From contig CAYJKV010000001.1 of NCBI GenBank assembly GCA_964371255.1, positions 32,573 through 96,572 on the forward strand: 64,000 bases of DNA, in the 5' to 3' direction. Positions 1-64,000 of the stretch are shown here, in pieces (position 1 is the first letter of the stretch; the number at the start of each line of letters is the position of its first letter). The notes beneath the pieces are model-generated. The model did not search any database. It was not told where the DNA came from and worked only from the letters and a program-made list of their open reading frames with translations. The stretch is from an uncultured Candidatus Saccharibacteria bacterium. GTDB lineage: Bacteria; Patescibacteriota; Andersenbacteria; UBA10190. The position numbers and the translations under genes are program-made.

Positions 1-17
1 ATCGCTGGGCAGCGCGA

Positions 18-764
18 GTGGAAAAACAAATAGCTCGTTTGATGGATCGTTACTGCGAACAGTTCGCCCGTTATCAGGAAAAATACGGGTCAAGCTTACC
101 GGGGTTTTGCGAGGACGAACCAGCTGACCCAGAGCCTACGCCCAGTCCTTCACCTAGTCCCAGCATTTCATCAAGCCCGTCGCCGACGCCAAGCGAATCG
201 CCAAGTCCCACACCTACACCCAGTCCCAGTCCTTCACCCAGTCCCAGCTCATCGCCAAGTCCCACTACTGCCCCGACCTCTAGTATCGTGTTAAGTGAGA
301 TTTATTATGATGTGGATGCAGCACATGGCGCCGAAACAACTAATGAGTGGGTGGAAATTCGCAATAGCACGGACACAGCCGTTGATGTTAGCGGTTATAT
401 GTTAACGGATGCGACGACGAATGATGTTTTGCCGGCGGGAACGATTGTACCGGCCAATGGGTATTTATTAATTACTGACGAAAGCTCAACTATTACCTTT
501 TGGACGATTCCGGCCGGCTCTCCGGTCGTGGTATTGGGCAGCGCTATCGGCAACGCTTTAGGTAATAGTGGCGATGTGCTGCGTCTGAAAGATGCTGGCG
601 GCATAGAGCTAGATGCGGTCAGCTGGGGTAATAATGTTTCTGCTTTTGATCCCGCGGTGCCGGTGGTAGCAGAAGGATCGTCTATCTCTAGGGTAAGCGG
701 TGGGGCTGATACTGATACGGCTGCAGACTGGATAACCTTGACGACACCAACTCCGGGAGAATAG
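18..764 (+). CDS. Secreted or surface protein: Pro/Ser/Thr-rich low-complexity linker followed by a C-terminal lamin-tail (LTD) domain. GTG start; the frame is open to the window edge, so it may be 5'-truncated.
   Basis: PSPSPS/PTPSPS linker (aa ~40-90), then the LTD-like stretch SEIYYD...NEWVEIRN...GYML..L.....G....V..W. Confidence 0.55.
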   Translation: MEKQIARLMDRYCEQFARYQEKYGSSLPGFCEDEPADPEPTPSPSPSPSISSSPSPTPSESPSPTPTPSPSPSPSPSSSPSPTTAPTSSIVLSEIYYDVDAAHGAETTNEWVEIRNSTDTAVDVSGYMLTDATTNDVLPAGTIVPANGYLLITDESSTITFWTIPAGSPVVVLGSAIGNALGNSGDVLRLKDAGGIELDAVSWGNNVSAFDPAVPVVAEGSSISRVSGGADTDTAADWITLTTPTPGE

Positions 765-865
765 TCAATTTGATCGGGGGCTGATCAAAGCATGACGTGA
801 AAGTTATATAAGGAGTTTTTGCGGTATTAATAAGGCCGTTAAGAAATAGTGCTTGACAAAAAAGA

Positions 866-888
866 GCCCCAACAGTAGTTGTTGGGGC
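866..888 (-). terminator. Intrinsic-terminator-like hairpin: 9-bp stem gccccaaca/tgttggggc, loop gtag. A T-run follows on the minus strand (A-run on plus).
   Basis: Perfect inverted repeat read directly. It sits between the convergent ORFs 18..764(+) and 914..1102(-). Confidence 0.45.
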
Positions 889-913
889 ATGTGTCGCCGC
901 ACTCACCTCTAAT

Positions 914-1102
914 TTAGAACGAACTCACCAGCAACCATCCCACACCGAGAAAAAGAAATCCCATTGCGTTCGCGAGCTTAAAGAAGCATGACTGTTGTTG
1001 TTGCCGCAGAGCCCAGAACTCACGGGCATTTGCGCCTACAAGACAACCGAAAGAGAAACCTATTAGTAACGAACCTGCGAGGTGAACAACACTATCTGCC
1101 AT
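914..1102 (-). CDS. Small hypothetical membrane protein (62 aa).
   Basis: Hydrophobic ORF immediately upstream (in minus-strand reading) of the terminator hairpin. No recognisable family. Confidence 0.3.
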   Translation of the reverse strand: MADSVVHLAGSLLIGFSFGCLVGANAREFWALRQQQQSCFFKLANAMGFLFLGVGWLLVSSF

Positions 1103-1887
1103 GGTCCAACTCCTTCCAATAAAGGACGTGATGTAGGGAAGGAAGTCTTCACTATTTGATGCGAAAATGACTACTTCCTTCCCTAGGAGGTGGACCTATT
1201 TAGAGCGTCGCCAGAGCGCACACACCTAAGAAAGCTGCGCATTAACAATGTGAGGCCAGATTCATCTGGAATCTGGGAACAGGAGTTGATGCTCTGTCGA
1301 GCATCTTTAAAAGTATGCCATAAGTAGCTATGTTTGTCAAATCTATTTCGCTCTACGTGCCACCATGCCAACAACGTTGATTGGCAACAAAAACCGCGAA
1401 ATCATTGGCAAATCCGCAGTTTCCTGCCTGTGATTGGCTTAGACTAATTCCGCTGTTTTCCGGGTCCCGTGGTGGCAGTATAGCCTTTCGATAATCTAGC
1501 ACTATTTCGGAAACGCCGGGCAGAATCACACCTCGACTGCCGATGCCTTAGGGGATTTCAGGTCCATGGGAATCCAGGCTAGAGCCCGCGGTAGGTTGGG
1601 AGGCAGGAAATCGGTTGATCCTGCCGAGCCTCGCATCCGGATGGCCCAGGCCACGAACCGAGACAAGAGCATAAACATCAAGAACGTCTACAGGACACTG
1701 AAGACTTCGCGGTCGCCACTGTATCCGCATGCGATGATGGCGCGAATGTGAAAGAAGTCGACACTGGAGCGGTTTAGCGTGTAGAGCAATTCGATTTCCA
1801 TTTTATCCCCACCTATGGCATGGTCATCAGCTACCCCGTTCAGGGCGTAGCCGGTGACTATTTCTCTCACACTGAAGGGGATAAACC

Positions 1888-2256
1888 ATGGTTAACGTGT
1901 TGCTCTGGCTGTTGACTGCATTTGTCCTGTTGGTTGTGGCGTCCACTATATTTCAGCTTGGCCGGACCAGTCTGCTGATAGAATCAGCTGACTACCGACA
2001 GACAATGTGGAGACCCCTCTCAAGTCTCAGCGGCAAAACCATCGTCGTCGTCGGAATGACTCTTCAACTCTTATCATTGGCATTCCACATGGGCTCACTG
2101 TCTTGGCGGGGTACTGAACCTTTTAGTGATGTTGTTCTTGCTAGTTCCTTTAGTATCCTCTTTGCCCTGGTGATTGGGGTGCCCGTTTTCAACGAGCTGT
2201 ATGCTCGTTACTGTCACCGGTTTGATCAGAGCCGTAGCCACGAGGACAAACCGTGA
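1888..2256 (+). CDS. Hypothetical membrane protein (122 aa).
   Basis: N-terminal TM segment LLWLLTAFVLLVVASTIF; purine-rich stretch before the ATG. No family recognised. Confidence 0.3.
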   Translation: MVNVLLWLLTAFVLLVVASTIFQLGRTSLLIESADYRQTMWRPLSSLSGKTIVVVGMTLQLLSLAFHMGSLSWRGTEPFSDVVLASSFSILFALVIGVPVFNELYARYCHRFDQSRSHEDKP

Positions 2257-2581
2257 CGATCGTAGCTGCACCCATACAACTTACTAGTTCCTTCCGACCT
2301 AGCCTCCCGGCGGGTCTTTTTATTTCAGGCTTTGACGTATTCCGACTAACCAACAGGACAGGAGATTTCCGGATGACCAATGTCCGCCACGAGTCGGCCA
2401 TAGCAGAGCGCCGTATCCACTTTGGCAAACGGTGACGGCTAGCCCACTCCTGAAGAATGACAAGCGTACGCTCAACGACTCAATGCTCGCCCGAGAAAAA
2501 CGCTTAATTTTTACACACCTGCCGAGAAGTTTTATTCTTTAATTACAAAGCGGAGGATTGCGTTAGTTTTTTGAAGTCAGC

Positions 2582-2610
2582 CCACAAACGCTTGACACTA
2601 ATCTGTATTT
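2582..2610 (+). promoter_or_regulatory. Candidate sigma-70 promoter: TTGACA, 17-nt spacer, TAGGAT, upstream of the DEAD-box helicase gene.
   Basis: Exact TTGACA -35 hexamer at 2582-2587. The -10 is weak. Confidence 0.3.
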
Positions 2611-2719
2611 ATATTAGGATAAAGGAATTACTTTGAATCGCGCATTTAGTGCGAGGTAATGGACTCGAGCCTAGGGCATATAATGTGACCTAATCGCAAC
2701 CGGGTCATAGATAAATTAT

Positions 2720-4132
2720 ATGTCACAAAAACAACACTCTGGGCAGGGCGTTACCTTTTCAGATTTAGGAATTTCCCCAAAACTGTTAAAGGTTCTGGCA
2801 GGATTAAAATTTAATATTCCGACGCCGATCCAGTTGAAAGCTATTCCGATAGCGTCAACCGGCAAGGATGTGATTGGTATCGCCCAAACCGGGACGGGCA
2901 AGACTTTAGCGTTTGCTTTGCCTATGCTGCAGCAAATTGCCCGATGGAAAAAACAGGGATTAATTTTAGTACCAACCAGGGAGCTGGCCATTCAAGTGGA
3001 GGAACAATTTTCGATGGTCGGTAAGAGCTTTGGCTTACGCCATGCACTGTTAATCGGGGGCGGAGCGATGGGACGGCAAGTTGAGGAAATTCGTCGGAAG
3101 CCGCACGTGATCATTGCCACCCCGGGGCGGCTGATTGATCATTTACAGACGAAACGTCTAAGTTTGAGCCGCGTGGGTATACTGGTGTTAGACGAAGCAG
3201 ATCGGATGCTAGATATGGGATTTGCCCCGCAAATAAAACAGATATTGGGACAGGTGCCAAAGGAGCGTCAAACCATGTTGTTTTCTGCAACTATGCCAGC
3301 GGAAATAGTAAAGATTGCCACAACCCACATGAAGCTGCCGGTTCGAATTGAAATTGCGCAGACCGGAACAGTAGCGGAGCAAGTGGACCAAGAGTTATTT
3401 ATTGTGCGCAAAGAAGACAAGAGTCGTTTACTCGAGAAGCTGCTCAATGAATATAAAGGGACGGTCTTAGTGTTCTCACGAACTAAGCACGGCGCCAGAA
3501 AATTATGTCGAGCAGTTAACTGTATGGGACACGAGGTAGCAGAAATCCATTCTAATCTATCGTTAGGGCAGCGACGGAAATCGATGGAAGGATTTAAGTC
3601 AGGCAGATACCGCGTGCTGGTGGCGACGGATATTGCCGCGCGAGGCATTGATGTCCGTGACATTGAATTAGTGGTGAATTTTGATTTGCCGGACAGCCCG
3701 GATGATTATGTGCATCGAGTGGGAAGAACAGGCCGGGCAGGAAAAGTTGGACGGGCCATTTCCTTTATCATGCCAGATCAGCGGGGAAAAGTGCGGACCA
3801 TTGAGCGGTTAGTGCGTCAGCAATTGCGTGTTTCACCGCTGCCGGAATTGCCTGCTCATCGTCCAGTACCGCATGAGACAAAGTACCGCGGGCAGCAGGG
3901 CAGATATGACCGTACGAATAATAGGCAGACGATGGGTTTTAACCAATCACGACCGCGAGCCGGAGGGGGCAGGTCTAGCGGCAAGTGGCCCAACTCATAC
4001 CCAAGGAAGCAAAACAATCAAGCTGGGGGTAGGGGCCATTGGAGCCAGACAGATAGACCGATCAAAGCGACAGGGACGCGAGTTGACCGCCAGGGTGGCC
4101 AGCGGCAAGATTTGGCTCGCATTCATACCTAA
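2720..4132 (+). CDS. DEAD-box ATP-dependent RNA helicase with an Arg/Gly/Gln-rich C-terminal tail.
   Basis: Q motif PTPIQ, motif I AQTGTGKT, Ia PTRELA, II DEAD, III SAT, VI HRVGRTGRAG. Confidence 0.9.
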   Translation: MSQKQHSGQGVTFSDLGISPKLLKVLAGLKFNIPTPIQLKAIPIASTGKDVIGIAQTGTGKTLAFALPMLQQIARWKKQGLILVPTRELAIQVEEQFSMVGKSFGLRHALLIGGGAMGRQVEEIRRKPHVIIATPGRLIDHLQTKRLSLSRVGILVLDEADRMLDMGFAPQIKQILGQVPKERQTMLFSATMPAEIVKIATTHMKLPVRIEIAQTGTVAEQVDQELFIVRKEDKSRLLEKLLNEYKGTVLVFSRTKHGARKLCRAVNCMGHEVAEIHSNLSLGQRRKSMEGFKSGRYRVLVATDIAARGIDVRDIELVVNFDLPDSPDDYVHRVGRTGRAGKVGRAISFIMPDQRGKVRTIERLVRQQLRVSPLPELPAHRPVPHETKYRGQQGRYDRTNNRQTMGFNQSRPRAGGGRSSGKWPNSYPRKQNNQAGGRGHWSQTDRPIKATGTRVDRQGGQRQDLARIHT

Positions 4133-4138
4133 AAATAT

Positions 4139-5956
4139 ATGTCGTCTAACATTAGAAACGTGGCGATTATTGCCCACGTTGATCACGGAAAAACTACCTT
4201 GGTTGATGCACTGCTGCGTCAATCAGAATCTTTTCGTATTAAGGACGATGAGGCCAATTTAATCATGGACTCGAATGTGCTGGAAAGAGAACGTGGCATT
4301 ACGATTTTTTCCAAAAATGCCGCTGTCCAGTATCAAGGATGCAAAATAAATATTATCGACACTCCCGGACATGCTGATTTTGGCGGCGAAGTCGAACGAA
4401 TTATGACGATGGTGAACGGTGTCTTGCTGCTGGTGGATGCCAAAGACGGACCCATGCCGCAGACGAAGTTTGTGCTGAAGAAAGCGCTGGAAAAAGGCCA
4501 TAAAGTGATTGTGATTATTAATAAGATCGATGTGCCGCAAGCGCGTGTTGACTGGGTGTTAGATCAAACGTTCGGACTGTTCGTGGATTTAGGGGCGACG
4601 GATGCGCAGGCTGATTTTCCTGTGCTTTACGCGTCAGCTATCCAGGGAAAGGCTGGGGCGGAACCGACTTTAGACAAAATGGAAAATATTACCCCGCTCT
4701 TTGATGCAATCATTAAATATATACCTGCGCCTTCGGTCAATAATGGAGCCATGCAAATGCTGGTAGTAAATGTGACCTATGATTCGTATAAGGGGCAAAT
4801 CGCGATTGGCCCGCTTGTCAGCGGCCGTCTAAAGAAAGGGCAGAGTGTGGCGCGCATTGAAGCGGATGGCACGATCAAACCGGCGAAACTAACGAGTGTC
4901 ATGACCTTTGATGGCCTCAGCAGGGTGGAGACCGATGATGTTGTGCCGGGGGATATTGTGGCGGTGGCTGGTATCGAGGCCGTTAAAATTGGCGAGACAA
5001 TCGCCGATGCAGAGAATCCGCAGCAGTTGCCGGTTATTATGATTGATGAGCCGACGGTTAAGATGAGCTTCGCGGTAAACACTTCACCGTTGTCTGGAAC
5101 AGAAGGGGAGTTTTCTACGTCCCGACATTTAAAGGCGCGATTGATGCGTGAAGTGCTGGCGGATGTGGCGTTAAAGGTGGAAGTAAACAGTTCGTCCGAT
5201 GCTTCATTTACCGTGTTTGGCCGGGGCGAGCTGCATGTGGAAATTTTGATAGAGAAAATGCTGCGTGAAGGATATGAGTTTGAAGTGGGCAAGCCGCGAG
5301 TCATTTTTAAGGAAGAAAACGGGAAGAGATTAGAGCCGTTTGAGGATGTCTATATTGAGTGCCCCGATAATTATTCCGGCACGGTCATTGAGAAAATGGG
5401 CAAACGCAAAGGCGAGATGAAAGACATGAAAGTAGAAAAGGGGTTGACCAAGATGCATTTTTTATTGACGACCCGGGGTTTGATCGGGTACCGATCGGAA
5501 TTCCTGACCGATACACGCGGTGAAGGAATTATCAATACTTTGTTTAATAGTTACCAGCCCTACTTGGGCGATATTGAAACACAGCAACATGGGTCTCTAG
5601 TGGCGCATGAGGCAGGAGTAAGCACGCATTATGGTTTGGTGGCAGCGCAAGGCCGTGGGGTAATGTTCATCAAACCAGGAACGAAAGTTTATGAGGGGAT
5701 GATCGTGGGGCAAAATTCCCGTGCCACCGATATCGACGTAAATGTGTGCAAAGAGAAGAAGCTGTCTAATATGCGGGCAGTGGGAGATGGAGCCGCGGAA
5801 GGTTTACACTCGCCTCGAGACTTGAGTTTAGAAGAAGCGATTGAATATTTGGGTGATGATGAACTGCTGGAGGTCACACCGAAGAGTCTGCGGCTGCGCA
5901 AAATGCATCTGACAAAGATTGAAAGAAAACGAGTGAGGAAGAAAACGAGTGAATAA
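4139..5956 (+). CDS. typA: Translational GTPase TypA/BipA.
   Basis: G1 AIIAHVDHGKTTL, DTPGHADF, NKID. 605 aa with EF-G-like domain order typical of BipA. Confidence 0.9.
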   Translation: MSSNIRNVAIIAHVDHGKTTLVDALLRQSESFRIKDDEANLIMDSNVLERERGITIFSKNAAVQYQGCKINIIDTPGHADFGGEVERIMTMVNGVLLLVDAKDGPMPQTKFVLKKALEKGHKVIVIINKIDVPQARVDWVLDQTFGLFVDLGATDAQADFPVLYASAIQGKAGAEPTLDKMENITPLFDAIIKYIPAPSVNNGAMQMLVVNVTYDSYKGQIAIGPLVSGRLKKGQSVARIEADGTIKPAKLTSVMTFDGLSRVETDDVVPGDIVAVAGIEAVKIGETIADAENPQQLPVIMIDEPTVKMSFAVNTSPLSGTEGEFSTSRHLKARLMREVLADVALKVEVNSSSDASFTVFGRGELHVEILIEKMLREGYEFEVGKPRVIFKEENGKRLEPFEDVYIECPDNYSGTVIEKMGKRKGEMKDMKVEKGLTKMHFLLTTRGLIGYRSEFLTDTRGEGIINTLFNSYQPYLGDIETQQHGSLVAHEAGVSTHYGLVAAQGRGVMFIKPGTKVYEGMIVGQNSRATDIDVNVCKEKKLSNMRAVGDGAAEGLHSPRDLSLEEAIEYLGDDELLEVTPKSLRLRKMHLTKIERKRVRKKTSE

Positions 5957-6067
5957 ATAAGTAAAATAATAAAGAGATAATTCAAGTAAGGTGCCGGCAG
6001 TGCGAGAGGCTGCCTTGTTTGTGTACGGGGGGTCGTGAAAATTTATTACCTTTGCTAAGGTAGGTAT

Positions 6068-8284
6068 ATGGCATGGATTAAGTGGCTATCAGGTCTGGCG
6101 GTCGGCGTCGTCGTCCTTCTTTTGTTATTGAGCCCAGTCAAATATTATCGGACGGTGAGTGAAGGAACGGATGTGTATGAAGCGCATTATGTTTTATATG
6201 GCGACCGGATACAGGAACAAAGAGTGCAAATAGATCATGAGTTAGTGGGGATAGGAGCGATAGCAGTAGATTTCCGCCGCTCGCAGAACTTGAAACCACT
6301 GGAAGTGACAGTGCGGACGCTGGATGGAGAGATAGTGTCTCGGGGAAAAATTTCTCCCGACAAGGTAGCAGACGATAGCTTCGTCTGGGCTGAATTGAGC
6401 GAGAGGGTAGAACGCCGGGGCGAGGTAGTTATTGAATTCAAAGCACCACAGGCGGAAGTGAAGAATCCGGTGGGGCTACGTTTTGAAAAGGAGAGTGGGC
6501 ACGTAGCGTTGGGGCTGCTGGAGAGGGTGTCGTTAGCCCAGAGAACTGTGATTTGGACACAAGATCATCCGGACAGAGCGTTAAGGCTATGGCTGGTGGT
6601 CACGGGCGGATGTTTAATAGCGCTTATTTTGAGCTTGGCTGGCATACAAAGAAGGATAGGCAAATTGAGTGTAACTACTTGGCTGATTATTGGACTGGCC
6701 ATTATTACATTGTTAGTGCGAATTAGGACGGCGGTGCAGGTGGAAAGCGTATTTGGCGGAGATGCTTTTAACTATTTAATTCAGAGCCAGGCTTGGTTGG
6801 CTGGTGACAATCCATTTGCGGAGGAATTTAGAAGAAAGGCGCCATTTTTACCATTTTTGTTATTACCGGGGTGGCTGGGACTGATTGATCCGATCGTGTG
6901 GGGAAGAATTATTAGCATGATCGCGGCAGCGGGAGCGGTAGTGATGCTGCCCCGATTGTTAATGTTTTTTCAAATACCGCGTCAATTGGCGCTGGGGGCA
7001 GGATTATTGTTGGCTGTTAATAGAAATTTTTGGTGGGAGTCGGTGCATGGTTTGGCTAATACTTTGTATGCCGCGCTGATAGTGGGGGCAGTGTATGCAT
7101 TTATGCTGCACCGCAAGAAATATGGCAGATATTTAGTTGGGGTATTGGTGGGATTGACGACATTAACGCGATGGGAGGGAGGAGCAGTCGCGGCAGTACT
7201 GTTGCCAGCGGTGTGGATTTGGCATCGATTAAATATTAAAACAATTATTTATAGTGGCTGGCCGGCGTTAGTTTTGGTGGCAGTTCCTTTTGTCTTCTGG
7301 CCAATCACTGGTGAAACTGGCATGCGAACTGTGGCTGATATCGCGGGTGACGGGGGACTGAAACTGGCTTATTCATGGGGCGATTTTGTCGGCAACCTGG
7401 AAGGGCTAGAGCTTTTCTTGGGAAGAAACTGGATTTTGGTGGAAGGGGTGGGTGAGCAGTTGGGGTGGCTGGCGGGTGGTTTGGCGAGTGGTCTAGTTTT
7501 AGGCTTCTGGCACCGGAAAAAATACTGGATTTATAGCGGACTGGTGAGATTTCTGCCTTATGGGCTGATAATTATTTTATTGGTCGTATTAGCGGGCAGT
7601 TCGCGGGAGAGCTACAAATACCTGACGATGGTTTTGACGGCACTGACGGGGGCGGGCTGGGGAGCAAGTCTCGTGATCAAACCGAAATTTAGTATACCGG
7701 TGGGCCTAATGCTGATTGGTCAAGTGTTGGTGATAACCATGATATTGCCGAAGTCGAGATATTATTTACAGTTGATTCCCTTCTTATGTGCGGGGTTGAT
7801 ATTTGGCTTGTGGATGATCAGCGATTGGCGGCGGTCATCTGTAAGCCGAGTGGGCACGATTTTGTTGGTCGGAGTTTTCTCGATGATGGTTTATTTGGAC
7901 AGTGCGCGGGCGATGCCCGGCACGATAAGCGGCTATAATGAGAAATCCGGCAATCATACGGTCGTGACGCAAGCGTGCAAATACTTATTAGACAAGCCAG
8001 GAAATGTGGGAGTGGTTGAAGAAAGCGATCTGCCGGCACGGGTTTACTTAACTTTAGAGCGGACGAGAATTTTTCCCATCGAATGGGCAGAGAATATGGA
8101 AGATTTAACCGATGAGGAGATTTATAGGTGGCTCGAGGAATTTAATATCAGCTACATGATCGAGACAACTGCTCAACCAGTGTTTGATATAGTTGAACGG
8201 CACCCGGATGATTTTGAGTTTCTGAAGAAATTTAGCAGCCGGTACACGGAAGAGGAAGCGACGGTATATCGGGTAAAAAAATAG
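6068..8284 (+). CDS. Large polytopic membrane protein (738 aa, more than 12 TM segments plus a C-terminal soluble domain). Possibly a GT-C-type glycosyltransferase.
   Basis: Many hydrophobic segments. Convergent with a GT4 glycosyltransferase. No catalytic motif confidently identified. Confidence 0.45.
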   Translation: MAWIKWLSGLAVGVVVLLLLLSPVKYYRTVSEGTDVYEAHYVLYGDRIQEQRVQIDHELVGIGAIAVDFRRSQNLKPLEVTVRTLDGEIVSRGKISPDKVADDSFVWAELSERVERRGEVVIEFKAPQAEVKNPVGLRFEKESGHVALGLLERVSLAQRTVIWTQDHPDRALRLWLVVTGGCLIALILSLAGIQRRIGKLSVTTWLIIGLAIITLLVRIRTAVQVESVFGGDAFNYLIQSQAWLAGDNPFAEEFRRKAPFLPFLLLPGWLGLIDPIVWGRIISMIAAAGAVVMLPRLLMFFQIPRQLALGAGLLLAVNRNFWWESVHGLANTLYAALIVGAVYAFMLHRKKYGRYLVGVLVGLTTLTRWEGGAVAAVLLPAVWIWHRLNIKTIIYSGWPALVLVAVPFVFWPITGETGMRTVADIAGDGGLKLAYSWGDFVGNLEGLELFLGRNWILVEGVGEQLGWLAGGLASGLVLGFWHRKKYWIYSGLVRFLPYGLIIILLVVLAGSSRESYKYLTMVLTALTGAGWGASLVIKPKFSIPVGLMLIGQVLVITMILPKSRYYLQLIPFLCAGLIFGLWMISDWRRSSVSRVGTILLVGVFSMMVYLDSARAMPGTISGYNEKSGNHTVVTQACKYLLDKPGNVGVVEESDLPARVYLTLERTRIFPIEWAENMEDLTDEEIYRWLEEFNISYMIETTAQPVFDIVERHPDDFEFLKKFSSRYTEEEATVYRVKK

Positions 8285-8329
8285 GAAAACAGTGACGTCG
8301 GATTGGTCGAAGAGCAGGGAGTTTGGCGG

Positions 8330-9505
8330 TTAGGCCGGTTTTTTGCTGAGATCGGTATAGAGGTCAATGAATTGCTGAATGACAGTATCGATGGCGTGGT
8401 TTTGAATACGTGCCAGACTGGCTTGGCCCATGCGCCGTAAAAGTGGCTGGTCGGCAAGCAGACGAAGTAAATGCCGGGCAAACTGCTCGTGGTCATGGGC
8501 TGAGAATAATAAGCCATTCTCGTCAGCAGCAACGAGCTCAGGAAGGGCTACGGAGTTGGCCGCGACAACGGGAAGACCGCAGGCCATGGCTTCCATGGTG
8601 GCGATGCTTTGTAATTCGGCGGTACTGGCGGTAGTGAATATTTGGGCTGAGCAGTAGAGGGCAGGCAGATCCGGGGCGGGAACAAAACCGGTAAAAGTAA
8701 CAGCCTGGTCGATTTTTAATCGCCTGGTAAGGTGACGCAGGTGATGAGCGGCGCTGCCATTTTTCGAGCCGACGACGACCAGGTGGATAGGCCTGGTTTG
8801 GAGCACTTGGGCCACTGTGTGCAGGATGGTGTCGATGTTTTTTTCTTTATCTAAGCGGCCAACGGTGATGATGGTGGGCAAGTTAGGCAGCCGGTATTTT
8901 TTTCTAACCGCTGGCGTGTCGTAGTGGGGATTAAATTTTTTCAGATCAATGCCATTGGAAATAACTTGAACAGGTTTGGTGAAACCGTGTTCGATCAGAA
9001 GATTAGCAGCAGTTCGGGTAGGTGTGGTGACGGCGTCCAAGGAAGCAAAGTAATTAATGCATTGCTGCCACAGTTTAGCGTTGAGACGGGCTTCGACAGC
9101 CGGGGGGAGGCGCAAATAATGAGTTAAGTTATCCGGCATAAAATGGTTAGTACCAACGATGGGGATACGTAACTTTCTGGCCTGACGAACGACGGCCTGG
9201 GAAAGCCAGAAATGTCCCTGGGCATGAATGATATCTGGTTGAAACTGTTTGATGGCAGAAGCGATGGTTCGCTGATTCAGGCGCGGTACGGCGATGCGCA
9301 TATTGTTGATATACAAGGGAACTGAACGTATGCCGAGGGTAGTAACTTTGTCTTGTAGATATTTTTCTTGGCGGCCTGATCGGGAGGGGGCGATGACCTG
9401 GACCTGATGCGAGTGCTCAGTCAGTCTTTGGGCTAAACGATAGGTGAAATAAGCAGCGCCATTGACGTGCGGCGGGTAAGTATCGGTGACAATAAGAACT
9501 TTCAT
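8330..9505 (-). CDS. Glycosyltransferase family 4 (GT-B fold).
   Basis: N-terminus MKVLIVTDTYPPHVNGAAY; C-terminal EAMACGLPVVA...E motif (E-x7-E). Confidence 0.8.
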   Translation of the reverse strand: MKVLIVTDTYPPHVNGAAYFTYRLAQRLTEHSHQVQVIAPSRSGRQEKYLQDKVTTLGIRSVPLYINNMRIAVPRLNQRTIASAIKQFQPDIIHAQGHFWLSQAVVRQARKLRIPIVGTNHFMPDNLTHYLRLPPAVEARLNAKLWQQCINYFASLDAVTTPTRTAANLLIEHGFTKPVQVISNGIDLKKFNPHYDTPAVRKKYRLPNLPTIITVGRLDKEKNIDTILHTVAQVLQTRPIHLVVVGSKNGSAAHHLRHLTRRLKIDQAVTFTGFVPAPDLPALYCSAQIFTTASTAELQSIATMEAMACGLPVVAANSVALPELVAADENGLLFSAHDHEQFARHLLRLLADQPLLRRMGQASLARIQNHAIDTVIQQFIDLYTDLSKKPA

Positions 9506-9618
9506 AATTGAGATGACAATTCAGTAAATAAAGAGGTGCGATGACTATAGTAACTATACTGCTTGCAAGCAAGGAAGATAGGTTGGGCGCCGCAGCGTGA
9601 GGGGAAAGAGCGAGCCAG

Positions 9619-10092
9619 TTGGGACTGATACGGACTGGATGTTTACGTGAGGTCCCTTATACTAGAGGTATGGCGGGATGGATTGTTTATGCACTTTTGT
9701 CGGCGGCTTTCGCGGGGCTGGTCGCGATTTTTGGAAAAATTGGCATCAAGGACATTGATTCCACTTTAGCGACCACGGTCCGGTCGGTTATTATGGCAGG
9801 GTTTTTACTCATCACAGCCTTGGTGCTTGGCAAAGTGAAGTATCTATCTTCGATTGATAATAAAGCGTTATTCTTCATCACATTGTCCGGAATAGCCGGG
9901 GCGTTGTCGTGGTTAATGTATTTTGTGGCGTTGCGAACAGGTCCGGCGTCCGGTGTAGCGGCAGTCGATCGGTTAAGTGTTGTGTTTGTGCTAGTCTTCG
10001 CGGTGCTTTTTCTGGCCGAGCAGCTAACGTGGCGAACGGCTATGGGTGCGGGATTTATCACGATTGGTGCGATCTTGATGACTATTCGTTAG
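9619..10092 (+). CDS. EamA-like 4-TM transporter (DMT superfamily half-size protein). True start probably the internal Met (MAGWIVYALL).
   Basis: Four hydrophobic helices of ~140 aa with an EamA-like pattern. Confidence 0.55.
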   Translation: MGLIRTGCLREVPYTRGMAGWIVYALLSAAFAGLVAIFGKIGIKDIDSTLATTVRSVIMAGFLLITALVLGKVKYLSSIDNKALFFITLSGIAGALSWLMYFVALRTGPASGVAAVDRLSVVFVLVFAVLFLAEQLTWRTAMGAGFITIGAILMTIR

Positions 10093-10202
10093 CGAAAGGA
10101 GCGGTAAAAACTAATAAACACAAATCATCCCATTAATGATGGGTGTGATTAGCGTTAAATTGGCAGAGAAGGTGTAATAATAAGTGTCTGCTCAAGCTTG
10201 GG

Positions 10203-11300
10203 GTGGTAAGAACAGATAGATTGTTTTATGGTGAGATGACTATGTTCAATAACTCGATCAAAGAAAAATTACCAGAATTATTAGCGGAACTAGAGAAGCA
10301 GCCGCTACGGGTATGTGTTGAGCCAACCAATGCATGTAACGCGTTGTGTTCTTTTTGCGCGAACAAAGATTGCAAGCGTGAGCGCAAGATTATGAATTTT
10401 GAGCAGTACAAAAAAACCTTAGCACAAATTATGGAGACGGGCAGTAAGGAGCTAAAGTTCACACCAATTATCGGTGATCCGTTCGTAGACCCGGGTTTTT
10501 TAGAAAAGGTTAAATATGCTAAATCGCTTAATTATTTCGAAGTAATATACACGTTTTCCAACATGATTGGAGCTAGTTATGAAAAAGCGGACGAGATAGT
10601 TAATAGCGGCTTAACTCAGTTGATGATATCGACTTGTTTACAGGGCCGGGAAGATTATAAGCGCATCTACGGGGTTGATCGATTTGATCAAGCCATGAAA
10701 AATATTTTGACACTACTGGAAGCGAATCATAAATTTGGCAACCCGCTAGACATCAGCCTTTGGTTAAGGCATGACAAGGGCTTTAATTTAAAAGCCAGTC
10801 CTTTCTATCAGAAAATGCTGCGGTATACTAGTAAGATTAATGTGCTTAATGACGATTATGACAACTGGTCCGGCAAAGTTAAGGAAGAGGATTTACCGAA
10901 AGGCCAGAAGTTCAAGAAGAAAAAAGACAATACTTGGCCGTGCGCGCAATACTACAATGGTTTAGTGGTCGGCCCCTCTGGAGAAGTGGGAATGTGTTGG
11001 GCGAGAGATACTGACTTTGAGCTACTGGTGGGCAACATTAACGATCAGAATTTTAAAGAAATATGGCAGGGCGAAAAAGTGCAGGGATTACGTCAACAGT
11101 GGTTAGCTGGGAAGATACCTTATCCCTGCAGCGACTGCTTGCAGTATTGTTCAGTGCTAGAGCACTCACTCGTGCAAAAATATATTTTAAGACACCTGTG
11201 GAAATATCCACAGTTTTTGCCCCAGGTCGCCCGGTCGAAGTGGCTGGCGCTAGTGGAAAGAGTCTTAGGGATGTGGCGACAATGGCGGCAGATTGGCTAA
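10203..11300 (+). CDS. Radical SAM enzyme with a C-terminal SPASM/twitch-type auxiliary Fe-S domain.
   Basis: CNALCSFC (Cx3Cx2C) near the N-terminus. C-terminal cysteine array WPCAQYY...GMCW...YPCSDCLQYC typical of SPASM. Confidence 0.75.
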   Translation: MVRTDRLFYGEMTMFNNSIKEKLPELLAELEKQPLRVCVEPTNACNALCSFCANKDCKRERKIMNFEQYKKTLAQIMETGSKELKFTPIIGDPFVDPGFLEKVKYAKSLNYFEVIYTFSNMIGASYEKADEIVNSGLTQLMISTCLQGREDYKRIYGVDRFDQAMKNILTLLEANHKFGNPLDISLWLRHDKGFNLKASPFYQKMLRYTSKINVLNDDYDNWSGKVKEEDLPKGQKFKKKKDNTWPCAQYYNGLVVGPSGEVGMCWARDTDFELLVGNINDQNFKEIWQGEKVQGLRQQWLAGKIPYPCSDCLQYCSVLEHSLVQKYILRHLWKYPQFLPQVARSKWLALVERVLGMWRQWRQIG

Positions 11301-11331
11301 CTGTTAAGGAAGATTATTAATATATTTATAT

Positions 11332-11724
11332 ATGAAAGGCTATATCGCTAATATTGAGCAGGAAACAATTAATAATAAAGATTACCGCCGGATTTTATAT
11401 ACCGGACGATATACTCAGCTAGTTGTAATGAGTTTGCAAGCTGGTGAAGAAATCGGGAACGAGATGCATGGGCTAGATCAGTTTATACGCATTGAAGAAG
11501 GTCAAGCGAAGGTGGTACTGAATAACGGCGAAACGGTGAAAGATCTTAAAAACGACTGGATGGTTATTGTGCCAGCCGGAACGTGGCATAATATAATTAA
11601 CACTGGCAAGGAACCGCTGAAACTTTATACTTTGTATTCACCACCTGAACACAGGAAAGATGTAGTACAGGCCACCAAGGCTGATGAGAAAGAAGAACAT
11701 TTTGACGGACAGACCACTGAATAA
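11332..11724 (+). CDS. Small cupin-domain protein.
   Basis: 130 aa; G-x5-H-x-H-like motif region EMHGLDQF...VPAGTWHNIINTG. Confidence 0.6.
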   Translation: MKGYIANIEQETINNKDYRRILYTGRYTQLVVMSLQAGEEIGNEMHGLDQFIRIEEGQAKVVLNNGETVKDLKNDWMVIVPAGTWHNIINTGKEPLKLYTLYSPPEHRKDVVQATKADEKEEHFDGQTTE

Positions 11725-11901
11725 AAACTGAGATGGGTGTGTTGGGAAATCTAGGGTAAAAAATATAGGACTAGAAAAATACTGAAACTGAAAAGTTTAC
11801 GCGCTCGCTATTGATCGGAATACTAGTAGCTAGTTAAGGATTGGTGGCTGAAAGGTTTTTTGCAGCAAACAATGGTCTGCTAGGGGTATACTAAAAAGAT
11901 A

Positions 11902-13119
11902 ATGACCAGACGGATAATTGGTAGGGCGATAATAGGCGGAGTGGTTGCGCTAATAGTGTTAGTGTCAGTGGCGCTGTGGTTTGCGTGGGATGGTCTGGCG
12001 GTAGAGAGGTGGATAACAAAAATGAGTCCGGATTTAATGGCCTGTGGGGTAGAAATGGTGCTGTTCAGCGAATGGCCAGCGGACAAGGATAAAGTATCGG
12101 CGATAACACCATTAGGTAGCATGGAGCCTGAAAGCGGAATGGTGTTTCCTCGTGATCGCCTGTTGTGGCATACGGGGGGTAAGGGTGGAGCGAACAACGG
12201 TGATCAGTCGATGCCCGTACAGATAGTGGCACCGGGTAATGGGTGGATAACTAAAGTCGAGGAGATTGAGTGGTGGTCTGGTAACAAAATGACAGAGCGG
12301 GATTTTGTGCTTTATTTTTCCCCCTGTCGAGAAGTGGAAGCTAAATTCAGTCACATACAAATGCTGGCTACCAATATCGATGAGCAGACGAAAGGGATGT
12401 GGAGTGAACAAGTTAGTGATCAGGCAGGTGCGGTAACTGTTCGATCAAGAGAGGCAAAAGTCAAGATTGCAGTGCGGGCAGGGGAGGGTATGGGTCGAGT
12501 TGGTGGAACAGAGCGCTCCCAGGCTTTTGATTGGGGTATGACAGACGAGAGAGGCAAAACCTTTAATCTTGCGAGTGCAACGCCTAAGGAATATCAAGCA
12601 GATTACACAGTTTGCCCGTTGGATTACTACGGGGGAGGGGTGCGGCGAGAATTGGAGAAATTGTTGGGAGATGGTCAAAAAACTAGAGAAATCATGCCGG
12701 TTTGTGGCTGGATAGACAAAAATATCGTGGGCACTTTGCAAGGCAGGTGGCGAGCAGAAAAGACGGCCCCGGGCGTGGGGGAGGATCAGCATGTGGCACT
12801 GGTGCATGATGAGATTGAGCCGCAGAAGCCTGTAATTAGCATGGGGACATCACTGCGGAAGAGCGGTTTGAAGGCCGGCTTGTATTATTTTCAAACAATG
12901 GAGACGGGCTATGTAAACAGAGATTTTGGCACGGTGACGGAGCAGGGGCAAGTTTATTGTTATCAGGGGATACGCGATGACCGGGGACAAATCGTACAAA
13001 GAATCGTGTTAATTGAACTGGTGGACGATAAATCTCTGCGCATGGAAGCGAGGCCGGGTTTTAGCTGTGCGGCCAATAATTATAATTTTTCTGACAGGAT
13101 GACAGCTTTTGAGCGTTAA
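11902..13119 (+). CDS. Hypothetical membrane-anchored protein (N-terminal TM, ~370-aa soluble domain), immediately upstream of the hydrogenase small subunit.
   Basis: TM segment IIGGVVALIVLVSVALWFAW. No family recognised. Only a 5-nt gap to the next gene. Confidence 0.4.
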   Translation: MTRRIIGRAIIGGVVALIVLVSVALWFAWDGLAVERWITKMSPDLMACGVEMVLFSEWPADKDKVSAITPLGSMEPESGMVFPRDRLLWHTGGKGGANNGDQSMPVQIVAPGNGWITKVEEIEWWSGNKMTERDFVLYFSPCREVEAKFSHIQMLATNIDEQTKGMWSEQVSDQAGAVTVRSREAKVKIAVRAGEGMGRVGGTERSQAFDWGMTDERGKTFNLASATPKEYQADYTVCPLDYYGGGVRRELEKLLGDGQKTREIMPVCGWIDKNIVGTLQGRWRAEKTAPGVGEDQHVALVHDEIEPQKPVISMGTSLRKSGLKAGLYYFQTMETGYVNRDFGTVTEQGQVYCYQGIRDDRGQIVQRIVLIELVDDKSLRMEARPGFSCAANNYNFSDRMTAFER

Positions 13120-13124
13120 CAGGC

Positions 13125-13646
13125 TTGGATAAATTTTATGTTATGATAGGGCACATGAAGGAACAAACCAAAAAATTGCGGGTGGGATGGTTTACCTTCA
13201 CTTGCTGTGAGGATTCGACAATAGTTTTTACAGAAGTTTTAAATGATTATTGGCAGGAATGGCGCAAGCGCATTGATTTTGTGCACGCGAGGATTTTGCA
13301 GGCAAAAAACTCGGAGGGGGAGTTAGATGTAGCATTTATTGAAGGGGCAATTTCCTCGGCAGAACAAAAGCAAAGATTAGAGAAGATTAGAAAGCAAGCG
13401 CAGTGGGTGGTGGCCGTGGGATCATGTGCGGTGGTGGGTATGCCCTCGGCGCAGCGTAACCAATTTGACGAAAAAACTAAACAAGAAATTGGCTTTATTT
13501 TAGAAAGATTTCATCACTTAGAGCACGTCATGTCTGTCAAGGACGTGGTCAAGGTGGAAGCGGAGTTGCCAGGTTGTCCGATGGATCCGAAGCAGTTTGT
13601 GGCGGTGGTCAATAAGGCGCTGGAGCATTTTGGCGTTGTTTCTTAA
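13125..13646 (+). CDS. [NiFe]-hydrogenase small subunit, NuoB/HoxY-like, with only the proximal [4Fe-4S] cluster.
   Basis: Four-Cys pattern FTCCEDS ... VGSCAVVG ... PGCPMDP (NuoB/Oxidored_q6 signature). No Tat signal. 173 aa. Confidence 0.75.
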   Translation: MDKFYVMIGHMKEQTKKLRVGWFTFTCCEDSTIVFTEVLNDYWQEWRKRIDFVHARILQAKNSEGELDVAFIEGAISSAEQKQRLEKIRKQAQWVVAVGSCAVVGMPSAQRNQFDEKTKQEIGFILERFHHLEHVMSVKDVVKVEAELPGCPMDPKQFVAVVNKALEHFGVVS

Positions 13647-13660
13647 AGCAAAGCACTAAT

Positions 13661-14956
13661 ATGCATACGATAGATTTAGACTTGTCCTTGGATGAGGTGA
13701 CAAAAGTGGAAGGAGCAGCAAAATTAGCAGTGAAGGTTCGCCGAGGCAAGGTTGAAAAATGCACTTTCGCGATTACTGAATATAAAAGATTTTACACGCA
13801 GGCCATGCGGGGAAAAATGTATAAGTCACTGCCGCAGCTGCTAATGAGGATTTGCGGTACTTGTTCTAACGCTCACCTGCTGGCTTCCATTGAGTCTTGT
13901 GAAAAGGCGCTGGGATATGACGTATCAGGACAAACTAAGATTATGAAGAATTTGACGGTAGATGGTTTATTAATTCGGGATCACGCGTTACATCTGTATT
14001 TATTCGCTTTGCCAGATCTGTATGGCAAGGACAATTTCCTGTCTTTAGACGACCAGGACGAGGAGCAACACCAGCATCTGCATGATGCTTTCGCCATCAA
14101 AGCAGCAGGGAATTATTTAGCGCAAATTATTGCTGGCCGCAGCGTCCACGCGATCAATCCGGTGATTGGCGGTTTTCTAAAAGTACCGTTGCAGGAAGAA
14201 GTAGATGAAGCAATTCGGTCGTTGGTTGAGATCAGGCCGGCGGTGCTGCGGTTAATTAATACGTTTGCCAAGTGTGACTGGCATTTTGATCGGCAGACTA
14301 ATTATATGGCGTTAGTGAGCAATCCCTATGGCTATTTGGAAGGACAAATTAAAGACAATCATGGCAAGGTTATTCCGGAAGATCTATACCGTGATCATCT
14401 GGAACGGGTGGTACTGCCTTACTCCCAAGCGTCTGGCTATACGTATCAGGGGGAGTCTTTTATGGTGGGAGCGCTGGCCCGAATGAATTTGTCCAAAGAA
14501 ACATTGCACGCAGACACTAAAAAGGATGCGGCTAAAGCGTTAGAAAGGTTTCCGTCCACTAATATTTATGACAATAACCTGGCTCAGGCGATTGAGATAT
14601 TAAATGCCATGGACACGGCCGAGTATCTGCTTAGAACAACTAAGTTTAAAGCAGAGAAACCAGCCGAACCGACAAAAAAAGAGGGTGTAGGCGTGGGGGT
14701 AGTGGAAGCACCAAGGGGGACATTATATCATCGGGTTGAAATTGAGACGGATGGCAAAGTGTCGCAAGGCACTATCGTCGTACCAACCGGGCAGAATCAG
14801 ATCAATATCGAACAGGACTTAGCGAGTGTAGCTGAGCAGAAGATAAGCGAGGGGAAAAACAAGGATGAAATTCAATTTGAGATGGAAAAACTGATCCGAG
14901 CTTATGATCCGTGCATGAGCTGCGCGGCGCATTTTTTGGAAGTTAAATGGAACTGA
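13661..14956 (+). CDS. [NiFe]-hydrogenase large (catalytic) subunit.
   Basis: N-terminal L1 motif RICGTCSNAH (RxCGxCxxxH) and C-terminal L2 motif DPCMSCAAH (DPCxxCxxH). 431 aa. Confidence 0.9.
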   Translation: MHTIDLDLSLDEVTKVEGAAKLAVKVRRGKVEKCTFAITEYKRFYTQAMRGKMYKSLPQLLMRICGTCSNAHLLASIESCEKALGYDVSGQTKIMKNLTVDGLLIRDHALHLYLFALPDLYGKDNFLSLDDQDEEQHQHLHDAFAIKAAGNYLAQIIAGRSVHAINPVIGGFLKVPLQEEVDEAIRSLVEIRPAVLRLINTFAKCDWHFDRQTNYMALVSNPYGYLEGQIKDNHGKVIPEDLYRDHLERVVLPYSQASGYTYQGESFMVGALARMNLSKETLHADTKKDAAKALERFPSTNIYDNNLAQAIEILNAMDTAEYLLRTTKFKAEKPAEPTKKEGVGVGVVEAPRGTLYHRVEIETDGKVSQGTIVVPTGQNQINIEQDLASVAEQKISEGKNKDEIQFEMEKLIRAYDPCMSCAAHFLEVKWN

Positions 14957-15332
14957 CTTGATTGAGCTTTCTAATGACAGCAGCTAGAGCTGCTGGCGGG
15001 GTGATGCGGACTGGTAGACCAATAATTATAAACGGTGGCAGGCGGTTTAACTTGGCGAGCCAACGTAAGTTAGTGATCAGGTCGAAGTCATGGAGCGTGA
15101 CGCGGGGGGAAAGCTTGAAAGCGTCGAGCGATCGAAAAGTCTGAGGAGATTTCAGGCCTTTAATAGTATCGATGATTATCAGCCGCGAGGGTAGGGTCCA
15201 TTCTTCGTGAGGGTCCTTAACAATGAACTCAAATTGAGGAAGTTTTTGTTGGAGGGTTGGCAGAATGCGCAGGGGTAAAGCGTCGGGGGGGAAGTCGGGA
15301 TTACCGAAGACCCAAACTGGTTGCCGTTTCAT
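14943..15332 (-). CDS. Hydrogenase maturation endopeptidase (HycI/HybD family).
   Basis: VFGNPDFPPDALPLRI near the N-terminus and TLHDFDL; 129 aa. Convergent with the large subunit. Confidence 0.7.
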   Translation of the reverse strand: MKRQPVWVFGNPDFPPDALPLRILPTLQQKLPQFEFIVKDPHEEWTLPSRLIIIDTIKGLKSPQTFRSLDAFKLSPRVTLHDFDLITNLRWLAKLNRLPPFIIIGLPVRITPPAALAAVIRKLNQVSSI

Positions 15333-15382
15333 AATGATTTAAACTCCCGATGTCCACACCTGGTGTGGACATCGGGAAGGGA

Positions 15383-16150
15383 TTAGAGGGTTTGGTTAGC
15401 GAGGTTAATTGATAAGGCTGTGTATTTCTTGAGGTTAGCTAGTTGGCGGGCAGAAATGATATCGCAAGGCGTATCCCAGTGTAAGGATATAATATCGTTG
15501 ACTTGCAGGCGGTCGAAGGTGGGGAGGGCAGTAAAGGGACGGACTATTTGCTGAGTAATAGCGGTGCCGAGAGATAGTTTTTGGTGATGCAGAGTTAATG
15601 GTTGGCGAGTAATAGTTAGCAGCGGACCATTGATGGCCGTTACTTGTCCCCAAGAAATGAGACACTGATCGAGGCTAGCTAATGTGTGGTCGACGTTATG
15701 ATGGCCAGTACGGCGCCAGACATTTAAGACATGAAAGGAATGATGCATGAGCGCACCCCGCGTGAGTTTGTCTTTAAGGCGATCCATGGCTGGACCGGAG
15801 GGGAGGGGCCGGAGATGGTTTGTAATATGTCGATAAAAAGTTTTGGCGGGAATCGTGTCGAGCAAGTGGTTGCCCAGCCAGTAAGCTTCAACGACGCGGT
15901 AATCAAATGGGTCTTTGATATGATTAGCGGCGGCAATTTGCTGGAGGTAAGGAAAAAGGGTCTGAAATTTGGCAACGATATTGGTGAGTCCGGAATCGAC
16001 AGCTCCAGCGTTGATGTAGCTTAATACTTCCTGGTTCATATCCGGTCCGCAGAGGTGGAGACGGTTCGGACCAAAAGCATAACGCGTGCAAACGGCTACA
16101 CCGTCGCGGACCGGCTGATGGCGCGAAGAGACAGCCTGTCTTGCGATCAT
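15383..16150 (-). CDS. Hypothetical protein (255 aa, His-rich), overlapping by 4 nt with (and so probably co-transcribed with) the upstream DMT transporter gene.
   Basis: ORF with no recognised family. HHSFHV, HH, HH clusters. Confidence 0.4.
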   Translation of the reverse strand: MIARQAVSSRHQPVRDGVAVCTRYAFGPNRLHLCGPDMNQEVLSYINAGAVDSGLTNIVAKFQTLFPYLQQIAAANHIKDPFDYRVVEAYWLGNHLLDTIPAKTFYRHITNHLRPLPSGPAMDRLKDKLTRGALMHHSFHVLNVWRRTGHHNVDHTLASLDQCLISWGQVTAINGPLLTITRQPLTLHHQKLSLGTAITQQIVRPFTALPTFDRLQVNDIISLHWDTPCDIISARQLANLKKYTALSINLANQTL

Positions 16151-17070
16151 GGGTGCGGCGAATAATCAGGTTGGGGGCGATGATGAGCGGGTAAATTACC
16201 AGCGCGGGAAATAATAAGGATGGTGCCTAGACTGATCAGGGCGGTGCTTAGCAACTGCAGGGACGGAAAAGTGTGAGTGATGAAAATGGCAGTGAGGATG
16301 TTGGTGACAAGAGTGGCTGGTACTAGCAGGCTGGCGACTAATACGGCTGGAGCATACTTAAGGGCGGTGTACCAGGTGACGACGTAGCCGGTAAGCAATA
16401 GGCCGGTGAGAATAGTCCAACTCCATTGCGCGGGCGAGAGAGTGAGAATGACGCTGGTTTTGTGTTGAGCAATTAGCACTAGACTGATGACAATGGAGCC
16501 AATTAACATGCGGGTGCTGGCGACCAATAAACTGGAGCAACTATTTAATACTTTCTTGGATATGATATTTTCAATCGCCCACAGCAGGGTGGCGCCGAGA
16601 ACCATAAATTCACCAATGTGACCGGTAAAGCGCGGGATGCCAAATAGTCCTAAGTTACCGATTAGTAATAAACACAGGGCGCCCAGTTGCAGCCAGCTAA
16701 TCTTTTCCTTAAGGAAGGGTACGGCGAGCAGGGCAACCCAGAGAAAAAGTGTCTTATGAATAAAAGCTGCCTGGGCGACCGGAATGAGCGATAGGCCAGT
16801 AAAGAAAAGAATAAAAGGAACTCCACCGCCCAATATACCGATAAATAGCAGCTGAATAATTTGTGGTTTTCGCAGGAGTTTAATTTCGCGCCAGCGACTG
16901 GTGATTAAAATAGCACTGAGTAGTAAAAGGACTGTAATGGCATTTTTAAGGAAGGTGAAGACTATTGGATCCGCAACGGTTGTGACTGCGATCTTGGATA
17001 AAAAATTGTTGGTTCCGGAAATGAAAGCCGTTACCAGACCTAAGATTATGGCAAGCTTTAGTTTGGTCAT
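16147..17070 (-). CDS. EamA/DMT-superfamily transporter (10 TM).
   Basis: Two EamA-like halves; 307 aa, highly hydrophobic. Confidence 0.75.
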   Translation of the reverse strand: MTKLKLAIILGLVTAFISGTNNFLSKIAVTTVADPIVFTFLKNAITVLLLLSAILITSRWREIKLLRKPQIIQLLFIGILGGGVPFILFFTGLSLIPVAQAAFIHKTLFLWVALLAVPFLKEKISWLQLGALCLLLIGNLGLFGIPRFTGHIGEFMVLGATLLWAIENIISKKVLNSCSSLLVASTRMLIGSIVISLVLIAQHKTSVILTLSPAQWSWTILTGLLLTGYVVTWYTALKYAPAVLVASLLVPATLVTNILTAIFITHTFPSLQLLSTALISLGTILIISRAGNLPAHHRPQPDYSPHP

Positions 17071-17076
17071 AGAAGC

Positions 17077-18315
17077 CTAGGTGGGAATAAGCTTATTGAG
17101 GTCAAAATTAGAATCGGCTAGCTCAGATTTTTTATCGGCAATGTTTGTATTACTAGCGATTATTTTGCTAATGGCTTGCAGGATAGGTGTTTGGTTGATT
17201 AAGACGGCACCGACCACTTGATCGCTGACGGTAATAATTTGAGCGTGCTGGTTGGCGGATAGTCCGTGGCGAATGATGGTCGAAATCGTCTTTTGCGGAC
17301 TGACGTTGCCAATAAAGGTAATAGAAGTATCGAAGCCGTGAGAAGTATAAAAAGAGACGAAGGTGAAGGGTGTTTTAGCGCCTAACATATTCAAACCGGC
17401 GATCCGGCCTTGCTCTTGGGCGTTAACCCAGTTACCGAGTTGCACCTCTTCTTCGAGAATCGGATCAGAAAATTGTGATACGTCGCCGGCGGTCCAAACG
17501 TCTGGCAGATTAGTTTGCAAGTGTTGGTCAGCGAGGATGCCACGGTCTATTTTAATACCTGAATCCTTGACCCAATCAATATTACAACAGGCACCGATCC
17601 CGCAAATAACTGCATCACAGGGAATGGAAGTGCCGTCCTGCAAAGTGACCCCGGTCACATTAATGTTGCCATCGATATGAGTGACCTGAGCGCGTCGGAT
17701 CATTTTAACTCCGTTTTGTTCAATAGCTTGTTCAACGATCTGACTGGCGGTCTCATCCAGGATGGATTCCCAAAACCGGTTTTCCCGGATGATAATAGTT
17801 ACCTCTGCCCCGGACATACGCATAATATTGGCCATTTCAAAACTGATAAAACCGCCACCCACGGCCACGGCACGCTTAACTGTGCTAACCGATTCAATAA
17901 TTCCTTTGCCTTGGTCAAGGGTGCGCAGATAATGGACCCCGCGTTTTTCAATACCAGGCACGGCGAGGGGTCGAGGCGATGTGCCCGTGGCTAAGAGTAG
18001 CTTGTCGTACTTAATACCAGAATTGTCGTCCAGATGGATCAGCTTGTCTTGGTGGTCTAAGCTAGTAACGGTTCGGCCGCCGATAAAAGTGATGTTTTTG
18101 TCTTGATACCAGTTCTCATCGCGCAACCAAATTTGGTCAAAAGGAATTTTTCCCAGAAAAAAATTGGGTTTCGACAGCATGATGCGGGAATACAGGTAGT
18201 GCGGCTCGTCGCTAATAATCGCTATAGTGCCGGTGGAGTCATGTTGACGAATAGTACCGGCCGCGGTAGTGCCGGCCACACCGCCTCCGACAATTACATA
18301 TTTATATTCCGGCAT
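17077..18315 (-). CDS. FAD-dependent pyridine nucleotide-disulfide oxidoreductase, ferredoxin/rubredoxin-reductase-like.
   Basis: N-terminal GxGxxG VIVGGGVAGTTAA; second NAD(P) fold VAVGGGFISFEMA; 412 aa. Confidence 0.8.
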   Translation of the reverse strand: MPEYKYVIVGGGVAGTTAAGTIRQHDSTGTIAIISDEPHYLYSRIMLSKPNFFLGKIPFDQIWLRDENWYQDKNITFIGGRTVTSLDHQDKLIHLDDNSGIKYDKLLLATGTSPRPLAVPGIEKRGVHYLRTLDQGKGIIESVSTVKRAVAVGGGFISFEMANIMRMSGAEVTIIIRENRFWESILDETASQIVEQAIEQNGVKMIRRAQVTHIDGNINVTGVTLQDGTSIPCDAVICGIGACCNIDWVKDSGIKIDRGILADQHLQTNLPDVWTAGDVSQFSDPILEEEVQLGNWVNAQEQGRIAGLNMLGAKTPFTFVSFYTSHGFDTSITFIGNVSPQKTISTIIRHGLSANQHAQIITVSDQVVGAVLINQTPILQAISKIIASNTNIADKKSELADSNFDLNKLIPT

Positions 18316-18318
18316 GGA

Positions 18319-18573
18319 TTAACTAACTAGTTGGCCATCCTTGTCGTAGAGGGATATGGCCTTGGTGGGGCAGGCTTGGGCCGAGGCAATTAAAGCGTCA
18401 TCATCAGGCGCATTGGCGTCCTTAACAACAACCTTATTCTCGTTGTCCATTTCATAAGCAGCTGCAACCGGTGCCAGGCATGATTGAGCACCAATACACA
18501 AGTCGCGGTCGACGACGATCTTGGCGATTTTTGAACCTGCTTTATTGCGTAGATATTCTATTTGGTTGGACAT
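18319..18573 (-). CDS. Small single-cluster ferredoxin. Start assigned to the internal ATG (MSNQIEY...).
   Basis: VVDRDLCIGAQSCLAPV ... ACPTKAI pattern of single-[3Fe/4Fe-4S] ferredoxins. Directly downstream of the oxidoreductase. Confidence 0.7.
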   Translation of the reverse strand: MSNQIEYLRNKAGSKIAKIVVDRDLCIGAQSCLAPVAAAYEMDNENKVVVKDANAPDDDALIASAQACPTKAISLYDKDGQLVS

Positions 18574-18637
18574 AAAAAAATAATGAAAGATAAATAGGGT
18601 TGCGTTTAAATATATTATAGCCATAGTAGTAAAGTAT

Positions 18638-19831
18638 ATGCGAGTTTATCTTGACCACGCGGCCACCACCGCTTGTGATAATGAGGTGATGCAAGCGATG
18701 CAGCCTTATTGGCAAACGAAGTTTGGTAACCCATCGTCGCCTTATGGTATGGGCGGGGAGGCGGAAGAGGCTTTGCAAACAGCCAGACAACAAGTGGCGG
18801 ATTTGATAGGGGGAAGTCGCGATGAAATTGTCTTCGTGGGAAGCGGGACAGCGAGCGATAACATGGCTGTCAAGGGGGTAGCGTTCAAGTGGCAAAATAA
18901 AGGACGACATATTATTACGACACAAATTGAGCATCCGGCCGTACTGGAAAGTTGTCGCTGGCTGAATAAACAGGGATTTGAAATAACGTATCTGCCGGTC
19001 GATGCGTGGGGGGTCGTGCAATTAAGTGAATTAAGAAAGGCGATCCGGGATGATACCATTTTAGTGTCGGTCATGCATGGTAATAATGAGGTCGGCTCCC
19101 TACAGCCGATTGAGCAGATTAGCAAAATCACGCGGGAAAAGGGAGTTTATCTGCACGTTGACGCAGTGCAAACGGGCGGCAGCGTACCGATCGACGTTAA
19201 AAAATTAGGAGTTGATTTGTTAAGTTTATCAGCCCATAAACTTTACGGGCCCAAGGGCGTGGGCGTGTTATATATCAGAAAGGGCGTAACTTTGGATCCA
19301 TGGCTGCATGGCGGCCAGCAGGAGAATCGGTGGCGTGCCTCGACACAAAATGTGCCGGGCATTGTCGGTTTTGGACGGGCGGCAGAATTGGCGCGGGAAA
19401 GAATGACGAAGGATTCGGTCCGGATGGCTACATTACGAGCTAAGCTGCAGAACGGCCTGGTCAGTCGCATACCAGATATTAAAATCAATGGCCATCCGAC
19501 GGACCGGGTGCCAAATAATTTGAATATTTCAGTGGTCGGGGTAGAGGGAGAAGGGATGGTATTATACTTAGATACGGCAGGGGTAATGTGTTCGACCGGT
19601 TCCGCGTGTTCATCGCACAATTTACAGCCATCACATGTTTTATTAGCGATGGGTTTAAAACATGAAGTAGCTCATGGTTCGTTACGGTTTACATTAGGGC
19701 GAGAAACAACGACTCAACAAATAGATTATGTGCTGGAAGTTTTACCGCCGATTGTGAGTAGGTTACGGTCTATGTCGCCATTGGTGCAGACGCAGGCCGG
19801 CCAACCGAAGATAATGGTCGGCGCTCACTAG
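18638..19831 (+). CDS. iscS: Cysteine desulfurase (IscS/NifS family).
   Basis: PLP-lysine motif SAHKLYGPKG; active-site loop SSGSACSS; 397 aa. Confidence 0.9.
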   Translation: MRVYLDHAATTACDNEVMQAMQPYWQTKFGNPSSPYGMGGEAEEALQTARQQVADLIGGSRDEIVFVGSGTASDNMAVKGVAFKWQNKGRHIITTQIEHPAVLESCRWLNKQGFEITYLPVDAWGVVQLSELRKAIRDDTILVSVMHGNNEVGSLQPIEQISKITREKGVYLHVDAVQTGGSVPIDVKKLGVDLLSLSAHKLYGPKGVGVLYIRKGVTLDPWLHGGQQENRWRASTQNVPGIVGFGRAAELARERMTKDSVRMATLRAKLQNGLVSRIPDIKINGHPTDRVPNNLNISVVGVEGEGMVLYLDTAGVMCSTGSACSSHNLQPSHVLLAMGLKHEVAHGSLRFTLGRETTTQQIDYVLEVLPPIVSRLRSMSPLVQTQAGQPKIMVGAH

Positions 19832-19876
19832 CTAAAAATTGCGTGTCAGGATAGTTGACTATTAAAATAGGCTCAT

Positions 19877-20254
19877 ATGCTTCAATACAGCGAAAAGGTC
19901 AAAGACCACTTAATGAATCCACGGAATGTAGGAACGATGGACGAACCCAGCGGGGTTGGGTCCGTTGGAAATCCAGTGTGCGGCGATATTATGGAAATGT
20001 ACCTGAAAGTAGAAAACGGTGTGATTACCGATGCTAAATTTCGCACGTTTGGTTGCGGCGCGGCGATTGCCACCAGCTCGATGGTGACAGAGCTGGTGAA
20101 GGGCAAAACGTTGGAAGAAGCGATGAATATTACGAAAGAAGTGCTAGTAAATGAGCTCGACGGTTTGCCACCGATTAAGACGCATTGCTCGGTGTTGGGG
20201 ATTGAGGCTTTACATAAAGCCATCGCTGATTATAAGGCTAAGAGTGTTGCTTGA
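19877..20254 (+). CDS. iscU: Fe-S cluster assembly scaffold (IscU/NifU N-terminal type).
   Basis: NPRNVG, CGD, FGCGAAIA and KTHCS motifs; 125 aa. Confidence 0.9.
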   Translation: MLQYSEKVKDHLMNPRNVGTMDEPSGVGSVGNPVCGDIMEMYLKVENGVITDAKFRTFGCGAAIATSSMVTELVKGKTLEEAMNITKEVLVNELDGLPPIKTHCSVLGIEALHKAIADYKAKSVA

Positions 20255-20318
20255 TTGACGATGACTTATTTGGTTCGGAACGCGGGACAGGTCAGGGCGA
20301 TCGTGTTAGAATAGTGTT

Positions 20319-20906
20319 ATGGAAAAAGGAACAAAGAAGTCGGTCCGTAAATGGAGCTTAACTTTTATTAGCGGTGCTTTCGCGGTGGCACTGGCGATGT
20401 TGTACGTTCTAGTATTACGCAGTGTCGCCGTGCAGCTCGAACAGCCACCACCACAAATGACGGAACCATATCCTGATATTAGTACAGAACAAAAGTGTGA
20501 GGAGATGGGTGGCCGCTGGGTGGCGATGCCGGAAGGTAAAGGTGTGGGGACGGAACAGATGGCAGTACCAGTGAGGGAGGGACAAACTATCAGCGCGTAT
20601 TGCCAGGGGCCGCTTAGATTTGAACGGGAAAGAGAAAAACAAATGGAAGATAGCCGACAAATGTCACTGTTTGTGTTCGCGGTGGGTGGGGCGATAGCGG
20701 TAGCGAGCAGTTTGCTGATCGTGCAGCTTAGACCGGTGGCGCCAGGATTAATGATGGGTGGCATCGCCTCGTTTTTTGTAGCTGGCATTCAGGTGTGGAT
20801 GCTGGCGCCGGGACTGGGCAGGCTGGCGACGATCGTGGTCATCTTTATTATATTGCTTGGGGTTGGGGTGTACGTTTTTCGCGAAAAGGAAGGCGAGGAA
20901 ATCTAG
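20319..20906 (+). CDS. Hypothetical membrane protein (N-terminal TM, two C-terminal TM).
   Basis: Hydrophobicity pattern only. Confidence 0.35.
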   Translation: MEKGTKKSVRKWSLTFISGAFAVALAMLYVLVLRSVAVQLEQPPPQMTEPYPDISTEQKCEEMGGRWVAMPEGKGVGTEQMAVPVREGQTISAYCQGPLRFEREREKQMEDSRQMSLFVFAVGGAIAVASSLLIVQLRPVAPGLMMGGIASFFVAGIQVWMLAPGLGRLATIVVIFIILLGVGVYVFREKEGEEI

Positions 20907-21076
20907 CCTTGAGACGGCATGGCGGCTACCAAAACCTTGACTGGTTTGGCGGCCGGTTTGTTTATAACAATTAGGGGGGGTATTGAAGAGAAGGTGTGAT
21001 AGCTAGGGATGAGTGAGTTGAATAAATATATATGATATGGTAATACTTGATATGATATATCTGGTATAATGTTTTT

Positions 21077-21838
21077 ATGGCCAAAGACCTTTATATATAC
21101 ACGAGCGCAGAGAAACAATGGGGACGGGTACGACCGCTGAGGGGCTGGACGGAACGGAAGGTATTAGCGTTCTCGCCCCACGCTGATGATTTAAGTATTG
21201 CGGCTGGCGGATTCTTGCATCTACTGGGCAAGCAAAATGACGTGCAGCCGGTATTAGGTTTTACGGGATGGCGGGGAGTAGGTAATGGTCTAACCAAGAA
21301 TGAAGCGACCGTCTGGCGGGAGAAGGAAATGACAGCCGAGGCGCAATTGTTAGGCATTAAACCGCCAGTATTTTTGAGACTGTTGTCATATGAAAATACA
21401 ATGGAGGAGGATATTAATAAGGACAGGGCGACGGTGAAGGAACTAATTGATCAAGAGCAACCAGACATAATCTTTTTGCCGAGCAAGGATGACAGCCAAC
21501 CGCGGCATAGTCTGCTGACAAAATTAATCTGGCAGGCAGTAGAGAAAAGCTCTGCACCAGCGACCCTCGTTTATTATGAAACGCCCTGGTCGTTATTCGC
21601 GGCCGATCGGATTGATTTACTGGTACCGCTTGATCAGGCAGTAATGACGCGGAAAATAAAGGCGATAAAAGCGCACGCATCGCAGTTAGCGCGGACGAAT
21701 TTTGTGAAGATTAGCCAGACGATGCTGGAATACCGTGCGCTGACGGTACCGGAACAACTGGTGAGTGGTTTTGGTTCGCAGAATGATTTTGGGCAATGGA
21801 TGGAGGTTTATGCTATGGAGCGCTATAAAGAAGAATGA
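21077..21838 (+). CDS. PIG-L/LmbE-family N-acetylglucosaminyl deacetylase.
   Basis: FSPHADDLSIAAGG (HxDD zinc-binding motif of the LmbE family). Confidence 0.7.
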   Translation: MAKDLYIYTSAEKQWGRVRPLRGWTERKVLAFSPHADDLSIAAGGFLHLLGKQNDVQPVLGFTGWRGVGNGLTKNEATVWREKEMTAEAQLLGIKPPVFLRLLSYENTMEEDINKDRATVKELIDQEQPDIIFLPSKDDSQPRHSLLTKLIWQAVEKSSAPATLVYYETPWSLFAADRIDLLVPLDQAVMTRKIKAIKAHASQLARTNFVKISQTMLEYRALTVPEQLVSGFGSQNDFGQWMEVYAMERYKEE

Positions 21839-22584
21839 TGGGCATAGAAAGAATTGTAGTGGATGATTATGAGGAATTGTCCAAACAAGCGGCCAAGCTA
21901 GTCGCGCAGAGAATAAAAGAAAAGCCGACGCTGGTTTTAGGATTAGCGACTGGCTCGACACCAATTGGTTTGTATGAACGATTGGTGGCGATGTATCGCC
22001 AAGGTGAAATTGATTGGTCGCAAGTAACGACTTTTAACCTGGATGAGTATTGCGGGTTAGAGACCAGCCATCCGCAAAGTTACCGATATTTTATGGATGA
22101 ACATTTGTTCAGCCGGGTGAATATTGATCGTGGAAGGACTAATTTTCCCAGCGAAAGAAAGGTTGCAGGTTATGAACGGGCAATCAAGGAGGCCGGCGGC
22201 ATTGATCTGCAAATACTAGGCATCGGGCGGAATGGGCACATAGGTTTTAATGAACCAGGGTCGCAGTTTGATTCGCAAACGCGCGTGGTGGAGCTAACCG
22301 AGACGACGATTCAGGACAATGCACGGTTTTTTGTGCGGAGAGATGAGGTGCCAAGAAAAGCGGTAACTATGGGTTTAGAGACTATTATGGAGTCCCGGGA
22401 AATATTATTGCTAGCCAGCGGTGCCAATAAGGCGGAGGTGGTGCAGAGAATGTTGTCTCAAAAGCCGTCCTGGGATGTACCGGCTTCGGTATTGCAAGGA
22501 CATAATAAGGTGATAATAATGACAGATAGAGAAGCGGCAGGGACAATCGCCCCGGATCACCAATTGCCCATGACCAAACATTGA
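21835..22584 (+). CDS. nagB: Glucosamine-6-phosphate deaminase.
   Basis: LGLATGSTP and LGIGRNGHIGFNEPGS signatures. 4-nt overlap with the deacetylase gene. Confidence 0.8.
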   Translation: MMGIERIVVDDYEELSKQAAKLVAQRIKEKPTLVLGLATGSTPIGLYERLVAMYRQGEIDWSQVTTFNLDEYCGLETSHPQSYRYFMDEHLFSRVNIDRGRTNFPSERKVAGYERAIKEAGGIDLQILGIGRNGHIGFNEPGSQFDSQTRVVELTETTIQDNARFFVRRDEVPRKAVTMGLETIMESREILLLASGANKAEVVQRMLSQKPSWDVPASVLQGHNKVIIMTDREAAGTIAPDHQLPMTKH

Positions 22585-22632
22585 CTAAGTCGTAAGGTCA
22601 AAAACCCTAACCATAAACAGGTATTAAAACAA

Positions 22633-22953
22633 ATGGAGCAAAGAGAAGATAAGAGAAATTTATTTAAAATTGCCTTCTTACAGGCGGTTGGCTTAATCGG
22701 ATATTGTGGATTAGTGGCGCTGATATTTTTAGATGGCAATGATTGGGTTGGACCGATGAGTTGGTGGGGCCCGCTGCTTTTTCTGGTGTTATTTGTGGTG
22801 TCAGCCTTGGTCTCAGCCTTAATCACGTTGGGTTATACGGTCTATTTGATTTGGGACAAGAAACAAGTTAAAGAAGGACTAATGCTGACAGTTTATACAG
22901 CCGGGTACTTGCTGATTTTTGTGGTTGGTGTAATTGTGGTGATGGCAAACTGA
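22633..22953 (+). CDS. Small membrane protein (106 aa, 3 TM).
   Basis: Hydrophobicity pattern only. Confidence 0.35.
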   Translation: MEQREDKRNLFKIAFLQAVGLIGYCGLVALIFLDGNDWVGPMSWWGPLLFLVLFVVSALVSALITLGYTVYLIWDKKQVKEGLMLTVYTAGYLLIFVVGVIVVMAN

Positions 22954-23103
22954 CTGATAAAGACATGGCTCGGGGGTTAGGTGGTGATATAGGAGATGCG
23001 CTTAAGACTATCTGTAATTTGTTAATGATGAATGACAATTGCAGTTTTATTTTTGTATACGCCTGGCATAAGATTGAAGAATAGAGAAAGGAGGTGACTG
23101 AAT

Positions 23104-23355
23104 ATGAAAGCAGTGCATGTGATAAGTTTTGTGCTAGTGGTGGTGGGAGCAATCAATTGGGGCTTAGTTGGCCTATTCAATTTTAATCTGGTGGCATTGG
23201 TGTTGGGTAGTGTGACTTGGTTGGAAAGGTTGATTTACGTGCTTGTAGGTGTGGCAGGAGTGATTCTAATAGCCACGCATAAAAGTTCATGCAAGGAGTG
23301 TGCCGGGAGAGATGTGGTAAAACCCTCGACTCCGACAGTGGAGCAGGCAGTCTAA
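23104..23355 (+). CDS. DUF378-family small membrane protein.
   Basis: VGAINWGLVGLFNFNLV pattern; strong SD AGGAGGTG 8 nt upstream. Confidence 0.55.
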   Translation: MKAVHVISFVLVVVGAINWGLVGLFNFNLVALVLGSVTWLERLIYVLVGVAGVILIATHKSSCKECAGRDVVKPSTPTVEQAV

Positions 23356-23441
23356 GAGGGGGAGAAGGAAAAGGGTGATTGTAACAGATGGCCGGTGTTT
23401 TTTAGTATGGATGGTAAATTAGAGAATAAAACTGTTAATTA

Positions 23442-23825
23442 ATGCAATTTATTATAATTATGATGAGATATAATATAACGCAACTGGCGATCAATTGGCT
23501 GGTAGCTACCTTGGCGATTGTCATTTCGACATATTTGGTACCGGCTGTGCAGGTGTCGGGATTATGGGCTGCCTTAGTGACTGCGTTGGTGCTGGGAATA
23601 ATTAACGCCTGCCTGCGACCATTATTGCTGGTGCTGACATTGCCGATCAATGTTTTAACGCTGGGACTTTTTACGTTAGTGATTAATGCCGCGTTGATAA
23701 TGCTAACGAGTGCACTGGTACAAGGTTTTTACGTGCCTGGTTTTTGGTGGGCATTATTCTTCAGTGTGGTGTTGATGCTGGTAAATATGGGGCTGCATTT
23801 GCTGGAGCATGGCAGAAACCTCTAA
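23442..23825 (+). CDS. Phage-holin-family-IV-like 4-TM membrane protein.
   Basis: 127 aa, 4 TM; GLWAALVTALVLGIINACLRPLL motif resembles the family-4 holin superfamily. Confidence 0.5.
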   Translation: MQFIIIMMRYNITQLAINWLVATLAIVISTYLVPAVQVSGLWAALVTALVLGIINACLRPLLLVLTLPINVLTLGLFTLVINAALIMLTSALVQGFYVPGFWWALFFSVVLMLVNMGLHLLEHGRNL

Positions 23826-23872
23826 TAGGGGTGGACAACCAGAAGAAGGTGCCGGCAGGGATGTTTATTTAA

Positions 23873-24613
23873 TCAAGGACTATCAGTAGAAGTGGAAAAT
23901 AGAATATTCAGTGGGTTTAGCCAGGCGGACAAGTCGGCCTGTTTGGGAACATACCCGCGCAGGTCAAGTTTAGTGCCAACAAGAATAGCGAGATGTAAGT
24001 GTTTTCTCTCGCCATCTGTGGCGTCGCTCTTATCCTGTCCCAGGTAACCGATGGTTTCACCAGCAGCGACGGGATTATTTTCTTTAATTAACCGCGCCGG
24101 ATCAAGATGGCCATAGATACCGAGATGCGGCTGGTTGTTGATGATATGTTCAATAACTACCACACCACCATAGCCGTTAGAGCGTCGAGCGGACCGGACT
24201 GTGCCAGCGGTAATGGATCTGACTGGTACATCGGCGGTGATATCCGTGTACTCGGCATCGGCGCCAGTGTGATAACCAGTAAATCTCTCCGGCTGAACAG
24301 GTGAGTTTTTGGGATCAATATAAATCCCAAAAGGTTTTTTGGTGACACGCCGCACAAAGTTTTCGACTGGTTCAACGAAAGATTCCGATGGCAGGGCGGG
24401 AGCAGGGGAGATGGATGACGGGGAAGGTGTGTTGAGAAGGGGTGAAGACGGTGAAAAGGGAGATTGGCTTAGGTAAGGTTCAGACGGGGGAAAAGAGTTT
24501 TCAGTAGTGGCTATGAATTCCGGGGCGTTTTGTTTCGGCCAGATAAGGAAGGCGCTGGCAAGGACTAGAATGCCAATGATGGCAAGGAGGGGAGAGGCTT
24601 TGAATAGGGGCAT
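23873..24613 (-). CDS. M23 (LytM) family metallopeptidase with an N-terminal anchor and a Pro/Ser-rich linker.
   Basis: HTGADAEY...D ... HLHLAI (HxxxD / HxH M23 motifs). Confidence 0.75.
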   Translation of the reverse strand: MPLFKASPLLAIIGILVLASAFLIWPKQNAPEFIATTENSFPPSEPYLSQSPFSPSSPLLNTPSPSSISPAPALPSESFVEPVENFVRRVTKKPFGIYIDPKNSPVQPERFTGYHTGADAEYTDITADVPVRSITAGTVRSARRSNGYGGVVVIEHIINNQPHLGIYGHLDPARLIKENNPVAAGETIGYLGQDKSDATDGERKHLHLAILVGTKLDLRGYVPKQADLSAWLNPLNILFSTSTDSP

Positions 24614-24774
24614 AGATAGTTAATTAATACTATCAGAATACAGTTAATCTCTTAAAGTTGTTTCATGATGTTCTCCAGGGGCCTAATACTTATTGTTTAA
24701 AATCTTTTTCATTAAATTATGATTTGAAAGTTATGCAATATTATTGACAGTAGAAAACGTGGTTGGTAAGCTTG

Positions 24775-24960
24775 GTTTACTGTTAGTCAGCGATGGCTGA
24801 CGAGACAAGAATGAATTTTAAAAATTTGTCATTAGTTTGGTGAAGCGGGTGTAAATCCCGCGCTGTGCCGCAACGGTGTTCCAGCCAAAAAGCTGGTCAG
24901 TCCGATCCTAAATTAATGGAGAGAGTGCTTCCGAGCAGGAGTTAAGAGTGATCAGTAAGA
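24775..24960 (+). promoter_or_regulatory. Cobalamin (B12) riboswitch aptamer.
   Basis: Core GGTGAAGCGGGTGTAAATCCCGCGCTGTGCCGCAACGGTG matches the conserved GGTG..AA.TCC...GC.G.CCCGCaAC.GT cobalamin core. Followed by agccaaaaagctgg and a terminator. Downstream genes are B12-related. Confidence 0.6.
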
Positions 24961-24961
24961 C

Positions 24962-24991
24962 TTCCAGGCTCGGTTAGCAGGAAGTTTTTTT
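24962..24991 (+). terminator. Riboswitch expression-platform terminator (acttcc/ggaagt stem followed by T7).
   Basis: Hairpin plus ttttttt immediately before the DUF4430 gene start. Confidence 0.45.
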
Positions 24992-24992
24992 A

Positions 24993-25547
24993 TTGACTAA
25001 TGATATGAAGATTGAAGTATTGAGTAAGCTACTTAAGGCCAAGACCGAATTGATCATCTTGGCGATATTGGTCCCGCTAGTGTTAACGCTGGGCGTGATA
25101 TTGGCGAAGTGGTCTACGTGGCAGGAGATAGGTGTGCCGGCACCGTCGACGACATCGCCAGGGTTAGAAGAAAATCAAGGGAGCGCGGCGGTGGAGAAAA
25201 CAATAACGTCGATGGAGTCGGAGGTAGCCAAGCAGGCAGTCTCTTTGGCAGTGGAAAACGGCGCGGACAAGACCACGGTACTGGTGCCGGTGGCGGGAAC
25301 CGCGTCGGTGGCAGAGGTGCTGCAGACAGCAGTGGCGGAGAACAAAATAACGATGGAGTATAAAGATTATGGCGCGGCGATGGGCATATTGATTGAATCG
25401 ATAAATAATATTGCGAACAATAGCGGACAGAAACGGTATTGGTACTTATACGTGAATGGTCAGCTATCACCGGTGGGAGCAAGCCAAGCACAAGTTGAAG
25501 CTGGTGATGTCATAACCTGGAAGTATGAAGAGGAGAAAGATGAGTAA
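24993..25547 (+). CDS. DUF4430-domain protein (transcobalamin beta-domain-like) with an N-terminal membrane anchor. Probable start is the ATG at 25005.
   Basis: C-terminal GQKRYWYLYVNGQLSPVGASQAQVEAGDVITWKY matches the DUF4430 signature (W.Y.VNG...G.....GD.I.W.Y). Confidence 0.7.
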   Translation: MTNDMKIEVLSKLLKAKTELIILAILVPLVLTLGVILAKWSTWQEIGVPAPSTTSPGLEENQGSAAVEKTITSMESEVAKQAVSLAVENGADKTTVLVPVAGTASVAEVLQTAVAENKITMEYKDYGAAMGILIESINNIANNSGQKRYWYLYVNGQLSPVGASQAQVEAGDVITWKYEEEKDE

Positions 25548-27594
25548 AAACAAGAAAAAATGGCTGGGAAGCGTTGGGGCGATAACGTTAATAGTGGGTT
25601 TTGGTTTGCTAGCTGGCCAGATGGTGGCAGGGGCGACAGAGGGGACCAAAGTTCAGATGAGGGTGGAAGGGCAGACAGAACGCTTGTTTGAAGGAGAAGT
25701 GACGATCGGAGATTGCATTGCACAGGATGATGGTGGCACGGAACATTCGTTGTCGGGGGTGGCACTATGCGGGTTGGTTGACATGGCAAATAGCGAATCC
25801 ATGGCGCTTAGTTTGCAGGACTTTGGCTTTGGATTATTTGTGGCTGGCATAGGCAGTGATATCACACCGGCGGATTGGTCAAGAAGCTGGTCATTTTGGG
25901 TTAATGAGGAACCAGCCGCGGTCGGGGCAGATACGTACCCAGTCATGGAGGGGGATGAGATATTATTCGCTTTCAGCGGATACCCGACTGTACCTTTGCG
26001 GGTAACTGCGCCGGAGCAGGTGGCGGCAGGCGTGCCGTTTACGGTGGCCGTCGAGAAAAAAATCGGTGAGTATGATGCCAACTATAATTGGCTGGGACAG
26101 TGGGTGCCGGCTAGCACGATCCGGTTATGGATAGGTGATAATGAAGCGGTAATTGATGAAGAAGGGAAAGCGACGGTGAAGATAGATAGTCCGGGAATAG
26201 TTGATTTATGGGCGGAAGGTGACGGTTTAGTAAGAAGCGCGCGCCGGCCAGTTATAGTGGAAGAGGGGCAAGAAACAGTAGGGCCGACAAATACGCCTGC
26301 ACCGACAATTTCTCCACTAGTATCTCCGATAGTAAGTCCGACGATAAGTCCGACACCCTCTAGTAGTGTGACACCAGAGCCGGTGATAACGGTAGCGCCG
26401 CCCAGTCCGACGCCAGCAGGCGGTAAGCTGCTGATTGACGAAGAACGAAAGAGAGCGGCGAGGGCAGCAATTAACTATCTAAGCAGCCAGCAGGGCGCGG
26501 ATGGAAAAATTGAAGGTGATCTGGTAACAGCTTGGAGCGCGATCGCTTTTGCCGCAGATGGACAGCGGGGAGACACTGTTAAAGGGCCAGGCGGGTCTTT
26601 GTGGGCTGGATTAGCGGCGGCCGAATTATCCAGTGCCACCGATATCGAAAGACAGATAATGGCGGTGGCAGCGACCGGTGGCAATCCGCGAGATTGGCAA
26701 GGCAGAAATCTGGTTCAGGAACTGAGGGGGTATTTCATTGGAGGACAGGTAGGAGAGGTGACTATTATTAACGATGATATTTTTGGAGTGTTAGCCTGGT
26801 TGGCGGCTGGTGAACCGGTTGACTCGAGTGAAGTAGAGCAGACAATAAGAACGGTTATAGCCAATCGGGACGATAATGGAGCGTGGGGGTCCATTGATTT
26901 GACGGCAGCGGCGGTGCAAGGTTTACGGGAATACGCGAAGCGAGGCGGATTGATCAACGTAAATCCAGTGATTGAAGAAGCACGGTCATATTTGCGAAAC
27001 CACCAGGACGAATACGGGGGATGGGGGAAAAACTTAGCTAGTACAGCCTGGGGCATACAAGCTGTCGTGTCATTAGGAGAGAACCCGGCAGAGTGGCCAA
27101 ATCCGGAGGGAAAAACAGGCTGGCAAGCGTTGGCACGATACCAAAATGATAACGGTGGTTTTGGCTGGCAAGCGAATCAAGATGTCTCCAGCTTTATGAC
27201 GGCTTACGCGGTGCCGGCTCTGTTAGGGAAGTCATGGCCCATAACACCGGAGCAGGCGATAGAAAGTGAGACAAGCCTTGATGAAACAACAGAAGTAGGA
27301 TTGAAGGCGGTCCCCACAACCGCAATCGTCACTGCTTTGCCACTTAATCCAATGGTGGCTGGGATTCAAGCAGGAGACGAAGGTGAAATAAGCGGGCCAG
27401 GCGAAGTAGGTACGAGGGAAGAAACAGTTCAAGCTGACAGTAGCGCACAGACCGAGCGTGGGCCTGGCGACAGGGAGGTTGTGAATAAATTTATTCAACC
27501 AAATGAGCGTGATTGGCAATTCGTTTTTTCCGTGTTCAGTCTGGCTAATATTGGGATTGGTGTTACAGTAGCTAGATTGTTTATAAAGATATGA
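25525..27594 (+). CDS. Surface-anchored multidomain protein: signal/TM, DUF4430-like domain, P/S/T linker, prenyltransferase/squalene-cyclase-like alpha/alpha-toroid repeats, C-terminal TM anchor.
   Basis: WSFWVNEEPAAVGADTYPVMEGDEILFAF (DUF4430-like). Repeats DDNGAWGS, DEYGGWGK, NDNGGFGW (QW/terpenoid-cyclase-type). Linker PTISPLVSPIVSPTISPTPS. C-terminal hydrophobic FVFSVFSLANIGIGVTVARLFI. Confidence 0.6.
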   Translation: MKRRKMSKNKKKWLGSVGAITLIVGFGLLAGQMVAGATEGTKVQMRVEGQTERLFEGEVTIGDCIAQDDGGTEHSLSGVALCGLVDMANSESMALSLQDFGFGLFVAGIGSDITPADWSRSWSFWVNEEPAAVGADTYPVMEGDEILFAFSGYPTVPLRVTAPEQVAAGVPFTVAVEKKIGEYDANYNWLGQWVPASTIRLWIGDNEAVIDEEGKATVKIDSPGIVDLWAEGDGLVRSARRPVIVEEGQETVGPTNTPAPTISPLVSPIVSPTISPTPSSSVTPEPVITVAPPSPTPAGGKLLIDEERKRAARAAINYLSSQQGADGKIEGDLVTAWSAIAFAADGQRGDTVKGPGGSLWAGLAAAELSSATDIERQIMAVAATGGNPRDWQGRNLVQELRGYFIGGQVGEVTIINDDIFGVLAWLAAGEPVDSSEVEQTIRTVIANRDDNGAWGSIDLTAAAVQGLREYAKRGGLINVNPVIEEARSYLRNHQDEYGGWGKNLASTAWGIQAVVSLGENPAEWPNPEGKTGWQALARYQNDNGGFGWQANQDVSSFMTAYAVPALLGKSWPITPEQAIESETSLDETTEVGLKAVPTTAIVTALPLNPMVAGIQAGDEGEISGPGEVGTREETVQADSSAQTERGPGDREVVNKFIQPNERDWQFVFSVFSLANIGIGVTVARLFIKI

Positions 27595-28202
27595 CGAGAT
27601 CGCAAACAGAAAAAATAATATGGTCGGTGTGTTTGATAGTAGTGGTTTTAATGATTAGGACTAGCGATCATATGCCCAACGTGGTGCCGATCGCAGCGAT
27701 CGCTTTATGGGCAGGGGCTGTTTGGCCGATGCCGGGAGCGATGGTCGTCCCATTGGTTGCGATGTTGCTGGCCGATATGGTTATCGGCCTGGCCAGCTGG
27801 CCGGTCATGTTAGCGGTTTATCTGTCATACGGTCTGATTGCCGGGATGGGCCGGTGGGTGAAGGAACGGTTTAGGCCGGCGAAAATTGTCGGCACGGCCA
27901 TGTTGGGGGCCACGGTATTTTATTTGATAACGAATGCGGCCGTGTGGTGGTTTGACGGCTTGTATCCGCGCACGATGACTGGTTTGATCCTGTCTTATTT
28001 TTACGCTTTGCCATTCTATCGCAGTACGTTACTAGGCGATATTGTTTATACTGGCAGTTTGTTTGTAGTGTGGCATAGTTGGCCGGCGGCAGTTGGTTGG
28101 GTGACCAAAAAGCTAACAGGCAAGACGCAGTTCGAGAGTTTGGCGCTCAAGACAGACATGAAACTGCAGAAGGCAGAAATAAGGAGAGAAAAGGTTAATT
28201 AA
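27591..28202 (+). CDS. Polytopic membrane protein (6 TM, 203 aa); possible ECF-type S component for vitamin uptake. Translationally coupled to the preceding gene.
   Basis: Hydrophobic profile and size typical of ECF S components. Start overlaps the upstream stop. Position within the B12 cluster. Confidence 0.4.
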   Translation: MTRSQTEKIIWSVCLIVVVLMIRTSDHMPNVVPIAAIALWAGAVWPMPGAMVVPLVAMLLADMVIGLASWPVMLAVYLSYGLIAGMGRWVKERFRPAKIVGTAMLGATVFYLITNAAVWWFDGLYPRTMTGLILSYFYALPFYRSTLLGDIVYTGSLFVVWHSWPAAVGWVTKKLTGKTQFESLALKTDMKLQKAEIRREKVN

Positions 28203-28207
28203 TTATA

Positions 28208-28237
28208 TTGACGGTGACTAAAGCGGATTGGTATACT
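28208..28237 (+). promoter_or_regulatory. Sigma-70-type promoter: TTGACG, 18-nt spacer, TATACT, upstream of nrdJ.
   Basis: Near-consensus hexamers read directly. Confidence 0.45.
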
Positions 28238-28323
28238 GGTTTTACTTTTCAAATCGAACGGAAAAATAGTTCGCTTTGGCTAATCCTTTAATAAAACGTT
28301 TTCCACGCGTTTCCATTTAAGGG

Positions 28324-30654
28324 TTGGGTTATTTTGTAACGTTTACCCTTAATAAAAATAAAAACATGAACAGCTATTTCAACATAACGAGAGTGGATCT
28401 ACAAAATTTAGCTAAGATTAAAAAACGAGACGGACAGGTAGCGCCGTTTAATTTTGCCAAGATTTCGCAGGCGGTACTGAAGGCCATGACAACTACTGGC
28501 GAGGGGAATGAAAAAGACGCTGATTTAGTGGCGCGGAAAGTGGTTCGGGATTTACTTAAATTACGAAGAGCCAGTCAGGAAAAAAGTTTTCTGCCCAATG
28601 TGGAAATGGTGCAGGATTTAGTGGAAGAAGAGCTGATGTTGTTAGATTTCGTGAAGACCGCCAAGTCATATATTTTATACCGAGAAAAAAGGGCGTCACT
28701 GCGGGCGGAAGTGGGAGAAGTGCCGGAAGACGTAAGGGAGTTAGTAGCAGAAAGCAAAAAATATTTTAGAAATTCACTGGCCGAGTTTGTTTACTGTCGG
28801 ACCTACGCGCGCTGGATTGATAAGGAAGGACGGCGCGAAACATGGATTGAAACGGTGCAGCGGTTTATTGACTATATGAAGGATAATTTAGGCAAGAAGC
28901 TGACAGAGAACGAGTACGAAGAAGTCCGGCAGGCAATTTTAAAGCATGAAGCAATGCCGTCGATGCGACTGATGCAATTTTCCGGCCCGGCAGCGAAGGC
29001 GACCAATGTGTGCGCCTATAATTGCTCTTATATTGCCCCGTCGAAAGTGCGGGATTTTTCCGAGATTATGTATGTGTTAATGTGCGGGGCCGGTGCCGGC
29101 TATTCAGTGGAAAGCCAGAACATCCAAGCGTTGCCGCAAATCAAGCATCAGTCGGGTAAGAAAGCGGCTAGCCAAGTGGTGGATGACAGTAAAGAGGGTT
29201 GGGCCAATGCCTTGGAGCTGGGTATGAATACCTGGTTCAAAGGAGAGGATATAGAGTTTGATTTGTCCAAACTGCGACCAGCGGGGGCTCGTTTGAAGAC
29301 GATGGGCGGCAAAAGCTCGGGACCAGAGCCGCTCCGGCAAGTATTGGAGTTCGCACGCGATAAGATATTAGCCAAGCAAGGTAAGCGATTATCTAATTTG
29401 GACGCCCATGATATTATTTGCAAAATTGGCGAGTGCGTAGTCGCCGGCGGGGTAAGGCGGAGCGCATTAATATCCCTATCAGATTTGGACGATATTGAAA
29501 TGAGAGACGCCAAGAAAGGCCAGTTCTTTATGACCGAGCCGCAACGCAGCATGGCTAATAATTCGGCGGTGTATAATGAGAAACCGACAGCGGAACAATT
29601 TTTTGATGAATGGATCGCTTTGATGAAGAGCGGATCAGGTGAGCGAGGCATTTTTAATCGCGGTTGTCTTAGCAGTACGTTGCCCAAACGCCGGATTGAT
29701 TTATTAAGGAAGAAAAAATGGCCGCAGTGGGGAACCAATCCGTGCGGCGAAATTATATTGCGATCCAAACAGTTCTGTAATTTATCGGAAGTGGTAGCGA
29801 GGGCGGAAGATACGGAAGAGACGCTAATGCGAAAAGCTCGGATCGCCGCGATCTTGGGCACTTATCAGTCGACGCTGACTAACTTTCCTTACTTGTCGAG
29901 CGAATGGAGAAAGAATTGTGAAGAAGAACGATTGTTAGGCGTTTCGATTACCGGTCAGTGGGATTGTCCGAAGGTGCGAGAAGCGGAAATGTTGAACAAG
30001 ATCAGGGAAGAGGTGTTAAAAGTAAATCGAAAGTATGCTAAGCGGTTTGGAATTAATGCATCATCGTGCGCGACTTGCGTGAAGCCGTCCGGGAACGTAT
30101 CGCAGATGACGGATTGTGCGTCCGGTATGCATCCCAGACATGCCAAGTATTATATCCGACGGGTGCGGGTATCAGCGACCGATGCGCTGTTTAAGATGTT
30201 GCGTGACCAGGGAGTGCCATATCATCCTGAGGTGGGCCAGTCATTAGAGGACGCGACTACCTACGTATTGGAATTTCCGGTCAAAGCGCCAGCGGGAGCT
30301 ATCCTCAAGAATGACCTGACCGCGTTGGAGCAATTGGAGCATTGGAAAAAGGTAAAAATAAACTATACAGAGCATAATCCTTCAGTGACAGTGTCGGTGG
30401 GTAATGACGAGTGGGTAGCCGTGGCAAATTGGCTTTATGAAAATTGGGAGATTGCCGGCGGATTATCTTTCTTGCCTCGGTCAGATCATGTGTATCAATT
30501 AGCGCCTTATGAAGAAATTGATGAAAAGAGATACGAGGAACAAGTGAAGCGACTAGGTCAGATTGACTATTCCAAATTAGTTTCTTATGAACGTGAGGAT
30601 GAGCTAGATGTTAAGACGGAACTGGCTTGCGTATCGGGCACGTGTGAAATTTAG
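28324..30654 (+). CDS. nrdJ: Adenosylcobalamin-dependent (class II) ribonucleotide reductase with an N-terminal ATP-cone. Likely start is the internal Met (MNSYFNIT).
   Basis: ATP-cone N-terminus; active-site TNPCGEI (class II PCGE motif); 776 aa monomeric type. Confidence 0.85.
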   Translation: MGYFVTFTLNKNKNMNSYFNITRVDLQNLAKIKKRDGQVAPFNFAKISQAVLKAMTTTGEGNEKDADLVARKVVRDLLKLRRASQEKSFLPNVEMVQDLVEEELMLLDFVKTAKSYILYREKRASLRAEVGEVPEDVRELVAESKKYFRNSLAEFVYCRTYARWIDKEGRRETWIETVQRFIDYMKDNLGKKLTENEYEEVRQAILKHEAMPSMRLMQFSGPAAKATNVCAYNCSYIAPSKVRDFSEIMYVLMCGAGAGYSVESQNIQALPQIKHQSGKKAASQVVDDSKEGWANALELGMNTWFKGEDIEFDLSKLRPAGARLKTMGGKSSGPEPLRQVLEFARDKILAKQGKRLSNLDAHDIICKIGECVVAGGVRRSALISLSDLDDIEMRDAKKGQFFMTEPQRSMANNSAVYNEKPTAEQFFDEWIALMKSGSGERGIFNRGCLSSTLPKRRIDLLRKKKWPQWGTNPCGEIILRSKQFCNLSEVVARAEDTEETLMRKARIAAILGTYQSTLTNFPYLSSEWRKNCEEERLLGVSITGQWDCPKVREAEMLNKIREEVLKVNRKYAKRFGINASSCATCVKPSGNVSQMTDCASGMHPRHAKYYIRRVRVSATDALFKMLRDQGVPYHPEVGQSLEDATTYVLEFPVKAPAGAILKNDLTALEQLEHWKKVKINYTEHNPSVTVSVGNDEWVAVANWLYENWEIAGGLSFLPRSDHVYQLAPYEEIDEKRYEEQVKRLGQIDYSKLVSYEREDELDVKTELACVSGTCEI

Positions 30655-30656
30655 CA

Positions 30657-31190
30657 ATGAGCGTCTTGTACACTGGCCGCGGTGATGACGGTACCACGAC
30701 TTTGTACGGAGGGCCGAAGCGTCTGGGTAAGGACTCCGATGTGATTGAAGCGTTGGGCAGTGTTGATGAGATAAATTCCTTTATTGGTTGGTGTCGGACG
30801 CAGATGGAAGAGACGGCATTGCAAAAAATATTGGAAGATGCCCAACAAGTATTGTTTATTCTACAAGCTGAAATAGCGGGAGCGAACAAAGCGGTGCGCC
30901 GGGAAGATGTGCAGCGGATGGAGACAGTAATAAAGAAACTTAGCGCGGAATTGCCGTCAATCAAAGGGTTTGTGCTAGCCGGAGAGACGGCAGCCGCAGC
31001 TATGCTAGATGTGGCGCGGACCATCGCGCGGCGGGCAGAACGGGTGATAAATAAAGGGATGAAGAAAAAAGAACTGATAGTGGGGGAAGGAGCCTTGGCG
31101 TATTTGAACCGTCTATCTAGCCTGCTCTATGTCTTGGCGAGGGTACAAAATTTCCGGAATAACAAAATAGAAAAAACGCCCAAGTATTGA
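30657..31190 (+). CDS. ATP:cob(I)alamin adenosyltransferase, PduO type.
   Basis: N-terminal YTGRGDDGTTTLYGG...R signature; 177 aa. Start 3 nt after the nrdJ stop. Confidence 0.85.
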   Translation: MSVLYTGRGDDGTTTLYGGPKRLGKDSDVIEALGSVDEINSFIGWCRTQMEETALQKILEDAQQVLFILQAEIAGANKAVRREDVQRMETVIKKLSAELPSIKGFVLAGETAAAAMLDVARTIARRAERVINKGMKKKELIVGEGALAYLNRLSSLLYVLARVQNFRNNKIEKTPKY

Positions 31191-31235
31191 CTACTAAATC
31201 ATGTGGTACTCAAATAGACTTTATTAATGACCAGG

Positions 31236-31868
31236 TTAGTGTTCGTCGTATTCGAGTGAAAAATCCAAAGCTTCTTCAATCGCTCCCTTAAGTTGGGAAG
31301 GATAGTCGATGATCGCTTGCGGATGACCTGGTTGAAGCAACTGTTCGTCGTGATAACCCCAAGTAACACCAATACACGGGATGCGAACACGTTTGGCTTC
31401 CATGATATCGCCCAGAGTATCCGTGATAAAAACACACTCGGTCGGCTGAACCTGATAGTGTTGCAGGAGGAGCGAGAATTTATCGGATTTTAGATTGGGA
31501 ATATCATTAGAAAAGATCGCACTAAAATGACGAGTGAGATTATGCTGTTGCAGGTACTGTTTAATGGGGGGGCTGGTAGTGGAAGAGACCAGGATGGTAG
31601 TGAAATTAGCGCCGATAAACTCAAGGGCATCGACGATGCCGGGAACGATAGGCTGGTCGACAATGCCTTGCGCATAGGCGGTAAAGAAATCAAAACCGGC
31701 GTTGGAAAAAGATTGTAACAGCTGGGCCCGAGATTTATCACGGGCAAATCTTTGTCGGAATAATTGTTCGGATTCGCCGGGATTTATCTGTGAGACTATG
31801 TTGAAGCACAGCTGAAACGAATCGACAATGACACCATCAAAGTCAATTAAGACAAATTCTGACTGCAT
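31236..31868 (-). CDS. HAD-superfamily hydrolase (phosphatase).
   Basis: Motif I LIDFDGVIVDS; 210 aa. Confidence 0.7.
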   Translation of the reverse strand: MQSEFVLIDFDGVIVDSFQLCFNIVSQINPGESEQLFRQRFARDKSRAQLLQSFSNAGFDFFTAYAQGIVDQPIVPGIVDALEFIGANFTTILVSSTTSPPIKQYLQQHNLTRHFSAIFSNDIPNLKSDKFSLLLQHYQVQPTECVFITDTLGDIMEAKRVRIPCIGVTWGYHDEQLLQPGHPQAIIDYPSQLKGAIEEALDFSLEYDEH

Positions 31869-31938
31869 GGTTGGCTGGTAAGGTTTAAGGTAAAAATTAG
31901 CGTGGTTTTATTATAAGATAGTTTGGCAGTAGATTGAA

Positions 31939-31968
31939 CAAACGCCCGAGTGGTAACTGGGGCGTTTG
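31939..31968 (-). terminator. Hairpin caaacgccc/gggcgtttg downstream of the small acidic-peptide ORF.
   Basis: 9-bp inverted repeat. The following T-rich stretch on the minus strand is weak. Confidence 0.35.
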
Positions 31969-31988
31969 CTGACAACTAGAAAACTTGA

Positions 31989-32114
31989 TTACGCAGTTGT
32001 CTCTGCTTCATCACCTTCCACTGGAGTCTCTTCGGCTGGAACAGCCGGGGTCTCTTCTGGAGTCTCTTCGGCTGGAACAGCCGGGGTTTCTTCTGGCATT
32101 GTTTCATCGTCCAT
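31989..32114 (-). CDS. Unannotated small acidic repeat peptide (41 aa): MDDETMPEETPAVPAEETPEETPAVPAEETPVEGDEAETTA.
   Basis: ATG preceded by GAGGAGGTGATC, an SD at ideal spacing. Contains an in-frame 36-nt tandem duplication. Followed by the hairpin. Confidence 0.45.
   Translation of the reverse strand: MDDETMPEETPAVPAEETPEETPAVPAEETPVEGDEAETTA
32023..32094. repeat. 36-nt direct tandem repeat (2 copies, 1 mismatch) inside the small acidic ORF.
   Basis: ggagtctcttcggctggaacagccggggt(c/t)tcttct occurs twice consecutively. Confidence 0.8.
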
Positions 32115-32219
32115 AAAAGATCACCTCCTCTAAGTAAGATAAGTTTCTGCAAGTATTAGTTTGTCTTAGCAACATTATTATTAGTCTAAAGGTAAAAAGC
32201 GATTTAGACAATGTGTGTT

Positions 32220-33134
32220 TTAGTCAGCAGCAGCTATCGCCTGCATGTTACGTAACATGAGATTGATGTAGCTATCGTCGGGAACGATGCCACCAAGGTC
32301 ATCGAGGGACATGATTTTCAGTCCGAATTCTTCCTGCATGAAACGAACACCGGTGGAGGAGGTTTTGGCTGGTTCAGTATAAAAAGTTTTTATATGGTAC
32401 TGCTCGATCAGTTGCCGTAAATACTGCAGGTCACTGATAGTGGGAGTTTGGCCTTCAATAGGTTCGTAGGTGGCGACTAGGGATAGGCCATAATGCGCGG
32501 CGAAATAGGACCAGGCATCATGTACGGCAATAAAATTGGGTTGAGCAACCCGGCTAAATTGTTGCTGCAGGTTGGCTTCCAACCGATCAAGTGATTGACG
32601 GTAGGCAGTGAGGTTGGAATCGTAGTCGGCAGCGTGGGCGGGGTCGAGGCTGGTGAGTTCGGTGGCGATAGTGGCGGCGATAGCCTTGGCGTTAGGCGCG
32701 GTCAGCCAGTAATGGGGATCAAGGTCGGAAACTGCGCGCGCATCATGGTCGGTGTCACTGGTACTAAAGGGGCGTAAAGTGATGTTCCGATCAACCGTGA
32801 TGACTGGTGATAGTTTGATTTTCAAGGCAGTGTCGGTGACGTGGTTATCCAAACCATGGCCAATAGCGAAAATAACCTGGGCGTCAGATAGTTGGCGAAT
32901 TTGTTGAGGGGCGAGGGCAAAGGAATGAGGGTCGGAGTTGCTCGGGATGATTTGTATTACCTGAACATAAGGTCCGGCTATCTGCCGGGTGATATCGGTG
33001 AGGGGAAAAATTGTCGCAGCGACGGACAGTTGGCTGGAGGTTGGTGGAGATTGACGAGGAATTCTTCGACCAACTAATAGGCCGGCGGCAGAAATGACAA
33101 TCGCCAACAATACAATTAGATATATTTTGGGCAT
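32220..33134 (-). CDS. Metal (Zn/Mn) ABC-transporter substrate-binding protein, ZnuA/TroA-like.
   Basis: Cluster-9 SBP architecture with a His-rich/acidic segment DTDHDARAVSDLDPHYWL. No adjacent permease or ATPase. Confidence 0.7.
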   Translation of the reverse strand: MPKIYLIVLLAIVISAAGLLVGRRIPRQSPPTSSQLSVAATIFPLTDITRQIAGPYVQVIQIIPSNSDPHSFALAPQQIRQLSDAQVIFAIGHGLDNHVTDTALKIKLSPVITVDRNITLRPFSTSDTDHDARAVSDLDPHYWLTAPNAKAIAATIATELTSLDPAHAADYDSNLTAYRQSLDRLEANLQQQFSRVAQPNFIAVHDAWSYFAAHYGLSLVATYEPIEGQTPTISDLQYLRQLIEQYHIKTFYTEPAKTSSTGVRFMQEEFGLKIMSLDDLGGIVPDDSYINLMLRNMQAIAAAD

Positions 33135-33161
33135 AAATCAATAGTGCTGGAATGCTGATGA

Positions 33162-34505
33162 TTAATGAGGCATGGAGTGGCCAGCCGTGTCTTGTGGGCG
33201 AGGACGCACCCAGCCACGCAATAACATAGTCCGTTGCAACCGTTTAATGGCCAGGGCATAGGCGGCCTGGCGAAGATTGCCGGCAGGCAACTGCTGGCTT
33301 AAAACATCGCAGGTAGCTTGCTGCATTTTTTGCCGCAACTTATCGTTTATTTCTTTTTCACTCCAGTACAAATTCTGGATGTTTTGGGTCCATTCAAAGT
33401 AGCTGACAGTTACGCCCCCGGCATTGGCCAGTATGTCTGGGATGACAGGAATATTTTTCTGGTCGAGGACGGTTTGTGCGTCTGGTGTGGTGGGTCCATT
33501 AGCCATTTCTAAAATCAGCTTCGCCTTAATTTGGTCAGCGTTATCACCGGTGATTTGGTTTTCAATAGCGGCTGGTACCAGTACATCCACTGCCAGTTCG
33601 AGCAGTTCTCGGTTGGTAATTTGCTCACAGGTGTCATCGGCGGAGGAACCGGCCTTTTCGACTGACAATTTGGGGTAGCAGAGGTTACGGTCTAGTTTCC
33701 CACCATGCTGAATGGCCTTAATGACGGATGGTATGTCCAGTCCTTGTGGATGATAAATACCACCTTCGGCATCGGAGATAGCGACAACTTTGAAACCGGC
33801 CTGATCAGCTAAGAAGGCGAAATTTGATCCGACATTACCAAAACCCTGAACGGCGACGGTTAGTTCAGATGACGGCTGCTTGGTTTGCGCGAGATATTCT
33901 TGGAGAACGATTAAACCGCCTAAACCGGTAGCCGCCTCCCGTCCTAAACTTCCGCCGAGGTCGATCGGCTTGCCCGTAAAGGTCGCGGTGATGTGTTCGT
34001 GGTGATTATTGAGCCGAGAATATTCGTCGGTAAACCAAGCCATGATTTGAGCGTTGGTATTAACATCGGGAGCTGGAATGTCGTTGGTCGGACCAATATT
34101 ATTGCCTAATTGAGCGATGTATTGGCGGGAGAGGCGTTGAAGCTCGCGATCACTGAGTTGCTGAGGATCAATGGTGATGCCACCTTTAGCACCGCCGAAC
34201 GGGATATTAACCACGGCCGTCTTGAGCGTCATCCACGCGGCGAGGGCTTTCATTTCGTCCAGATCAACGTTGGGGTGGAAGCGGACACCGCCCTTATATG
34301 GACCGCGCGCATTGTTATGCTGCACGCGGTAACCTTGATAGATAGCAATGTCGCCGGAATCTTTCTCGATGGGCAGTTCGACCGTAATCACTTTTTGGGG
34401 CGCGGACAGAAAGGCAATGATATCCGGGTGAGCATCAATTAACTGACCGACTTCACGGAGGGTGGAGGTAAAGCTATAAAAAGGCGAATTGGATTGATTA
34501 GACAT
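33162..34505 (-). CDS. gdhA: Glutamate dehydrogenase (Glu/Leu/Phe/Val dehydrogenase family).
   Basis: Catalytic motif FGGAKGGI; Rossmann motif GFGNVG; 447 aa. Confidence 0.9.
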   Translation of the reverse strand: MSNQSNSPFYSFTSTLREVGQLIDAHPDIIAFLSAPQKVITVELPIEKDSGDIAIYQGYRVQHNNARGPYKGGVRFHPNVDLDEMKALAAWMTLKTAVVNIPFGGAKGGITIDPQQLSDRELQRLSRQYIAQLGNNIGPTNDIPAPDVNTNAQIMAWFTDEYSRLNNHHEHITATFTGKPIDLGGSLGREAATGLGGLIVLQEYLAQTKQPSSELTVAVQGFGNVGSNFAFLADQAGFKVVAISDAEGGIYHPQGLDIPSVIKAIQHGGKLDRNLCYPKLSVEKAGSSADDTCEQITNRELLELAVDVLVPAAIENQITGDNADQIKAKLILEMANGPTTPDAQTVLDQKNIPVIPDILANAGGVTVSYFEWTQNIQNLYWSEKEINDKLRQKMQQATCDVLSQQLPAGNLRQAAYALAIKRLQRTMLLRGWVRPRPQDTAGHSMPH

Positions 34506-34602
34506 GGATGATAGTTAATAATAAACAAAAAAGATTGACAAATGTTTAATGTTCCAGAATGATTATTAAGTGATTGCTTAATCTATTAATCAAGGTAATA
34601 GG

Positions 34603-34941
34603 ATGTTAACGAAGAAGCAAGCGGATATTATTAAAAAAGATGTCGGTGATGACAGCGGCCAATTGGCAGTATCGCTACAGGCGCTGGCGGATATTGGCCG
34701 GTTAAGGATTTTTCGATTACTGGCTAAATATGAAGATTTATGCGTGACTGATCTAGCCAATGTGCTGGACGTTTCTGTGCCGGCTGCTTCACAACAATTG
34801 CGCATCATGGAATTAAGCGGACTAGTTAAAAAAGAACGGCGGGGGCAGATGAGCTGTTACACTTTAGCCAAGGACAAAGAATTAGTGCGGGCGCTGCGAC
34901 GGCTGGTAGCTGGAGGAAAAGAGGTCGTCAAGAACAAGTAA
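34603..34941 (+). CDS. ArsR/SmtB-family transcriptional regulator.
   Basis: wHTH RLRIFRLLAKYEDLCVTDLANVLDVSVPAASQQLRIME. Confidence 0.7.
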   Translation: MLTKKQADIIKKDVGDDSGQLAVSLQALADIGRLRIFRLLAKYEDLCVTDLANVLDVSVPAASQQLRIMELSGLVKKERRGQMSCYTLAKDKELVRALRRLVAGGKEVVKNK

Positions 34942-34970
34942 ATAGAAGTTTATCATTAATTATATAATTT

Positions 34971-35204
34971 ATGCCAAAAGTAGTCATTTATTCGACGCCC
35001 ACTTGCGGGTTTTGTCAGCTCGCTAAAGCTTATTTCAAAGAAAATAATGTGGTCTTTGAAGAAAAGGATGTAGCCACTGATTTAGCGGCTCGCGAAGAAA
35101 TGGTTAAGCTGACGCAGCAAAGTGGTGTGCCAGTGATTGATATTGATGGAGAAACAGTGATTGGCTTTGATCAACCAAAGCTAGCGCAGTTATTGGGGTT
35201 GTAG
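34971..35204 (+). CDS. Glutaredoxin-like small redoxin (77 aa).
   Basis: CxxC motif TCGFC at the N-terminus; thioredoxin-fold size. Confidence 0.65.
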   Translation: MPKVVIYSTPTCGFCQLAKAYFKENNVVFEEKDVATDLAAREEMVKLTQQSGVPVIDIDGETVIGFDQPKLAQLLGL

Positions 35205-35314
35205 AGGCGAGTGTGGAGTGTGAATGAGGAGCTCGGCGCGAGGGTGGGCAGCTTGCCGGGAGTATGATTATTAAAGAAAGACAAATTTTGCAAGTAAGAT
35301 GTTTGTAGTGATTT

Positions 35315-36076
35315 ATGGTTGATCAAATTATGAACGAGGGGACAGAGGAAGATAAACTTATTACCAAGGTGGAAAGAAAACAGCAGCGCCGAGCAGAAAG
35401 GCAACGAGCGCGGGAGAGTGATGCCAGAAGACAACAAACTAAACGAGGGCTAGTTTGGGGATTAGTGGTTGTTGGACTGGCTGGTATTTTTTGGTACGCG
35501 ATTGATGCGGGCAGAGAACAGGTGGGGGAAACGGGGCAGGCTGTTTTAGAAGGGCAAATCAGAACTGATGATTGGGTAAAAGGGAAGATAGAGGCCAAAG
35601 TAGTTTTGGTAGAGTACGCGGACTTTCAATGTCCGGCGTGCGCCAGTTATGCAGAGATAGTTAAGCGGTTAAACGACAATTATGGAGATCGGGTGGCCTT
35701 TGTTTACCGCCAATTTCCATTGAAACAGATACATCGTAATGCGGAGGCAGCCGCTTATGCGGCGGAAGCGGCTGGAGAACAAGGCAAGTTTTGGGAGATG
35801 CATGATATATTATATGAACGACAAGCTGATTGGTCAGACGTTGGTCGGGCCGAAACAATGTTTACAGATTACGCGCGCACGATTAGCTTGGATGTAGAGC
35901 GATGGCAAGCTGAAATGACGTCCACGGAGGTTAGGGAAAAAGTGGCAAACTCATACACAGAGGCAATTAGACTAGGTTTACAAGCAACGCCCTCGTTTAT
36001 ATTAAATGGCAAAAAAATAGAAGCCCGATCATATGAACAATTCGAGCAGCTTATCAAACGCGACTTGGGGGAATAA
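35315..36076 (+). CDS. DsbA-like thioredoxin-domain protein, membrane-anchored.
   Basis: N-terminal TM; CPAC active site (DFQCPACASY); FWEMHD motif. Confidence 0.7.
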   Translation: MVDQIMNEGTEEDKLITKVERKQQRRAERQRARESDARRQQTKRGLVWGLVVVGLAGIFWYAIDAGREQVGETGQAVLEGQIRTDDWVKGKIEAKVVLVEYADFQCPACASYAEIVKRLNDNYGDRVAFVYRQFPLKQIHRNAEAAAYAAEAAGEQGKFWEMHDILYERQADWSDVGRAETMFTDYARTISLDVERWQAEMTSTEVREKVANSYTEAIRLGLQATPSFILNGKKIEARSYEQFEQLIKRDLGE

Positions 36077-36515
36077 ACCTAAGTGGTTAGTGGGGGGACA
36101 AATCGGGGTGGCAGTGATTGGCCTATTTATCGCTACTTTTCTGGCGGCTGAGCATGTGCGCGGTACTTTTCCGCCTTGTTCAATTATTGATGGCTGCCAT
36201 ACTGTGTTAGGCAGCAAATATGCTGAGGTTGGCGGGTTACCGACAGCGTCCTTCGGAGTAATTTATTATTTGGCATTAATACTGTTGGGAGTGGCGTACT
36301 TGCAAGGCGGGCGGATGGCTTGGTTGCAGTTGTCTCTTCGATTATCGGGGATGGGGGTGCTGGTATCGCTTTATCTAGTTTATCTGCAACTGTTCGTCAT
36401 CGGTGCTATTTGCCCGTATTGCATGTCGTCAGCAGCAGTCTGTTTTTTGTTACTGGGAATTGATTTGCTAATCTGGCGGCGGCACATACACGACCATCAA
36501 GAAGTTTTGGCTTAG
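36033..36515 (+). CDS. Vitamin K epoxide reductase (VKOR) family protein.
   Basis: Loop Cys pair (PPCSIIDGCH) and active-site CPYC in a TM helix. Overlaps the DsbA-like gene. Confidence 0.65.
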   Translation: MNNSSSLSNATWGNKPKWLVGGQIGVAVIGLFIATFLAAEHVRGTFPPCSIIDGCHTVLGSKYAEVGGLPTASFGVIYYLALILLGVAYLQGGRMAWLQLSLRLSGMGVLVSLYLVYLQLFVIGAICPYCMSSAAVCFLLLGIDLLIWRRHIHDHQEVLA

Positions 36516-37357
36516 GCAGAAGGCTGCGCCGTGAAGTCACTGATGAGGGCTAACGCGCCATAAAAAGCCCGGTCATCACCGAGCGCGGCCGGTTTGATGG
36601 CGGGAGGGGTGGGTATGAACGCAGTGAGTTGAGTAGTCAAGTCGCTGACCTGATTAATGGAAATATCTCGCATCATCGGACCTCCCAACACGATCACAGA
36701 AGGGGACCAGAGAAAGGTTATGTTGGTTAAACCGTAAGCGAGGGACTGGGCCAGCAATGACCAAACAGCAGAGTCCTTAATTTCTTTGGGGTGACAATTA
36801 AATCGCCGCGCGACGCTGGCACCGCCCACTAAATCTTCTAGGGTAGAGGGGTGGTGGCAGTTAGGGCAGAGGTGACCACTGGCATCAATGATCTGGAAAC
36901 CAGGCTCAAAACCATACGTATTCGCATCGATTTTTTGATTGACGATGCGGGCACCGCCAACTCCGGTGCTGATGGTTAGATAGGCGACGATAGCAAAACC
37001 GCGGCCGGCGCCGCTGCAAGCTTCGCCTAAACCAGCCAAAGCAGAGTCATTAATAATATGAACCGGAGCGTGGGATATTTTTTCCAGAGCGGCTTGAATA
37101 GGCTGGCCAATCCAGCCGCGTAAGTTAGGAGAAGCGGCCAAGCGGCCGGCTGATTTATTGAACGTACCGGGTAAACCAACTATAACGCCTTGGAGGTTTT
37201 GATCGGCAATGAGCGGACGGATTTGGCCGTCAAGCAAACTGACCGCGTCGGCAAAAATAGGCGGGGTGGGAAATTTAACGGGTGGATTGAAAGAAGCAGA
37301 GGAAGACGCAGTGGTTAGGCGCGTGTTGGTGCCGCCGATGTCTATTAGGAGGAACAT
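36512..37357 (-). CDS. ROK-family sugar kinase / BadF-type ATPase. Start assigned to the internal ATG (MFLLIDIGGTNTRL).
   Basis: N-terminal LIDIGGTNTR phosphate-1 motif; Cys/His zinc motif HLCPNCHHPS. Confidence 0.65.
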   Translation of the reverse strand: MFLLIDIGGTNTRLTTASSSASFNPPVKFPTPPIFADAVSLLDGQIRPLIADQNLQGVIVGLPGTFNKSAGRLAASPNLRGWIGQPIQAALEKISHAPVHIINDSALAGLGEACSGAGRGFAIVAYLTISTGVGGARIVNQKIDANTYGFEPGFQIIDASGHLCPNCHHPSTLEDLVGGASVARRFNCHPKEIKDSAVWSLLAQSLAYGLTNITFLWSPSVIVLGGPMMRDISINQVSDLTTQLTAFIPTPPAIKPAALGDDRAFYGALALISDFTAQPSA

Positions 37358-37749
37358 AATAATAGTATAAAATCCCAAATCAGAAATACGAAATAAATTC
37401 CAATAACCAATCAAATCCCAAGCCCCAATAACCAATGACCAAGCAAATCTTAAATCCCAAATCCTAAAAAACAAATTCTCTTTTTCACCAAGTCCCCAGC
37501 TTTTTGTAATCGCTGGTTCTGGGTGAGTTCTCCCGGGATAAGGGGAGTTAGAAGGGTTTTTCGTTAATGGGTGCCAGTTAACTCCCCTTATTCTCTCTTA
37601 ACCCCCCACATCGCCGAGGCTTCGCAGGACACAGTAGGGGGAAATCATAACTTTCTCCTTATGATGGTGAGTTGTTACAGCTTTTACGAACTTGTGTATT
37701 AAATGAGCTTGGGTATAATAACGTGATAATTATTTATTATATTTGACTT

Positions 37750-38508
37750 ATGGTGAATCAAGGCGAGGATAGACCGACATCAACGACCGAAACGCAATCG
37801 GCGGTGGGAGTGCCGGTGGCGATAGTGGTAGCAGGCGCATTAATTGCGGCGGCCATTTACTTCGGCGGATCATCGGTGAAAACCGAGGGGGGCGCAGTAG
37901 TGAACGGGCCAACTAAGGCAGCCGTACAGCCAGCGGATGACGGCCAAGTGGCTGGCGTGGAAGTAGGCAATATCCGGCCAATAGATGATAAGGACCATGT
38001 ACGAGGAGCAGCGAATGCTAAAGTCACGATTATTGAATATTCGGATATCGAGTGCCCATTTTGCAAACGGTTCCATCCAACCATCAGGAAGGTTTTAGAA
38101 GCATATCCGAACGATGTGCGATGGGTTTACAGACACTTCCCGCTGGAGCAATTGCATCCCAATGCCAAGGTGGCAGCTTTGGCCACGGAGTGTGCCGGTG
38201 AACAAGGCAAGTTTTGGGAAATGCTGGATTACTTGTTAGAAAAAGTGCAAACCGGAGAGGAATTGGCGGAAGCTAACTTGCCGTCTTTAGCGCAAAAGGC
38301 TGGAGTCCCGGCGGTGAATCAGTTTACTGCTTGCCTGTCGTCACAGAAGTATGAGGCTAGAATCGCCAGTGATGTGCAAGATGCGGCGACGGCTGGCGGG
38401 CAGGGAACGCCATATAGTGTGATCATCGGTCCGAATGGAGAGAAAGAGCCTTTGTCAGGTGCGCAACCCTACGAAGCGGTTAAAGTAGCGGTAGAGAAGT
38501 TTCTATAG
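37750..38508 (+). CDS. Second DsbA-like thioredoxin-domain protein (paralog of 35315..36076).
   Basis: CPFC active site (IECPFCKRFH); FWEMLD motif shared with the paralog; N-terminal TM. Confidence 0.7.
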   Translation: MVNQGEDRPTSTTETQSAVGVPVAIVVAGALIAAAIYFGGSSVKTEGGAVVNGPTKAAVQPADDGQVAGVEVGNIRPIDDKDHVRGAANAKVTIIEYSDIECPFCKRFHPTIRKVLEAYPNDVRWVYRHFPLEQLHPNAKVAALATECAGEQGKFWEMLDYLLEKVQTGEELAEANLPSLAQKAGVPAVNQFTACLSSQKYEARIASDVQDAATAGGQGTPYSVIIGPNGEKEPLSGAQPYEAVKVAVEKFL

Positions 38509-38902
38509 TACTGAAACCAGAGGATTGGTATAAAAATAATAGGAGTTGATATTCCAGCATGACCGGAGGCTAAAGGATAAAATCCTAAATCCTATCCGCC
38601 AGATGGCGGACTAAATCCTATAACAAATTCTAAATAAAAAAATCATAAATCTTAAGCATAAAATGATTTAAGGTTGATGATGCGCTAAAGGTAGAATCCT
38701 TAACATAAAGCTAGAAAGCCAAAACCTGTCTGCAGGTAAGGCTGACTCTGTTGGCGGCGAATCCCGATCACATCCCGTCCGCCTCCGCCAGTAGGCGGAC
38801 GGCGGAACGATGGCCTATTTAAAAATGGTGCAGCGGTGATTTAGGATAAGTGACTGCTTGGGGAAATGAGATAAAGAAAGAGGGTCGTGATATAATAGGT
38901 TC

Positions 38903-39964
38903 ATGAAAGATTGGTTGTTTAGCAGTCCCCTTTGGGAAGCGGTGCTGTTTGGCAATACTTTATACGACTACCTGCTGGCAGTGGGTTTATTTGTGTCGTT
39001 TGTCCTCGTTTTTAAAGGACTACAATGGGTGGCATTGCGATCAGTTGAAGAGTTGATCAGACGAACAGAAACAGCCTGGGATGACGCAGCGATCACGATC
39101 ATTAAGACGATACGGCCGCCATTTTACTGGTACGTGGCGTTTTATATCGCGCTGAAATATTTAAGAATTGAGAGCTGGCCAGCCAAGGCGGTGGATTTGA
39201 TGTTAATAACCTGGCTGGTGTATCAAGTAGTGCTGGCCCTGAGGATTCTGATTGATTTTTATGTGGAGCAGCGGCTATCCAAAACTGACAAAGGAGCACA
39301 GGCAGCCACCCAGCTGGTGCATAGTTTGGCGGGAGTGGGATTGTGGTTGTTGGGGGGTTTGTTTATATTGCAGAATTTCGGGATTAACGTGACGTCCTTG
39401 ATCGCCGGTTTGGGTATCGGCGGGATTGCTATCGCTTTAGCGGCGCAAAATGTTTTAGCTGACCTGTTCAGTTCGATAGCGATTTATTTTGATAAACCGT
39501 TTGTGCCGGGCGACTTTATTGAGTTGAACGGTAATAAAGGTACCGTGCAGAAAATCGGAATTAAAACAACCCGGATCAGAGCACTGAACGGGGAGGAGAT
39601 TATTGTGCCCAATCGAGAAGTGACAGGAGTAGTAATCAGGAATATCGGGCGGCGGAAAGAGCGGCGGGTACTATTTAACATTGGTATTGTCTATGAGACT
39701 TTAACGGACAAGGTAAAAATGGTACCAGACTTAATCAGGCAGGTAATTGAAGCTCAAGAGCAGACGGAGTTTGACCGGGTGCATCTCAAGGAGCTGGCCG
39801 AATCAGCTCTCAATTTTGAGGCGGTCTATCACATTAAATCGAAAGACTACGAGATATACATGGACATTAACCAGCAAATATTACTGGGAATAAAAGAAGC
39901 GTTTGAACGGAACGGTATTGAGATCGCCTATCCTACGAGAACGGTCTATGTCAATAAATTATAA
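38903..39964 (+). CDS. Small-conductance mechanosensitive channel (MscS family).
   Basis: TM3 pore helix region GGLFILQNFGINVTSLIAGLGIGGIAIALAAQ followed by a beta domain. Confidence 0.8.
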   Translation: MKDWLFSSPLWEAVLFGNTLYDYLLAVGLFVSFVLVFKGLQWVALRSVEELIRRTETAWDDAAITIIKTIRPPFYWYVAFYIALKYLRIESWPAKAVDLMLITWLVYQVVLALRILIDFYVEQRLSKTDKGAQAATQLVHSLAGVGLWLLGGLFILQNFGINVTSLIAGLGIGGIAIALAAQNVLADLFSSIAIYFDKPFVPGDFIELNGNKGTVQKIGIKTTRIRALNGEEIIVPNREVTGVVIRNIGRRKERRVLFNIGIVYETLTDKVKMVPDLIRQVIEAQEQTEFDRVHLKELAESALNFEAVYHIKSKDYEIYMDINQQILLGIKEAFERNGIEIAYPTRTVYVNKL

Positions 39965-40031
39965 AAGGGGCTAAGTTACCGGATTGAGGAATATTGACTT
40001 TAAAGGAGAGAAGAAACTAGTAGAATAATTT

Positions 40032-40442
40032 TTGTCAATTAGTTTTGACAAAAATTTTGAATGCTCGCACAATCTTAACGTGTGGTTCCTTTTTTATTTC
40101 GAGGTTTTTGCAAGGACGTTTGTGATGCTTCAAACCTTCTCTTTTCAGTCGATGTTTCGGGATATTCGGCCATCAGATGTGCAGAAGATCGCCAGGCGTC
40201 AGGTGTGTTGCGTAACAGGCAAACAGATTAAGCCGGAGGACTGGCTGGCGATTGTGGTGGACGGAGGAACGCGGAAGTTCTGTTTGTCGGATTGTGTCAA
40301 CGGTCGTCGGGCTTGTGTACCAACCAGAGAACTCGTGGAAACGATGGTGCCTGGTTTTAGCAATCTGAAGCTGAAAACGGTCGATCGCTATTCATCAGGG
40401 ACTAGGAAGAAAAGCGGTACGAACGTTATGGCGGGGGTGTAG
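40032..40442 (+). CDS. Hypothetical Cys-rich small protein; possible TRASH/YHS-like metal-binding motif. Real start may be an internal Met.
   Basis: VCCVTGK...(22)...FCLSDC arrangement (C-x~22-C-x3-C). Confidence 0.3.
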   Translation: MSISFDKNFECSHNLNVWFLFYFEVFARTFVMLQTFSFQSMFRDIRPSDVQKIARRQVCCVTGKQIKPEDWLAIVVDGGTRKFCLSDCVNGRRACVPTRELVETMVPGFSNLKLKTVDRYSSGTRKKSGTNVMAGV

Positions 40443-40713
40443 CGGTTGAAGAGGGTGAGATGATATCTGGTATTATTACTCTTTTTTGATCTTGGGAGCT
40501 GTTGATGAAGAAGCCAAGAAACAACAGGCAGAATAATGCCGAGAAGCGAACAGTGGCAAACGGTACAGGGGAGAGCATTGGCTATAATCCCCCCAGCACA
40601 GTCAGGAGACGACCCAGCATAGTGCTCAGAAGAGTTCTGGTGCATGCGATGCCACTTCCCCGGAAAAATGGAAGCAACTCGAAATAGTGCATCAGGCGAT
40701 GTCATTGGCACAA

Positions 40714-40736
40714 GGCGAATGGAATCGCCTTTTTTT
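40714..40736 (+). terminator. Intrinsic terminator: ggcga-atggaa-tcgcc followed by T7.
   Basis: Hairpin plus ttttttt, 25 nt upstream of the lgt start. Confidence 0.5.
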
Positions 40737-40761
40737 CTTGGTTTAAATGTGTTGAACTATA

Positions 40762-41502
40762 ATGATGATTGAGCTATTACCCAGCCGCGAAGTTGTTATT
40801 AGTATCGGCCAATGGTCGGTGCGCTGGTACGGCGGATTATATGTGGCTGCGTTTGTACTGGGTCTATGGCTGCTGCCAAAATTACAGAAGTATCGCGGGT
40901 TGCAACTGAGAGCTGGGCTGTGGCTGGAAATGGTAACCTGGGCGGCGGCTGGGGTGCTGATAGGAGGACGATTGGGATACGTGGTGCTGTATGGATGGGA
41001 ATATTACCAAATGCATCCAAGAGAGATCTTCAATCTATGGCAGGGTGGCATGTCGAGCCACGGCGGATTTATCGGGGTGGCCATAGCGTTATGGGTCGCG
41101 AGCCGATTACAAAACATTAATTATTGGCAAATACTCGACGTGTTCGCGGTGCCGGCAGCACTGGGTTTATTATTAGGGCGGATCGGGAATGTGATTAATA
41201 ACGAAATCTTTGCGACACCGCTAAGCCAATTCTTGGTGGTAGGGAAAGATTTATTAATCGCCGTAATATGCTGGTGGCATCTACGGCGGGCAGAGGCGGC
41301 ACCGGGAAAGACGATGGCGCTATTTTTAGTCGTGTACGGAATAATGCGATTTTTGATGGAGTATGTGCGGGAACAGGATTGGCCAAGCGTCTGGGGATTA
41401 ACGCGGGGACAGTGGTTTACGTTACCGGTAATAGTGGCAGGAGTTGGCATGTGGTGGTATTTTAACCAAACCAATGATCAATCAAAAACGACATTTCGGT
41501 GA
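40762..41502 (+). CDS. lgt: Prolipoprotein diacylglyceryl transferase.
   Basis: Lgt signature region GGRLGYV and polytopic profile; 246 aa. Confidence 0.8.
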   Translation: MMIELLPSREVVISIGQWSVRWYGGLYVAAFVLGLWLLPKLQKYRGLQLRAGLWLEMVTWAAAGVLIGGRLGYVVLYGWEYYQMHPREIFNLWQGGMSSHGGFIGVAIALWVASRLQNINYWQILDVFAVPAALGLLLGRIGNVINNEIFATPLSQFLVVGKDLLIAVICWWHLRRAEAAPGKTMALFLVVYGIMRFLMEYVREQDWPSVWGLTRGQWFTLPVIVAGVGMWWYFNQTNDQSKTTFR

Positions 41503-44500
41503 GCAAATAAGAGAAAGAAGGACTCTGCTTACTCGTTTTGCGGTCCTTTATAAACAGCTCAACGCAGAGCAGCGGGAAGCGGTTGATACGATCGAGGGGC
41601 CGGTAATGGTGATGGCTGGTCCAGGAACAGGCAAAACACAAGTTTTAACGATGCGGATCGCTAATATCCTACGGCAAACGGATACCGATGCCAGCAGTAT
41701 TTTATGCTTAACTTTTACTGAATCGGCGGCGGCGGCGATGCGCGAGAGATTACTGGGAATAATTGGTACAGACGCTTACCGGGTGCGGATAGGGACCTTC
41801 CACTCTTTTTGCAATGACATTATTCAGGACAACCCGGAAAAGTTTGCTTTAGCCCAGGAGTGGCAGGCGTTAGCGCAGGTGGAACGAATTGAGGTGTTAC
41901 AGCAGGAAATTGATCGATTGCCAGGGCATAGCTCCTTGAAACCATTTGGCAGCCCGTACTTATTTTTACCGGACATTATTGAGAATTTGCAATGGCTCAA
42001 GAAAGAGGGGATAGAAGCGAAAGAGTTGCAACAACTCGTGCAAAGCAGTCAGATTTTTGCAGAAGAAGTTAGGCCATTGGTTGATGGTTTTGCTCAACAA
42101 CGGGCAACTGACCGCACCGAGCAGGCAACTAATCAATTGATTGAGGCATTGAAAGGGCGGCAGCAAAAAACAAAAGCGGGCCAGGCAGTCTGGCGCCTCG
42201 CGCAAGAGGTGATAAGGGAATATGAAACAGCCGAGGGCCAGGCGGAAAATAAGCGGCAACAAGGGAAAGCCCGTACGCAATTTAAAAATAAGTTAAAAAA
42301 AATAACAGAAGGATTGGCCAAGCAGGCACCGCGACAGGCGGAATTGGTCCGAGTATATCAAGGGTATCAAAAGCGGCTAAAAGAGATGGGGCGATATGAT
42401 TTTGACGACATGATATTGCAGGTATTGGCTGTCCTGGCAAGAGATGATGAATTGCTGGCTCAGTATCAGGAGAAATGGCAATACATACTAGTTGATGAAT
42501 ATCAGGACACTAATGGAGCACAAAATGAAATCGTTAATTTAATTAGCCGCTGGCACGAAGCGCCTAATGTATTTGTGGTGGGTGATGATCAGCAATCGAT
42601 CTTTCGTTTTCAAGGAGCTTCATTGGAGAATTTACTTGGTTTTTGGCAGCGTTATCAGACACACATCAAAGTAATAACCCTAAAGAAAAATTATCGCAGC
42701 CACCAACTAATTCTGGACGCGGCCGGACAGCTGATCAACCATAATCAGGAAACGGTGGCGCGGTATGTGCCAGGGACAAAAGTCGCGTTGACGGCGGCCA
42801 ATGGGAATGAAGCGTACAAGATAGAGGAAATTAAGTTTGAGACAGAAGAAATGGAAAGATATGGGGTGGCGCAGCGGATTAAAAGTTTGATTGAGACTGG
42901 GGTAAAGCCGGCCGAAATTGCCGTACTGGGCCGCTACAATCGCGATGTTGAAGAAATGGGTGAAGTGCTAATTAAACTGGGAGTACCTGTGGCTTTACAA
43001 GTGGGATTCAATGTTTTGCGGGAGGTGAGGGTTCAGCAATTTAAGCGTTTAGTAGAATGGGCTGTGGGGACACAGCGAGAGGACAGATTGGCCGACGTTC
43101 TGCAATATGATTGGTGGGGGTTCAAACCACTGGATGTACTGAAAATCATTTATTACGCCGGCCAAAAGCGCATGGGGGTTTTGGGTGTGCTGATGAACGA
43201 ACAGAAGCTGAAGCAGGCAGAGGTGGAGCAGCCAGATAAATTTATTGCCTGGGCACGGAGGGCGGCTAAATGGAAACGCCAGCTGGTAAATCAACCGTTA
43301 GTTTTTGTGTTTGATGAATTGCTAAATGACACAGGTTTATTAAGGAGGATTTTGCAGGAACCAAATGGATTAAACGTTTTAAATGCGCTGAACTCCTTGT
43401 GGGCGGAGCTGAAAAGAATGAGTGCGGTTAAACCTGACCTAACGATGGAGAATTTTATGGACCGTTTAGCTTTAATGGAGGAAAACCGGCTACCATTAAT
43501 GGCCGAAGCCGGGCTCAAGGGCAGCGGCGGGGTACGATTAATGACAGCGCACAAAGCGAAGGGTTTAGAGTTCGAGCAGGTCTTTATTATAAAACTGGTT
43601 GATAGGCATTGGGGTAACCAACGGAATCGGACCAGGCTGCCCTTACCGCCGGGGATTGTAAGGTTTGATCCCGTCGCCGGACAGGAAAATGATGAAGATG
43701 AACGCCGACTATTTTATGTCGCGTTAACGCGAGCTAAAAAGCATTTATATTGGTCATACGCTCAATTTGATACGAATGGAAAAGAGCAGATACCGGCTCA
43801 GTTTCGGGGCGAGGTGAGCGCGGAGTTGGTTGAATCGACGAACTGGGCCATGAGCGGGAGGCAAAGCCAAGAGTGCGCATTGCTGCAGCATGAACGCGCC
43901 GGGAAGCAATTGAATGACGAGATGATTAGGCACTGGGCAGCGGAGAAGCTCAAAACCTATGTTATGAGTGTGACGCATCTGAACCATTATTTAGAATGTC
44001 CCAGGATGTTTTATTACCGAAGTTTTCTGCATGTGCCAGCGGCAAAAAATAAACACTTAGCTTTTGGCACGGCGATGCACGGGGCGCTGTATGACGCTTG
44101 GCAAATGACGCGAGAGTCAAAACCAGTGTCAGAGAAATATTTGGTAGATCGGTTTAAGCGACGGTTGCGACGGGAGATTTTGTCCGTTAGGGATCGGCGG
44201 GACAGCATAGCAATCGGTGAAAAAGTTTTGCGTGAATATTTTCAGTATTATGGTTTTGTCGCAGGCAAAAAAATGGAGTTGGAATATAATTTTCGGCGGC
44301 ATGGTGTGCTGCTGGGGGAGTTGCCATTAACGGGGCAACTGGACAAGATTGAATATTTGAACAAGCAGCAGGTGAAAGTGGTGGATTATAAGACTGGCAA
44401 TCCTGACAGTGCATATCAAGAAAGCCGGCCGGGTGGAAAGTATCATCGCCAACTCGTGTTTTATAAACTGCTTTGTGATGAATCAAAAAGGTTTAATTAT

Positions 44501-44728
44501 CAGATGGTGAGCGGAGAATTAGATTTTATTCAGCCCAGTATGCGCCGGGGAACACTTATCCGCCTGGAGTACGTGATTACCGCGCGAGAAGTGGCGGAGC
44601 TGAAGGATACCATCGGGCGCGTGTGGGCTGAGATTAAGACATTAAAGTTTATGGATGAGGGTGCCGGTTGCGGTAAGTGCGATTACTGCCTGGCACCGCG
44701 TGCCGCAAGGCTGGTGAAATTAAAATGA
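41444..44728 (+). CDS. UvrD/PcrA-type SF1 helicase fused to a C-terminal PD-(D/E)XK (Cas4/AddB-like) nuclease with a Cys cluster.
   Basis: Walker A AGPGTGKT; motif II VDEYQDTN; C-terminal nuclease region with LECPRMFYY and a terminal CGKCDYC cysteine triad; 1094 aa. Confidence 0.8.
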   Translation: MACGGILTKPMINQKRHFGEQIRERRTLLTRFAVLYKQLNAEQREAVDTIEGPVMVMAGPGTGKTQVLTMRIANILRQTDTDASSILCLTFTESAAAAMRERLLGIIGTDAYRVRIGTFHSFCNDIIQDNPEKFALAQEWQALAQVERIEVLQQEIDRLPGHSSLKPFGSPYLFLPDIIENLQWLKKEGIEAKELQQLVQSSQIFAEEVRPLVDGFAQQRATDRTEQATNQLIEALKGRQQKTKAGQAVWRLAQEVIREYETAEGQAENKRQQGKARTQFKNKLKKITEGLAKQAPRQAELVRVYQGYQKRLKEMGRYDFDDMILQVLAVLARDDELLAQYQEKWQYILVDEYQDTNGAQNEIVNLISRWHEAPNVFVVGDDQQSIFRFQGASLENLLGFWQRYQTHIKVITLKKNYRSHQLILDAAGQLINHNQETVARYVPGTKVALTAANGNEAYKIEEIKFETEEMERYGVAQRIKSLIETGVKPAEIAVLGRYNRDVEEMGEVLIKLGVPVALQVGFNVLREVRVQQFKRLVEWAVGTQREDRLADVLQYDWWGFKPLDVLKIIYYAGQKRMGVLGVLMNEQKLKQAEVEQPDKFIAWARRAAKWKRQLVNQPLVFVFDELLNDTGLLRRILQEPNGLNVLNALNSLWAELKRMSAVKPDLTMENFMDRLALMEENRLPLMAEAGLKGSGGVRLMTAHKAKGLEFEQVFIIKLVDRHWGNQRNRTRLPLPPGIVRFDPVAGQENDEDERRLFYVALTRAKKHLYWSYAQFDTNGKEQIPAQFRGEVSAELVESTNWAMSGRQSQECALLQHERAGKQLNDEMIRHWAAEKLKTYVMSVTHLNHYLECPRMFYYRSFLHVPAAKNKHLAFGTAMHGALYDAWQMTRESKPVSEKYLVDRFKRRLRREILSVRDRRDSIAIGEKVLREYFQYYGFVAGKKMELEYNFRRHGVLLGELPLTGQLDKIEYLNKQQVKVVDYKTGNPDSAYQESRPGGKYHRQLVFYKLLCDESKRFNYQMVSGELDFIQPSMRRGTLIRLEYVITAREVAELKDTIGRVWAEIKTLKFMDEGAGCGKCDYCLAPRAARLVKLK

Positions 44729-44738
44729 AGTTGATATA

Positions 44739-45344
44739 ATGTTGACGATGAAGAATATCGGTCTAATTGGGCTAGTAGTCGCATTAGTATTAGTCTTTGG
44801 GGGCTATCTGTCCTACCGGGCGACCGGCCCGGGGACGCAGCCTAGCGTAAGTAGCGAGGGAAAGGAAAACCAAGCGGGTGCCCAGTTTATTCAAATGAAA
44901 CCGGATAACCTGCCGCCGGTGGAGCAGGAAGCAGGTCAATTAGTCGAACAAAGTACGCTCGTAGGGGAAAGTGATGAGGAGAAGACCGGAACAGTGAGCG
45001 GCGCGCGCGACGCTAACCAAGGGGGCGAACCGAAGCAGGTGAACGAGGCTAGCAAGACAGCGGTGGACCAACCAGGTGTCGTGGTCTCAATGACTGACAC
45101 AGGTTTTTTCCCGTCCACGATAACAGTAAAGGCGGGGACGATCATTAGTTTTGTAAATGATGGACAAGCGTTGCATTGGCCGGCCTCCGATCCCCATCCC
45201 GCGCATGATGGTTTGCCGGGATTTGATGCGGGGGATGGAGTGGCGACCGGAGATACTTTTGAATTTCAATTTGACCGGATAGGAGAATGGAGTTTTCATG
45301 ATCATTTAGTTCCGAGTCAGACAGGAAAAATAATCGTGGAGTGA
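44739..45344 (+). CDS. Hypothetical membrane-anchored secreted protein; C-terminal His-rich beta-rich domain (HWPASDPHPAHD...FHDH).
   Basis: N-terminal TM. No family confidently recognised. Confidence 0.3.
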   Translation: MLTMKNIGLIGLVVALVLVFGGYLSYRATGPGTQPSVSSEGKENQAGAQFIQMKPDNLPPVEQEAGQLVEQSTLVGESDEEKTGTVSGARDANQGGEPKQVNEASKTAVDQPGVVVSMTDTGFFPSTITVKAGTIISFVNDGQALHWPASDPHPAHDGLPGFDAGDGVATGDTFEFQFDRIGEWSFHDHLVPSQTGKIIVE

Positions 45345-45398
45345 GGTTAGACGGTTTATTGAGTTGAACAAAAAGGGCGTGAAGGAAGGACAATAATT

Positions 45399-46805
45399 AT
45401 GGTGACAGTAACGTTTTTTGGGGGCGCGGGCGGCGTGACGGGCTCCAAACATCTGGTGGAGCATAACAATAAAAAGACTTTGTTGGATTGCGGGACTTTT
45501 CAGGGTTTGTCAGATGTGAGGGAACGCAATCGCGCTTTGCCCTTCAGGCCGGAGACAATTGATCGGGTAGTATTATCCCACGCCCATGTTGATCATTGCG
45601 GCATGTTATTGATCTTGGTGAAGCGAGGTTTTACTGGTCCGATTCTAGCCACGGCCGCGACAAAAGAAGTGGTCAATTATATGCTGCTCGACATGGTAGG
45701 GATAGAGGCTGGCGACGCGGAATTTAGACGAAAACATCGGATCGGTGCGCCGGACGAGCGTGAGCCTTTATTTGAGGAAGAGGATGTAGCGCCAGTGATG
45801 AAGCAGTTTGTGGAGGTGCCGTACGTGCGGGAAAACAAAGGTTGGTACCCGATTGACGACGAGACGGACCTAAGGTTTTATGATGCGGGACATATTCTAG
45901 GGTCGGCTGTCAGTGTGCTTCGTTTCAAGTCGAGTAATTTTACCATGGCTTATACCGGCGATTTAGGCTCAGTCGGGATGCCGCTATTGTTTGATCCGGA
46001 AGTACCACAAGAAGAGATCCAGTTTGTGATTTGTGAAAGCACTTATGGCAGCCGCAAACATCAACCTTTGCAGCAAGCCCTGGACAGAATGGCTGCGGCG
46101 ATTAACCGGACATGCGCGCGAGGCGGAAAAATTATTGTGCCAGCTTTCTCCTTGGGACGGACGCAAGAGCTAGTCTATTGGTTACATAAGATGGTGGATA
46201 CTAAACAAATTCCCCGGTTTCCTATTTACGTTGATTCACCATTAGCAACTGACTTAACAGAGGTTTATCGGCATCATCGAGATGATTATGATGAAGAGTC
46301 ATGGACAGATTTTCCCAGGGCAGATGATCGGCCATTAGCTTTTCGCAATCTACGGTATGTGACATCGCGCGATGAGTCAGTCAGTTTGAATAGTAAAGCA
46401 GGGCCTTTTATGGTGATTTCCGCGTCAGGTATGATGTCGGCGGGACGAGTAGTACATCATTTGAAGAATAACTTATCAGATGCGAAGAACACAGTTTTTG
46501 TTACCGGATACCAGGCGGAGGGAACGTTGGGACGAAGAATACTGGAAGGAGCAAAGAGTGTCGATATATTTGGTGAGCCGGTAAGGGTCAGAGCCCAGGT
46601 GGAACTGTTGAATGAACTATCCGCACATGCTGATCGTGAACAACTACAGAGTTATCTGGAAAAAATCAGGGGACTGAGACGTGTCGCATTAGTGCATGGC
46701 GAGCCGCACCAGGCGGATGATTTAAAAAAGCAACTACAAACAGCCCATTCTGATTGGCAGGTTGATCGACCCGAGGAAGGAGAAACTCTTGAGATTAATA
46801 AGTAA
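45399..46805 (+). CDS. Metallo-beta-lactamase / beta-CASP RNA-processing nuclease (RNase J / CPSF-like).
   Basis: HAHVDHCG (HxHxDH); beta-CASP motifs including SAHAD near the C-terminus; 468 aa. Confidence 0.8.
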   Translation: MVTVTFFGGAGGVTGSKHLVEHNNKKTLLDCGTFQGLSDVRERNRALPFRPETIDRVVLSHAHVDHCGMLLILVKRGFTGPILATAATKEVVNYMLLDMVGIEAGDAEFRRKHRIGAPDEREPLFEEEDVAPVMKQFVEVPYVRENKGWYPIDDETDLRFYDAGHILGSAVSVLRFKSSNFTMAYTGDLGSVGMPLLFDPEVPQEEIQFVICESTYGSRKHQPLQQALDRMAAAINRTCARGGKIIVPAFSLGRTQELVYWLHKMVDTKQIPRFPIYVDSPLATDLTEVYRHHRDDYDEESWTDFPRADDRPLAFRNLRYVTSRDESVSLNSKAGPFMVISASGMMSAGRVVHHLKNNLSDAKNTVFVTGYQAEGTLGRRILEGAKSVDIFGEPVRVRAQVELLNELSAHADREQLQSYLEKIRGLRRVALVHGEPHQADDLKKQLQTAHSDWQVDRPEEGETLEINK

Positions 46806-46862
46806 ACCGCTTGATGCTCACAAAATCATAAGGGTGAGGCCAAGCGGGGTAGCGGTGAGGCG

Positions 46863-47090
46863 CTATTTTTTACCGTGCCATTTGTTATGTGTTGGATGCC
46901 ATTGCGCGTTATGGATGGCGGCAGACTTGATGTTTTTGGCGTACTTGTCACTAATCGATGCTTTACCGCGGGCACCGAGAGCGTTACCGACAATAATGCC
47001 GAGAATAATACCGGGACCAAAACCAGTTATAGCATACAGAGTAACGTAAGAGAGGATTTGAAATAAGAAAGCGATGTCCATAGTAGTCAA
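46863..47090 (-). CDS. GlsB/YeaQ/YmgE-family small membrane protein (transglycosylase-associated).
   Basis: GFGPGIILGIIVGNALG motif; TTG start in the ORF track, likely true start at the internal ATG. Confidence 0.6.
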   Translation of the reverse strand: MTTMDIAFLFQILSYVTLYAITGFGPGIILGIIVGNALGARGKASISDKYAKNIKSAAIHNAQWHPTHNKWHGKK

Positions 47091-47280
47091 CGAACCTTGG
47101 TGCTACTGGCTTCGGCTAGTGTCCAGACAATGAAAAAACCCAGCACGAAACCAGCTAAAAAGAAGGCTCCCCAAAGTGTTAGGTGGTCAAATAAAGTCAG
47201 CATAAGATAGTATGATTATATACCAAATTTGAGAGATGTCTGGAAGGGGGTTAAAAAACCACCGGGAGGGGTGGTTAGGG

Positions 47281-47913
47281 CTAGTTGTTATAGAATTTGA
47301 CGTAGGCATACCAGGTGATGAAAGTGAGTCCGATGGTGAAACTTTCCATCAAATAGCAAACTGGCCAGCACATGGCGGCAGGTAAAAAGGAGATGAGCCG
47401 GCTGTTAAAAGTGCAGGTAAATAAGAAACAACTGAAGATCATCAGGCTAATAGTGCGGGCTTTACCAAACCATTGGGCATGGCTAGACAGACCTTTGGCC
47501 GCGCCGAGACACCTTAAAGCCATAACATAATTGTCCCGCCAAACATTAACTGCGAGGAAGACGACTAATAAGCAGGCATGGCCAGGATTGGTCAGAGTGA
47601 GGGGTAGCAGGCAGCTACTAACAACAACCACTAAAAAATTTTTATCGTGAACCGTATCCAGGAGGCCGCCGAACTCTGAAACGCCGCTGTAGTTGCGGGC
47701 TATCCAGCCATCGAAGGTGTCGGTGAGAGCAGATATAATTAGCAGTCCAAGGCCTACTTCGGCAGGCCAAGGGATGTGGGTTGACCAACCATATAAACCG
47801 CACATAACACCCAGCAAAGCAATTGGGGTGCGAGTGTGAGTAATAAGATTAGCCAGAGAGGTAGCGTTGTCATGACGGTTGGCAGCTGTCAGGTCGGTTC
47901 TTAAAATAGTCAT
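47281..47913 (-). CDS. pgsA: CDP-alcohol phosphatidyltransferase (phosphatidylglycerophosphate-synthase-like).
   Basis: DTFDGWIARNYSGVSEFGGLLDTVHDK, i.e. the D-G-x2-A-R...G-x3-D-x3-D motif. Confidence 0.8.
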   Translation of the reverse strand: MTILRTDLTAANRHDNATSLANLITHTRTPIALLGVMCGLYGWSTHIPWPAEVGLGLLIISALTDTFDGWIARNYSGVSEFGGLLDTVHDKNFLVVVVSSCLLPLTLTNPGHACLLVVFLAVNVWRDNYVMALRCLGAAKGLSSHAQWFGKARTISLMIFSCFLFTCTFNSRLISFLPAAMCWPVCYLMESFTIGLTFITWYAYVKFYNN

Positions 47914-48113
47914 GGCTTACTCCTTTGATTAAGTGCCTCGACAGGTGAAAAGAACACGATAACAGTAGGACTAATAAATAGTTCAGTCAATTTTAATAAA
48001 CCAAGAGGTAATTTAGTAAAAAGCGCCGGTATTTATTTACGCAGGGATACATTAGGCAGGGGAGACCAGGAGTGACGGATAGGTAGACGTCTACTCTTGT
48101 ATATATCATATCT

Positions 48114-48368
48114 TTGTGGTACTATATCAGGGTGAAACAAAAGAAAAACAAAGAGGACGATGTTAATTTTATCGGCTCGACGAGCGATGTTTTCATTAAA
48201 TACTATAATGAGAACATTCCAGCGTCTTTTCCTCGGGCGACGATTAAGATATTAAAAAAATTCCAAGCACTATACCCAACGCTTTTTAAAAAAAATGGTG
48301 AATGGACGATCAATAAGCACAGAAAAAAATTGATGGATTGGCTTTCTTCGTATCGGGACGATGATTAA
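48114..48368 (+). CDS. Hypothetical small basic protein (84 aa).
   Basis: ORF only; no family recognised. Confidence 0.25.
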   Translation: MWYYIRVKQKKNKEDDVNFIGSTSDVFIKYYNENIPASFPRATIKILKKFQALYPTLFKKNGEWTINKHRKKLMDWLSSYRDDD

Positions 48369-48497
48369 AAATCGCTGGTAGAACTGTTTTATATTTTGAC
48401 CGGACGCCTAGCAGGCGTTCGTTGTTTTTGGGATCGAAGGCGGAGGGGGGGGAGCAGTTGGCCTGTAATATTAAGCGGTAGTGTATAATTAACAGGT

Positions 48498-48893
48498 ATG
48501 AATACTTATGAATGGTACGCCCAATTAATCAAGCCGTCCTGGTCGCCGCCGGCGGGGTTGTTTGGACCGGTTTGGATGGTACTTTATGGCTTAATCGCCT
48601 TTTCTTTCGGCAAGGTGTTTTATCTGGTGTGGAGAAAACAACTGCCGAGCAAAGTTGTTTGGCCGTTTGTTTTAAACTTGGTTTTTAACTTTGCCTTTAC
48701 GCCGCTGCAATTTGGATTAAAAAATAATACGATGGCGGCGATTGATATATTGTTGGTATTGGGGACGTTGTGGTGGGCGATGGCAGCTATTTATCCATAC
48801 CGGCGATGGATTGCCTATCTGCAAGTTCCTTATTTATTATGGGTAAGCTTTGCGACGGTTTTACAATTAACGATTACTTTTTTAAACAATTAA
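48498..48893 (+). CDS. TspO/MBR-family (tryptophan-rich sensory protein) membrane protein, short form.
   Basis: LIKPSWSPP...FGPVWMVLY signature at the N-terminus; Trp-rich. Confidence 0.6.
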   Translation: MNTYEWYAQLIKPSWSPPAGLFGPVWMVLYGLIAFSFGKVFYLVWRKQLPSKVVWPFVLNLVFNFAFTPLQFGLKNNTMAAIDILLVLGTLWWAMAAIYPYRRWIAYLQVPYLLWVSFATVLQLTITFLNN

Positions 48894-48896
48894 TTT

Positions 48897-49175
48897 ATGG
48901 GAAAAACATACCGGAGTTGTCAAAGTTGCGGGATGCCGATGAAGAAGGATCCGCAGGGTGGGGGAACGAATGTGGACGGGACAAAGTCAGGCAAGTACTG
49001 CAGTTATTGTTATTTAAACGGGGGTTTTACGGGGCCAGACTGGACGGCGGAGAAAATGCAAGAATTTTGTAAGGGGAAATTAATAGAAATGGGCTGGCCT
49101 GGCTGGATAGCTGGATGGTTTACAAAAAGCATACCGAAATTAGAGCGGTGGAACGGCCAAGGTGATAAACCATAA
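48897..49175 (+). CDS. Zinc-ribbon-domain small protein.
   Basis: CQSCGMP...CSYC four-Cys ribbon. Confidence 0.45.
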   Translation: MGKTYRSCQSCGMPMKKDPQGGGTNVDGTKSGKYCSYCYLNGGFTGPDWTAEKMQEFCKGKLIEMGWPGWIAGWFTKSIPKLERWNGQGDKP

Positions 49176-49303
49176 AAAAGGCTAAAAAATAACAGTGACC
49201 AGCCGTAAGTTAATGTTGTGCAAGGGAGAAGGACATGAGGCATACGCGAGGTCATATTAAGCCATCTGGACAGATGGCAAATGGTATACTATAACAATCT
49301 CTT

Positions 49304-51184
49304 ATGCCAATAGACGAGTTAGTAATTGGTGAACGGCGGATCGGTCCAAACCAGCCGGTTTTTGTCATTGCTGAAGCGTCCGTCAACCATAATGGCAGCG
49401 TCAAGCGGGCGCGCGAATTGATTGCGGCGGCCGCGGCAGCGGGAGCCGACGCGGTCAAGTTCCAGAAGCGTAACTTGGACCAAGTGTACCAAAAAAAACT
49501 GCTTGATAATCCTAATAGCGCGGAGCAGAAATATCAGTATCTGCTACCTTTATTAAAGGAATTTGAACTGGCCGATGAAGTGTTTGTGGAGCTGGAAAAG
49601 TATGCGCACGAGCTGGAAATAATGTTTCTGGTTAATGGATGGGATGCCATGAGCGTCAGGTGGATTGAGGAAAATTTGCGGATGCCAGTGCATAAGGTGG
49701 GATCGCCGGATATGACTAATGATGAGTTATTGGAAATTATTATGGCCACCGGTAAGCCCATGATTGTTTCCACGGGGATGAGTCGGGAAGAAGAGATTGA
49801 CCATATGGTGGCGTTACTGCAGAGTCATCACGCCGTATTCGCCTTGCTGCATACGAATAACATTTATCCGGCGCCGTTTGACGAGATCAATCTGAAATTC
49901 ATGGACCGGTTGGCTAAATATGGTCAGCCAGTCGGCTATTCTGGTCACGAACGGGGCATCGCGATATCGATTGCGGCGGTAGCGCGTGGAGCGACGGTGA
50001 TTGAGCGTCACTTAACGGTGGATCGGTCACTGGAGGGGCCGGACCACCAAGCCAGTTTGCTGCCAATGGAATTCAAGGAAATGGTTAAAAGTATCCGACA
50101 GGTTGAGATAGCATTAGGGGATGGTAAGAAAAAATTTACAAGAATTGAGCAGATGAATCGGGAACAATTGGGCAAGAGTATCGTAGCGAAAACTTTTATC
50201 AGTGATGGCGCGATTATCACCAGGGAATTGTTAACAACCAGGAGTCCGGCGAAAGGATTGTCGCCACAAAGAATGCAGGAGATAATTGGCATGAAAGCGC
50301 CACGAGATATTCCAGCAGGGGATGCATTGACGGAGGATGACCTGACGGCTGATCAAATATTAAAAACCTTCAACGGCAAAGGATTGCCATGGAAGTGGGG
50401 TCCAATTGTGCGGCTCAAAGAAGATTTTGAACGGTACCTGGAATATGAGCCAAAAGTGTTTGAGTTTCACTTGAGCGACAAAGATTTGGAAGAAGAGGTG
50501 CCGCGCGGCCGGTTCAGTCAGGAAGTGATAGTGCACGCTCCGGAGTATATGCATCGGTTATATTTAAATCCGGCAGCGGAAGACGCCGAAGAAAGAAAAG
50601 TTGCTATCAACACTTTGCAGCGGAGCATTACGGTAGCGGAAAAGTTAGCGGAATCTTTTACAGGACCGGTGAAATTGGTAATCCATCCGTGCGGGATAAC
50701 GTCACAGCCAGCAGACAATCCGGCGAAATTATTAGAGATATTTGGCGATACTTTACAGCAGCTTAAAACTCATACGGTGGAGTTGCTGCCGGAGAATATG
50801 CCTCCCCGGCCATGGGTGTTCGGAGGAGAATGGGTAGGGAATATTTTTCTGCTGGGCGAGGAGATTAAGCGATGGTTGGAACAGACGGGTTATCAGATGT
50901 GTTTTGATACGTCACATGCGGCGTTAGCTTGTAATGCGGCCGGATATGATCTGGTAAAAATGGTGCGAGAATTGAAGCCATTCATCCGACATTTGCATGT
51001 TTCAGACGCTAGCGGGATAGGAGATGAGGGATTGCAAATTGGCGAAGGGACGATCGATTGGGTGAATGTTATGCGGGAATTAACGGGATATAAGCATACG
51101 ATGGTGCCGGAAATATGGCAGGGACATTTGCATGGCGGCAAAGGTTTTCTCCAAGGGATGGAGCATTTACGAAAATATTGGTAA
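49304..51184 (+). CDS. Fusion protein: N-acetylneuraminate (nonulosonate) synthase NeuB-like (TIM barrel plus SAF domain) joined to a C-terminal xylose-isomerase-like TIM-barrel sugar-phosphate isomerase/epimerase domain.
   Basis: NeuB N-terminus QPVFVIAEASVNHNGS..A..LI..A...GADAVKFQ. SAF region KSIVAKTFISDGAIITRELL. C-terminal domain with HLHVSDASG and CFDTSHAAL. Confidence 0.75.
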   Translation: MPIDELVIGERRIGPNQPVFVIAEASVNHNGSVKRARELIAAAAAAGADAVKFQKRNLDQVYQKKLLDNPNSAEQKYQYLLPLLKEFELADEVFVELEKYAHELEIMFLVNGWDAMSVRWIEENLRMPVHKVGSPDMTNDELLEIIMATGKPMIVSTGMSREEEIDHMVALLQSHHAVFALLHTNNIYPAPFDEINLKFMDRLAKYGQPVGYSGHERGIAISIAAVARGATVIERHLTVDRSLEGPDHQASLLPMEFKEMVKSIRQVEIALGDGKKKFTRIEQMNREQLGKSIVAKTFISDGAIITRELLTTRSPAKGLSPQRMQEIIGMKAPRDIPAGDALTEDDLTADQILKTFNGKGLPWKWGPIVRLKEDFERYLEYEPKVFEFHLSDKDLEEEVPRGRFSQEVIVHAPEYMHRLYLNPAAEDAEERKVAINTLQRSITVAEKLAESFTGPVKLVIHPCGITSQPADNPAKLLEIFGDTLQQLKTHTVELLPENMPPRPWVFGGEWVGNIFLLGEEIKRWLEQTGYQMCFDTSHAALACNAAGYDLVKMVRELKPFIRHLHVSDASGIGDEGLQIGEGTIDWVNVMRELTGYKHTMVPEIWQGHLHGGKGFLQGMEHLRKYW

Positions 51185-51242
51185 TAGTTGTTCTTTTGAG
51201 GAGCAGGTTGTAATAAGCATTTTAAGGAATTAGTTTGAATAT

Positions 51243-52034
51243 ATGTACAAGTTAAGAAAATTTTATCCACCAGGTTTTAATCCCCAGCAATATTGGGCAG
51301 ATAGATACGCACAGGAGCATATTGCTGGCCGCAGCAGCGATGAGTTTCGACGGCAGGATTTTTGGCCGCTCATGAAGCAGCATTTACCCCGAGATAAGAA
51401 AATACTGGACGCTGGTTGCGGCGTTGGGGGATGGATTATATTTTTAAAGGAGGAGGGTTTTGATGTCGAGGGTATTGATAGCGCGGCGCGGACGGTGCGG
51501 GCAATGACGGAATATGACCCTGAAATAAAAGTGAAGATAGCAGACGTAGATGCTATCCCCTATCCAGATAACTTGTTTGGGGGAGTGGTCGCAGTGGGCG
51601 CCCTAGAATACGTGGAGGATAGAGTGGATGAGGCACTTAGGGAAGTTAATCGGGTGCTTGGGCCGGAGGGTGTATTTCTTCTGGAGGTACCGATTACAAA
51701 CTTATTGCGGCGCCTATTTTATATTCCGCTAAAAGAGCTGGAAAGACGGATAAAGGGATGGCAGGGTAATGAACCTGTCTTTGCCAATTATTTTTTTGAT
51801 CGACATGAGCTGGTCAGGAAGCTCAAAGCGACTGGTTTTTCTATTATCACAGAGCAGCCGCACGAGTTGCCAGACAGTAACAGTCATTATGGTTTATACG
51901 TTGATTGGAAATGGTTAAGAGGCAGCGAGCCGTATCATCTGAATTTTCTTGGGTTGGCCATCAAAAAATTAGCCAACCTTATTTCACCATGGATTGCTTC
52001 GACCGGTATGGTGATTGTCGCAAAGAAGCGTTGA
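51243..52034 (+). CDS. Class I SAM-dependent methyltransferase.
   Basis: Motif I ILDAGCGVGGW; motif post-I DVEGID. Confidence 0.7.
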   Translation: MYKLRKFYPPGFNPQQYWADRYAQEHIAGRSSDEFRRQDFWPLMKQHLPRDKKILDAGCGVGGWIIFLKEEGFDVEGIDSAARTVRAMTEYDPEIKVKIADVDAIPYPDNLFGGVVAVGALEYVEDRVDEALREVNRVLGPEGVFLLEVPITNLLRRLFYIPLKELERRIKGWQGNEPVFANYFFDRHELVRKLKATGFSIITEQPHELPDSNSHYGLYVDWKWLRGSEPYHLNFLGLAIKKLANLISPWIASTGMVIVAKKR

Positions 52035-52059
52035 CTAATTTTTGTTTGATAACATCAGA

Positions 52060-52155
52060 TTAAAAACCTCCGCCAAAGACAGCGAGACCGAGAGTTAGTG
52101 CAATGAAAACAAGAAGAGCGAGGGTTAACCACTGCATCGTATTTTGCTCATTCAT
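52060..52155 (-). CDS. Unannotated small hydrophobic peptide (31 aa, single TM): MNEQNTMQWLTLALLVFIALTLGLAVFGGGF.
   Basis: ATG preceded by GGGAGGTGATCC. Same SD/spacer architecture as the acidic peptide at 32114. Confidence 0.3.
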   Translation of the reverse strand: MNEQNTMQWLTLALLVFIALTLGLAVFGGGF

Positions 52156-52327
52156 GAAGGATCACCTCCCGTAGTTTTTCTATAAAAGATAGATAACTAG
52201 TAATTACTATTTTACCTTAATTCGTTTGAAGTTGCGAGTAAAGCCTGGGAGTTTTTTGGGAGTGTTCGTTTTAGCAAGAACCAAGGCAGTGCAGCGCCAA
52301 ACAAGATGGAGTATACTTGACTTTTAG

Positions 52328-53131
52328 GTGACGGCGAGTAGTCTTCTAATCTATTACATTAATTTTTACTTTGACCAGATGAGCCAAGACAATAACAGTA
52401 TAAGAGGCAAAATAGTGGTTTTAACCGGTGGGTGCGGTTTTTTAGGTAAATATTTTAGCCGCCTCTTGCTTGAGGCAGGAGCTAAAGTGATTGTGACAGA
52501 TGTGACGAAGGGGGCGGATTTGATAATGGATGTGACAGATCAAAAATCTATTGATGGGAGTTTGGAGGAAATCACAAAGGAACACGGAAAGATTGATGTA
52601 ATGATTAATAATGCCGCGATTGATCCTAAGTTTGACGTGGGTGTGAAGCAGAATCAGTATGAGTTCGTGAATTATCCGGAGGAAGCGATGCAGCAAAGCA
52701 TAAATGTTAATTTACTAGGCACGTGGCGGGTGTGCAAGACGGCTGTAAAAATTATGCGTGAACAAGGGTTTGGCAATATTGTGAACGTGGCTTCGTTTTA
52801 TGGGGTCACGCCCCCACGACAAGAAATCTACCCGGCGGGGACAGAAAAACCAGTTGATTATCCAGTGACAAAAGCGGGTGTGATTATGTTAAGCAGGCAG
52901 ATTGCATCCCAATTCGGACGGGATGGGATCAGGTGTAATGTGCTGGCACCCGGCGGCGTTTTAAAAGAGCAGTCGCTGGAATTTCAGGCTGAATATGAAC
53001 GACATACCTCCTTGGGCCGTATGACGATGCCAGATGAAGTGAGTGATGCATTGTTATTCTTAGCCAGCGACCGTTCACGGGGAATGACCGGCGAGGTTTT
53101 AGTGGTTGATGCCGGTTGGCGGTCAAGATAA
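52328..53131 (+). CDS. Short-chain dehydrogenase/reductase (SDR). True start probably the internal Met (MSQDNN...).
   Basis: TGGCGFLG (TGxxxGxG); NNAAI (NNAG-like); YxxxK region. Confidence 0.8.
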   Translation: MTASSLLIYYINFYFDQMSQDNNSIRGKIVVLTGGCGFLGKYFSRLLLEAGAKVIVTDVTKGADLIMDVTDQKSIDGSLEEITKEHGKIDVMINNAAIDPKFDVGVKQNQYEFVNYPEEAMQQSINVNLLGTWRVCKTAVKIMREQGFGNIVNVASFYGVTPPRQEIYPAGTEKPVDYPVTKAGVIMLSRQIASQFGRDGIRCNVLAPGGVLKEQSLEFQAEYERHTSLGRMTMPDEVSDALLFLASDRSRGMTGEVLVVDAGWRSR

Positions 53132-54073
53132 TTAGATAGAAGGCCAGTGGGCCGGATCGACTTGATGAGGATCAGTAATGGCCAAATCAGACAATTTAGT
53201 AAGAACTGCCGGTGGCAGGGGGTCTTTATTAATCGCCGAGAGAGCGCTTCGTAAATGTTGCGGATCGATTGTACCAATTAGAATGGTCGAGACGGCTGGA
53301 TTGGCAGCGGCAAAACGAATAGCCAAACTGGGCAGGTCGGTGGACATTTTTTCCGCGATAGCCGCGGCTTGCGCGGAATTTTCTTTGAGTGGATTTAAGG
53401 CAAGGGGGAGATGCCGGACGGCGTTAGTGAGAGCACCCTTTAATAAAACTGAGCGATTGATAATACCGATACCATGAGCCAGGGCAGAGGGGAAAACATG
53501 TGCAGCCATGCGTTGATCCAGGATACTATAAGCAGTTTGGATGGTGGAAAAGAAACCGGTTTTAATGGCCGTGAGTGGTGCCTCTTCACCCCGGGTGGCA
53601 ATTCCGACATGCTGCACTTTTCCCTCTTCGATTAAACGTCGCAAAATATCTATTAATTCTCCACGCTCAATTTGTTCTGACGAACCGCCGTGCAGCTGTA
53701 ATAACTGGAGGGAGTCTTGCCGCAGCCGGCGTAGGCTTTCTTCTACCTCGACCCGGATCATATTTTCCAAATCACGGCCGCGCGGATCGGCGCCTTTTTC
53801 TAAGAATTGAGCGCACTTGGTGCCGATTATGATATTTGGCAGGCGACCGATACCGGAACGGCCAATGCGTTCTTCAGCTACGCCATAACCATGAGCGGTA
53901 TCAAAATAAGTAATCCCTAAATCCACAGCCGTTTTTAGAATTCGCTCGGCTGCTTCGTTGGTCGGTAGTGAAGTCGCCCCAATGCCATATGGCAGACCGA
54001 TTTCAACAGTACCAAGACCGATCGGCGAAACATTGAAGACAGTTGAACCCAAAGGGCGTATTACGGTAGTCAT
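53132..54073 (-). CDS. Aldo/keto reductase family oxidoreductase.
   Basis: FDTAHGYG motif; (beta/alpha)8 length of 313 aa. Confidence 0.85.
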   Translation of the reverse strand: MTTVIRPLGSTVFNVSPIGLGTVEIGLPYGIGATSLPTNEAAERILKTAVDLGITYFDTAHGYGVAEERIGRSGIGRLPNIIIGTKCAQFLEKGADPRGRDLENMIRVEVEESLRRLRQDSLQLLQLHGGSSEQIERGELIDILRRLIEEGKVQHVGIATRGEEAPLTAIKTGFFSTIQTAYSILDQRMAAHVFPSALAHGIGIINRSVLLKGALTNAVRHLPLALNPLKENSAQAAAIAEKMSTDLPSLAIRFAAANPAVSTILIGTIDPQHLRSALSAINKDPLPPAVLTKLSDLAITDPHQVDPAHWPSI

Positions 54074-54149
54074 AGTTTAAGCGTAGCATATTGGGAACAA
54101 TGTTTAGAGGAGATCGGGAAGATGGCAGAGAACATCAAAAAAGAAGTAA

Positions 54150-54656
54150 TCAAGCTAAGAGCGACAGGGGGATTTTGACAATTAATTTTTGTACGAAGTT
54201 ATTGCCAGAGTGGGGCAGGCCGGGCTGATGTGCGTCAGGAGGGAAGAAAACGGCGACGCAGCGGGGTAGCATGACAACGGATCGCAATGGTTTGCGGGGA
54301 GGATTATATAAAGTATAGTCCGCAGCGGGGTGATGCGAGATGGGAGATAATTGATCAATGGGAGCGACTTGAATGATTTCACTGCCGGATAAACAAATAT
54401 GGATGTCAATATGAAGCAAATGGGATTCGTATCGGTTTTGGTCTGGCCGGGCGGTTGCCATTGTTTTGAGATGAGCTTGAATAGTAGGGAAATCTGGATG
54501 ACAGAAAGTATTGTCCTGGTCGGAAACGGGAATGGCAGGCAGCCAAGAAAACACCGCGCGCCAAGCAGGCTGCGGCAGCTGTTTGTATAGCAGATCGAGG
54601 TTGTCCAGACTGCCGATAATTGCCATATGTTTGTTTTTAGTATAACCACTTAACAA
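54150..54656 (-). CDS. YhcH/YjgK/YiaL (DUF386, NanQ-like) family protein. Probable start is the internal Met (MAIIGSL).
   Basis: HIDIHI (HxDxH) cupin-like metal motif; ~154 aa. Family associated with sialic-acid metabolism. Confidence 0.5.
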   Translation of the reverse strand: MLSGYTKNKHMAIIGSLDNLDLLYKQLPQPAWRAVFSWLPAIPVSDQDNTFCHPDFPTIQAHLKTMATARPDQNRYESHLLHIDIHICLSGSEIIQVAPIDQLSPISHHPAADYTLYNPPRKPLRSVVMLPRCVAVFFPPDAHQPGLPHSGNNFVQKLIVKIPLSLLA

Positions 54657-54690
54657 TAAGTAAGTAGGAATAATGTTTCTCTAACATAGC

Positions 54691-55575
54691 TTGCGTTATT
54701 GGTCAATAAAGTGGTATAGAGAGCGCATGGGTAAAGAGACTAATAATCCGAAAAGGGACACCGTAGAAGTGGTCGCAATTATTCCTGCTCGGGGAGGACA
54801 GCAAAGCATACCTTACAAAAATTTACAGCCGCTTGGCGGAAAAACTTTATTGGCTTGGGCGGTTGAAGTCGCAATAGCAGCGGAATCGGTAGACGCAGTG
54901 CTTGTATCTACGGAAGATGCAAGGATAGCGAGGGAGTCAAAGAAATTAGGCGCGATAGTAATCCCCCGCCCGAAAAAATATTCGCAGCCGGACAGCAGCG
55001 ATGCGGGGTGGTATAGCCACGCGGTGCAGTGGATGGAAGAGGAAAAAGGGTGGCAGCCGGAACTGATCGTTAATTTGCGGCCGACCAGTCCGCTGCGTTT
55101 TGCGCGGGATGTGGACGCGATGGTCAAATATATGAGGAATAATCCGCAAGCCGATGGGCTTAAGAGTGTGGTCCCAGCACCCATCCATCCTTATAAAATG
55201 TGGACTTTTAAGTCTGAGACTGCGGGGGATAGCGGAGCGCGCGGCAATGAGGATAATGACCGGTCATTAGCAGTGGGCGAAGCGGCTGAACTGCAGGCTG
55301 TGTTTGATAATGATTTTCGCCGGACGCATGGCCCGGACCAGCCGCGACAATATATTCAACAGCAGTGGCCGATTTATTGGCAGGACGGGCAGGTTGACAT
55401 TACACGACGCCGATTTGTGCTGCGTCCGGAATGCTTAGAATATGATAATGTGTGGGGAGAAAACCTTCATGGCTACGTTCTGGATCCGCGTACAAGTACA
55501 GACTTAGATACACCCGAGGATTTTTACCGGGCAGAAAAAATATATAAGGAGTTGCGGGCAGCTAAGGGAGAATGA
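54691..55575 (+). CDS. Acylneuraminate (CMP-nonulosonate) cytidylyltransferase.
   Basis: VVAIIPARGGQQSIPYKNLQPLGGKTLLAW, the N-terminal cytidylyltransferase signature. Confidence 0.75.
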   Translation: MRYWSIKWYRERMGKETNNPKRDTVEVVAIIPARGGQQSIPYKNLQPLGGKTLLAWAVEVAIAAESVDAVLVSTEDARIARESKKLGAIVIPRPKKYSQPDSSDAGWYSHAVQWMEEEKGWQPELIVNLRPTSPLRFARDVDAMVKYMRNNPQADGLKSVVPAPIHPYKMWTFKSETAGDSGARGNEDNDRSLAVGEAAELQAVFDNDFRRTHGPDQPRQYIQQQWPIYWQDGQVDITRRRFVLRPECLEYDNVWGENLHGYVLDPRTSTDLDTPEDFYRAEKIYKELRAAKGE

Positions 55576-55892
55576 TACTTATATTCGAAACCCTAAGCTT
55601 TTAAATCCTCCCTAAGTGATCTCTTTGGGATCAACAAATCCGAGATAGGCGATAAAAATTATAAATTCGAAACTCTGAAAATTCTAAAGGATTAAAAAGC
55701 TAAAGGCCAAAGTTCAAACAGCAAAGGAATTAACTGATACCAAACGACAGTGATTGACATGCTCTCTTGGATGTAACAAGACAGGCGGATCAGGCGGTGG
55801 TTGTCTGTCGGACCTGGGATTGTTGGGTGCGAAAGAGAGGAAGTCTTTCATTAAAAAGAGAAGGAAAGCAGAAGGTTGAGGTTTTAAATAAG

Positions 55893-56216
55893 TTATTGTT
55901 GGCGCAGTTCGTCTTCCAGGTCCTTCATGCCGGCTGGTCCTTGGCGTGCAGCTCGTTCGATTTTGGAACGAAGACCAGCTGGCATTTTAGACAGTAAACC
56001 TTGCATCAGGTCCTCAGCAGTGACGGTGGTATGGCCAGCCTGGCGGGCGTGATCTTCAGCGGCCTTAGTTAGCTGTTTTCGGACAGTTCCTTTGAGGGCA
56101 CCAGGCACCGGTGCTTGACTCAAGGCTTTGGCTAAAGCTTCAGAAGCGGCAGCGTCCCAAGTAAGCTTGGATGGCGTGTCGCCGGGATTACTTTTTTTGG
56201 AAAATAGTTTAAACAT
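55893..56216 (-). CDS. Hypothetical small protein (107 aa).
   Basis: ORF only. Confidence 0.3.
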   Translation of the reverse strand: MFKLFSKKSNPGDTPSKLTWDAAASEALAKALSQAPVPGALKGTVRKQLTKAAEDHARQAGHTTVTAEDLMQGLLSKMPAGLRSKIERAARQGPAGMKDLEDELRQQ

Positions 56217-56337
56217 ATGTCTTACTGTAGTCGAGTGGTAAAAAAGGTAAAGAGAAAATGAAGTAAGGCGTCAAGAATTCGTAGGGGTGTGTATAACGAG
56301 ATAAGCAATTGACGATTTTATTGTATGATGAACCGCG

Positions 56338-57060
56338 ATGATTAAAAGGCAAGAAGGAGAAATTATCTTAGGCGGACAGAGGTATAAGTATAGTCTGCGG
56401 CGCAACAAACGGGCGAAGCGGTTGATAATTAAAGTAAGTCAGATGGGTGATATAACGGTAATAATGCCTTGGTCCGGCGCAACCAGAGTGGCGGCAGAGT
56501 TCGTGCGCAGTAAGTCGGACTGGTTAGCTAAAGCGATTAAGGTTCAGCAAGCAAAAAAAGCGTCGCCCTTGGTGGAGCTAAGGGGCGGAGCGTGGCTGCC
56601 AATTCTGGGTGATGTTAAACAATTACGCATAGAGGTGGACCAGAACAGGCAGCGATCTACTTATAAAGAGAAAGGCAATGTTCTGGCGGTGACAGTAGCG
56701 CGAACAGGAGCGGTGAGGGAAACGGTGATCAGATGGTATCGGGTAAGAGCGGAAAAATATGTAAAAGTACAGGCAGACAGGCTGGCTAACCAAATAGGGG
56801 TAGGATTGAAAAAGATGGTGATGTCCAGTGCCAGAACCCAATGGGGCAGTTGTATTAAAGGAAAGGGAAGGATCTCTATTCAATGGCGTTTAGCCCAAGC
56901 CCCGCTGGGGGTGCTGAATTATGTTATTGCTCATGAGGTGATGCACTTAAAATTCGGTGGGCATGGCAAAGATTTCTGGGACGGTGTGTCCACTGTTTGT
57001 CCGGATTATAAGGAGAGACGACGGTGGTTAAGGGAAAAGGGCCAAAGCTTGTATTGGTAA
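56338..57060 (+). CDS. YgjP-like (DUF45) metal-dependent hydrolase / M48-related.
   Basis: HEXXH HEVMH near the C-terminus within the YgjP-type architecture. Confidence 0.7.
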   Translation: MIKRQEGEIILGGQRYKYSLRRNKRAKRLIIKVSQMGDITVIMPWSGATRVAAEFVRSKSDWLAKAIKVQQAKKASPLVELRGGAWLPILGDVKQLRIEVDQNRQRSTYKEKGNVLAVTVARTGAVRETVIRWYRVRAEKYVKVQADRLANQIGVGLKKMVMSSARTQWGSCIKGKGRISIQWRLAQAPLGVLNYVIAHEVMHLKFGGHGKDFWDGVSTVCPDYKERRRWLREKGQSLYW

Positions 57061-57368
57061 GAGAAGAGAAAACACCAAGATAGACGGTCTAGATAGGCAA
57101 CGATACTAATCTAAATAGGGTAGATACGAAAATAGAAATTAGTATCTATTCACAAACCTGAGAAACCCCTCCTAACCCTGCCTACCGGCAGGCAGGCTCC
57201 CCTAGTATCAGGGGAGGAAACGTACTTGTCCCCCCCATGATAGGGGGGGGGTTAAGGGGGTTTTAAGGGACACCGCTCAGATTTGTGAGCTCGTACAGAA
57301 ATTACTATTGACAGCAGTATGCTAATATGGTAGTGTTGCAGTACTAAAAGATATTCTTAAATATTCAT

Positions 57369-57866
57369 ATGGCTTCAATAACAGGTGGAAATGCAATGGT
57401 AATGGCAAGCGTAACTATCGGATTAATGTTTATAATCCTAGTTGTCTTTGTGGTGAACGCGTTTGATCTAGACCGATTCCTATCGGTCAACAGTTGGACT
57501 AGTGATGGTAAGAAAGACGAGCCGGCTGTGACTGAAGAGGCAAAGGTAGAGGAAGAGCCGACTTTAGAGGCGGAAGAGGTGCGGCAGTTATTAGGTTTTA
57601 TTGATTATCCGGTGGTGAAGATTGAACCAAGATTGATAAGCTTGTTTTCGCCAGAAGCGCAAGAGGGGGTAGGACGGCTCAGCGAGGAAGAAATTCAGCA
57701 AAGGTGTGCTTTTATCTCGATTGATTTCAATCGTGATCGGTGCGTGCAGGCGGAGAGAGTTTGTGCTGAGATGATTGCGTCCGACCAGCAACACTGGGCG
57801 TGTCTCAATAGCAATGATTTTTGGATCGGAAAAGACTTAGCTTACGGAAAAGGAACTACCAAATAA
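57369..57866 (+). CDS. Hypothetical membrane-anchored protein (165 aa).
   Basis: N-terminal TM; acidic linker. No family. Confidence 0.3.
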   Translation: MASITGGNAMVMASVTIGLMFIILVVFVVNAFDLDRFLSVNSWTSDGKKDEPAVTEEAKVEEEPTLEAEEVRQLLGFIDYPVVKIEPRLISLFSPEAQEGVGRLSEEEIQQRCAFISIDFNRDRCVQAERVCAEMIASDQQHWACLNSNDFWIGKDLAYGKGTTK

Positions 57867-57924
57867 CACGCGGTCGAGGCAATTGCGGCTTGGCAACCGG
57901 GTGATTTTCTGATAAACAGACCAT

Positions 57925-58482
57925 ATGTTAGGAATGAACGACATAAAAAAAGGTAAGATGGTAGTGCTGGATGGTCAGCCGTTTGTGGTTATGACGGCGG
58001 ACTTTTTGAAGAAACAACAGCGACGGCCGGTAGTACGGGCAATTTTGAAACATATTAAAACAGGCCAAAATAAAGAACATACCTTTATGCAATCGGACAA
58101 GGTAGCCGAAGCAGAGATAGATCGGCGGCCATATCAGTTTTTGTATAAAGACGAAAGCGGCTGGCAGTTTATGGATCCGAAGACCTATGAACAAATTAGC
58201 TTGGCAGATGATGTGGTTGGTGAGATGGGCAAGTGGCTGATTGAAGGACAGGAGGCGTCGTTATTGATGTTTGAACAGCTGCCAGTTTTGGTGGAGCTGC
58301 CGATTAAGATTGACCGAGAAGTGATGATTGCTCCGCCTGGCATTAAGGGTGATACTTCGACTAATGTGATGAAAGAAGTCGAGATCGAAGGAGGAACAAA
58401 AGTAAAAGCACCGCTATTTATTAAGACGGGTGACAAGATCAGAATTGATACCAGGACCGGAACATACGTGGAGAGAGCGTAA
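57925..58482 (+). CDS. efp: Elongation factor P.
   Basis: Collinear with E. coli EF-P (NDIKKGKMVVLDGQPFVV; GIKGDTSTN...KVKAPLFIKTGDKIRIDTRTGTYVERA); 185 aa. Confidence 0.8.
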   Translation: MLGMNDIKKGKMVVLDGQPFVVMTADFLKKQQRRPVVRAILKHIKTGQNKEHTFMQSDKVAEAEIDRRPYQFLYKDESGWQFMDPKTYEQISLADDVVGEMGKWLIEGQEASLLMFEQLPVLVELPIKIDREVMIAPPGIKGDTSTNVMKEVEIEGGTKVKAPLFIKTGDKIRIDTRTGTYVERA

Positions 58483-58557
58483 GGACGGAAGCTCAAATTT
58501 CAAAATCTAAATGTCCCCTATCCCAATGACCAACGTAATCAGTTCTAGGAGGTAACA

Positions 58558-58854
58558 ATGTACGTGCACATTGCTCTTTTTAAGTGGAAACCAGGCATTA
58601 AGTTGAAGGATGTTGACCATGCCTTGAAAGGCGTGGAGGCACTCAAGGATAAAATACCTGGTCTGGTGGAGATTAGCACCGGTCAAAACAGTTCTCGCTA
58701 CTCGGCGGGATATACTCATGTCGTATTGGTACGCGCGAAGAACCAGGGAGCGATCGACGCATATCGGCAACACCCTGACCATGTGAAACTGGCGCAGGAG
58801 ATCGAAGCGATGGAGGAGCACGGTATTGGCGTAGATTTTAGCACGAACACATAG
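58558..58854 (+). CDS. Dabb-family stress-responsive alpha/beta-barrel protein.
   Basis: MYVHIALFKWKPG N-terminus; 98 aa. Confidence 0.7.
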   Translation: MYVHIALFKWKPGIKLKDVDHALKGVEALKDKIPGLVEISTGQNSSRYSAGYTHVVLVRAKNQGAIDAYRQHPDHVKLAQEIEAMEEHGIGVDFSTNT

Positions 58855-58893
58855 ACCAAGGTCCTATCAAGAAGCGGGCACTAGCGAAATTGA

Positions 58894-59733
58894 TTACGAT
58901 GACGCGCTGCTGTAACGGCGCAGACCGGCCCGCCAGGCAAGATTGGCCAGAATTAGCAAGATGGCTGCGATGGCAATGGCGGTAGGCAGTTGCCATAATT
59001 GGAGCCGGCCGGTGATGGCTTGGGCAGGGACGAAAACAATAAAAGCTAGAGGCAGGGCATAGGTTAAGGCTAGACGGGGAGCGGTAGGAAATACATCAAA
59101 AGGAACCGTGAGCGGTTCAGTGATTAACTGCAGAAAACTCCAGAGTGCTTCCAGCCTCTCAATATAAAATACCAGTGAAGCAAGGAGAATGAGGAGGCTA
59201 TAGAAAACGATTAATCCGGTGGTGATCAGCAAAATCATCATTAACCAGGCACTAAGGTTGGGCTGGTAATTAAGTTGGGACAACGCATAGAAGAGAACAG
59301 CCAATCCGCCGCTGATGTGGCCGATAGTGCTATGCAGATAGAATTGTTTAAAAGAAGTGTAGAAAAGCACGGGACTAGGTTTGGTTAGATAAAAATCAAA
59401 ACTGCCTTTTTGCACAATGGTTGGCAGGTCGGCTATGTTACGGGTGAAAAAAGTGTCCATAATACCTTCAACAATACGAGAGAGGGCAAGAATAATCAGC
59501 GCCTCCGGTTTTTGCCAGCCGCCGATTGACTCAGTCTGGCTAAAAATTGTTTCAATCAGAAAAATGAAGGCGGCCAGCCACATGCCTTGTCGTAATATAC
59601 CGAGAAAGAAATTAGAGCGGAACTCCATTTCGCGAATAAAGCTGGCGCGGGCGTTAGCGCGCCAAACTCGCCACAGGTAACGGCTATTGGCCAGGAACGG
59701 CATAGTGCTGCAAGCCTTTTTGCCAGAGAGCAT
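58894..59733 (-). CDS. ABC-2-family transporter permease.
   Basis: 6-TM profile, 279 aa. Operonic with the ATPase. Confidence 0.6.
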   Translation of the reverse strand: MLSGKKACSTMPFLANSRYLWRVWRANARASFIREMEFRSNFFLGILRQGMWLAAFIFLIETIFSQTESIGGWQKPEALIILALSRIVEGIMDTFFTRNIADLPTIVQKGSFDFYLTKPSPVLFYTSFKQFYLHSTIGHISGGLAVLFYALSQLNYQPNLSAWLMMILLITTGLIVFYSLLILLASLVFYIERLEALWSFLQLITEPLTVPFDVFPTAPRLALTYALPLAFIVFVPAQAITGRLQLWQLPTAIAIAAILLILANLAWRAGLRRYSSASS

Positions 59734-60655
59734 AGGCGATCATGATTGTTAGAAAGATCCAAGCAGTCTGGTAAGACAATAATTGAAGTGATTGGTTAAA
59801 GGAGGTTTGGCCGAGCAATATTTCGGCCGGGACGGAAACGATGTACCGGAAGGGCAGAAAACTAAGAGCGGCATGGACGGCTGGGGGCATCATGACGAAG
59901 GGGACTAGGACACCGGAAGCGACAAGTTCGAAAATGTTCTTAAAACTTCTGATTTGTTGTGCTTCTTCGAGCCAAAAAGCCAGGAAACCAAAACAGGTTT
60001 CCAAGGTGAAGGATAAAATAAGGGCGAAGAGAAGGCTGGGGATAAAAAGCAGCCAGTGGGAAGGAATATAGATTTGAGGGGAAAGGGCGTGGGGAAAAAT
60101 AAATAGAAAAAAGATAAAAAGAGGGAGAGGAATAAGTAATTTGATACATTTTTCCACGGTATTGTTGATAATATCATTCCAAATCATGGGAAAGGGCCTG
60201 ACTAGATATTTGACGATATCGCCATTGAGAATCTCCCAGGCCGTAAAGAAACCGTGCCAGGCATCGGTAATGAGTTTGATAAAGATGACCAGCAGGAAGT
60301 AAGTTAAAGTGGCTTGGGGGGAGGGGCCGGTAGGGTTGTGCAGCGATACATTATACCAAAGAGCCAGAGATACCAGGGGGATGGAGGCCCCGGCCAAAGA
60401 CCAAGCGATGACATCGATGCGATATTCGAGTACGCGGCTCCATTCCATGGCATATACCCGCCCGATTTTTTGAAAAAATTTACGCATAATTCTGGTTAGT
60501 GAAGAGCTCACGGACAACATTTTCGAGTGATGGTTCATCGATGGAAATGTCTTCGACTGGAAACTTGGTGAGTAGCTGGGCAGCGCGCTCGGTGGTTTGG
60601 TGGCGGGGGACATGTAAGACAGCGTGCAATGGCTGATATTTAACAATCTGTCCAA
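59684..60655 (-). CDS. ABC-2-family transporter permease (second).
   Basis: 6-TM profile, 323 aa. Overlaps neighbouring genes. Confidence 0.6.
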   Translation of the reverse strand: MDRLLNISHCTLSYMSPATKPPSALPSYSPSFQSKTFPSMNHHSKMLSVSSSLTRIMRKFFQKIGRVYAMEWSRVLEYRIDVIAWSLAGASIPLVSLALWYNVSLHNPTGPSPQATLTYFLLVIFIKLITDAWHGFFTAWEILNGDIVKYLVRPFPMIWNDIINNTVEKCIKLLIPLPLFIFFLFIFPHALSPQIYIPSHWLLFIPSLLFALILSFTLETCFGFLAFWLEEAQQIRSFKNIFELVASGVLVPFVMMPPAVHAALSFLPFRYIVSVPAEILLGQTSFNQSLQLLSYQTAWIFLTIMIAYALWQKGLQHYAVPGQ

Positions 60656-61466
60656 ATGGCAGCAGGACGTCTCTGGCTACAGGCTGGGAGAAGGTTAGAA
60701 CGATACGCCGATGATCGACGTGCTGCTTGATCAGATCCTCGGTTGAACCATCATAGGCGATGCGGCCATGGTCAATTATGACTAGGCGACGAGCCAGTTC
60801 CCGGACATCGTCAAGGTAATGGCTGGTGAGGATAATGGTGGCGTTGTATTTTTGCTGATATTGTTTAATGAATTTACGAATTTTTTTCTGGACGACAATA
60901 TCAAGGCCAATGGTTGGTTCGTCCAGAAATAAGACTTGCGGGTGGTAAATTAAGGCGGCAGCCAGTTCGCCGCGCATGCGCTGGCCGAGTGAGAGTTTGC
61001 GGACCTGCACCTTAATGAATTTGTCGAGGTCTAATAGTTCGGTTAGCTCCCGCAAGTTGGCCTGAAAGACAGATTGGTCTATTTCGTAGATGTCCCTTTG
61101 CAGTAACAGCGAGTCGTAGAGGGGCAGGTCCCACCAGAGCTGGGCTTTTTGCCCCATGACGAGGGAAAAATTTCGCAAGAACTCCTTTTTCCGCTCCCAC
61201 GGGACATAGCCCATGACGGTGGCGGTGCCGGCGGTGGGATAGAGCAAGCCGGAGAGTATCTTTAGCGTGGTGGTTTTGCCAGCGCCATTAGGGCCGATAA
61301 AGCCAACGAGCTCGCCGGTCTGGATCGAAAGACTGATATTGTCAACTGCTGTGATCGTTTTATAACGACGCTTGAATAAACTCCTAATTGAGCCGTAAAT
61401 TCCTGGATCTTTTTGATGAACTCGGTAAGATTTGGTTAAACCTTTGATGTTAATTATGGCTGGCAT
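60480..61466 (-). CDS. ABC transporter ATP-binding protein. Start assigned to the internal ATG (MPAIINIKGL).
   Basis: Walker A GPNGAGKTT; signature LSLGQRMR; Walker B LFLDEPT. Confidence 0.85.
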   Translation of the reverse strand: MPAIINIKGLTKSYRVHQKDPGIYGSIRSLFKRRYKTITAVDNISLSIQTGELVGFIGPNGAGKTTTLKILSGLLYPTAGTATVMGYVPWERKKEFLRNFSLVMGQKAQLWWDLPLYDSLLLQRDIYEIDQSVFQANLRELTELLDLDKFIKVQVRKLSLGQRMRGELAAALIYHPQVLFLDEPTIGLDIVVQKKIRKFIKQYQQKYNATIILTSHYLDDVRELARRLVIIDHGRIAYDGSTEDLIKQHVDHRRIVLTFSQPVARDVLLPFGQIVKYQPLHAVLHVPRHQTTERAAQLLTKFPVEDISIDEPSLENVVRELFTNQNYA

Positions 61467-61629
61467 AGAGAAATATGATGAAATATTGGTGGCTAAGTCA
61501 AGGGGCTTTAGTAAGACAAAAATTATCGGCAGATCTTTTTCATTATCCACAGGTTAGGTTAAACTACTATAACAGTATTTTAAGGTAGAGTTTGGTGCAG
61601 GTTATTTGCTCAATAATTATTAATGAAAA

Positions 61630-62493
61630 ATGGGTAATAGTATTACAGTTAGAACGAAACAGGTTTCTTCCTTAAGGCAATACTTGGAAGAAATTGGCCG
61701 TACTCCTTTATTAAAGGCTGAGGAAGAAGCTCGACTAGCTTTTAGAATCCAGGAAAAGCAGGACGAAGACGCGCGACAGTTGCTGATGAGAGCAAACTTG
61801 CGATTAGTTGTAAGCATTGCTAAGCAGTACGCTGCACCGCAAGATCAGGAAATGCTGTTGGATTTTATTCAGGAAGGGAATATCGGATTGATGAGGGCAG
61901 TTGACCGTTTTAAGCCGGAGTTTAAGACACGTTTTTCGACGTATGGAGTGTACTGGATCAGGCAGGCTATCTTGCGGGCGTTAAAGGCGCGGCGGATAGT
62001 GCGGCTGCCGGAGAATGTGGTGGATCAAGTAATGCAAATGAAGCGGATGCGCCAATCTCTTTATCAGATTCTTGGACGTTGGCCGACGACAGATGAACTG
62101 GCGGAGGAAATGGGTTTACCAATAAAAACTATAAACAGGCTGGAGGTAGCGGGAGCAGAGGTGGTGTCACTGGACCAACCGGTGCGGGGTAAAGAAGGGG
62201 AAGAAGAAACTCAGTTGAAAGAAATGATTGAGGATACAGAAACGATGAGTCCGAATCAGGTCACGCAGCGGGAGATGGTACGGAACGAGATAAGTTCAGC
62301 GGTAGCTTCGTTGCCGCCAAGGGAGAGGAAAATATTGGAACTGCGATTTGGTTTGGGTAACAAGAAGCGTCCATTTACGCTGGAAGAAATTGGGGCAGAG
62401 TTTGGGATCAGCCGCGAACGAGTCAGACAGTTGCAAAATGTGGCATTGTCGAGATTACGGCAAAGAAAAACAATGCAGCAGTTTTATAGCTAG
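61630..62493 (+). CDS. Sigma-70-family RNA polymerase sigma factor (compact, regions 1.2-4).
   Basis: YLEEIGRTPLL (1.2); region 2 with DFIQEGNIGLMRAVDRF; region 4 HTH TLEEIGAEFGISRERVRQ. Confidence 0.85.
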   Translation: MGNSITVRTKQVSSLRQYLEEIGRTPLLKAEEEARLAFRIQEKQDEDARQLLMRANLRLVVSIAKQYAAPQDQEMLLDFIQEGNIGLMRAVDRFKPEFKTRFSTYGVYWIRQAILRALKARRIVRLPENVVDQVMQMKRMRQSLYQILGRWPTTDELAEEMGLPIKTINRLEVAGAEVVSLDQPVRGKEGEEETQLKEMIEDTETMSPNQVTQREMVRNEISSAVASLPPRERKILELRFGLGNKKRPFTLEEIGAEFGISRERVRQLQNVALSRLRQRKTMQQFYS

Positions 62494-62575
62494 GAAATGT
62501 CTGGTGCTAATACGGCATTGTATTGAGCACATAGACAAGGATTAGAGGTTGCTATAAGCATGATACAATGTCAGT

Positions 62576-63757
62576 ATGGGTCAGGCTTTTTTATATGGCG
62601 CAGCTACCAGCGCTCACCAGACGGAGGGCAATAACGTCAATAATGATTGGTGGGCCTGGGAGATGGGCCGGCCGACGGAGAAGAGATCTGGTTTGGCCAC
62701 GGACCACTATAATTGCTTCCGCGAAGATTTGGAATTAGCAAAACAGCTTGGACATAATGCCCATCGTTTTTCATTGGAATGGAGCCGGATTGAACCGCGG
62801 CGGGGAGAATGGGATAGATCTGCCCTAGCGCATTACCGGGAAGTCTTAGAAGAGTTGAATAAACTGGGGATGACACCCTTTGTCACTTTGCATCATTTCA
62901 CTAATCCCAGGTGGTTTGCGGAGCGAGGGGGGTGGTTAAAGGGTGATGCCGCTGAGCTTTTTGCCCGCTATGTGCGGGTGGTGGCCGATCATTTGGGCGA
63001 CCTGGCCCAATTTTGGATTACCTTAAACGAACCGGTGCTGTGGAGCAGCCTGGCATATTGGCAGAAACGATGGCCGCCCCAGCAGCACAGCGGTTACAAG
63101 TTCAATCGGGTCGTGCGTCATTTAGCCGCGGCTCATAATAAAGCCTACCGGGTACTGCATCAAAAGAGTCCCCGGGCGCAGGTGGGTATCGCTAAACACT
63201 TAGTGGCTTACCAGAGTGCCAGTGAGGCGTGGGCAGACCGCGCGGCCTGCCGGTTAATAGATTGGTGGTTTAATCGCCGGTTTTACAGCTTAACTTGGCC
63301 TAGACATGATTTTTTGGGTGTTAACTATTATTTTCAAAGGAAGGTGCAAGGGCAGATGCTTCCGCTTAAGATCCGACAAAGCGATGTGGCGGGGGGAAAA
63401 ACAGATATTAATTGGACGGTCGCGCCGGATGGTTTGCGTCAAGTATTAGAAAGCTTGCGATACTTGGAGCGTCCAATTTATGTGACGGAAAATGGTTTGG
63501 CTGACGCGAATGATCGACTGAGGGGTGATTTTATTCGAGACCACTTGCGTGCGGTGGAAGCGGCACAAGCCAACGGAACGGATGTGCGTGGGTATTTGCA
63601 TTGGTCTTTAATTGATAACTATGAGTGGGACTTGGGATTCGTGCCGCGATTCGGCTTAGTAGCGGTGGATTATAAAACAATGGCACGGCAGGTGAGGCCG
63701 AGTGCGCACGTTTACAAAAGTATTATTGAACAAGGCCGGAAGGAATCGCTGCATTAG
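62576..63757 (+). CDS. Glycoside hydrolase family 1 beta-glucosidase.
   Basis: FLYGAATSAHQTEG; acid/base TLNEP; nucleophile YVTENG. Confidence 0.9.
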   Translation: MGQAFLYGAATSAHQTEGNNVNNDWWAWEMGRPTEKRSGLATDHYNCFREDLELAKQLGHNAHRFSLEWSRIEPRRGEWDRSALAHYREVLEELNKLGMTPFVTLHHFTNPRWFAERGGWLKGDAAELFARYVRVVADHLGDLAQFWITLNEPVLWSSLAYWQKRWPPQQHSGYKFNRVVRHLAAAHNKAYRVLHQKSPRAQVGIAKHLVAYQSASEAWADRAACRLIDWWFNRRFYSLTWPRHDFLGVNYYFQRKVQGQMLPLKIRQSDVAGGKTDINWTVAPDGLRQVLESLRYLERPIYVTENGLADANDRLRGDFIRDHLRAVEAAQANGTDVRGYLHWSLIDNYEWDLGFVPRFGLVAVDYKTMARQVRPSAHVYKSIIEQGRKESLH

Positions 63758-63996
63758 GCAGAAGGGAGAGAACGGAGTTGGGTTAGCAGATTTTTTTGGC
63801 TGGTAAATTTAATCACCTGCGCCGCCATAGCGCTTATGAAATGCGTGATGACACCTTGTTTGATGGCAACATAGATCGGTTTTTTTAGGGCGTAAGCGTA
63901 ACCAATCTCTAAGAGCATACCTTCGCTTGGCTCTGAGTTTTTGATATAGGCCAGGATGATGTCGGCGGCTCGCAAGTGCGGCAGAGACGAATCCAT
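63754..63996 (-). CDS. Nucleoside 2-deoxyribosyltransferase-like protein. Short, or truncated by the window edge.
   Basis: EIGYAYALKKPIY motif of the deoxyribosyltransferase-like fold. Sits 4 nt from the window edge. Confidence 0.45.
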   Translation of the reverse strand: MDSSLPHLRAADIILAYIKNSEPSEGMLLEIGYAYALKKPIYVAIKQGVITHFISAMAAQVIKFTSQKNLLTQLRSLPSA

Positions 63997-64000
63997 AATT

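Follow-up and report, generated by a model that had tools for sequence, protein, structure and literature searches.

A radical SAM gene in the window, a 64,000-nucleotide stretch of DNA from an Andersenbacteria-like bacterium of the candidate phyla radiation (CPR), encodes a Twitch-type enzyme that, on balance, seems to tailor a carbohydrate in cell-envelope glycan assembly and not to be a peptide maturase. A glycan-pathway, non-RiPP role in the general sense is quite likely. The evidence comes from the pattern of auxiliary cysteines, the glycan gene neighborhoods and domain fusions of the family, its closest solved relative (the sugar dehydrogenase BtrN), and the failure to find a precursor peptide gene. 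The genes and protein features referred to below are as follows (strand, where given, in parentheses).

6068..8284 (+), 738-amino-acid polytopic membrane protein with a predicted GT-C fold, an N-terminal beta-sandwich, and a C-terminal alpha/beta domain
8330..9505 (-), GT4 (GT-B fold) glycosyltransferase (Glyco_trans_1_4, 5.9e-37; Glyco_transf_4, 2.1e-29)
9670..10092 (+), half-size (140-amino-acid) EamA/DMT membrane protein (EamA, E 1.5e-20)
10242..11300 (+), radical SAM/Twitch-domain enzyme gene, 352 amino acids plus stop, start placed by homologue alignment and GGTGAG
10335..10358 (+), CX3CX2C motif CNALCSFC (residues 32-39; C32, C36, C39), predicted site of the SAM-binding [4Fe-4S] cluster
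10941..11138 (+), Twitch-type auxiliary-cluster domain with C234, C252 (GX4C), and C296 and C299 (CX2C)
11154..11297 (+), C-terminal tail of ~48 amino acids, basic and amphipathic
11332..11724 (+), 130-amino-acid Cupin_2 protein (BH2720-like), 31 nt past the radical SAM stop codon (match to 2oa2, E 1.5e-32)
13125-14956, [NiFe] hydrogenase small- and large-subunit genes, 1.8 kb downstream of the radical SAM gene
16147-17070, full-size EamA protein

Gene, start codon, and local sequence

Mechanical ORF calling places the gene at 10203..11300 on the forward strand, with a GTG start at 10203. All 17 homologues are 334 to 352 amino acids long, and their alignment begins at the ATG at 10242, with a GGTGAG sequence (10230-10235) 7 nt upstream. 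The gene is real, and because the homologues align from this ATG and GGTGAG precedes it, it most likely starts at 10242 and encodes 352 amino acids. Within the window, GC content reaches its minimum over the 1.5 kb that hold the radical SAM and cupin genes (0.419 versus a mean of 0.475; standard deviation, 0.020). The GC3 of the radical SAM gene is normal at 0.49, so the low GC content stems largely from amino acid composition, and the dip is poor evidence for recent horizontal transfer. In sequence scans, promoter-like sites were no more common than in shuffled sequence; terminator-like sites were more common, and none was useful for setting operon boundaries. An Rfam search of the locus gave no match, which makes a riboswitch unlikely.

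Radical SAM site, Twitch domain, and C-terminal tail

Within the family the CX3CX2C motif does not vary, and in 126 more distant relatives it is 98 to 99% conserved. With 41.2 bits against a cutoff of 29.5 (E 2.6e-10), the Pfam model Radical_SAM (PF04055) places the protein in the superfamily, and the CNALCSFC site that had been proposed from the sequence is present. The accompanying proposal of a C-terminal SPASM cysteine array needs revision. The Pfam SPASM model (PF13186) does match (38.9 bits; cutoff, 21.5; E 1e-9), but only four auxiliary cysteines, C234, C252, C296, and C299, are conserved; these are invariant in the family and 100% conserved among the 126 distant relatives. At the position of a fifth cysteine, C303, 6 of the 18 family members have threonine, and only about 1% of the sequences in the wider set have cysteine; no cysteine lies beyond it. 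The cysteine that 93% of the distant relatives carry two residues past the second auxiliary ligand is alanine in this enzyme. The canonical SPASM motif, seven cysteines (CX9-15GX4C...CX2CX5CX3C...C) that serve two auxiliary clusters, is not present in the protein. Twitch domains are truncated SPASM domains with ligands for a single auxiliary cluster (PMC9012708). Since only four auxiliary cysteines are conserved, and these line up with the cysteines of the BtrN twitch region, the domain is by its sequence pattern of the single-cluster Twitch type, not a full SPASM domain, and is predicted to bind its cluster.

The C-terminal tail is basic in all 18 members, with 6 to 11 lysines and arginines versus 0 to 5 aspartates and glutamates, and has the highest hydrophobic moment of the protein. 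The AF2 model has a long helix at residues 324-352. The tail is possibly a peripheral membrane anchor.

Family rarity and structural relatives

The family is very rare: 17 clusters were found among 5.8 billion proteins. Its hallmarks are a length of about 335 to 352 amino acids, the CX3CX2C motif plus four auxiliary cysteines, a DDYDNW motif, the basic C-terminal tail, and location in a glycan cluster, all of which the window enzyme shows. Beyond this subfamily lies a wider family of 301 cluster representatives (50% identity) at E values of at most 1e-30; at a limit of 1e-10, the number of relatives rises to 5,685. Viral contigs yielded one relative only (25% identity), and no characterized member was described in the literature searched.

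Comparison with Pfam and NCBIfam, one of the checks suggested for the original prediction, assigned the enzyme to no characterized subfamily; only generic models match, and none claims it. The best partial NCBIfam matches, W_rSAM_matur and rSAM_Geo_metal, cover the generic radical SAM core only (62 bits versus a cutoff of 380). The MoaA model TIGR02666 scores 33 bits against a cutoff of 284, maturase models score 20 to 60 bits against cutoffs of 250 to 850, and no anSME model is among the 25 of 26 NCBIfam matches listed. A role as a defense enzyme (prokaryotic viperin, pVip; PADLOC) was rejected, the match being just an ~80-residue stretch of the N-terminal core (E 9e-6). The pVips are not known to have an auxiliary-cluster domain.

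In a search of the PDB with the family profile, BtrN was found with an E value of 1.5e-10 over both the CX3CX2C and twitch regions, with all four auxiliary cysteines aligned one to one. It was the sole PDB sequence match to cover both the radical SAM site and the auxiliary domain; the next match, SkfB (E 1.3e-3), is confined to the radical SAM core. BtrN also ranked first in Foldseek, where GDGT-MAS was among the fold matches. BtrN (PDB 4M7T/4M7S) is the 2-deoxy-scyllo-inosamine dehydrogenase of the butirosin pathway, a Twitch enzyme that acts on a carbohydrate-like substrate and whose four-cysteine auxiliary cluster is the proposed electron acceptor in sugar oxidation (PMC9012708). The window enzyme shares with it the radical SAM core plus Twitch architecture but is not a BtrN orthologue (DOIA dehydrogenase): identity is 15 to 19%, the protein is ~100 amino acids longer and ends in the basic tail, and no aminoglycoside genes occur in the nine family contexts. 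The gene stands in a setting of cell-envelope glycan assembly, with no 2-deoxystreptamine genes beside it.

Glycan gene neighborhoods and domain fusions

All nine independent neighborhoods examined for the family (members at 53 to 88% identity) carry glycosyltransferase or nucleotide-sugar/sugar-pathway genes, the outcome of the neighborhood conservation analysis that had been recommended. One is the Andersenbacteria-like arrangement of the window itself. In another, the order is Capsule_synth, glycosyltransferase, radical SAM gene, methyltransferase, with NeuB, CTP_transf_3, and Epimerase_2 nearby. Others are dense nucleotide-sugar operons with GT4, GT15, DegT, UDP-glucose dehydrogenase, RmlC, GNAT, and Wzy. 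Elsewhere, a PMT_2 GT-C enzyme lies two genes from the radical SAM gene (L012), a GT2 lies directly upstream (L016), or a glycosyltransferase-like fragment adjoins it (L014). In three loci (L008, L009, and L010), the start and stop codons of the radical SAM gene overlap flanking glycosyltransferase, methyltransferase, and epimerase genes. Radical SAM domains with 25 to 33% identity are fused to Rhamno_transf, to FkbM/RfbT methyltransferase, or to GT2 plus methyltransferase and TPR domains.

The adjoining glycosyltransferases are not orthologous across contexts, and a common partner glycosyltransferase was accordingly rejected. The sugar pathways also differ, from the nonulosonic acid type to the amino/uronic sugar type, and no shared substrate emerges. 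Some very distant relatives (~20 to 24% identity) adjoin TPR/GT41 proteins, which could reflect a protein glycosylation context.

Precursor peptides and the maturase alternative

A precursor was sought among ORFs of at least 20 amino acids in the 9.5- to 11.95-kb region and ORFs of at least 10 amino acids in and around four intergenic gaps, in comparison with 13 related loci. No forward-strand ORF of at least 20 amino acids lies in the 149 nt upstream of the gene, the 31 nt between it and the cupin gene, or the 177-nt gap past the cupin gene, in agreement with the earlier statement that no small precursor ORF lies within 150 nt. The ORFs of 10 to 21 amino acids have no conserved counterpart at the equivalent place in related loci. 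A single marginal match, at 9541-9600, falls within a DedA gene of a related locus (L015) and looks like a deletion remnant. The suggested rescan for small ORFs thus produced no conserved precursor in the window or in related loci, and no small ORF is conserved in the nine family contexts. The cluster motif begins after just 31 residues, too few to accommodate a peptide recognition domain, and no additional Pfam domain was found.

These results bear on the reading of the enzyme as a maturase (RiPP, anSME, or EpeE type) that modifies a peptide or protein, its substrate being either encoded elsewhere or a larger protein, for example, a neighboring enzyme or a surface glycoprotein. The Pfam SPASM match, the action of the Twitch enzymes SkfB and EpeE on peptides, and the occurrence of distant relatives with TPR domains or beside GT41 would all fit it. 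The features that mark a RiPP maturase, an adjacent precursor gene and an N-terminal RRE or a curated maturase model, are nevertheless missing here. No protease or export genes lie nearby, and the NCBIfam maturase scores fall far short of their cutoffs. An anSME would have a full SPASM domain and a sulfatase partner; the enzyme has four auxiliary cysteines instead of the seven of canonical SPASM proteins such as anSME, and no sulfatase was found among the scanned neighbors. We therefore regard a maturase as unlikely, and the protein-targeting maturase offered as the second option in the original prediction is correspondingly weakened. Its first option, a non-RiPP role feeding the glycan machinery, holds as far as the pathway is concerned, on the strength of the neighborhoods, the fusions, the similarity to BtrN, and the missing precursor and peptide recognition domain; the sugar on which the enzyme would act we infer.

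The adjacent cupin

Equally improbable is that the radical SAM and cupin proteins form a dedicated two-enzyme module, for example, one in which oxidation to a keto-sugar is followed by isomerization or epimerization by the cupin. The two genes lie on the same strand 31 nt apart, both in the lowest-GC stretch of the window, and are probably cotranscribed; every Andersenbacteria-like relative retains the pair. A different, WxcM/FdtA-like cupin is found a few genes away in other operons of the family, and in one locus (L018) a homologue of the GT-C protein is followed by two other radical SAM genes and a cupin. The low GC content of the radical SAM gene is nonetheless attributable to amino acid composition, as noted above, and the cupins of the other radical SAM operons have no detectable similarity to the BH2720-like cupin of the window, a type absent from the other family contexts.

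In a neighborhood survey of the best 80 of 449 metagenome relatives of the cupin, a radical SAM gene adjoins it in 3 loci, all Andersenbacteria-like, while the other 77 have none within up to 6 kb; any given neighbor cluster recurs in at most 6 of these loci. The cupin family is thus abundant and has no conserved partner. Family members with 68 to 71% identity to the radical SAM enzyme occur without a cupin. A related CPR locus (L096) has the order TypA-EamA-...-cupin without a radical SAM gene, which suggests that this gene was inserted beside a resident cupin and that the local arrangement in the window may be partly incidental. A conserved partnership was rejected on the 3 of 80 loci, the variable neighbors, and the dissimilar cupins elsewhere. 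The cupin looks like an incidental neighbor, and the weight originally placed on it finds no support.

Other window neighbors and lipid or metalloenzyme substrates

The flanking genes named in the original prediction, a GT4, a GT-C-like membrane protein, DMT transporters, and a cupin, are all as described, by Pfam or, for the GT-C protein, by AF2 and Foldseek. The 738-amino-acid protein has no Pfam or NCBIfam match. Its AF2 model (pLDDT 86) has GT-C enzymes as all of its top 19 Foldseek PDB matches, at a TM-score of about 0.5 (target); ALG9, ArnT, ALG12, PglB, STT3, and Emb are among them, and there is a weak profile match to GPI mannosyltransferase 1. On this model, a GT-C fold is predicted. 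The GT4 matches no NCBIfam equivalog at its cutoff. The half-size EamA, 93% identical in one related locus (L003), matches ArnF weakly (E 3e-4, below the cutoff) and is a candidate flippase or transporter. The genes are loosely grouped: the GT4 gene runs in the opposite direction, 149 nt separate the EamA gene from the radical SAM gene, and no nucleotide-sugar genes lie nearby. Loci of close relatives contain DedA/VTT and PAP2 genes. Both families are linked with polyprenyl-phosphate recycling.

The membrane proteins of this neighborhood, the DedA and PAP2 genes of close relatives, and the basic amphipathic tail might instead suggest that the enzyme modifies not a sugar but the lipid moiety of a membrane lipid or lipid carrier, for instance, an acyl or polyprenyl chain. 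The SPASM-type enzymes Tes/GDGT-MAS and Gms act on lipids (PMC13459092), and GDGT-MAS is among the fold matches. Most contexts of the family, however, are soluble nucleotide-sugar and glycosyltransferase operons, not lipid operons, and the fusions are to glycosyltransferase and glycan methyltransferase domains. Lipid-acting SPASM enzymes, moreover, have two auxiliary clusters (PMC13459092), whereas the family conserves cysteines for one, and a lipid-modifying role is accordingly quite unlikely. Maturation of a metallocofactor enzyme such as the [NiFe] hydrogenase encoded 1.8 kb downstream, to which that gene pair and the partial W_rSAM_matur and rSAM_Geo_metal matches might point, is very unlikely, since those matches are to the generic core only and the eight contexts outside the window-type arrangement contain no nearby gene for a hydrogenase or other metalloenzyme; the hydrogenase reading was rejected on this family context.

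Proposed function

As a carbohydrate-tailoring enzyme, the protein would contain one SAM-cleaving [4Fe-4S] cluster and one fully cysteine-ligated auxiliary [4Fe-4S] cluster. By analogy with BtrN, reductive cleavage of SAM would generate a 5'-deoxyadenosyl radical that takes a hydrogen from a sugar carbon. The auxiliary cluster may help to resolve the substrate radical, most likely by a two-electron oxidation to a keto-sugar; epimerization or rearrangement would be the alternative outcome. BtrN-like dehydrogenation specifically can be suggested only tentatively. We infer that the enzyme probably acts at the cytoplasmic face of the membrane on a sugar or oligosaccharide attached to a nucleotide or, the more attractive option, to polyprenyl phosphate; that this substrate is lipid linked rather than nucleotide linked is plausible, if somewhat short of probable. 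The GT4, the small EamA, and the GT-C protein could make, flip, and transfer the tailored sugar to a surface acceptor.

The aminoglycoside epimerases and dehydrogenases NeoN, HygY, and SpeY, likened here by description, are Twitch enzymes of the same class that act on sugar C-H bonds. Cys249 is the hydrogen atom donor in NeoN, as cited in PMC10991966, and the title of a study cited there calls HygY an epimerase in which mutation of one cysteine reveals dehydrogenase activity. With Cds (calditol synthase) and HpnJ (hopanoid), a lipid first receives a sugar from a glycosyltransferase, and this sugar is then remodeled by a radical SAM enzyme (PMC13459092). These two are functional precedents only, for action on a lipid-linked sugar: their proposed reaction is contraction of the sugar ring on archaeal or hopanoid lipids, to which nothing at the window gene specifically points. 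The neighborhood also resembles three-component glycosylation with polyprenyl-phosphate sugars, of the ArnC/ArnD/ArnE-F/ArnT type, in that ArnT is among the top structural matches of the GT-C protein, the 140-amino-acid EamA weakly matches ArnF, the radical SAM enzyme is a candidate cytoplasmic tailoring enzyme, and DedA and PAP2 occur in close relatives. It differs in that the cytoplasmic glycosyltransferase belongs to GT4 instead of GT2, the ArnF match falls well short of its cutoff, and the genes do not form one tight operon. Seven uncharacterized radical SAM/SPASM paralogues on the Brachyspira hyodysenteriae plasmid pBHWA1 (24 to 26% identity over 80 to 86% of the protein) likewise lie among rfbC, rfbF, rhamnan synthesis, and glycosyltransferase genes, but they are distant, full-length homologues that belong to the wider family of 301 representatives and fall outside the 17-cluster subfamily. 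A portion of this plasmid gene block has been associated with virulence (PMC4267127).

In its fullest form, the proposal would be a new class of enzyme: membrane-sited radical tailoring of a polyprenyl-phosphate-linked sugar in a GT4/radical SAM/small-EamA flippase/GT-C pathway of a genome-reduced CPR bacterium, giving an unusual surface sugar (keto, epimerized, or rearranged), with ~300 related clusters in O-antigen, capsule, and lipooligosaccharide loci, among them the virulence-linked Brachyspira plasmid genes, as an unexplored radical layer of surface polysaccharide diversification. We offer this as a speculative possibility.

Implications

The characterized Twitch radical SAM enzymes found to act on sugars (BtrN, NeoN, HygY, and SpeY) all belong to aminoglycoside pathways, and none was found in cell-envelope glycan assembly. 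The rare subfamily described here and many more distant relatives sit consistently in capsule, O-antigen, and glycosylation loci. For annotation, this means that a radical SAM/SPASM gene is not automatically a RiPP maturase. If the proposed function is correct, the family could supply new biocatalysts for carbohydrate C-H functionalization and could explain unusual sugars encountered in structural studies. Radical chemistry would then join the known routes of bacterial surface diversification, and, as it can work without oxygen, it would suit anaerobes and candidate-phyla bacteria.

The radical SAM gene and its auxiliary domain

The mechanical open reading frame (ORF) at 10203 to 11300 on the plus strand was confirmed in the window. 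All 17 homologue clusters found among 5.8 billion proteins have lengths of 334 to 352 aa, and the homologues line up from the second in-frame ATG (10242), with GGTGAG 7 nt before it. These lengths and this alignment make 10242, not 10203, the most likely start, giving a predicted radical SAM (rSAM) gene of 10242 to 11300 with a 352-aa product. The protein carries CNALCSFC (C32/C36/C39) and matches the Pfam models Radical_SAM (E value, 2.6e-10) and SPASM (E value, 1e-9), both over the gathering cutoffs. In the NCBIfam scan, all subfamily models scored far under cutoff (best, 62 bits versus 380, for the generic core alone), and the PADLOC defense scan gave only a weak viperin-core match.

The original prediction described a C-terminal SPASM cysteine array. 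The Pfam match agrees with this, but the only invariant C-terminal cysteines in the 18-sequence alignment of the window protein and its homologues are C234, C252 (in GX4C), and C296/C299 (CX2C), the fifth cysteine of the window protein, C303, being Thr in six family members. The same four are 100% conserved in 126 more distant full-length relatives, in which the C303 position is Cys in ~1%. Since only four cysteines, enough to ligate one cluster, are conserved, the auxiliary domain is, judged from its sequence, of the Twitch type rather than a seven-cysteine, two-cluster SPASM domain (as defined in PMC9012708). Residue 254 (window positions 11001 to 11003), two after C252, is Cys in 93% of the distant relatives and in family members P0004 to P0006 and P0017; the window enzyme and most of the subfamily have Ala there. 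In all 18 members, the C-terminal ~48 residues form a basic, amphipathic tail, a feature consistent with peripheral attachment to the membrane but no proof of it. GC content in the window reaches its 1.5-kb minimum over the rSAM and cupin genes (0.419, versus a mean of 0.475 and a standard deviation of 0.020); because the GC3 of the rSAM gene is ordinary (0.49), this mainly reflects amino acid composition.

Genes surrounding the radical SAM gene

All of the neighbors originally named, namely, the GT4 enzyme, the DMT transporters (EamA proteins), the cupin, and the large membrane protein, were found.

Features of the window around the rSAM gene
6068-8284: 738-aa membrane protein; no Pfam or NCBIfam model matches
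8330-9505 (minus strand): GT4 glycosyltransferase
9670-10092: half-size EamA protein, 140 aa
Start 31 nt past the rSAM stop codon: Cupin_2 protein, 130 aa
13125-13646: [NiFe]-hydrogenase small subunit
13661-14956: [NiFe]-hydrogenase large subunit
16147-17070: second, full-size EamA protein
49304-55575: second sugar gene set (NeuB fused to a xylose-isomerase-like TIM barrel, 626 aa; class I methyltransferase; SDR; aldo-keto reductase; CTP_transf_3 cytidylyltransferase)

The 738-aa protein, modeled with AlphaFold from 15 homologues (pLDDT, 86), bears out the description "GT-C-like" at the level of the fold: its top Foldseek matches in the PDB are all GT-C proteins (ALG9, ArnT, ALG12, PglB, STT3, and Emb). 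The protein also has an N-terminal beta-sandwich (about residues 23 to 155) and a C-terminal alpha/beta domain, and its family is rare, comprising 15 clusters among the 5.8 billion proteins. Relatives keep synteny with DEAD-helicase and TypA genes even without the rSAM gene, as in locus L019.

In the closely related locus L015, a 193-aa DedA/VTT gene (8736 to 9317) that is absent from the window lies between the GT4 and EamA genes. Translation of window positions 9541 to 9600, in the gap at 9506 to 9669, yields a 14-aa stretch that matches within this gene, which suggests a remnant of a deleted DedA/VTT gene. Beyond the cupin, a 405-aa ORF (11902 to 13119) has no family match, is 57% identical to its counterpart in L003, and has a hydrophobic N-terminal segment, judged by eye as probably membrane spanning. 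It ends 5 nt ahead of the hydrogenase small-subunit gene and could be part of the hydrogenase operon. Farther along, the genes between 15383 and 22584 include those for DUF6390, the full-size EamA transporter, a pyridine-nucleotide disulfide oxidoreductase, a cysteine-desulfurase-like class V aminotransferase, a PIG-L family deacetylase, and a glucosamine-6-P isomerase/6-phosphogluconolactonase-like protein.

The rSAM gene of the window has no nucleotide-sugar genes on either side. The second sugar gene set, about 38 kb away, suggests a CMP-activated keto-acid sugar pathway and resembles the NeuB/CTP_transf_3 cluster surrounding the rSAM gene in L001. GC skew is strongly positive over the whole window (0.14 to 0.33 per 2 kb), including minus-strand genes such as the GT4 gene, and is therefore a property of the DNA strand, not of whichever strand is coding.

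A rare family associated with glycosyltransferases

The family is rare. Its clusters among 5.8 billion proteins number 17, and a search of one genome each of 185,579 species gave two matches: one in Candidatus Andersenbacteria RIFCSPHIGHO2_02_FULL_46_16 (87% identity, syntenic with the window) and one in a Deltaproteobacteria metagenome-assembled genome (53% identity). The source of the window is accordingly an Andersenbacteria-like CPR bacterium. Nine distinct neighborhoods were recovered.

Neighborhoods of the family, with identity to the window enzyme
1. Window type: GT-C, GT4, (DedA), EamA, rSAM, cupin, 405-aa protein, hydrogenase
2. L012/L013 (68%): rSAM alone, without cupin; divergent 641-aa PMT_2 GT-C protein two genes off
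3. L014 (71%): convergent glycosyltransferase-like fragment
4. L001/L002 (60%): Capsule_synth-GT-rSAM-methyltransferase within a NeuB/CTP_transf_3/Epimerase_2/Polysacc_synt/GT87/GT2 cluster
5. L006/L007 (59%): Capsule_synth-GT-rSAM-methyltransferase core as in L001/L002
6. L008 (56%): dense nucleotide-sugar operon
7. L009 (56%): dense nucleotide-sugar operon
8. L010/L011 (57%): dense nucleotide-sugar operon
9. L016: GT2 directly upstream of rSAM

A glycosyltransferase lies within one or two genes of the rSAM gene in all nine. The three nucleotide-sugar operons between them encode GT4, GT15, DegT aminotransferases, UDP-glucose dehydrogenases, SDR epimerases, RmlC, GNAT, methyltransferases, and Wzy, and the rSAM start and stop codons in them overlap flanking glycosyltransferase, methyltransferase, and epimerase genes. 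As the partner glycosyltransferases are non-orthologous between neighborhoods and the sugar pathways differ too, the family is tied to glycan assembly in general, not to one sugar.

In none of the nine neighborhoods was there a conserved small ORF, a peptidase, or a RiPP-type exporter. On the plus strand, no ORF of at least 20 aa occurs in the gaps around the rSAM and cupin genes, and related loci share no short ORF at the equivalent place, so the earlier statement that no small precursor ORF is present holds. The region from 9.4 to 12 kb has no Rfam matches.

The cupin

The window cupin is closely related to the structural-genomics protein BH2720 (2oa2; E value, 1.5e-32), and 449 relatives were found in the metagenome scan. 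Among the best 80 of these 449 (52 to 80% identity), the rSAM gene is present in three loci, all Andersenbacteria-like; the other 77 have heterogeneous neighbors, and the largest neighbor family occurs in 6 of the 80 loci. The rSAM family members at 68 to 71% identity (L012/L013 and L014) are without the cupin, and the different, by eye WxcM/FdtA-like, cupins a few genes from the rSAM gene in L008 and L010 have no detectable similarity to that of the window. In L096, a CPR locus, TypA, a small EamA gene (42% identical), and the cupin (64% identical) lie within 6 kb (681 to 6393); the cupin is also near TypA in the CPR-like metagenome contigs L030 and L048, and GT-C, GT4, and rSAM genes are absent from all three loci. 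Most simply, the cupin gene would be resident in this neighborhood, perhaps together with the EamA gene, and the rSAM gene would have arrived next to them in a single lineage; its adjacency to the cupin is probably incidental.

That the two form a dedicated module is thus unlikely; the idea is kept alive, at low probability, by the analogy of L018, on the same 465-kb contig as family member P0005. There (7001 to 15602), downstream of a 60% identical GT-C homologue come two other rSAM/SPASM genes (412 and 344 aa; 22 to 23% identity to the window enzyme), an SDR sugar epimerase, a 140-aa cupin of the L008/L010 type, and a 774-aa PA14/Big_5 surface protein. L018 repeats the window arrangement with non-orthologous genes.

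The wider family

When 1.84 billion cluster representatives were searched exhaustively with the profile, 301 proteins matched at E values of ≤1e-30 and 5,685 at ≤1e-10. Most are about 350 aa long and match over their full length, and none of 10 sampled reached an NCBIfam cutoff. Several are fusions, their rSAM domains having 25 to 33% identity to the window protein: Rhamno_transf plus rSAM (P0109), an FkbM/RfbT-type methyltransferase plus rSAM (P0118), TPR plus rSAM (P0138), and, in P0060 (1,977 aa), a pair of rSAM/SPASM domains joined to a methyltransferase, TPR repeats, and GT2. Plasmid pBHWA1 of Brachyspira hyodysenteriae carries seven rSAM genes (L017; NC_012226.1, 7270 to 20028), several in tandem, among rfbC, rfbF, rhamnan-synthesis, and glycosyltransferase genes; five of the seven match at 24 to 26% identity. 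Part of this gene block is virulence associated and is reportedly missing from strains with reduced virulence (PMC4267127). An Azospirillum plasmid has the order rfbC-TPR-rSAM/SPASM-GT41, and the IMG/VR viral contig L103 (5929 to 6897) encodes an rSAM relative at 25% identity. Our literature search found no published description of a characterized family member.

Comparison with solved structures and proposed function

Against all PDB sequences, the family profile matched best to BtrN, the 2-deoxy-scyllo-inosamine dehydrogenase of the butirosin pathway (E value, 1.5e-10), in two stretches covering the CX3CX2C and twitch regions, with all four auxiliary cysteines aligned. The next match, SkfB (1.3e-3), covers the radical SAM core only. 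Foldseek comparison of the rSAM AlphaFold model (pLDDT, 80.9) with solved structures also ranked BtrN first. The predicted fold places the enzyme firmly in the SPASM/Twitch group; structure alone, as modeled, gives no split between sugar-acting and peptide-acting enzymes, and the sequence profile favors BtrN. BtrN oxidizes a secondary alcohol of 2-deoxy-scyllo-inosamine, its four-cysteine auxiliary cluster being the proposed electron acceptor (PMC9012708).

A non-RiPP role in the glycan machinery, as originally proposed, is supported by the glycosyltransferase in every neighborhood, the glycosyltransferase and methyltransferase fusions, and the lack of RiPP-type genes, and the protein is probably a glycan-pathway Twitch radical SAM enzyme. 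A role in maturing peptides or proteins, with which the modeled fold is also compatible, is unlikely given those same neighborhoods. By analogy with BtrN, SAM cleavage would generate a 5'-deoxyadenosyl radical that abstracts hydrogen from a sugar carbon, and the auxiliary cluster may help resolve the resulting substrate radical. The single most likely outcome, itself only tentative, would be oxidation to a keto-sugar; epimerization and rearrangement are other possibilities.

GT-C enzymes use polyprenyl-phosphate-linked donors. A polyprenyl-phosphate-linked sugar is an attractive, if somewhat doubtful, candidate substrate because of the GT-C neighbor, the small EamA protein (a weak ArnF match), the DedA and PAP2 genes in the loci of close relatives, and the basic tail. 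In formal terms, the window arrangement would parallel the ArnC/ArnD/ArnE-F/ArnT route. Precedents for such chemistry here may be found in the radical SAM enzymes Cds and HpnJ, which remodel lipid-linked sugars (PMC13459092). Modification of the lipid chain instead is improbable, and metalloenzyme maturation highly improbable.

The enzyme class is known, and the subfamily and the larger family surrounding it are uncharacterized. Whereas Twitch sugar enzymes are known from antibiotic pathways, this family is set in cell envelope glycan loci. It does not overturn expectations, but it offers a sound and testable lead on radical chemistry in the diversification of surface glycans.

Follow-up and report, generated by a model that had tools for sequence, protein, structure and literature searches.

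In the 64,000-nucleotide stretch analysed here (hereafter the window), the plus strand encoded two adjacent subunits of a [NiFe]-hydrogenase: hydS (13125..13646), a hyd2-type small subunit, truncated and with one cluster only, and hydL (13661..14956), a catalytic large subunit of 431 aa. The minus strand carried a gene for a divergent HycI/HybD-type maturation endopeptidase of 129 aa (14943..15332), which converges on hydL and shares 14 nt with it. All three genes had been called in a preliminary description of the sequence and were confirmed, and what follows supports its reading of the enzyme as a cytoplasmic [NiFe] protein of two subunits, the small one holding a single cluster. Another candidate subunit, a 405-aa ORF whose end lies 5 nt before hydS, was rejected, as it had a transmembrane anchor, no Pfam match and no equivalent at other hyd2 loci. 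Neither a regulator adjacent to hydSL nor, in a scan for sigma-70 promoters and terminators, any signal better than in shuffled sequence was found.

HydL matched Pfam NiFeSe_Hases (E = 4.3e-31) and possessed the canonical L1 (R63-ICGTCSNAH) and L2 (D416-PCMSCAAH) motifs noted previously, each with its CxxC and the second followed by a C-terminal extension of seven residues (FLEVKWN). Across 21 HydL homologues C68, C418, C421 and H424 were invariant, and C65 was kept in at least 90%. The top NCBIfam matches were ShyA (260 bits) and HydA (220 bits), in both cases far short of the equivalog cutoffs (700 and 880, respectively), and the top PDB matches were the group 3b alpha subunits 5yxy and 9nez, which aligned end to end. 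The match to HoxH of group 3d (5xf9_D) reached 98 bits, against 206 bits to group 3b, and no group 4 family occurred among the NCBIfam and PDB matches. By sequence similarity, HydL is thus nearest to group 3b and not to groups 3d or 4, the two groups to which the preliminary description likened the small subunit.

The small subunit was 173 aa long from a TTG start, with alternative ATG starts at 13143 and 13155 giving 167 and 163 aa, and matched Pfam Oxidored_q6 (E = 4.4e-21). As previously described, its cysteines were those of a proximal cluster, exactly four in number (C27, C28, C101 and C151), and no twin-arginine motif was found in its sequence. Its top PDB match was the N-terminal half of a sulfhydrogenase delta subunit (E = 5.7e-13), with HydS aligning to residues 1-150 of the group 3b delta. 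The canonical delta, a three-cluster protein of about 250 aa, continues beyond the GCP motif for about 105 residues with 8-10 Cys, a domain that holds the medial and distal clusters; in HydS this domain is gone, and only 15 residues without Cys follow GCP. What is left in HydS is the flavodoxin-like domain, with the proximal cluster alone. Such truncation was general among 64 hyd2 loci, where the small-subunit ORF measured 152-181 aa in most (a mechanically called minority was longer) and the tail after GCP, of 8-38 residues, held no more than one Cys. The proximal site itself also differs from that of group 3b, which has a CxxC pair where HydS has CC...S. Cluster N2 of NuoB has CC ligation, and the tandem CC that provides the first two ligands in HydS recalls it. 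Like HydS, NuoB and the small subunits of group 4 hold a single cluster, but NuoB models matched only residues 49-108 of HydS, at E = 1e-5.

In an unbootstrapped neighbor-joining tree, 64 hyd2-type sequences were monophyletic with respect to 20 canonical group 3b sequences and two outgroups. Identity was 40-99% inside the hyd2 clade and 23-40% to canonical 3b. A further comparison showed a gap in identity, from at least 45% to at most 36%. The locus is a member of this CPR/DPANN clade, a long-branch sister to group 3b, and the earlier expectation that the large subunit would fall outside any biochemically characterised subgroup was borne out. The hydSL architecture has already been published as hyd2, a group of 3b-related hydrogenases from ultra-small (CPR) bacteria, its small subunit truncated to 164 aa on average and its beta and gamma subunits missing (Jaffe et al. 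2020, BMC Biol 18:69, PMC7304191), and with its long branch beside 3b, its small subunit of 163-173 aa and no adjacent beta or gamma gene, the window locus is essentially identical and represents one more member of the clade. Near some of the hyd2 loci, Jaffe et al. reported an Fe-S protein and a flavoprotein of PF07992, but they plotted only same-strand neighbours and left the function open (PMC7304191); DPANN members of the clade have been assigned to HydDB group 3b (PMC8561730). Beyond PMC7304191, we quantify a convergent protease/DUF6390/EamA module, the ferredoxin type, linkage to 2-oxoacid:ferredoxin oxidoreductase (OFOR) and ADP-forming acetyl-CoA synthetase (ACD), and occurrence in DPANN.

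Of the known systems, group 3b (Pyrococcus furiosus SHI/SHII and Thermococcus kodakarensis Hyh; 5yxy, 9nez) gave the best match to both subunits and is likewise cytoplasmic and processed by a HycI-type protease, but HydL scored only some one-third of the NCBIfam equivalog cutoffs and its locus lacks beta and gamma genes. Neither a Fer4_22 beta nor a FAD_binding_6/NAD_binding_1 gamma was present in the 64-kb window, and phmmer returned no match in it to the beta and gamma subunits of three other loci (L070, L072 and L080), whose identity Pfam had confirmed. Group 3d HoxY/HoxH (5xf9) is also cytoplasmic, and its small subunit of about 180 aa likewise holds one cluster, yet its HoxH was a much weaker match and no HoxEFU or NuoE/F/G-like genes were found in the window. 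The membrane and antiporter subunits of group 4 had no counterpart at the hyd2 locus, membrane hydrogenase subunits were absent from all 64 kb, and the only membrane protein of the hyd2 module was an EamA permease. Large-subunit similarity and the missing partners together led us to discard the group 3d and group 4 readings.

The protease opened a minus-strand string that continued with a DUF6390 protein (15383..16150), an EamA/DMT-family permease (16147..17070; Pfam EamA, E = 2e-32), a reductase and a ferredoxin, with gaps of 3, 6, -4 and 50 nt counted from the ferredoxin end. Searched alone against Pfam, the protease had no match above threshold (PF01750 at 16.1 bits against a gathering score of 23), and a search of PDB sequences with the family profile found none. 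Profile-profile comparison with hhalign, using canonical HycI genes drawn from 3b loci, related its family to HycI with 97.9% probability (E = 5.9e-13), and PF01750 matched 24 of 27 family members at E<=1. G10, N11, D17, D55 and H81 were invariant in the hyd2 protease family, the GN pair and the metal-binding acidic/acidic/His triad D17, D55 and H81 aligning to GN, D18, D64 and H96 of canonical HycI. The DUF6390 protein, a candidate maturation factor, combined a Cys/His-rich helical N-terminal domain with an OB-fold C-terminal domain that may be akin to HypC, though its AlphaFold model was confident in the OB domain only (pLDDT <50 over the N-terminal 135 residues). In HypC/HupF (PF01455), its possible relative, the OB fold has the essential Cys where strand 1 begins, and a conserved His within GDxVxVH. 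Among hyd2 loci with full flanks, the protease was found at 40/41, DUF6390 at 30/41 and EamA at 26/41 (compared with 1/9 canonical 3b loci), and hydS, hydL, the protease, DUF6390 and EamA form a conserved five-gene module. A role for the permease in Ni supply is speculation. As the preliminary description had it for the near surroundings, hyp genes were absent, here across the whole 64 kb, but HypC, HypD, HypE and HypF adjoined hyd2 at three other loci (L018, L033 and L034), which supports hyd2 as a genuine NiFe enzyme. HypC queries were Pfam-verified ORFs, sequences of Escherichia coli HypC and HybG having served as a lead only.

The two remaining genes of the string lay about 2 kb from the hydrogenase genes. 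The first (17077..18315, minus strand) encoded a FAD/NAD(P)H-dependent ferredoxin (or rubredoxin) reductase with Pfam Pyr_redox_2 (E = 9e-60), Rubredoxin_C and Reductase_C domains, whose top NCBIfam matches were the ferredoxin-NAD+ reductases PadH, HcaD and AndAa. The second (18319..18624, minus strand; 84 aa from 18573, the start chosen by gene callers) encoded a single-cluster, three-Cys ferredoxin matching Fer4_13 and Fer4_15, with a CxxAxxC...CP motif kept in 70 of 74 homologues. The preliminary description had the enzyme without a diaphorase or membrane partner. That stands for HoxEFU, beta and gamma, and membrane subunits, but not for a diaphorase-type partner nearby, given this ferredoxin and reductase in the same string as the protease; at other loci the pair joins the hydS-hydL operon itself. 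IscS and NifU genes also adjoin the ferredoxin-reductase pair. We regard the reductase as a candidate functional stand-in for the 3b gamma subunit, and the ferredoxin as a candidate direct electron partner.

We evaluated the frequency of such neighbours at 41 species-level hyd2 loci with at least 5 kb on each side, and at nine canonical 3b controls with the same flanks. Counts were taken from phmmer labels, since over-extended ORFs led single-linkage clustering to join some families. The ferredoxin was present at 16/41 hyd2 loci, the reductase at 10/41, OFOR at 13/41 and any of the three at 21/41, compared with 0/9 controls. OFOR and ACD beside hyd2 were confirmed by Pfam, and in a Microgenomates-like subgroup the ferredoxin was encoded with both and without the reductase. 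At seven loci spread over several lineages (L008, L018-L021, L023 and L029) ferredoxin, reductase, hydS and hydL followed one another on one strand, a few nucleotides apart and with the reductase directly upstream of hydS. Conversely, hyd2 was found at 13 of 24 informative metagenome loci with a close relative of the reductase, eight of which had hydS directly downstream.

The hydSL pair is most likely a cytoplasmic hydrogenase with a predicted coupling to ferredoxin. Our best explanation, to which we would give a probability of roughly 60%, is a hyd2 enzyme with a predicted electron path between ferredoxin and NAD(P)H and with maturation by Hyp proteins and DUF6390. The [NiFe] site would exchange electrons with NAD(P)(H) by way of the proximal cluster of HydS, the soluble three-Cys ferredoxin and the reductase's FAD, with a dissociable ferredoxin replacing the lost medial and distal clusters together with the beta subunit, and the Pyr_redox_2 flavoprotein replacing gamma. 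Maturation would follow the ordinary HypCDEF pathway, presumably encoded elsewhere in the genome, with DUF6390 in addition. Since the ferredoxin is found with OFOR and ADP-forming acetyl-CoA synthetase at other loci, the enzyme probably vents or recaptures ferredoxin reductant, H2 serving as an outlet (or source) for a small pool of ferredoxin reduced in fermentation. One feature of the ferredoxin fits poorly with H2 evolution: we take its motif to be of the [3Fe-4S] type, whose potential may sit well above that of the H+/H2 couple.

It is also conceivable, though we think it unlikely, that the two-subunit enzyme has no partner at the locus, or one encoded elsewhere, and that the neighbouring ferredoxin and reductase serve an unrelated process, for instance general redox balance or, with IscS and NifU, Fe-S biogenesis. 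Neither ferredoxin nor reductase nor OFOR lay within 5-10 kb of 20 of the 41 full-flank hyd2 loci, including the Kerfeldbacteria-type L005-L007 and L015, which counts against the ferredoxin model. The ferredoxin-reductase pair also occurred without a nearby hyd2 at 11 of the 24 informative loci, and so represents a free-standing module; at L171 it stood with IscS/NifU and DUF6390, with no hydrogenase within 7 kb. In addition, the pair lies on the strand opposite to hydSL in the window, so that adjacency here carries less weight than an operon would, and the question is the one that Jaffe et al. left open (PMC7304191). Against a partner-less enzyme, the enrichment is specific in both directions, the pair being missing from all nine canonical 3b loci and hyd2 from all 19 loci with distant relatives of the reductase, and the tight one-strand gene order recurs in several lineages.

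That same order resembles beta-gamma-delta-alpha as seen at canonical 3b loci, and the closeness of HydL to ShyA and HydA, both NAD(P)-linked, might likewise suggest a stable complex of HydS, HydL, ferredoxin and Pyr_redox_2 protein, equivalent to the 3b tetramer and with NAD(P)H as its sole physiological partner. We consider this improbable: three-Cys ferredoxins of this type are normally soluble shuttles, the Microgenomates-like subgroup has the ferredoxin with OFOR and ACD but no reductase, and in the window the pair and hydSL are on opposite strands. Very improbable, too, are a sulfhydrogenase and a protein without catalysis (an H2 sensor, say, or a degenerate relic), for although SHI and SHII are the nearest characterised relatives and the small subunit is heavily reduced, the beta subunit, linked to S0 reduction in 3b, was missing from all 65 hyd2 loci searched with phmmer (on which ground the sulfhydrogenase reading was dropped), hydSL has no adjacent regulator, and an assembled active site is suggested by the full set of Ni-Fe ligands, by the protease and the C-terminal extension that it would cleave, and by the adjacent HypCDEF genes of some genomes.

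The ferredoxin-coupled reading may extend to the clade. We tentatively propose, as a possibility more doubtful than the reading of this locus, that hyd2 constitutes a functionally distinct ferredoxin-dependent two-subunit class in CPR and DPANN, with a CC...S cluster, a ferredoxin wire to OFOR and the FAD reductase, a HypC-fusion DUF6390 and EamA possibly supplying Ni. DUF6390 and EamA may have lineage-specific tasks in maturation or metal supply. Anoxic groundwater and sediments are rich in CPR bacteria and DPANN archaea, for which hydrogen is among the few currencies open to exchange with hosts, and hyd2 is their commonest hydrogenase type; its linkage to ferredoxin, reductase and OFOR/ACD gives this minimal enzyme a concrete electron path that can be put to the test.

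The hydrogenase structural genes lay on the forward strand, with hydS (13125-13646; small subunit, 173 aa) matching Oxidored_q6 (Pfam, E 4.4e-21) and hydL (13661-14956; large subunit, 431 aa) matching NiFeSe_Hases (Pfam, E 4.3e-31). The reading frames of the preliminary description were confirmed, along with their coordinates, L1 and L2 motifs and four-cysteine small subunit. HydL carried R63-ICGTCSNAH and D416-PCMSCAAH, with seven residues beyond the latter; in a set of 21 homologues (60-100% identical), C68, C418, C421, H424, E17 and the APRG arginine were invariant and C65 was kept in at least 90%. HydS had four cysteines in total (C27, C28, C101 and C151), lacked a twin-arginine leader, and had an ambiguous start (TTG at 13125, ATG at 13143 or ATG at 13155). 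GC skew was strongly positive (0.14-0.33) in all 2-kb bins from ~4 kb on, whichever strand the genes occupied, an unusually strong strand asymmetry.

The affinity to groups 3d or 4 suggested by the initial HoxY/NuoB-like label of the small subunit was not supported. The nearest NCBIfam models to HydL were ShyA (260 bits) and HydA (220 bits), alpha subunits of Pyrococcus sulfhydrogenases, with both scores far short of the equivalog cutoffs (700 and 880); FrhA and VhuA were far weaker, and group 4 models were missing from the NCBIfam matches. Against solved structures, the 3b alpha subunits 5yxy and 9nez (~206 bits) ranked above MvhA (168) and HoxH (98), and HydS aligned with the first ~150 residues of the 261-aa delta (small) subunit. 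The enzyme is thus related to group 3b, not 3d or 4. HydL matched more than 4,700 database proteins at E ≤ 1e-10, its nearest named relatives being from Patescibacteria (e.g. Kerfeld-, Veblen- and Parcubacteria).

CPR group-3b-related hydrogenases have been divided into hyd1 and hyd2, the latter having a long branch, a truncated small subunit (mean 164 aa), no adjacent beta or gamma genes, PF07992 or Fe-S domains in some neighbors, and a role of which it was said that 'function remains uncertain' (Jaffe et al. 2020, PMC7304191). The window locus agreed with each of these points and is a further member of this already published kind; no later paper in the literature searched was found to use the name hyd2. 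Scanning GTDB species representatives with a large-subunit alignment yielded 80 loci, whose identity to the window HydL ran from 68% down to 45%, followed by a gap to 36% or less. With the window itself and four further loci obtained by protein look-up added, the final set comprised 65 hyd2-type and 20 canonical (alpha-beta-gamma-delta) 3b loci. The 64 full-length hyd2 sequences were monophyletic in a neighbor-joining tree built without bootstrap, sharing 40-99% identity within the clade versus 23-40% with canonical 3b. DPANN sequences (Aenigm-, Micr-, Woese- and Iainarchaeota) were nested inside it, beside Gracilibacteria and Peregrinibacteria, which suggests transfer between CPR and DPANN, the two groups of ultra-small organisms. 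The DPANN loci (L035-L056, L066 and L086 among the compared genomes) mean that the clade is not CPR-specific. Three DPANN MAGs reported as HydDB group 3b, LFW-29, LFW-121_3 and LFW-125_1 (PMC8561730), correspond to L042, L056 and L066, and fell within hyd2 here. Members in a Nitrososphaeraceae MAG (L051) and a Chloroflexota MAG (L043) could be binning errors.

Downstream of the GCP motif, small subunits of all canonical 3b loci carried ~105 residues with 8-10 cysteines, and those of hyd2 loci just 8-38 residues with at most one. The first ligand pair was C28-x-x-C31 ('CEGC') in canonical 3b, C27-C28 with S/N31 ('CCEDS') in CPR hyd2 including the window, and C27...C31 ('CDEGC') in DPANN hyd2. 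Tandem cysteines ligate cluster N2 in NuoB, which the CPR arrangement recalls, with homology limited to the common fold; NuoB models covered only HydS residues 49-108. Five hyd2 loci (L030, L046, L055, L061 and L065) had C27 alone of the first pair ('CSEDS/N'), and the L030 protein, with three cysteines in total, would imply a non-cysteine ligand or a 3Fe cluster.

Searching with the window proteins (phmmer) in the 41 hyd2 loci having at least 5 kb on both sides recovered the small subunit in 41, the protease in 40, DUF6390 in 30 and an EamA permease in 26. In contrast, canonical 3b loci encoded beta (Fer4_22), gamma (FAD_binding_6/NAD_binding_1), delta, alpha and a same-strand HycI, and held none of the hyd2 accessories save one EamA. 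The beta subunit was absent from all 65 hyd2 loci, and gamma-like domains were confined to one stand-alone copy and, in one subgroup, to fusions at the C-terminus of acetyl-CoA synthetase. Such a fusion in L057 (8536-11391, -; 952 aa) joined an ADP-forming acetyl-CoA synthetase (ACD) to an FNR-like FAD_binding_6/NAD_binding_1 domain; it recurred in L048, L059, L061, L065 and L067, in a string with 2-oxoacid:ferredoxin oxidoreductase (OFOR), ferredoxin and EamA adjoining hyd2. A 405-aa ORF with an N-terminal transmembrane helix in the window (11902-13119, +) stopped 5 nt upstream of the hydS start and may be cotranscribed with it; it had no Pfam or NCBIfam match, and copies were found only on near-identical contigs and in no other hyd2 locus. 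A woesearchaeotal locus (L068, 3030-5336) paired a canonical-length 3b small subunit with a hyd2-type EamA (E 2e-51), near a weak protease-like match and HypC, so the EamA link may reach beyond hyd2. In a Nitrososphaera MAG, a 531-aa [FeFe]-hydrogenase-like protein (L075, 7672-9264, +; Fe_hyd_lg_C, Fer2_4, NADH-G_4Fe-4S_3) lay directly upstream of a canonical 3b-type small subunit, replacing beta and gamma.

The protease gene was usually convergent with and directly after hydL, and in the window (14943-15332, -; 129 aa) overlapped its end by 14 nt. As a single sequence it was below threshold for HycI (16.1 bits versus a gathering score of 23), with a NiFeSe maturation protease match at E 0.0037. 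PF01750 was matched at E ≤ 1 by 24 of 27 orthologues, in whose alignment G10, N11, D17, D55, H81, D82 and D84 were invariant. Compared profile to profile with nine HycI genes adjoining canonical 3b hydrogenases, two of them Pfam-verified, the family scored 97.9% probability (E 5.9e-13) and the GN...D...D...H positions matched up. Its assignment as a predicted hydrogenase maturation protease stands.

The enzyme was minimal and without canonical partners, as initially described, but a diaphorase-type pair of candidate partners lay nearby, sharing a tight minus-strand string with the protease. This ran ferredoxin (18319-18624), Pyr_redox_2 reductase (17077-18315), EamA, DUF6390 and protease, with gaps of 3, 6, -4 and 50 nt, and the top matches of the reductase were the ferredoxin-NAD+ reductases PadH, HcaD and AndAa. 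Divergent from the ferredoxin gene were an IscS-type cysteine desulfurase and NifU_N scaffold (18638-20254, +), and an IscS-like ORF recurred in six hyd2 loci. Ferredoxin, reductase, hydS and hydL followed one another on one strand in L008, L018-L021, L023 and L029. Among the 41 hyd2 loci, ferredoxin was present in 16, reductase in 10, two-subunit OFOR (detected by de novo clustering, confirmed by Pfam) in 13 and any of these in 21, against none of nine canonical 3b loci in each case; ACD accompanied OFOR in 12 loci. Conversely, in a metagenome scan with a reductase alignment, hyd2 was found in 13 of 24 informative loci of close relatives (at least 38% identity), with hydS directly downstream in eight, and in 0 of 19 loci of more distant ones. 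Look-ups of DUF6390 homologues added two loci combining hyd2, OFOR and ACD, and one (L171) with ferredoxin, reductase and IscS/NifU and no hydrogenase within 7 kb. Nearly all ferredoxins (70/74) had three cysteines in a CxxAxxC...CP pattern, which we take to mark [3Fe-4S] ferredoxins, the usual partners of FAD-dependent ferredoxin reductases.

A Pfam search of all substantial ORFs recovered no Hyp genes in the 64 kb, and phmmer with verified queries recovered no HypC, D, E or F; for HypA and HypB the search consisted solely of the Pfam step, applied to ORFs of at least 110 aa. HypC, D, E and F directly adjoined hyd2 in L018, L033 and L034, and HypC alone in ~13 loci. Because Hyp genes adjoin hyd2 in some loci, we infer that the clade uses the standard maturation pathway and that the window lacks them because the genes are dispersed. 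DUF6390 (PF19927; at least 1,468 clusters at 90% identity) had invariant C34, C163, C229, H108, H137, H140 and H224, and its C-terminal 90 residues were confidently modeled as an OB barrel plus helix. In the hhalign comparison with HypC (87% probability, E 3.9e-6), C163 fell at the position of the essential Cys2 and H224 at that of the GDxVxVH histidine, making DUF6390 a candidate maturation factor with a putative HypC-domain fusion.

Alongside the gene content, conserved ligands, clade membership and co-location statistics shown here, we propose an electron path in which HydL would make or split H2, and loss of the HydS C-terminal domain would expose the single cluster to electron exchange with soluble ferredoxin. 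In the window, ferredoxin may exchange electrons with the flavoprotein and this with NAD(P)(H); in other lineages, ferredoxin could be linked to OFOR-driven oxidation of 2-oxoacids, with ATP gained via ACD. The fermentative context favors H2 evolution as the catalytic direction, whereas uptake would be favored by a higher-potential ferredoxin of the 3Fe type. Against the ferredoxin model, about half of the 41 hyd2 loci had no ferredoxin, reductase or OFOR neighbor, and the ferredoxin-reductase pair also occurred by itself. The value of the finding lies not in the locus itself but in the putative link to ferredoxin, the altered ligation of the small-subunit cluster, and DUF6390 and EamA as accessories.

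Follow-up and report, generated by a model that had tools for sequence, protein, structure and literature searches.

A cobalamin-clan aptamer was located directly upstream of a DUF4430-first gene cluster in the 64-kb window (the whole 64,000-nt stretch of DNA analysed here) of an uncultured, ultra-small Andersenbacteria-like Patescibacterium. In our reading, to which we assign a probability of roughly 0.77, this leader would be an AdoCbl-class riboswitch operating as a repressing transcriptional switch, for which we infer the ligand, the TSS, the termination event and the role of the regulated genes in transport.

The element lies in a 391-nt intergenic gap (24613 to 25005). The upstream gene, encoding an M23 peptidase, is in divergent orientation, so that the gap represents a promoter-plus-leader region. 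The leader transcript would span approximately 24779–25004, in close agreement with the span of 24775–24991 proposed in the initial annotation, and the core quoted there, GGTGAAGCGGGTGTAAATCCCGCGCTGTGCCGCAACGGTG, was located at 24839–24878. The short hairpin and T7 run described as following this core were also found (hairpin 24957–24988, T7 24985–24991). A single nucleotide separates the T7 run from a mechanical TTG ORF start (24993), and 13 nt separate it from the in-frame ATG (25005), a distance close to the ~14 nt from the first ORF originally given and typical of the 0–20 nt separating U tract and start codon in relatives. The features of the promoter, aptamer and P13 hairpin are listed below.

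24744–24772 (+), predicted leader promoter: -35 TTGACA at 24744–24749, a 17-nt spacer and the extended -10 TGGTAAGCT at 24764–24772
24781–24807 (+), 5'-proximal stem-loop: core GUCAGC-GAUG-GCUGAC at 24786–24801, present in the leader MFE
24829–24919 (+), cobalamin aptamer core, overall: from the RF01482 alignment, with pairs assigned by folding
24829–24840 with 24908–24919 (+), P1/P2 of the aptamer core
24845–24861 (+), P4 of the aptamer core, with loop UGUAAAU
24864–24872 (+), P5/L5 of the aptamer core, with L5 UGCCG at 24866–24870
24874–24876 with 24902–24904 (+), P6 of the aptamer core
24881–24896 (+), P6 extension hairpin of the aptamer core
24899–24907 (+), B12-box-like strand of the aptamer core, AGUCCGAUC
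24927–24942 (+), P13 hairpin GCUUC-CGAGCA-GGAGU, which aligns with the 3' hairpin of RF01482
24932–24937 (+), L13 loop, kissing partner of L5

Scanning the whole window against Rfam at gathering thresholds returned no match at all. With permissive thresholds, the only Rfam match at E ≤ 0.05 anywhere in the 64 kb was to RF01482 (AdoCbl), covering 24814–24945 and the full model (1–149) at 41.2 bits (E = 3.1e-6 locally; E = 4e-4 for the whole window, both strands and 4227 families). Scores for RF00174 and RF01689 were lower than that for RF01482, and the aptamer fell below the gathering score in all three cobalamin-clan families (50 bits for RF01482, 31.5 for RF00174 and 36.5 for RF01689), the gathering score being an operational threshold and not itself a biological property. 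The covariance test suggested in the initial annotation, which named RF00174, thus ended below the gathering score, a result listed there as refuting, and the best family was RF01482 (41.2 vs 50 bits). The assignment to the cobalamin clan made there was instead upheld by E-value, synteny and covariation.

The window aptamer shares with RF01482 (clan CL00101, together with RF00174 Cobalamin and RF01689 AdoCbl-II) a long P1/P2, a P4 with a 7-nt loop, the GCCACUG-like L5/P6 segment GCCGCAACGG, the B12-box-like strand, a simple P6 extension and the 3' P13 hairpin. It differs from this family in that its P4 is unbulged, its L13 is very short at 6 nt and outer P1 contains non-canonical pairs. Such lineage divergence accounts for the low RF01482 score. 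The segment 24829–24942 is a cobalamin-clan aptamer. Its ligand would be a corrinoid, most plausibly AdoCbl, given the best-matching family and the AdoCbl-related genes downstream.

To place this leader among its relatives, we used a comparison set of loci encoding homologues of the first (DUF4430) protein, whose nearest named relative was Candidatus Andersenbacteria (Patescibacteria/CPR). Eight of these loci (L001–L008) came from the same species and were near-identical, hence of no use for covariation, and L012 was excluded from the alignment as the 5' half of its aptamer was missing or rearranged. A cobalamin-clan match occurred directly before the DUF4430 gene in every relative with upstream sequence, and over 20 relatives among the Patescibacteria carried an aptamer ahead of this same cluster, with the DUF4430 gene first. 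Half of the related leaders scored (10/20) reached a gathering score: L013, L016, L021, L102 and L105 for RF01482, L014 and L179 for RF00174, and L095, L101 and L175 for RF01689. The 10 sub-threshold leaders, which resembled the window in this respect, comprised all of the Andersenbacteria-like clade together with the leaders closest to it.

Approximately 80% of leader positions were invariant among the closest relatives, whereas the adjacent protein was only 55–80% identical. The canonical architecture (P1/P2, P4, P5, P6, P6 extension, P13 and the L5–L13 pseudoknot) was scored on an alignment of 18 non-redundant leaders, in which 89.3% of cells were paired, compared to 34–51% when the partners were slid. 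Changes on both sides of a pair (compensatory) were present in 24/35 pairs, and the observed values were reached by none of 500 shuffles. P4, P5 and P6 were 100% paired across the 18 leaders. Invariant or near-invariant alignment columns included GGU..A..CC, CUGUGCCGCAACGGU and the B12-box-like strand. An alternative helix returned by RNAalifold (CUGUG/CAACGG), which would replace P5 and P6, was rejected; canonical P6 is backed by a G-C to U-A change in L013.

A leader conserved to this degree, with covarying helices, beside proteins of 55–80% identity indicates that the aptamer is real and under selection. The same data bear on whether the element only resembles an aptamer, by chance or through decay, and regulates nothing, as its failure to reach the gathering score of any cobalamin-clan model might imply. 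Set against this are the window-wide E-value, the invariant leader positions, the covarying helices and the fact that the element always precedes B12-related genes. We give this explanation next to no weight and regard it as effectively refuted by the comparative data.

The P13 hairpin carries the motif YUCC-GAGCA-GGAR, which was common to all lineages, and the sequences 3' of P13 varied by lineage. Its loop would form a kissing interaction with L5 through U24866–A24937, G24867–C24936, C24868–G24935, C24869–G24933 and G24870–C24932, with A24934 bulged. This kissing loop (UGCCG with CG(A)GCA) was paired in all 18 aligned leaders, and all five pairs form in 21/23 leaders, L012 and L098 having one mismatch each. 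In L013, L015 and L016, the L5 variants AUCCG and GUCCG were matched by an L13 of CGAGAU. As this covariation comes essentially from that one lineage, we take it as supportive rather than conclusive. A bulged kissing loop and an L5 near the consensus UCCCG are likewise features of characterised corrinoid riboswitches (PMC10327014). A second hairpin, 'hairpin B', whose loop contains GGC and CGG, was considered as the true P13 and rejected, the YUCC-GAGCA-GGAR hairpin being conserved everywhere and covarying with L5.

Transcription of the leader would begin near 24779. The -35 and extended -10 of the predicted promoter were conserved in L009, L172, L175, L176 and L177. A generic promoter scan did not list this promoter because its TAAGCT fits only 3/6 positions of TATAAT; it does fit TGnTAnnnT, the usual promoter form of this genome. 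The 5'-proximal stem-loop was kept in relatives with differing sequences via compensatory changes (the alignment being judged by eye), and it may serve a role such as transcript stabilisation.

Downstream of P13, the leader is predicted to adopt two alternative arrangements, an intrinsic terminator and an antiterminator.

24957–24991 (+), predicted intrinsic terminator, defined by folding (-12.4 kcal/mol)
24957–24965 with 24980–24988 (+), terminator lower stem: core ACUUCC/GGAAGU, extended by A-U and G-U pairs
24968–24970 with 24976–24978 (+), terminator apical stem of 3 bp
24985–24991 (+), terminator U7 tract
24926–24979 (+), antiterminator, overall: the ligand-free state
24931–24936 with 24968–24973, 24938–24941 with 24962–24965, and 24926–24929 with 24976–24979 (+), antiterminator pairings

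P13 (24927–24942) and the terminator hairpin (24957–24988) are compatible: they lie 14 nt apart and share no bases. The antiterminator arises from complementarity between CUUCC-AG-GCUCGG (24961–24973) on the terminator side and L13 plus the P13 3' strand, CCGAGC-A-GGAG (24931–24941). A second complementarity pairs UGCU (24926–24929) with AGCA (24976–24979). For the isolated platform, the antiterminator MFE was -19.3 kcal/mol compared to -15.4 kcal/mol for P13 plus terminator; antiterminator energies ranged from -12.6 to -19.3 kcal/mol, against -3.0 kcal/mol for P13 alone. The antiterminator duplex itself (-20.6 kcal/mol, z = -4.2) was equalled by 1/2000 shuffles. [quoted passage not shown]

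Folding of the full leader, a check proposed in the initial annotation, recovered the alternative states. From the inferred TSS, the antiterminator was again part of the MFE, and the ensemble gave P(antiterminator) = 0.88 and P(terminator) = 0.12, with the canonical OFF state at -61.4 kcal/mol and the ON state at -63 to -66 kcal/mol. These energies are nearest-neighbour predictions that contain neither pseudoknot nor ligand terms, and the states are 2–5 kcal/mol apart. As the antiterminator is the more stable, the default state would be read-through. In a slightly longer fold (241 nt, including the start region) the MFE contained the terminator; the two states are thus close in energy, as expected of a switch.

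Conservation of the terminator followed the same pattern. The hairpin, its loop and the U tract were invariant in the four closest leaders (the window, L089, L009 and L091), and more distant clade members (L172, L175, L176 and L177) had a few base changes in the apical part. Conservation of the loop is explained by its having to complement L13 bases that are themselves fixed by the kissing loop. An equivalent hairpin and U tract occurred 0–20 nt before the start codon in the other lineages. A generic terminator scan did not call the 24957–24991 site because its loop exceeds 8 nt (a long, partly structured loop of 14 nt). Terminator-like sites were enriched elsewhere in the window, with 35 compared to 19.3 ± 4.2 in shuffles, which suggests that intrinsic termination is used in this organism. 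The conserved P13/antiterminator/terminator arrangement supports the terminator-type expression platform originally proposed. It goes further than the initial annotation, which had considered the choice between termination and start-site sequestration ambiguous, and indicates ligand-induced termination.

We propose the following mechanism. With a corrinoid bound, L5 (UGCCG) would kiss L13 (CG-A-GCA) and lock the weak P13. With P13 locked, the downstream sequence would fold into the terminator, and RNA polymerase would halt on reaching the U7 tract, which ends 13 nt short of the ATG. In the ligand-free state nothing would hold P13, leaving its loop and 3' strand to pair with the terminator's 5' strand and loop. 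Formation of this more stable antiterminator would let transcription proceed into the genes for the DUF4430 protein, the 689-aa protein and the DUF6580 protein, and read-through would add to the expression of nrdJ-pduO, which would also have its own promoter. The energy of ligand and kissing loop, a few kcal/mol that lie outside the energy model, would favour termination. No SD would be required at a start codon hard by the U tract, as the genome appears to initiate without one.

This logic matches that of the repressing, transcriptional metE riboswitch of Priestia megaterium, in which an L5–L13 kissing loop stabilises P13 (PMC10327014) and the antiterminator design was proven by disruptive and compensatory mutations (PMC10327014). 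The two also differ. The window antiterminator additionally uses L13 loop and terminator loop bases, the P13–terminator spacer is only 14 nt, and the window element would regulate uptake genes and not metE.

The sign of regulation follows from the same geometry. In repressing corrinoid switches, P13 and the terminator coexist; in the sole known activating one, P13 overlaps the terminator (PMC10327014). The 14 nt between the two hairpins, together with an antiterminator that uses kissing-loop bases, point to an OFF switch. An activating switch, in which B12 induces the cluster, would suit the B12-dependent nrdJ and the adenosyltransferase gene downstream, and B12-dependent enzymes are normally not B12-repressed (PMC3848588). 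There is also a natural precedent in the cobT riboswitch of Alkalihalobacillus halodurans, the one natural activating corrinoid riboswitch known (PMC10327014), which resembles the window in its bulged kissing loop and terminator-based platform. Its P13, however, is itself the antiterminator and has bases in common with the terminator. An ON switch would need P13 to share bases of the terminator 5' strand in this way, whereas the window hairpins are separate and compatible, which implies the opposite sign. Moreover, the window antiterminator consumes L13 bases required for the kissing loop, so that ligand would disfavour it; the first three genes are of the uptake type, a class typically repressed; and nrdJ appears to have its own promoter. 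We therefore consider activation very improbable and retain the repressing switch as the preferred reading.

Control at the level of translation was weighed against the general features of initiation in this genome. The initial annotation had seen no SD, and this proved to be a genome-wide trait: GGAG, GAGG or AGGA occurred at -16 to -5 in 2/48 ORFs, compared to a background of 11.5% (a rough estimate from 48 long non-overlapping ORFs, with the first ATG taken as the start). As the lack of SD is not specific to this leader, control cannot work here by sequestering an SD. TGnTAnnnT ended ≤15 nt before the ATG in 9/48 ORFs (six of them at exactly 6 nt), where 0.75 would be expected, indicating that leaderless mRNAs are common. 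The start of the DUF4430 gene at ATG 25005 (MKIEVL...) was shared with relatives, and the upstream TTG was absent in L089; by this comparison, TTG 24993 is a mechanical or gene-caller alternative start.

Translational or dual control would operate if the hairpin of the ligand state (24957–24988), 16 nt before the ATG, blocked ribosome landing and the U tract were an A/U-rich loading site. It is consistent with the position of hairpin and U tract, which every lineage places 0–20 nt away from the start codon. In the clade of L178, L179, L180 and L010, the 3' strand of the hairpin reads AGGAGA some 12 nt before the AUG, and it is plausible that leadered genes, where a genome lacks SD sequences, depend on an A/U-rich region free of structure. 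With SD-like sequences so rare, however, there is nothing to sequester, and in the window neither state pairs the start codon or the 13 nt preceding it. The sole pairing of the start region, between 24997–25004 and the P1 5' strand, was missing in L089 and L009; sequestration of the start region as it appears in the 241-nt MFE (24828–24835 with 24997–25004) was rejected on these grounds. In addition, a G+C-containing stem followed by U6–U7 was present in every lineage, the signature of an intrinsic terminator. Translational control as such is thus quite unlikely, although a hairpin at the edge of the ribosome footprint may have a secondary translational effect alongside termination.

The genes downstream of the leader, assigned mainly by Pfam and NCBIfam, are listed below. 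They agree with the DUF4430, nrdJ and PduO-type genes named in the initial annotation.

25005–25547 (+), DUF4430 protein of 180 aa from the ATG, predicted to be membrane-anchored (Pfam, E = 1e-17)
25525–28202 (+), 689-aa exported/anchored protein (DUF4430 and cyclase-like repeats), then a DUF6580 multi-pass membrane protein (Pfam, NCBIfam, hydrophobic segments)
28208–28365 (+), predicted internal promoter and nrdJ leader of ~120 nt: TTGACG at 28208–28213, an 18-nt spacer, TATACT at 28232–28237, with TG upstream
28366–30654 (+), nrdJ, RTPR-like class II RNR with ATP-cone (Pfam, NCBIfam)
30657–31190 (+), PduO-type ATP:cob(I)alamin adenosyltransferase (Pfam, NCBIfam)

Gene order in this cluster was conserved among relatives. 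The DUF4430 protein has an N-terminal hydrophobic anchor and a weak match (E = 0.036) to the B12-binding beta-domain of gastric intrinsic factor; sequence searches of the PDB gave no match for the DUF6580 or the 689-aa protein. From their genomic context, the DUF4430, 689-aa and DUF6580 genes are presumed to form a corrinoid capture and import module.

How far the riboswitch controls the cluster is a separate matter. The initial annotation had extended its control through nrdJ and the PduO-type gene. This extension finds partial support: read-through to these genes is possible, but a conserved predicted promoter and a ~120-nt leader of their own lie directly before nrdJ. TTGACG-18-TATACT was the best + strand promoter-like site in 25000–31400 (10/12 matches plus TG). 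The 163-nt spacer between the DUF6580 gene and nrdJ was almost invariant in L175, L176, L169 and L009 beside diverged flanking coding sequence, which marks it as an independent functional element. The nrdJ leader itself had no Rfam match and an unexceptional fold (z = -1.4), and its repeated ACGTTTnCC motif was not enriched in the window. No terminator-like site was found in the DUF6580–nrdJ spacer; the three such sites in 25000–31400 (shuffle mean 5.7) were all within coding sequence. With no terminator before nrdJ, read-through can still contribute. Probably, nrdJ-pduO receives both riboswitch-controlled read-through and independent transcription, and the predicted internal promoter would limit the dependence of its expression on the riboswitch.

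Alternatively, all five genes, nrdJ and pduO included, could form a single riboswitch-controlled operon in which the promoter-like site before nrdJ is inactive. All five are on the same strand with no terminator-like site between the DUF6580 gene and nrdJ, and the gap between these two genes shrinks in distant relatives, to ~60 nt in L178 and to zero in L179, where nrdJ starts right after the DUF6580 stop codon. Against this, the site before nrdJ is not only the best on the + strand in this region but also has the extended -10 form of the genome, and the spacer is almost invariant while the coding sequence on either side has diverged. A single operon is, on balance, doubtful, and we retain two sources of nrdJ-pduO transcription as the preferred reading.

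An OFF switch upstream of a B12-dependent RNR represents atypical regulatory logic (PMC3848588). In Propionibacterium acnes, B12 riboswitches before nrdAB and nrdDG repress B12-independent RNRs so that NrdJ takes over (PMC3848588). The window resembles these systems in tying a B12 riboswitch to the expression of a ribonucleotide reductase (PMC3848588) and differs in that its downstream RNR is B12-dependent and would have its own promoter. In the literature searched, B12 riboswitches were described on B12-independent RNR genes only, and none on nrdJ. One tentative extension, which we hold to be rather improbable, is that the riboswitch is the single corrinoid sensor of a self-contained scavenge-activate-use module in B12-auxotrophic, SD-less, ultra-small bacteria. 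Excess AdoCbl would then also lower nrdJ and adenosyltransferase expression by way of read-through, and the near-invariant ~120-nt nrdJ leader would be a second, undescribed element that overrides this. In relatives that, like L179, have nrdJ abutting the DUF6580 gene, such read-through would be obligatory. If true, this would be the reverse of the textbook rule, under which only B12-independent isozymes are repressed by B12 riboswitches.

The mechanism proposed here is already known, and the existing understanding of cobalamin riboswitch function is unchanged by this element; what is new is the lineage in which it occurs, a sequence that scores below threshold and the genes around it. Control of the whole operon through nrdJ-pduO is the one aspect that retains some novelty. 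The literature searched (a limited library) contained no paper dealing with natural cobalamin riboswitches from Patescibacteria, and none on DUF6580. As 10/20 leaders fell below the curated Rfam thresholds, these thresholds miss a whole clade of functional-looking Patescibacteria cobalamin riboswitches, and riboswitch censuses and predictions of B12 dependence in these uncultured bacteria are consequently likely to be underestimates. The leader also provides an example of how a riboswitch may be built in an SD-less genome, through control of termination with the U tract beside the start codon. Finally, the DUF4430 protein, the transcobalamin-like 689-aa protein and the DUF6580 protein constitute a candidate B12-scavenging set coupled to a B12-dependent RNR, which bears on cofactor acquisition by episymbiotic bacteria.

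Translation starts were surveyed at the 48 long ORFs of the whole window. A Shine-Dalgarno sequence was present at only two of these (2/48), and Shine-Dalgarno usage appears to be absent from this genome. Boxes of the -10 type TGnTAnnnT ended no more than 15 nt from the ATG at nine genes, compared to 0.75 expected, and at six genes the box ended exactly 6 nt 5' of the ATG (example ATG positions: 21077, 38903, 62576 and 20319). Leaderless genes thus appear to be abundant in the genome.

The 163-nt spacer located 5' of nrdJ, which encodes the class II B12-dependent ribonucleotide reductase (RNR), was near-invariant among relatives, and the adjoining coding sequence had diverged. No match to this spacer was found in Rfam. 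Its features were as follows.

28203-28365: spacer 5' of nrdJ
Within the spacer: promoter with an extended -10
Within the spacer: nrdJ leader of ~120 nt
28295 and 28338: direct repeats AACGTTTwCC, in the nrdJ leader
Immediately 5' of the nrdJ ATG: inverted repeat of 8 bp, TTAAGGGT/ACCCTTAA

Given that a leader this long has been conserved even though the genome is rich in leaderless genes, the nrdJ leader suggests a separate regulator for the B12-dependent RNR.

The leader of the cobalamin riboswitch also carried structure beyond the aptamer. A stem-loop at 24781-24807, a few nucleotides 3' of the inferred transcription start site and 5' of the aptamer, is not included in the Rfam model. It was retained via compensatory changes in the leaders of four Patescibacteria relatives (L009, L089, L172 and L177), and possibly serves to stabilise the transcript at its 5' end. 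In a Buchananbacteria relative (L012, 1461-1530), the 3' half of the aptamer, helix P13 and a terminator were present and the 5' half (the 5' strand of P4) was missing or rearranged; either decay of this copy or a fault in the assembly may account for this.

Among the other genes of this locus, the 689-aa protein (25525-27594) carried a signal or anchor at its N terminus and a hydrophobic anchor at its C terminus. Between these lay a DUF4430 segment, a linker rich in Pro, Ser and Thr, and squalene-cyclase/prenyltransferase-like repeats with a match to the SCO2321 family. Transcobalamin and intrinsic factor share a two-domain layout, which a putative alpha/alpha-toroid-like domain alongside the DUF4430 domain of this protein would recall. 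Further downstream, the intergenic region that separates the HAD hydrolase gene from the ZnuA gene contained two identical G+C-rich hairpins of 21 nt (CTTCGGCTGGAACAGCCGGGG; 32030-32050 and 32066-32086), 36 nt from one another.

The DUF6580 gene was followed directly or almost directly by nrdJ in a more distant clade, which includes one member labelled Saccharibacteria (L179, 3860-3940; L178, 3600-3735), and the 3'-terminal part of the DUF6580 coding sequence contained a -10-like motif, TGGTAYACT. Owing to this arrangement, nrdJ may be coupled to the riboswitch to different extents in different lineages.
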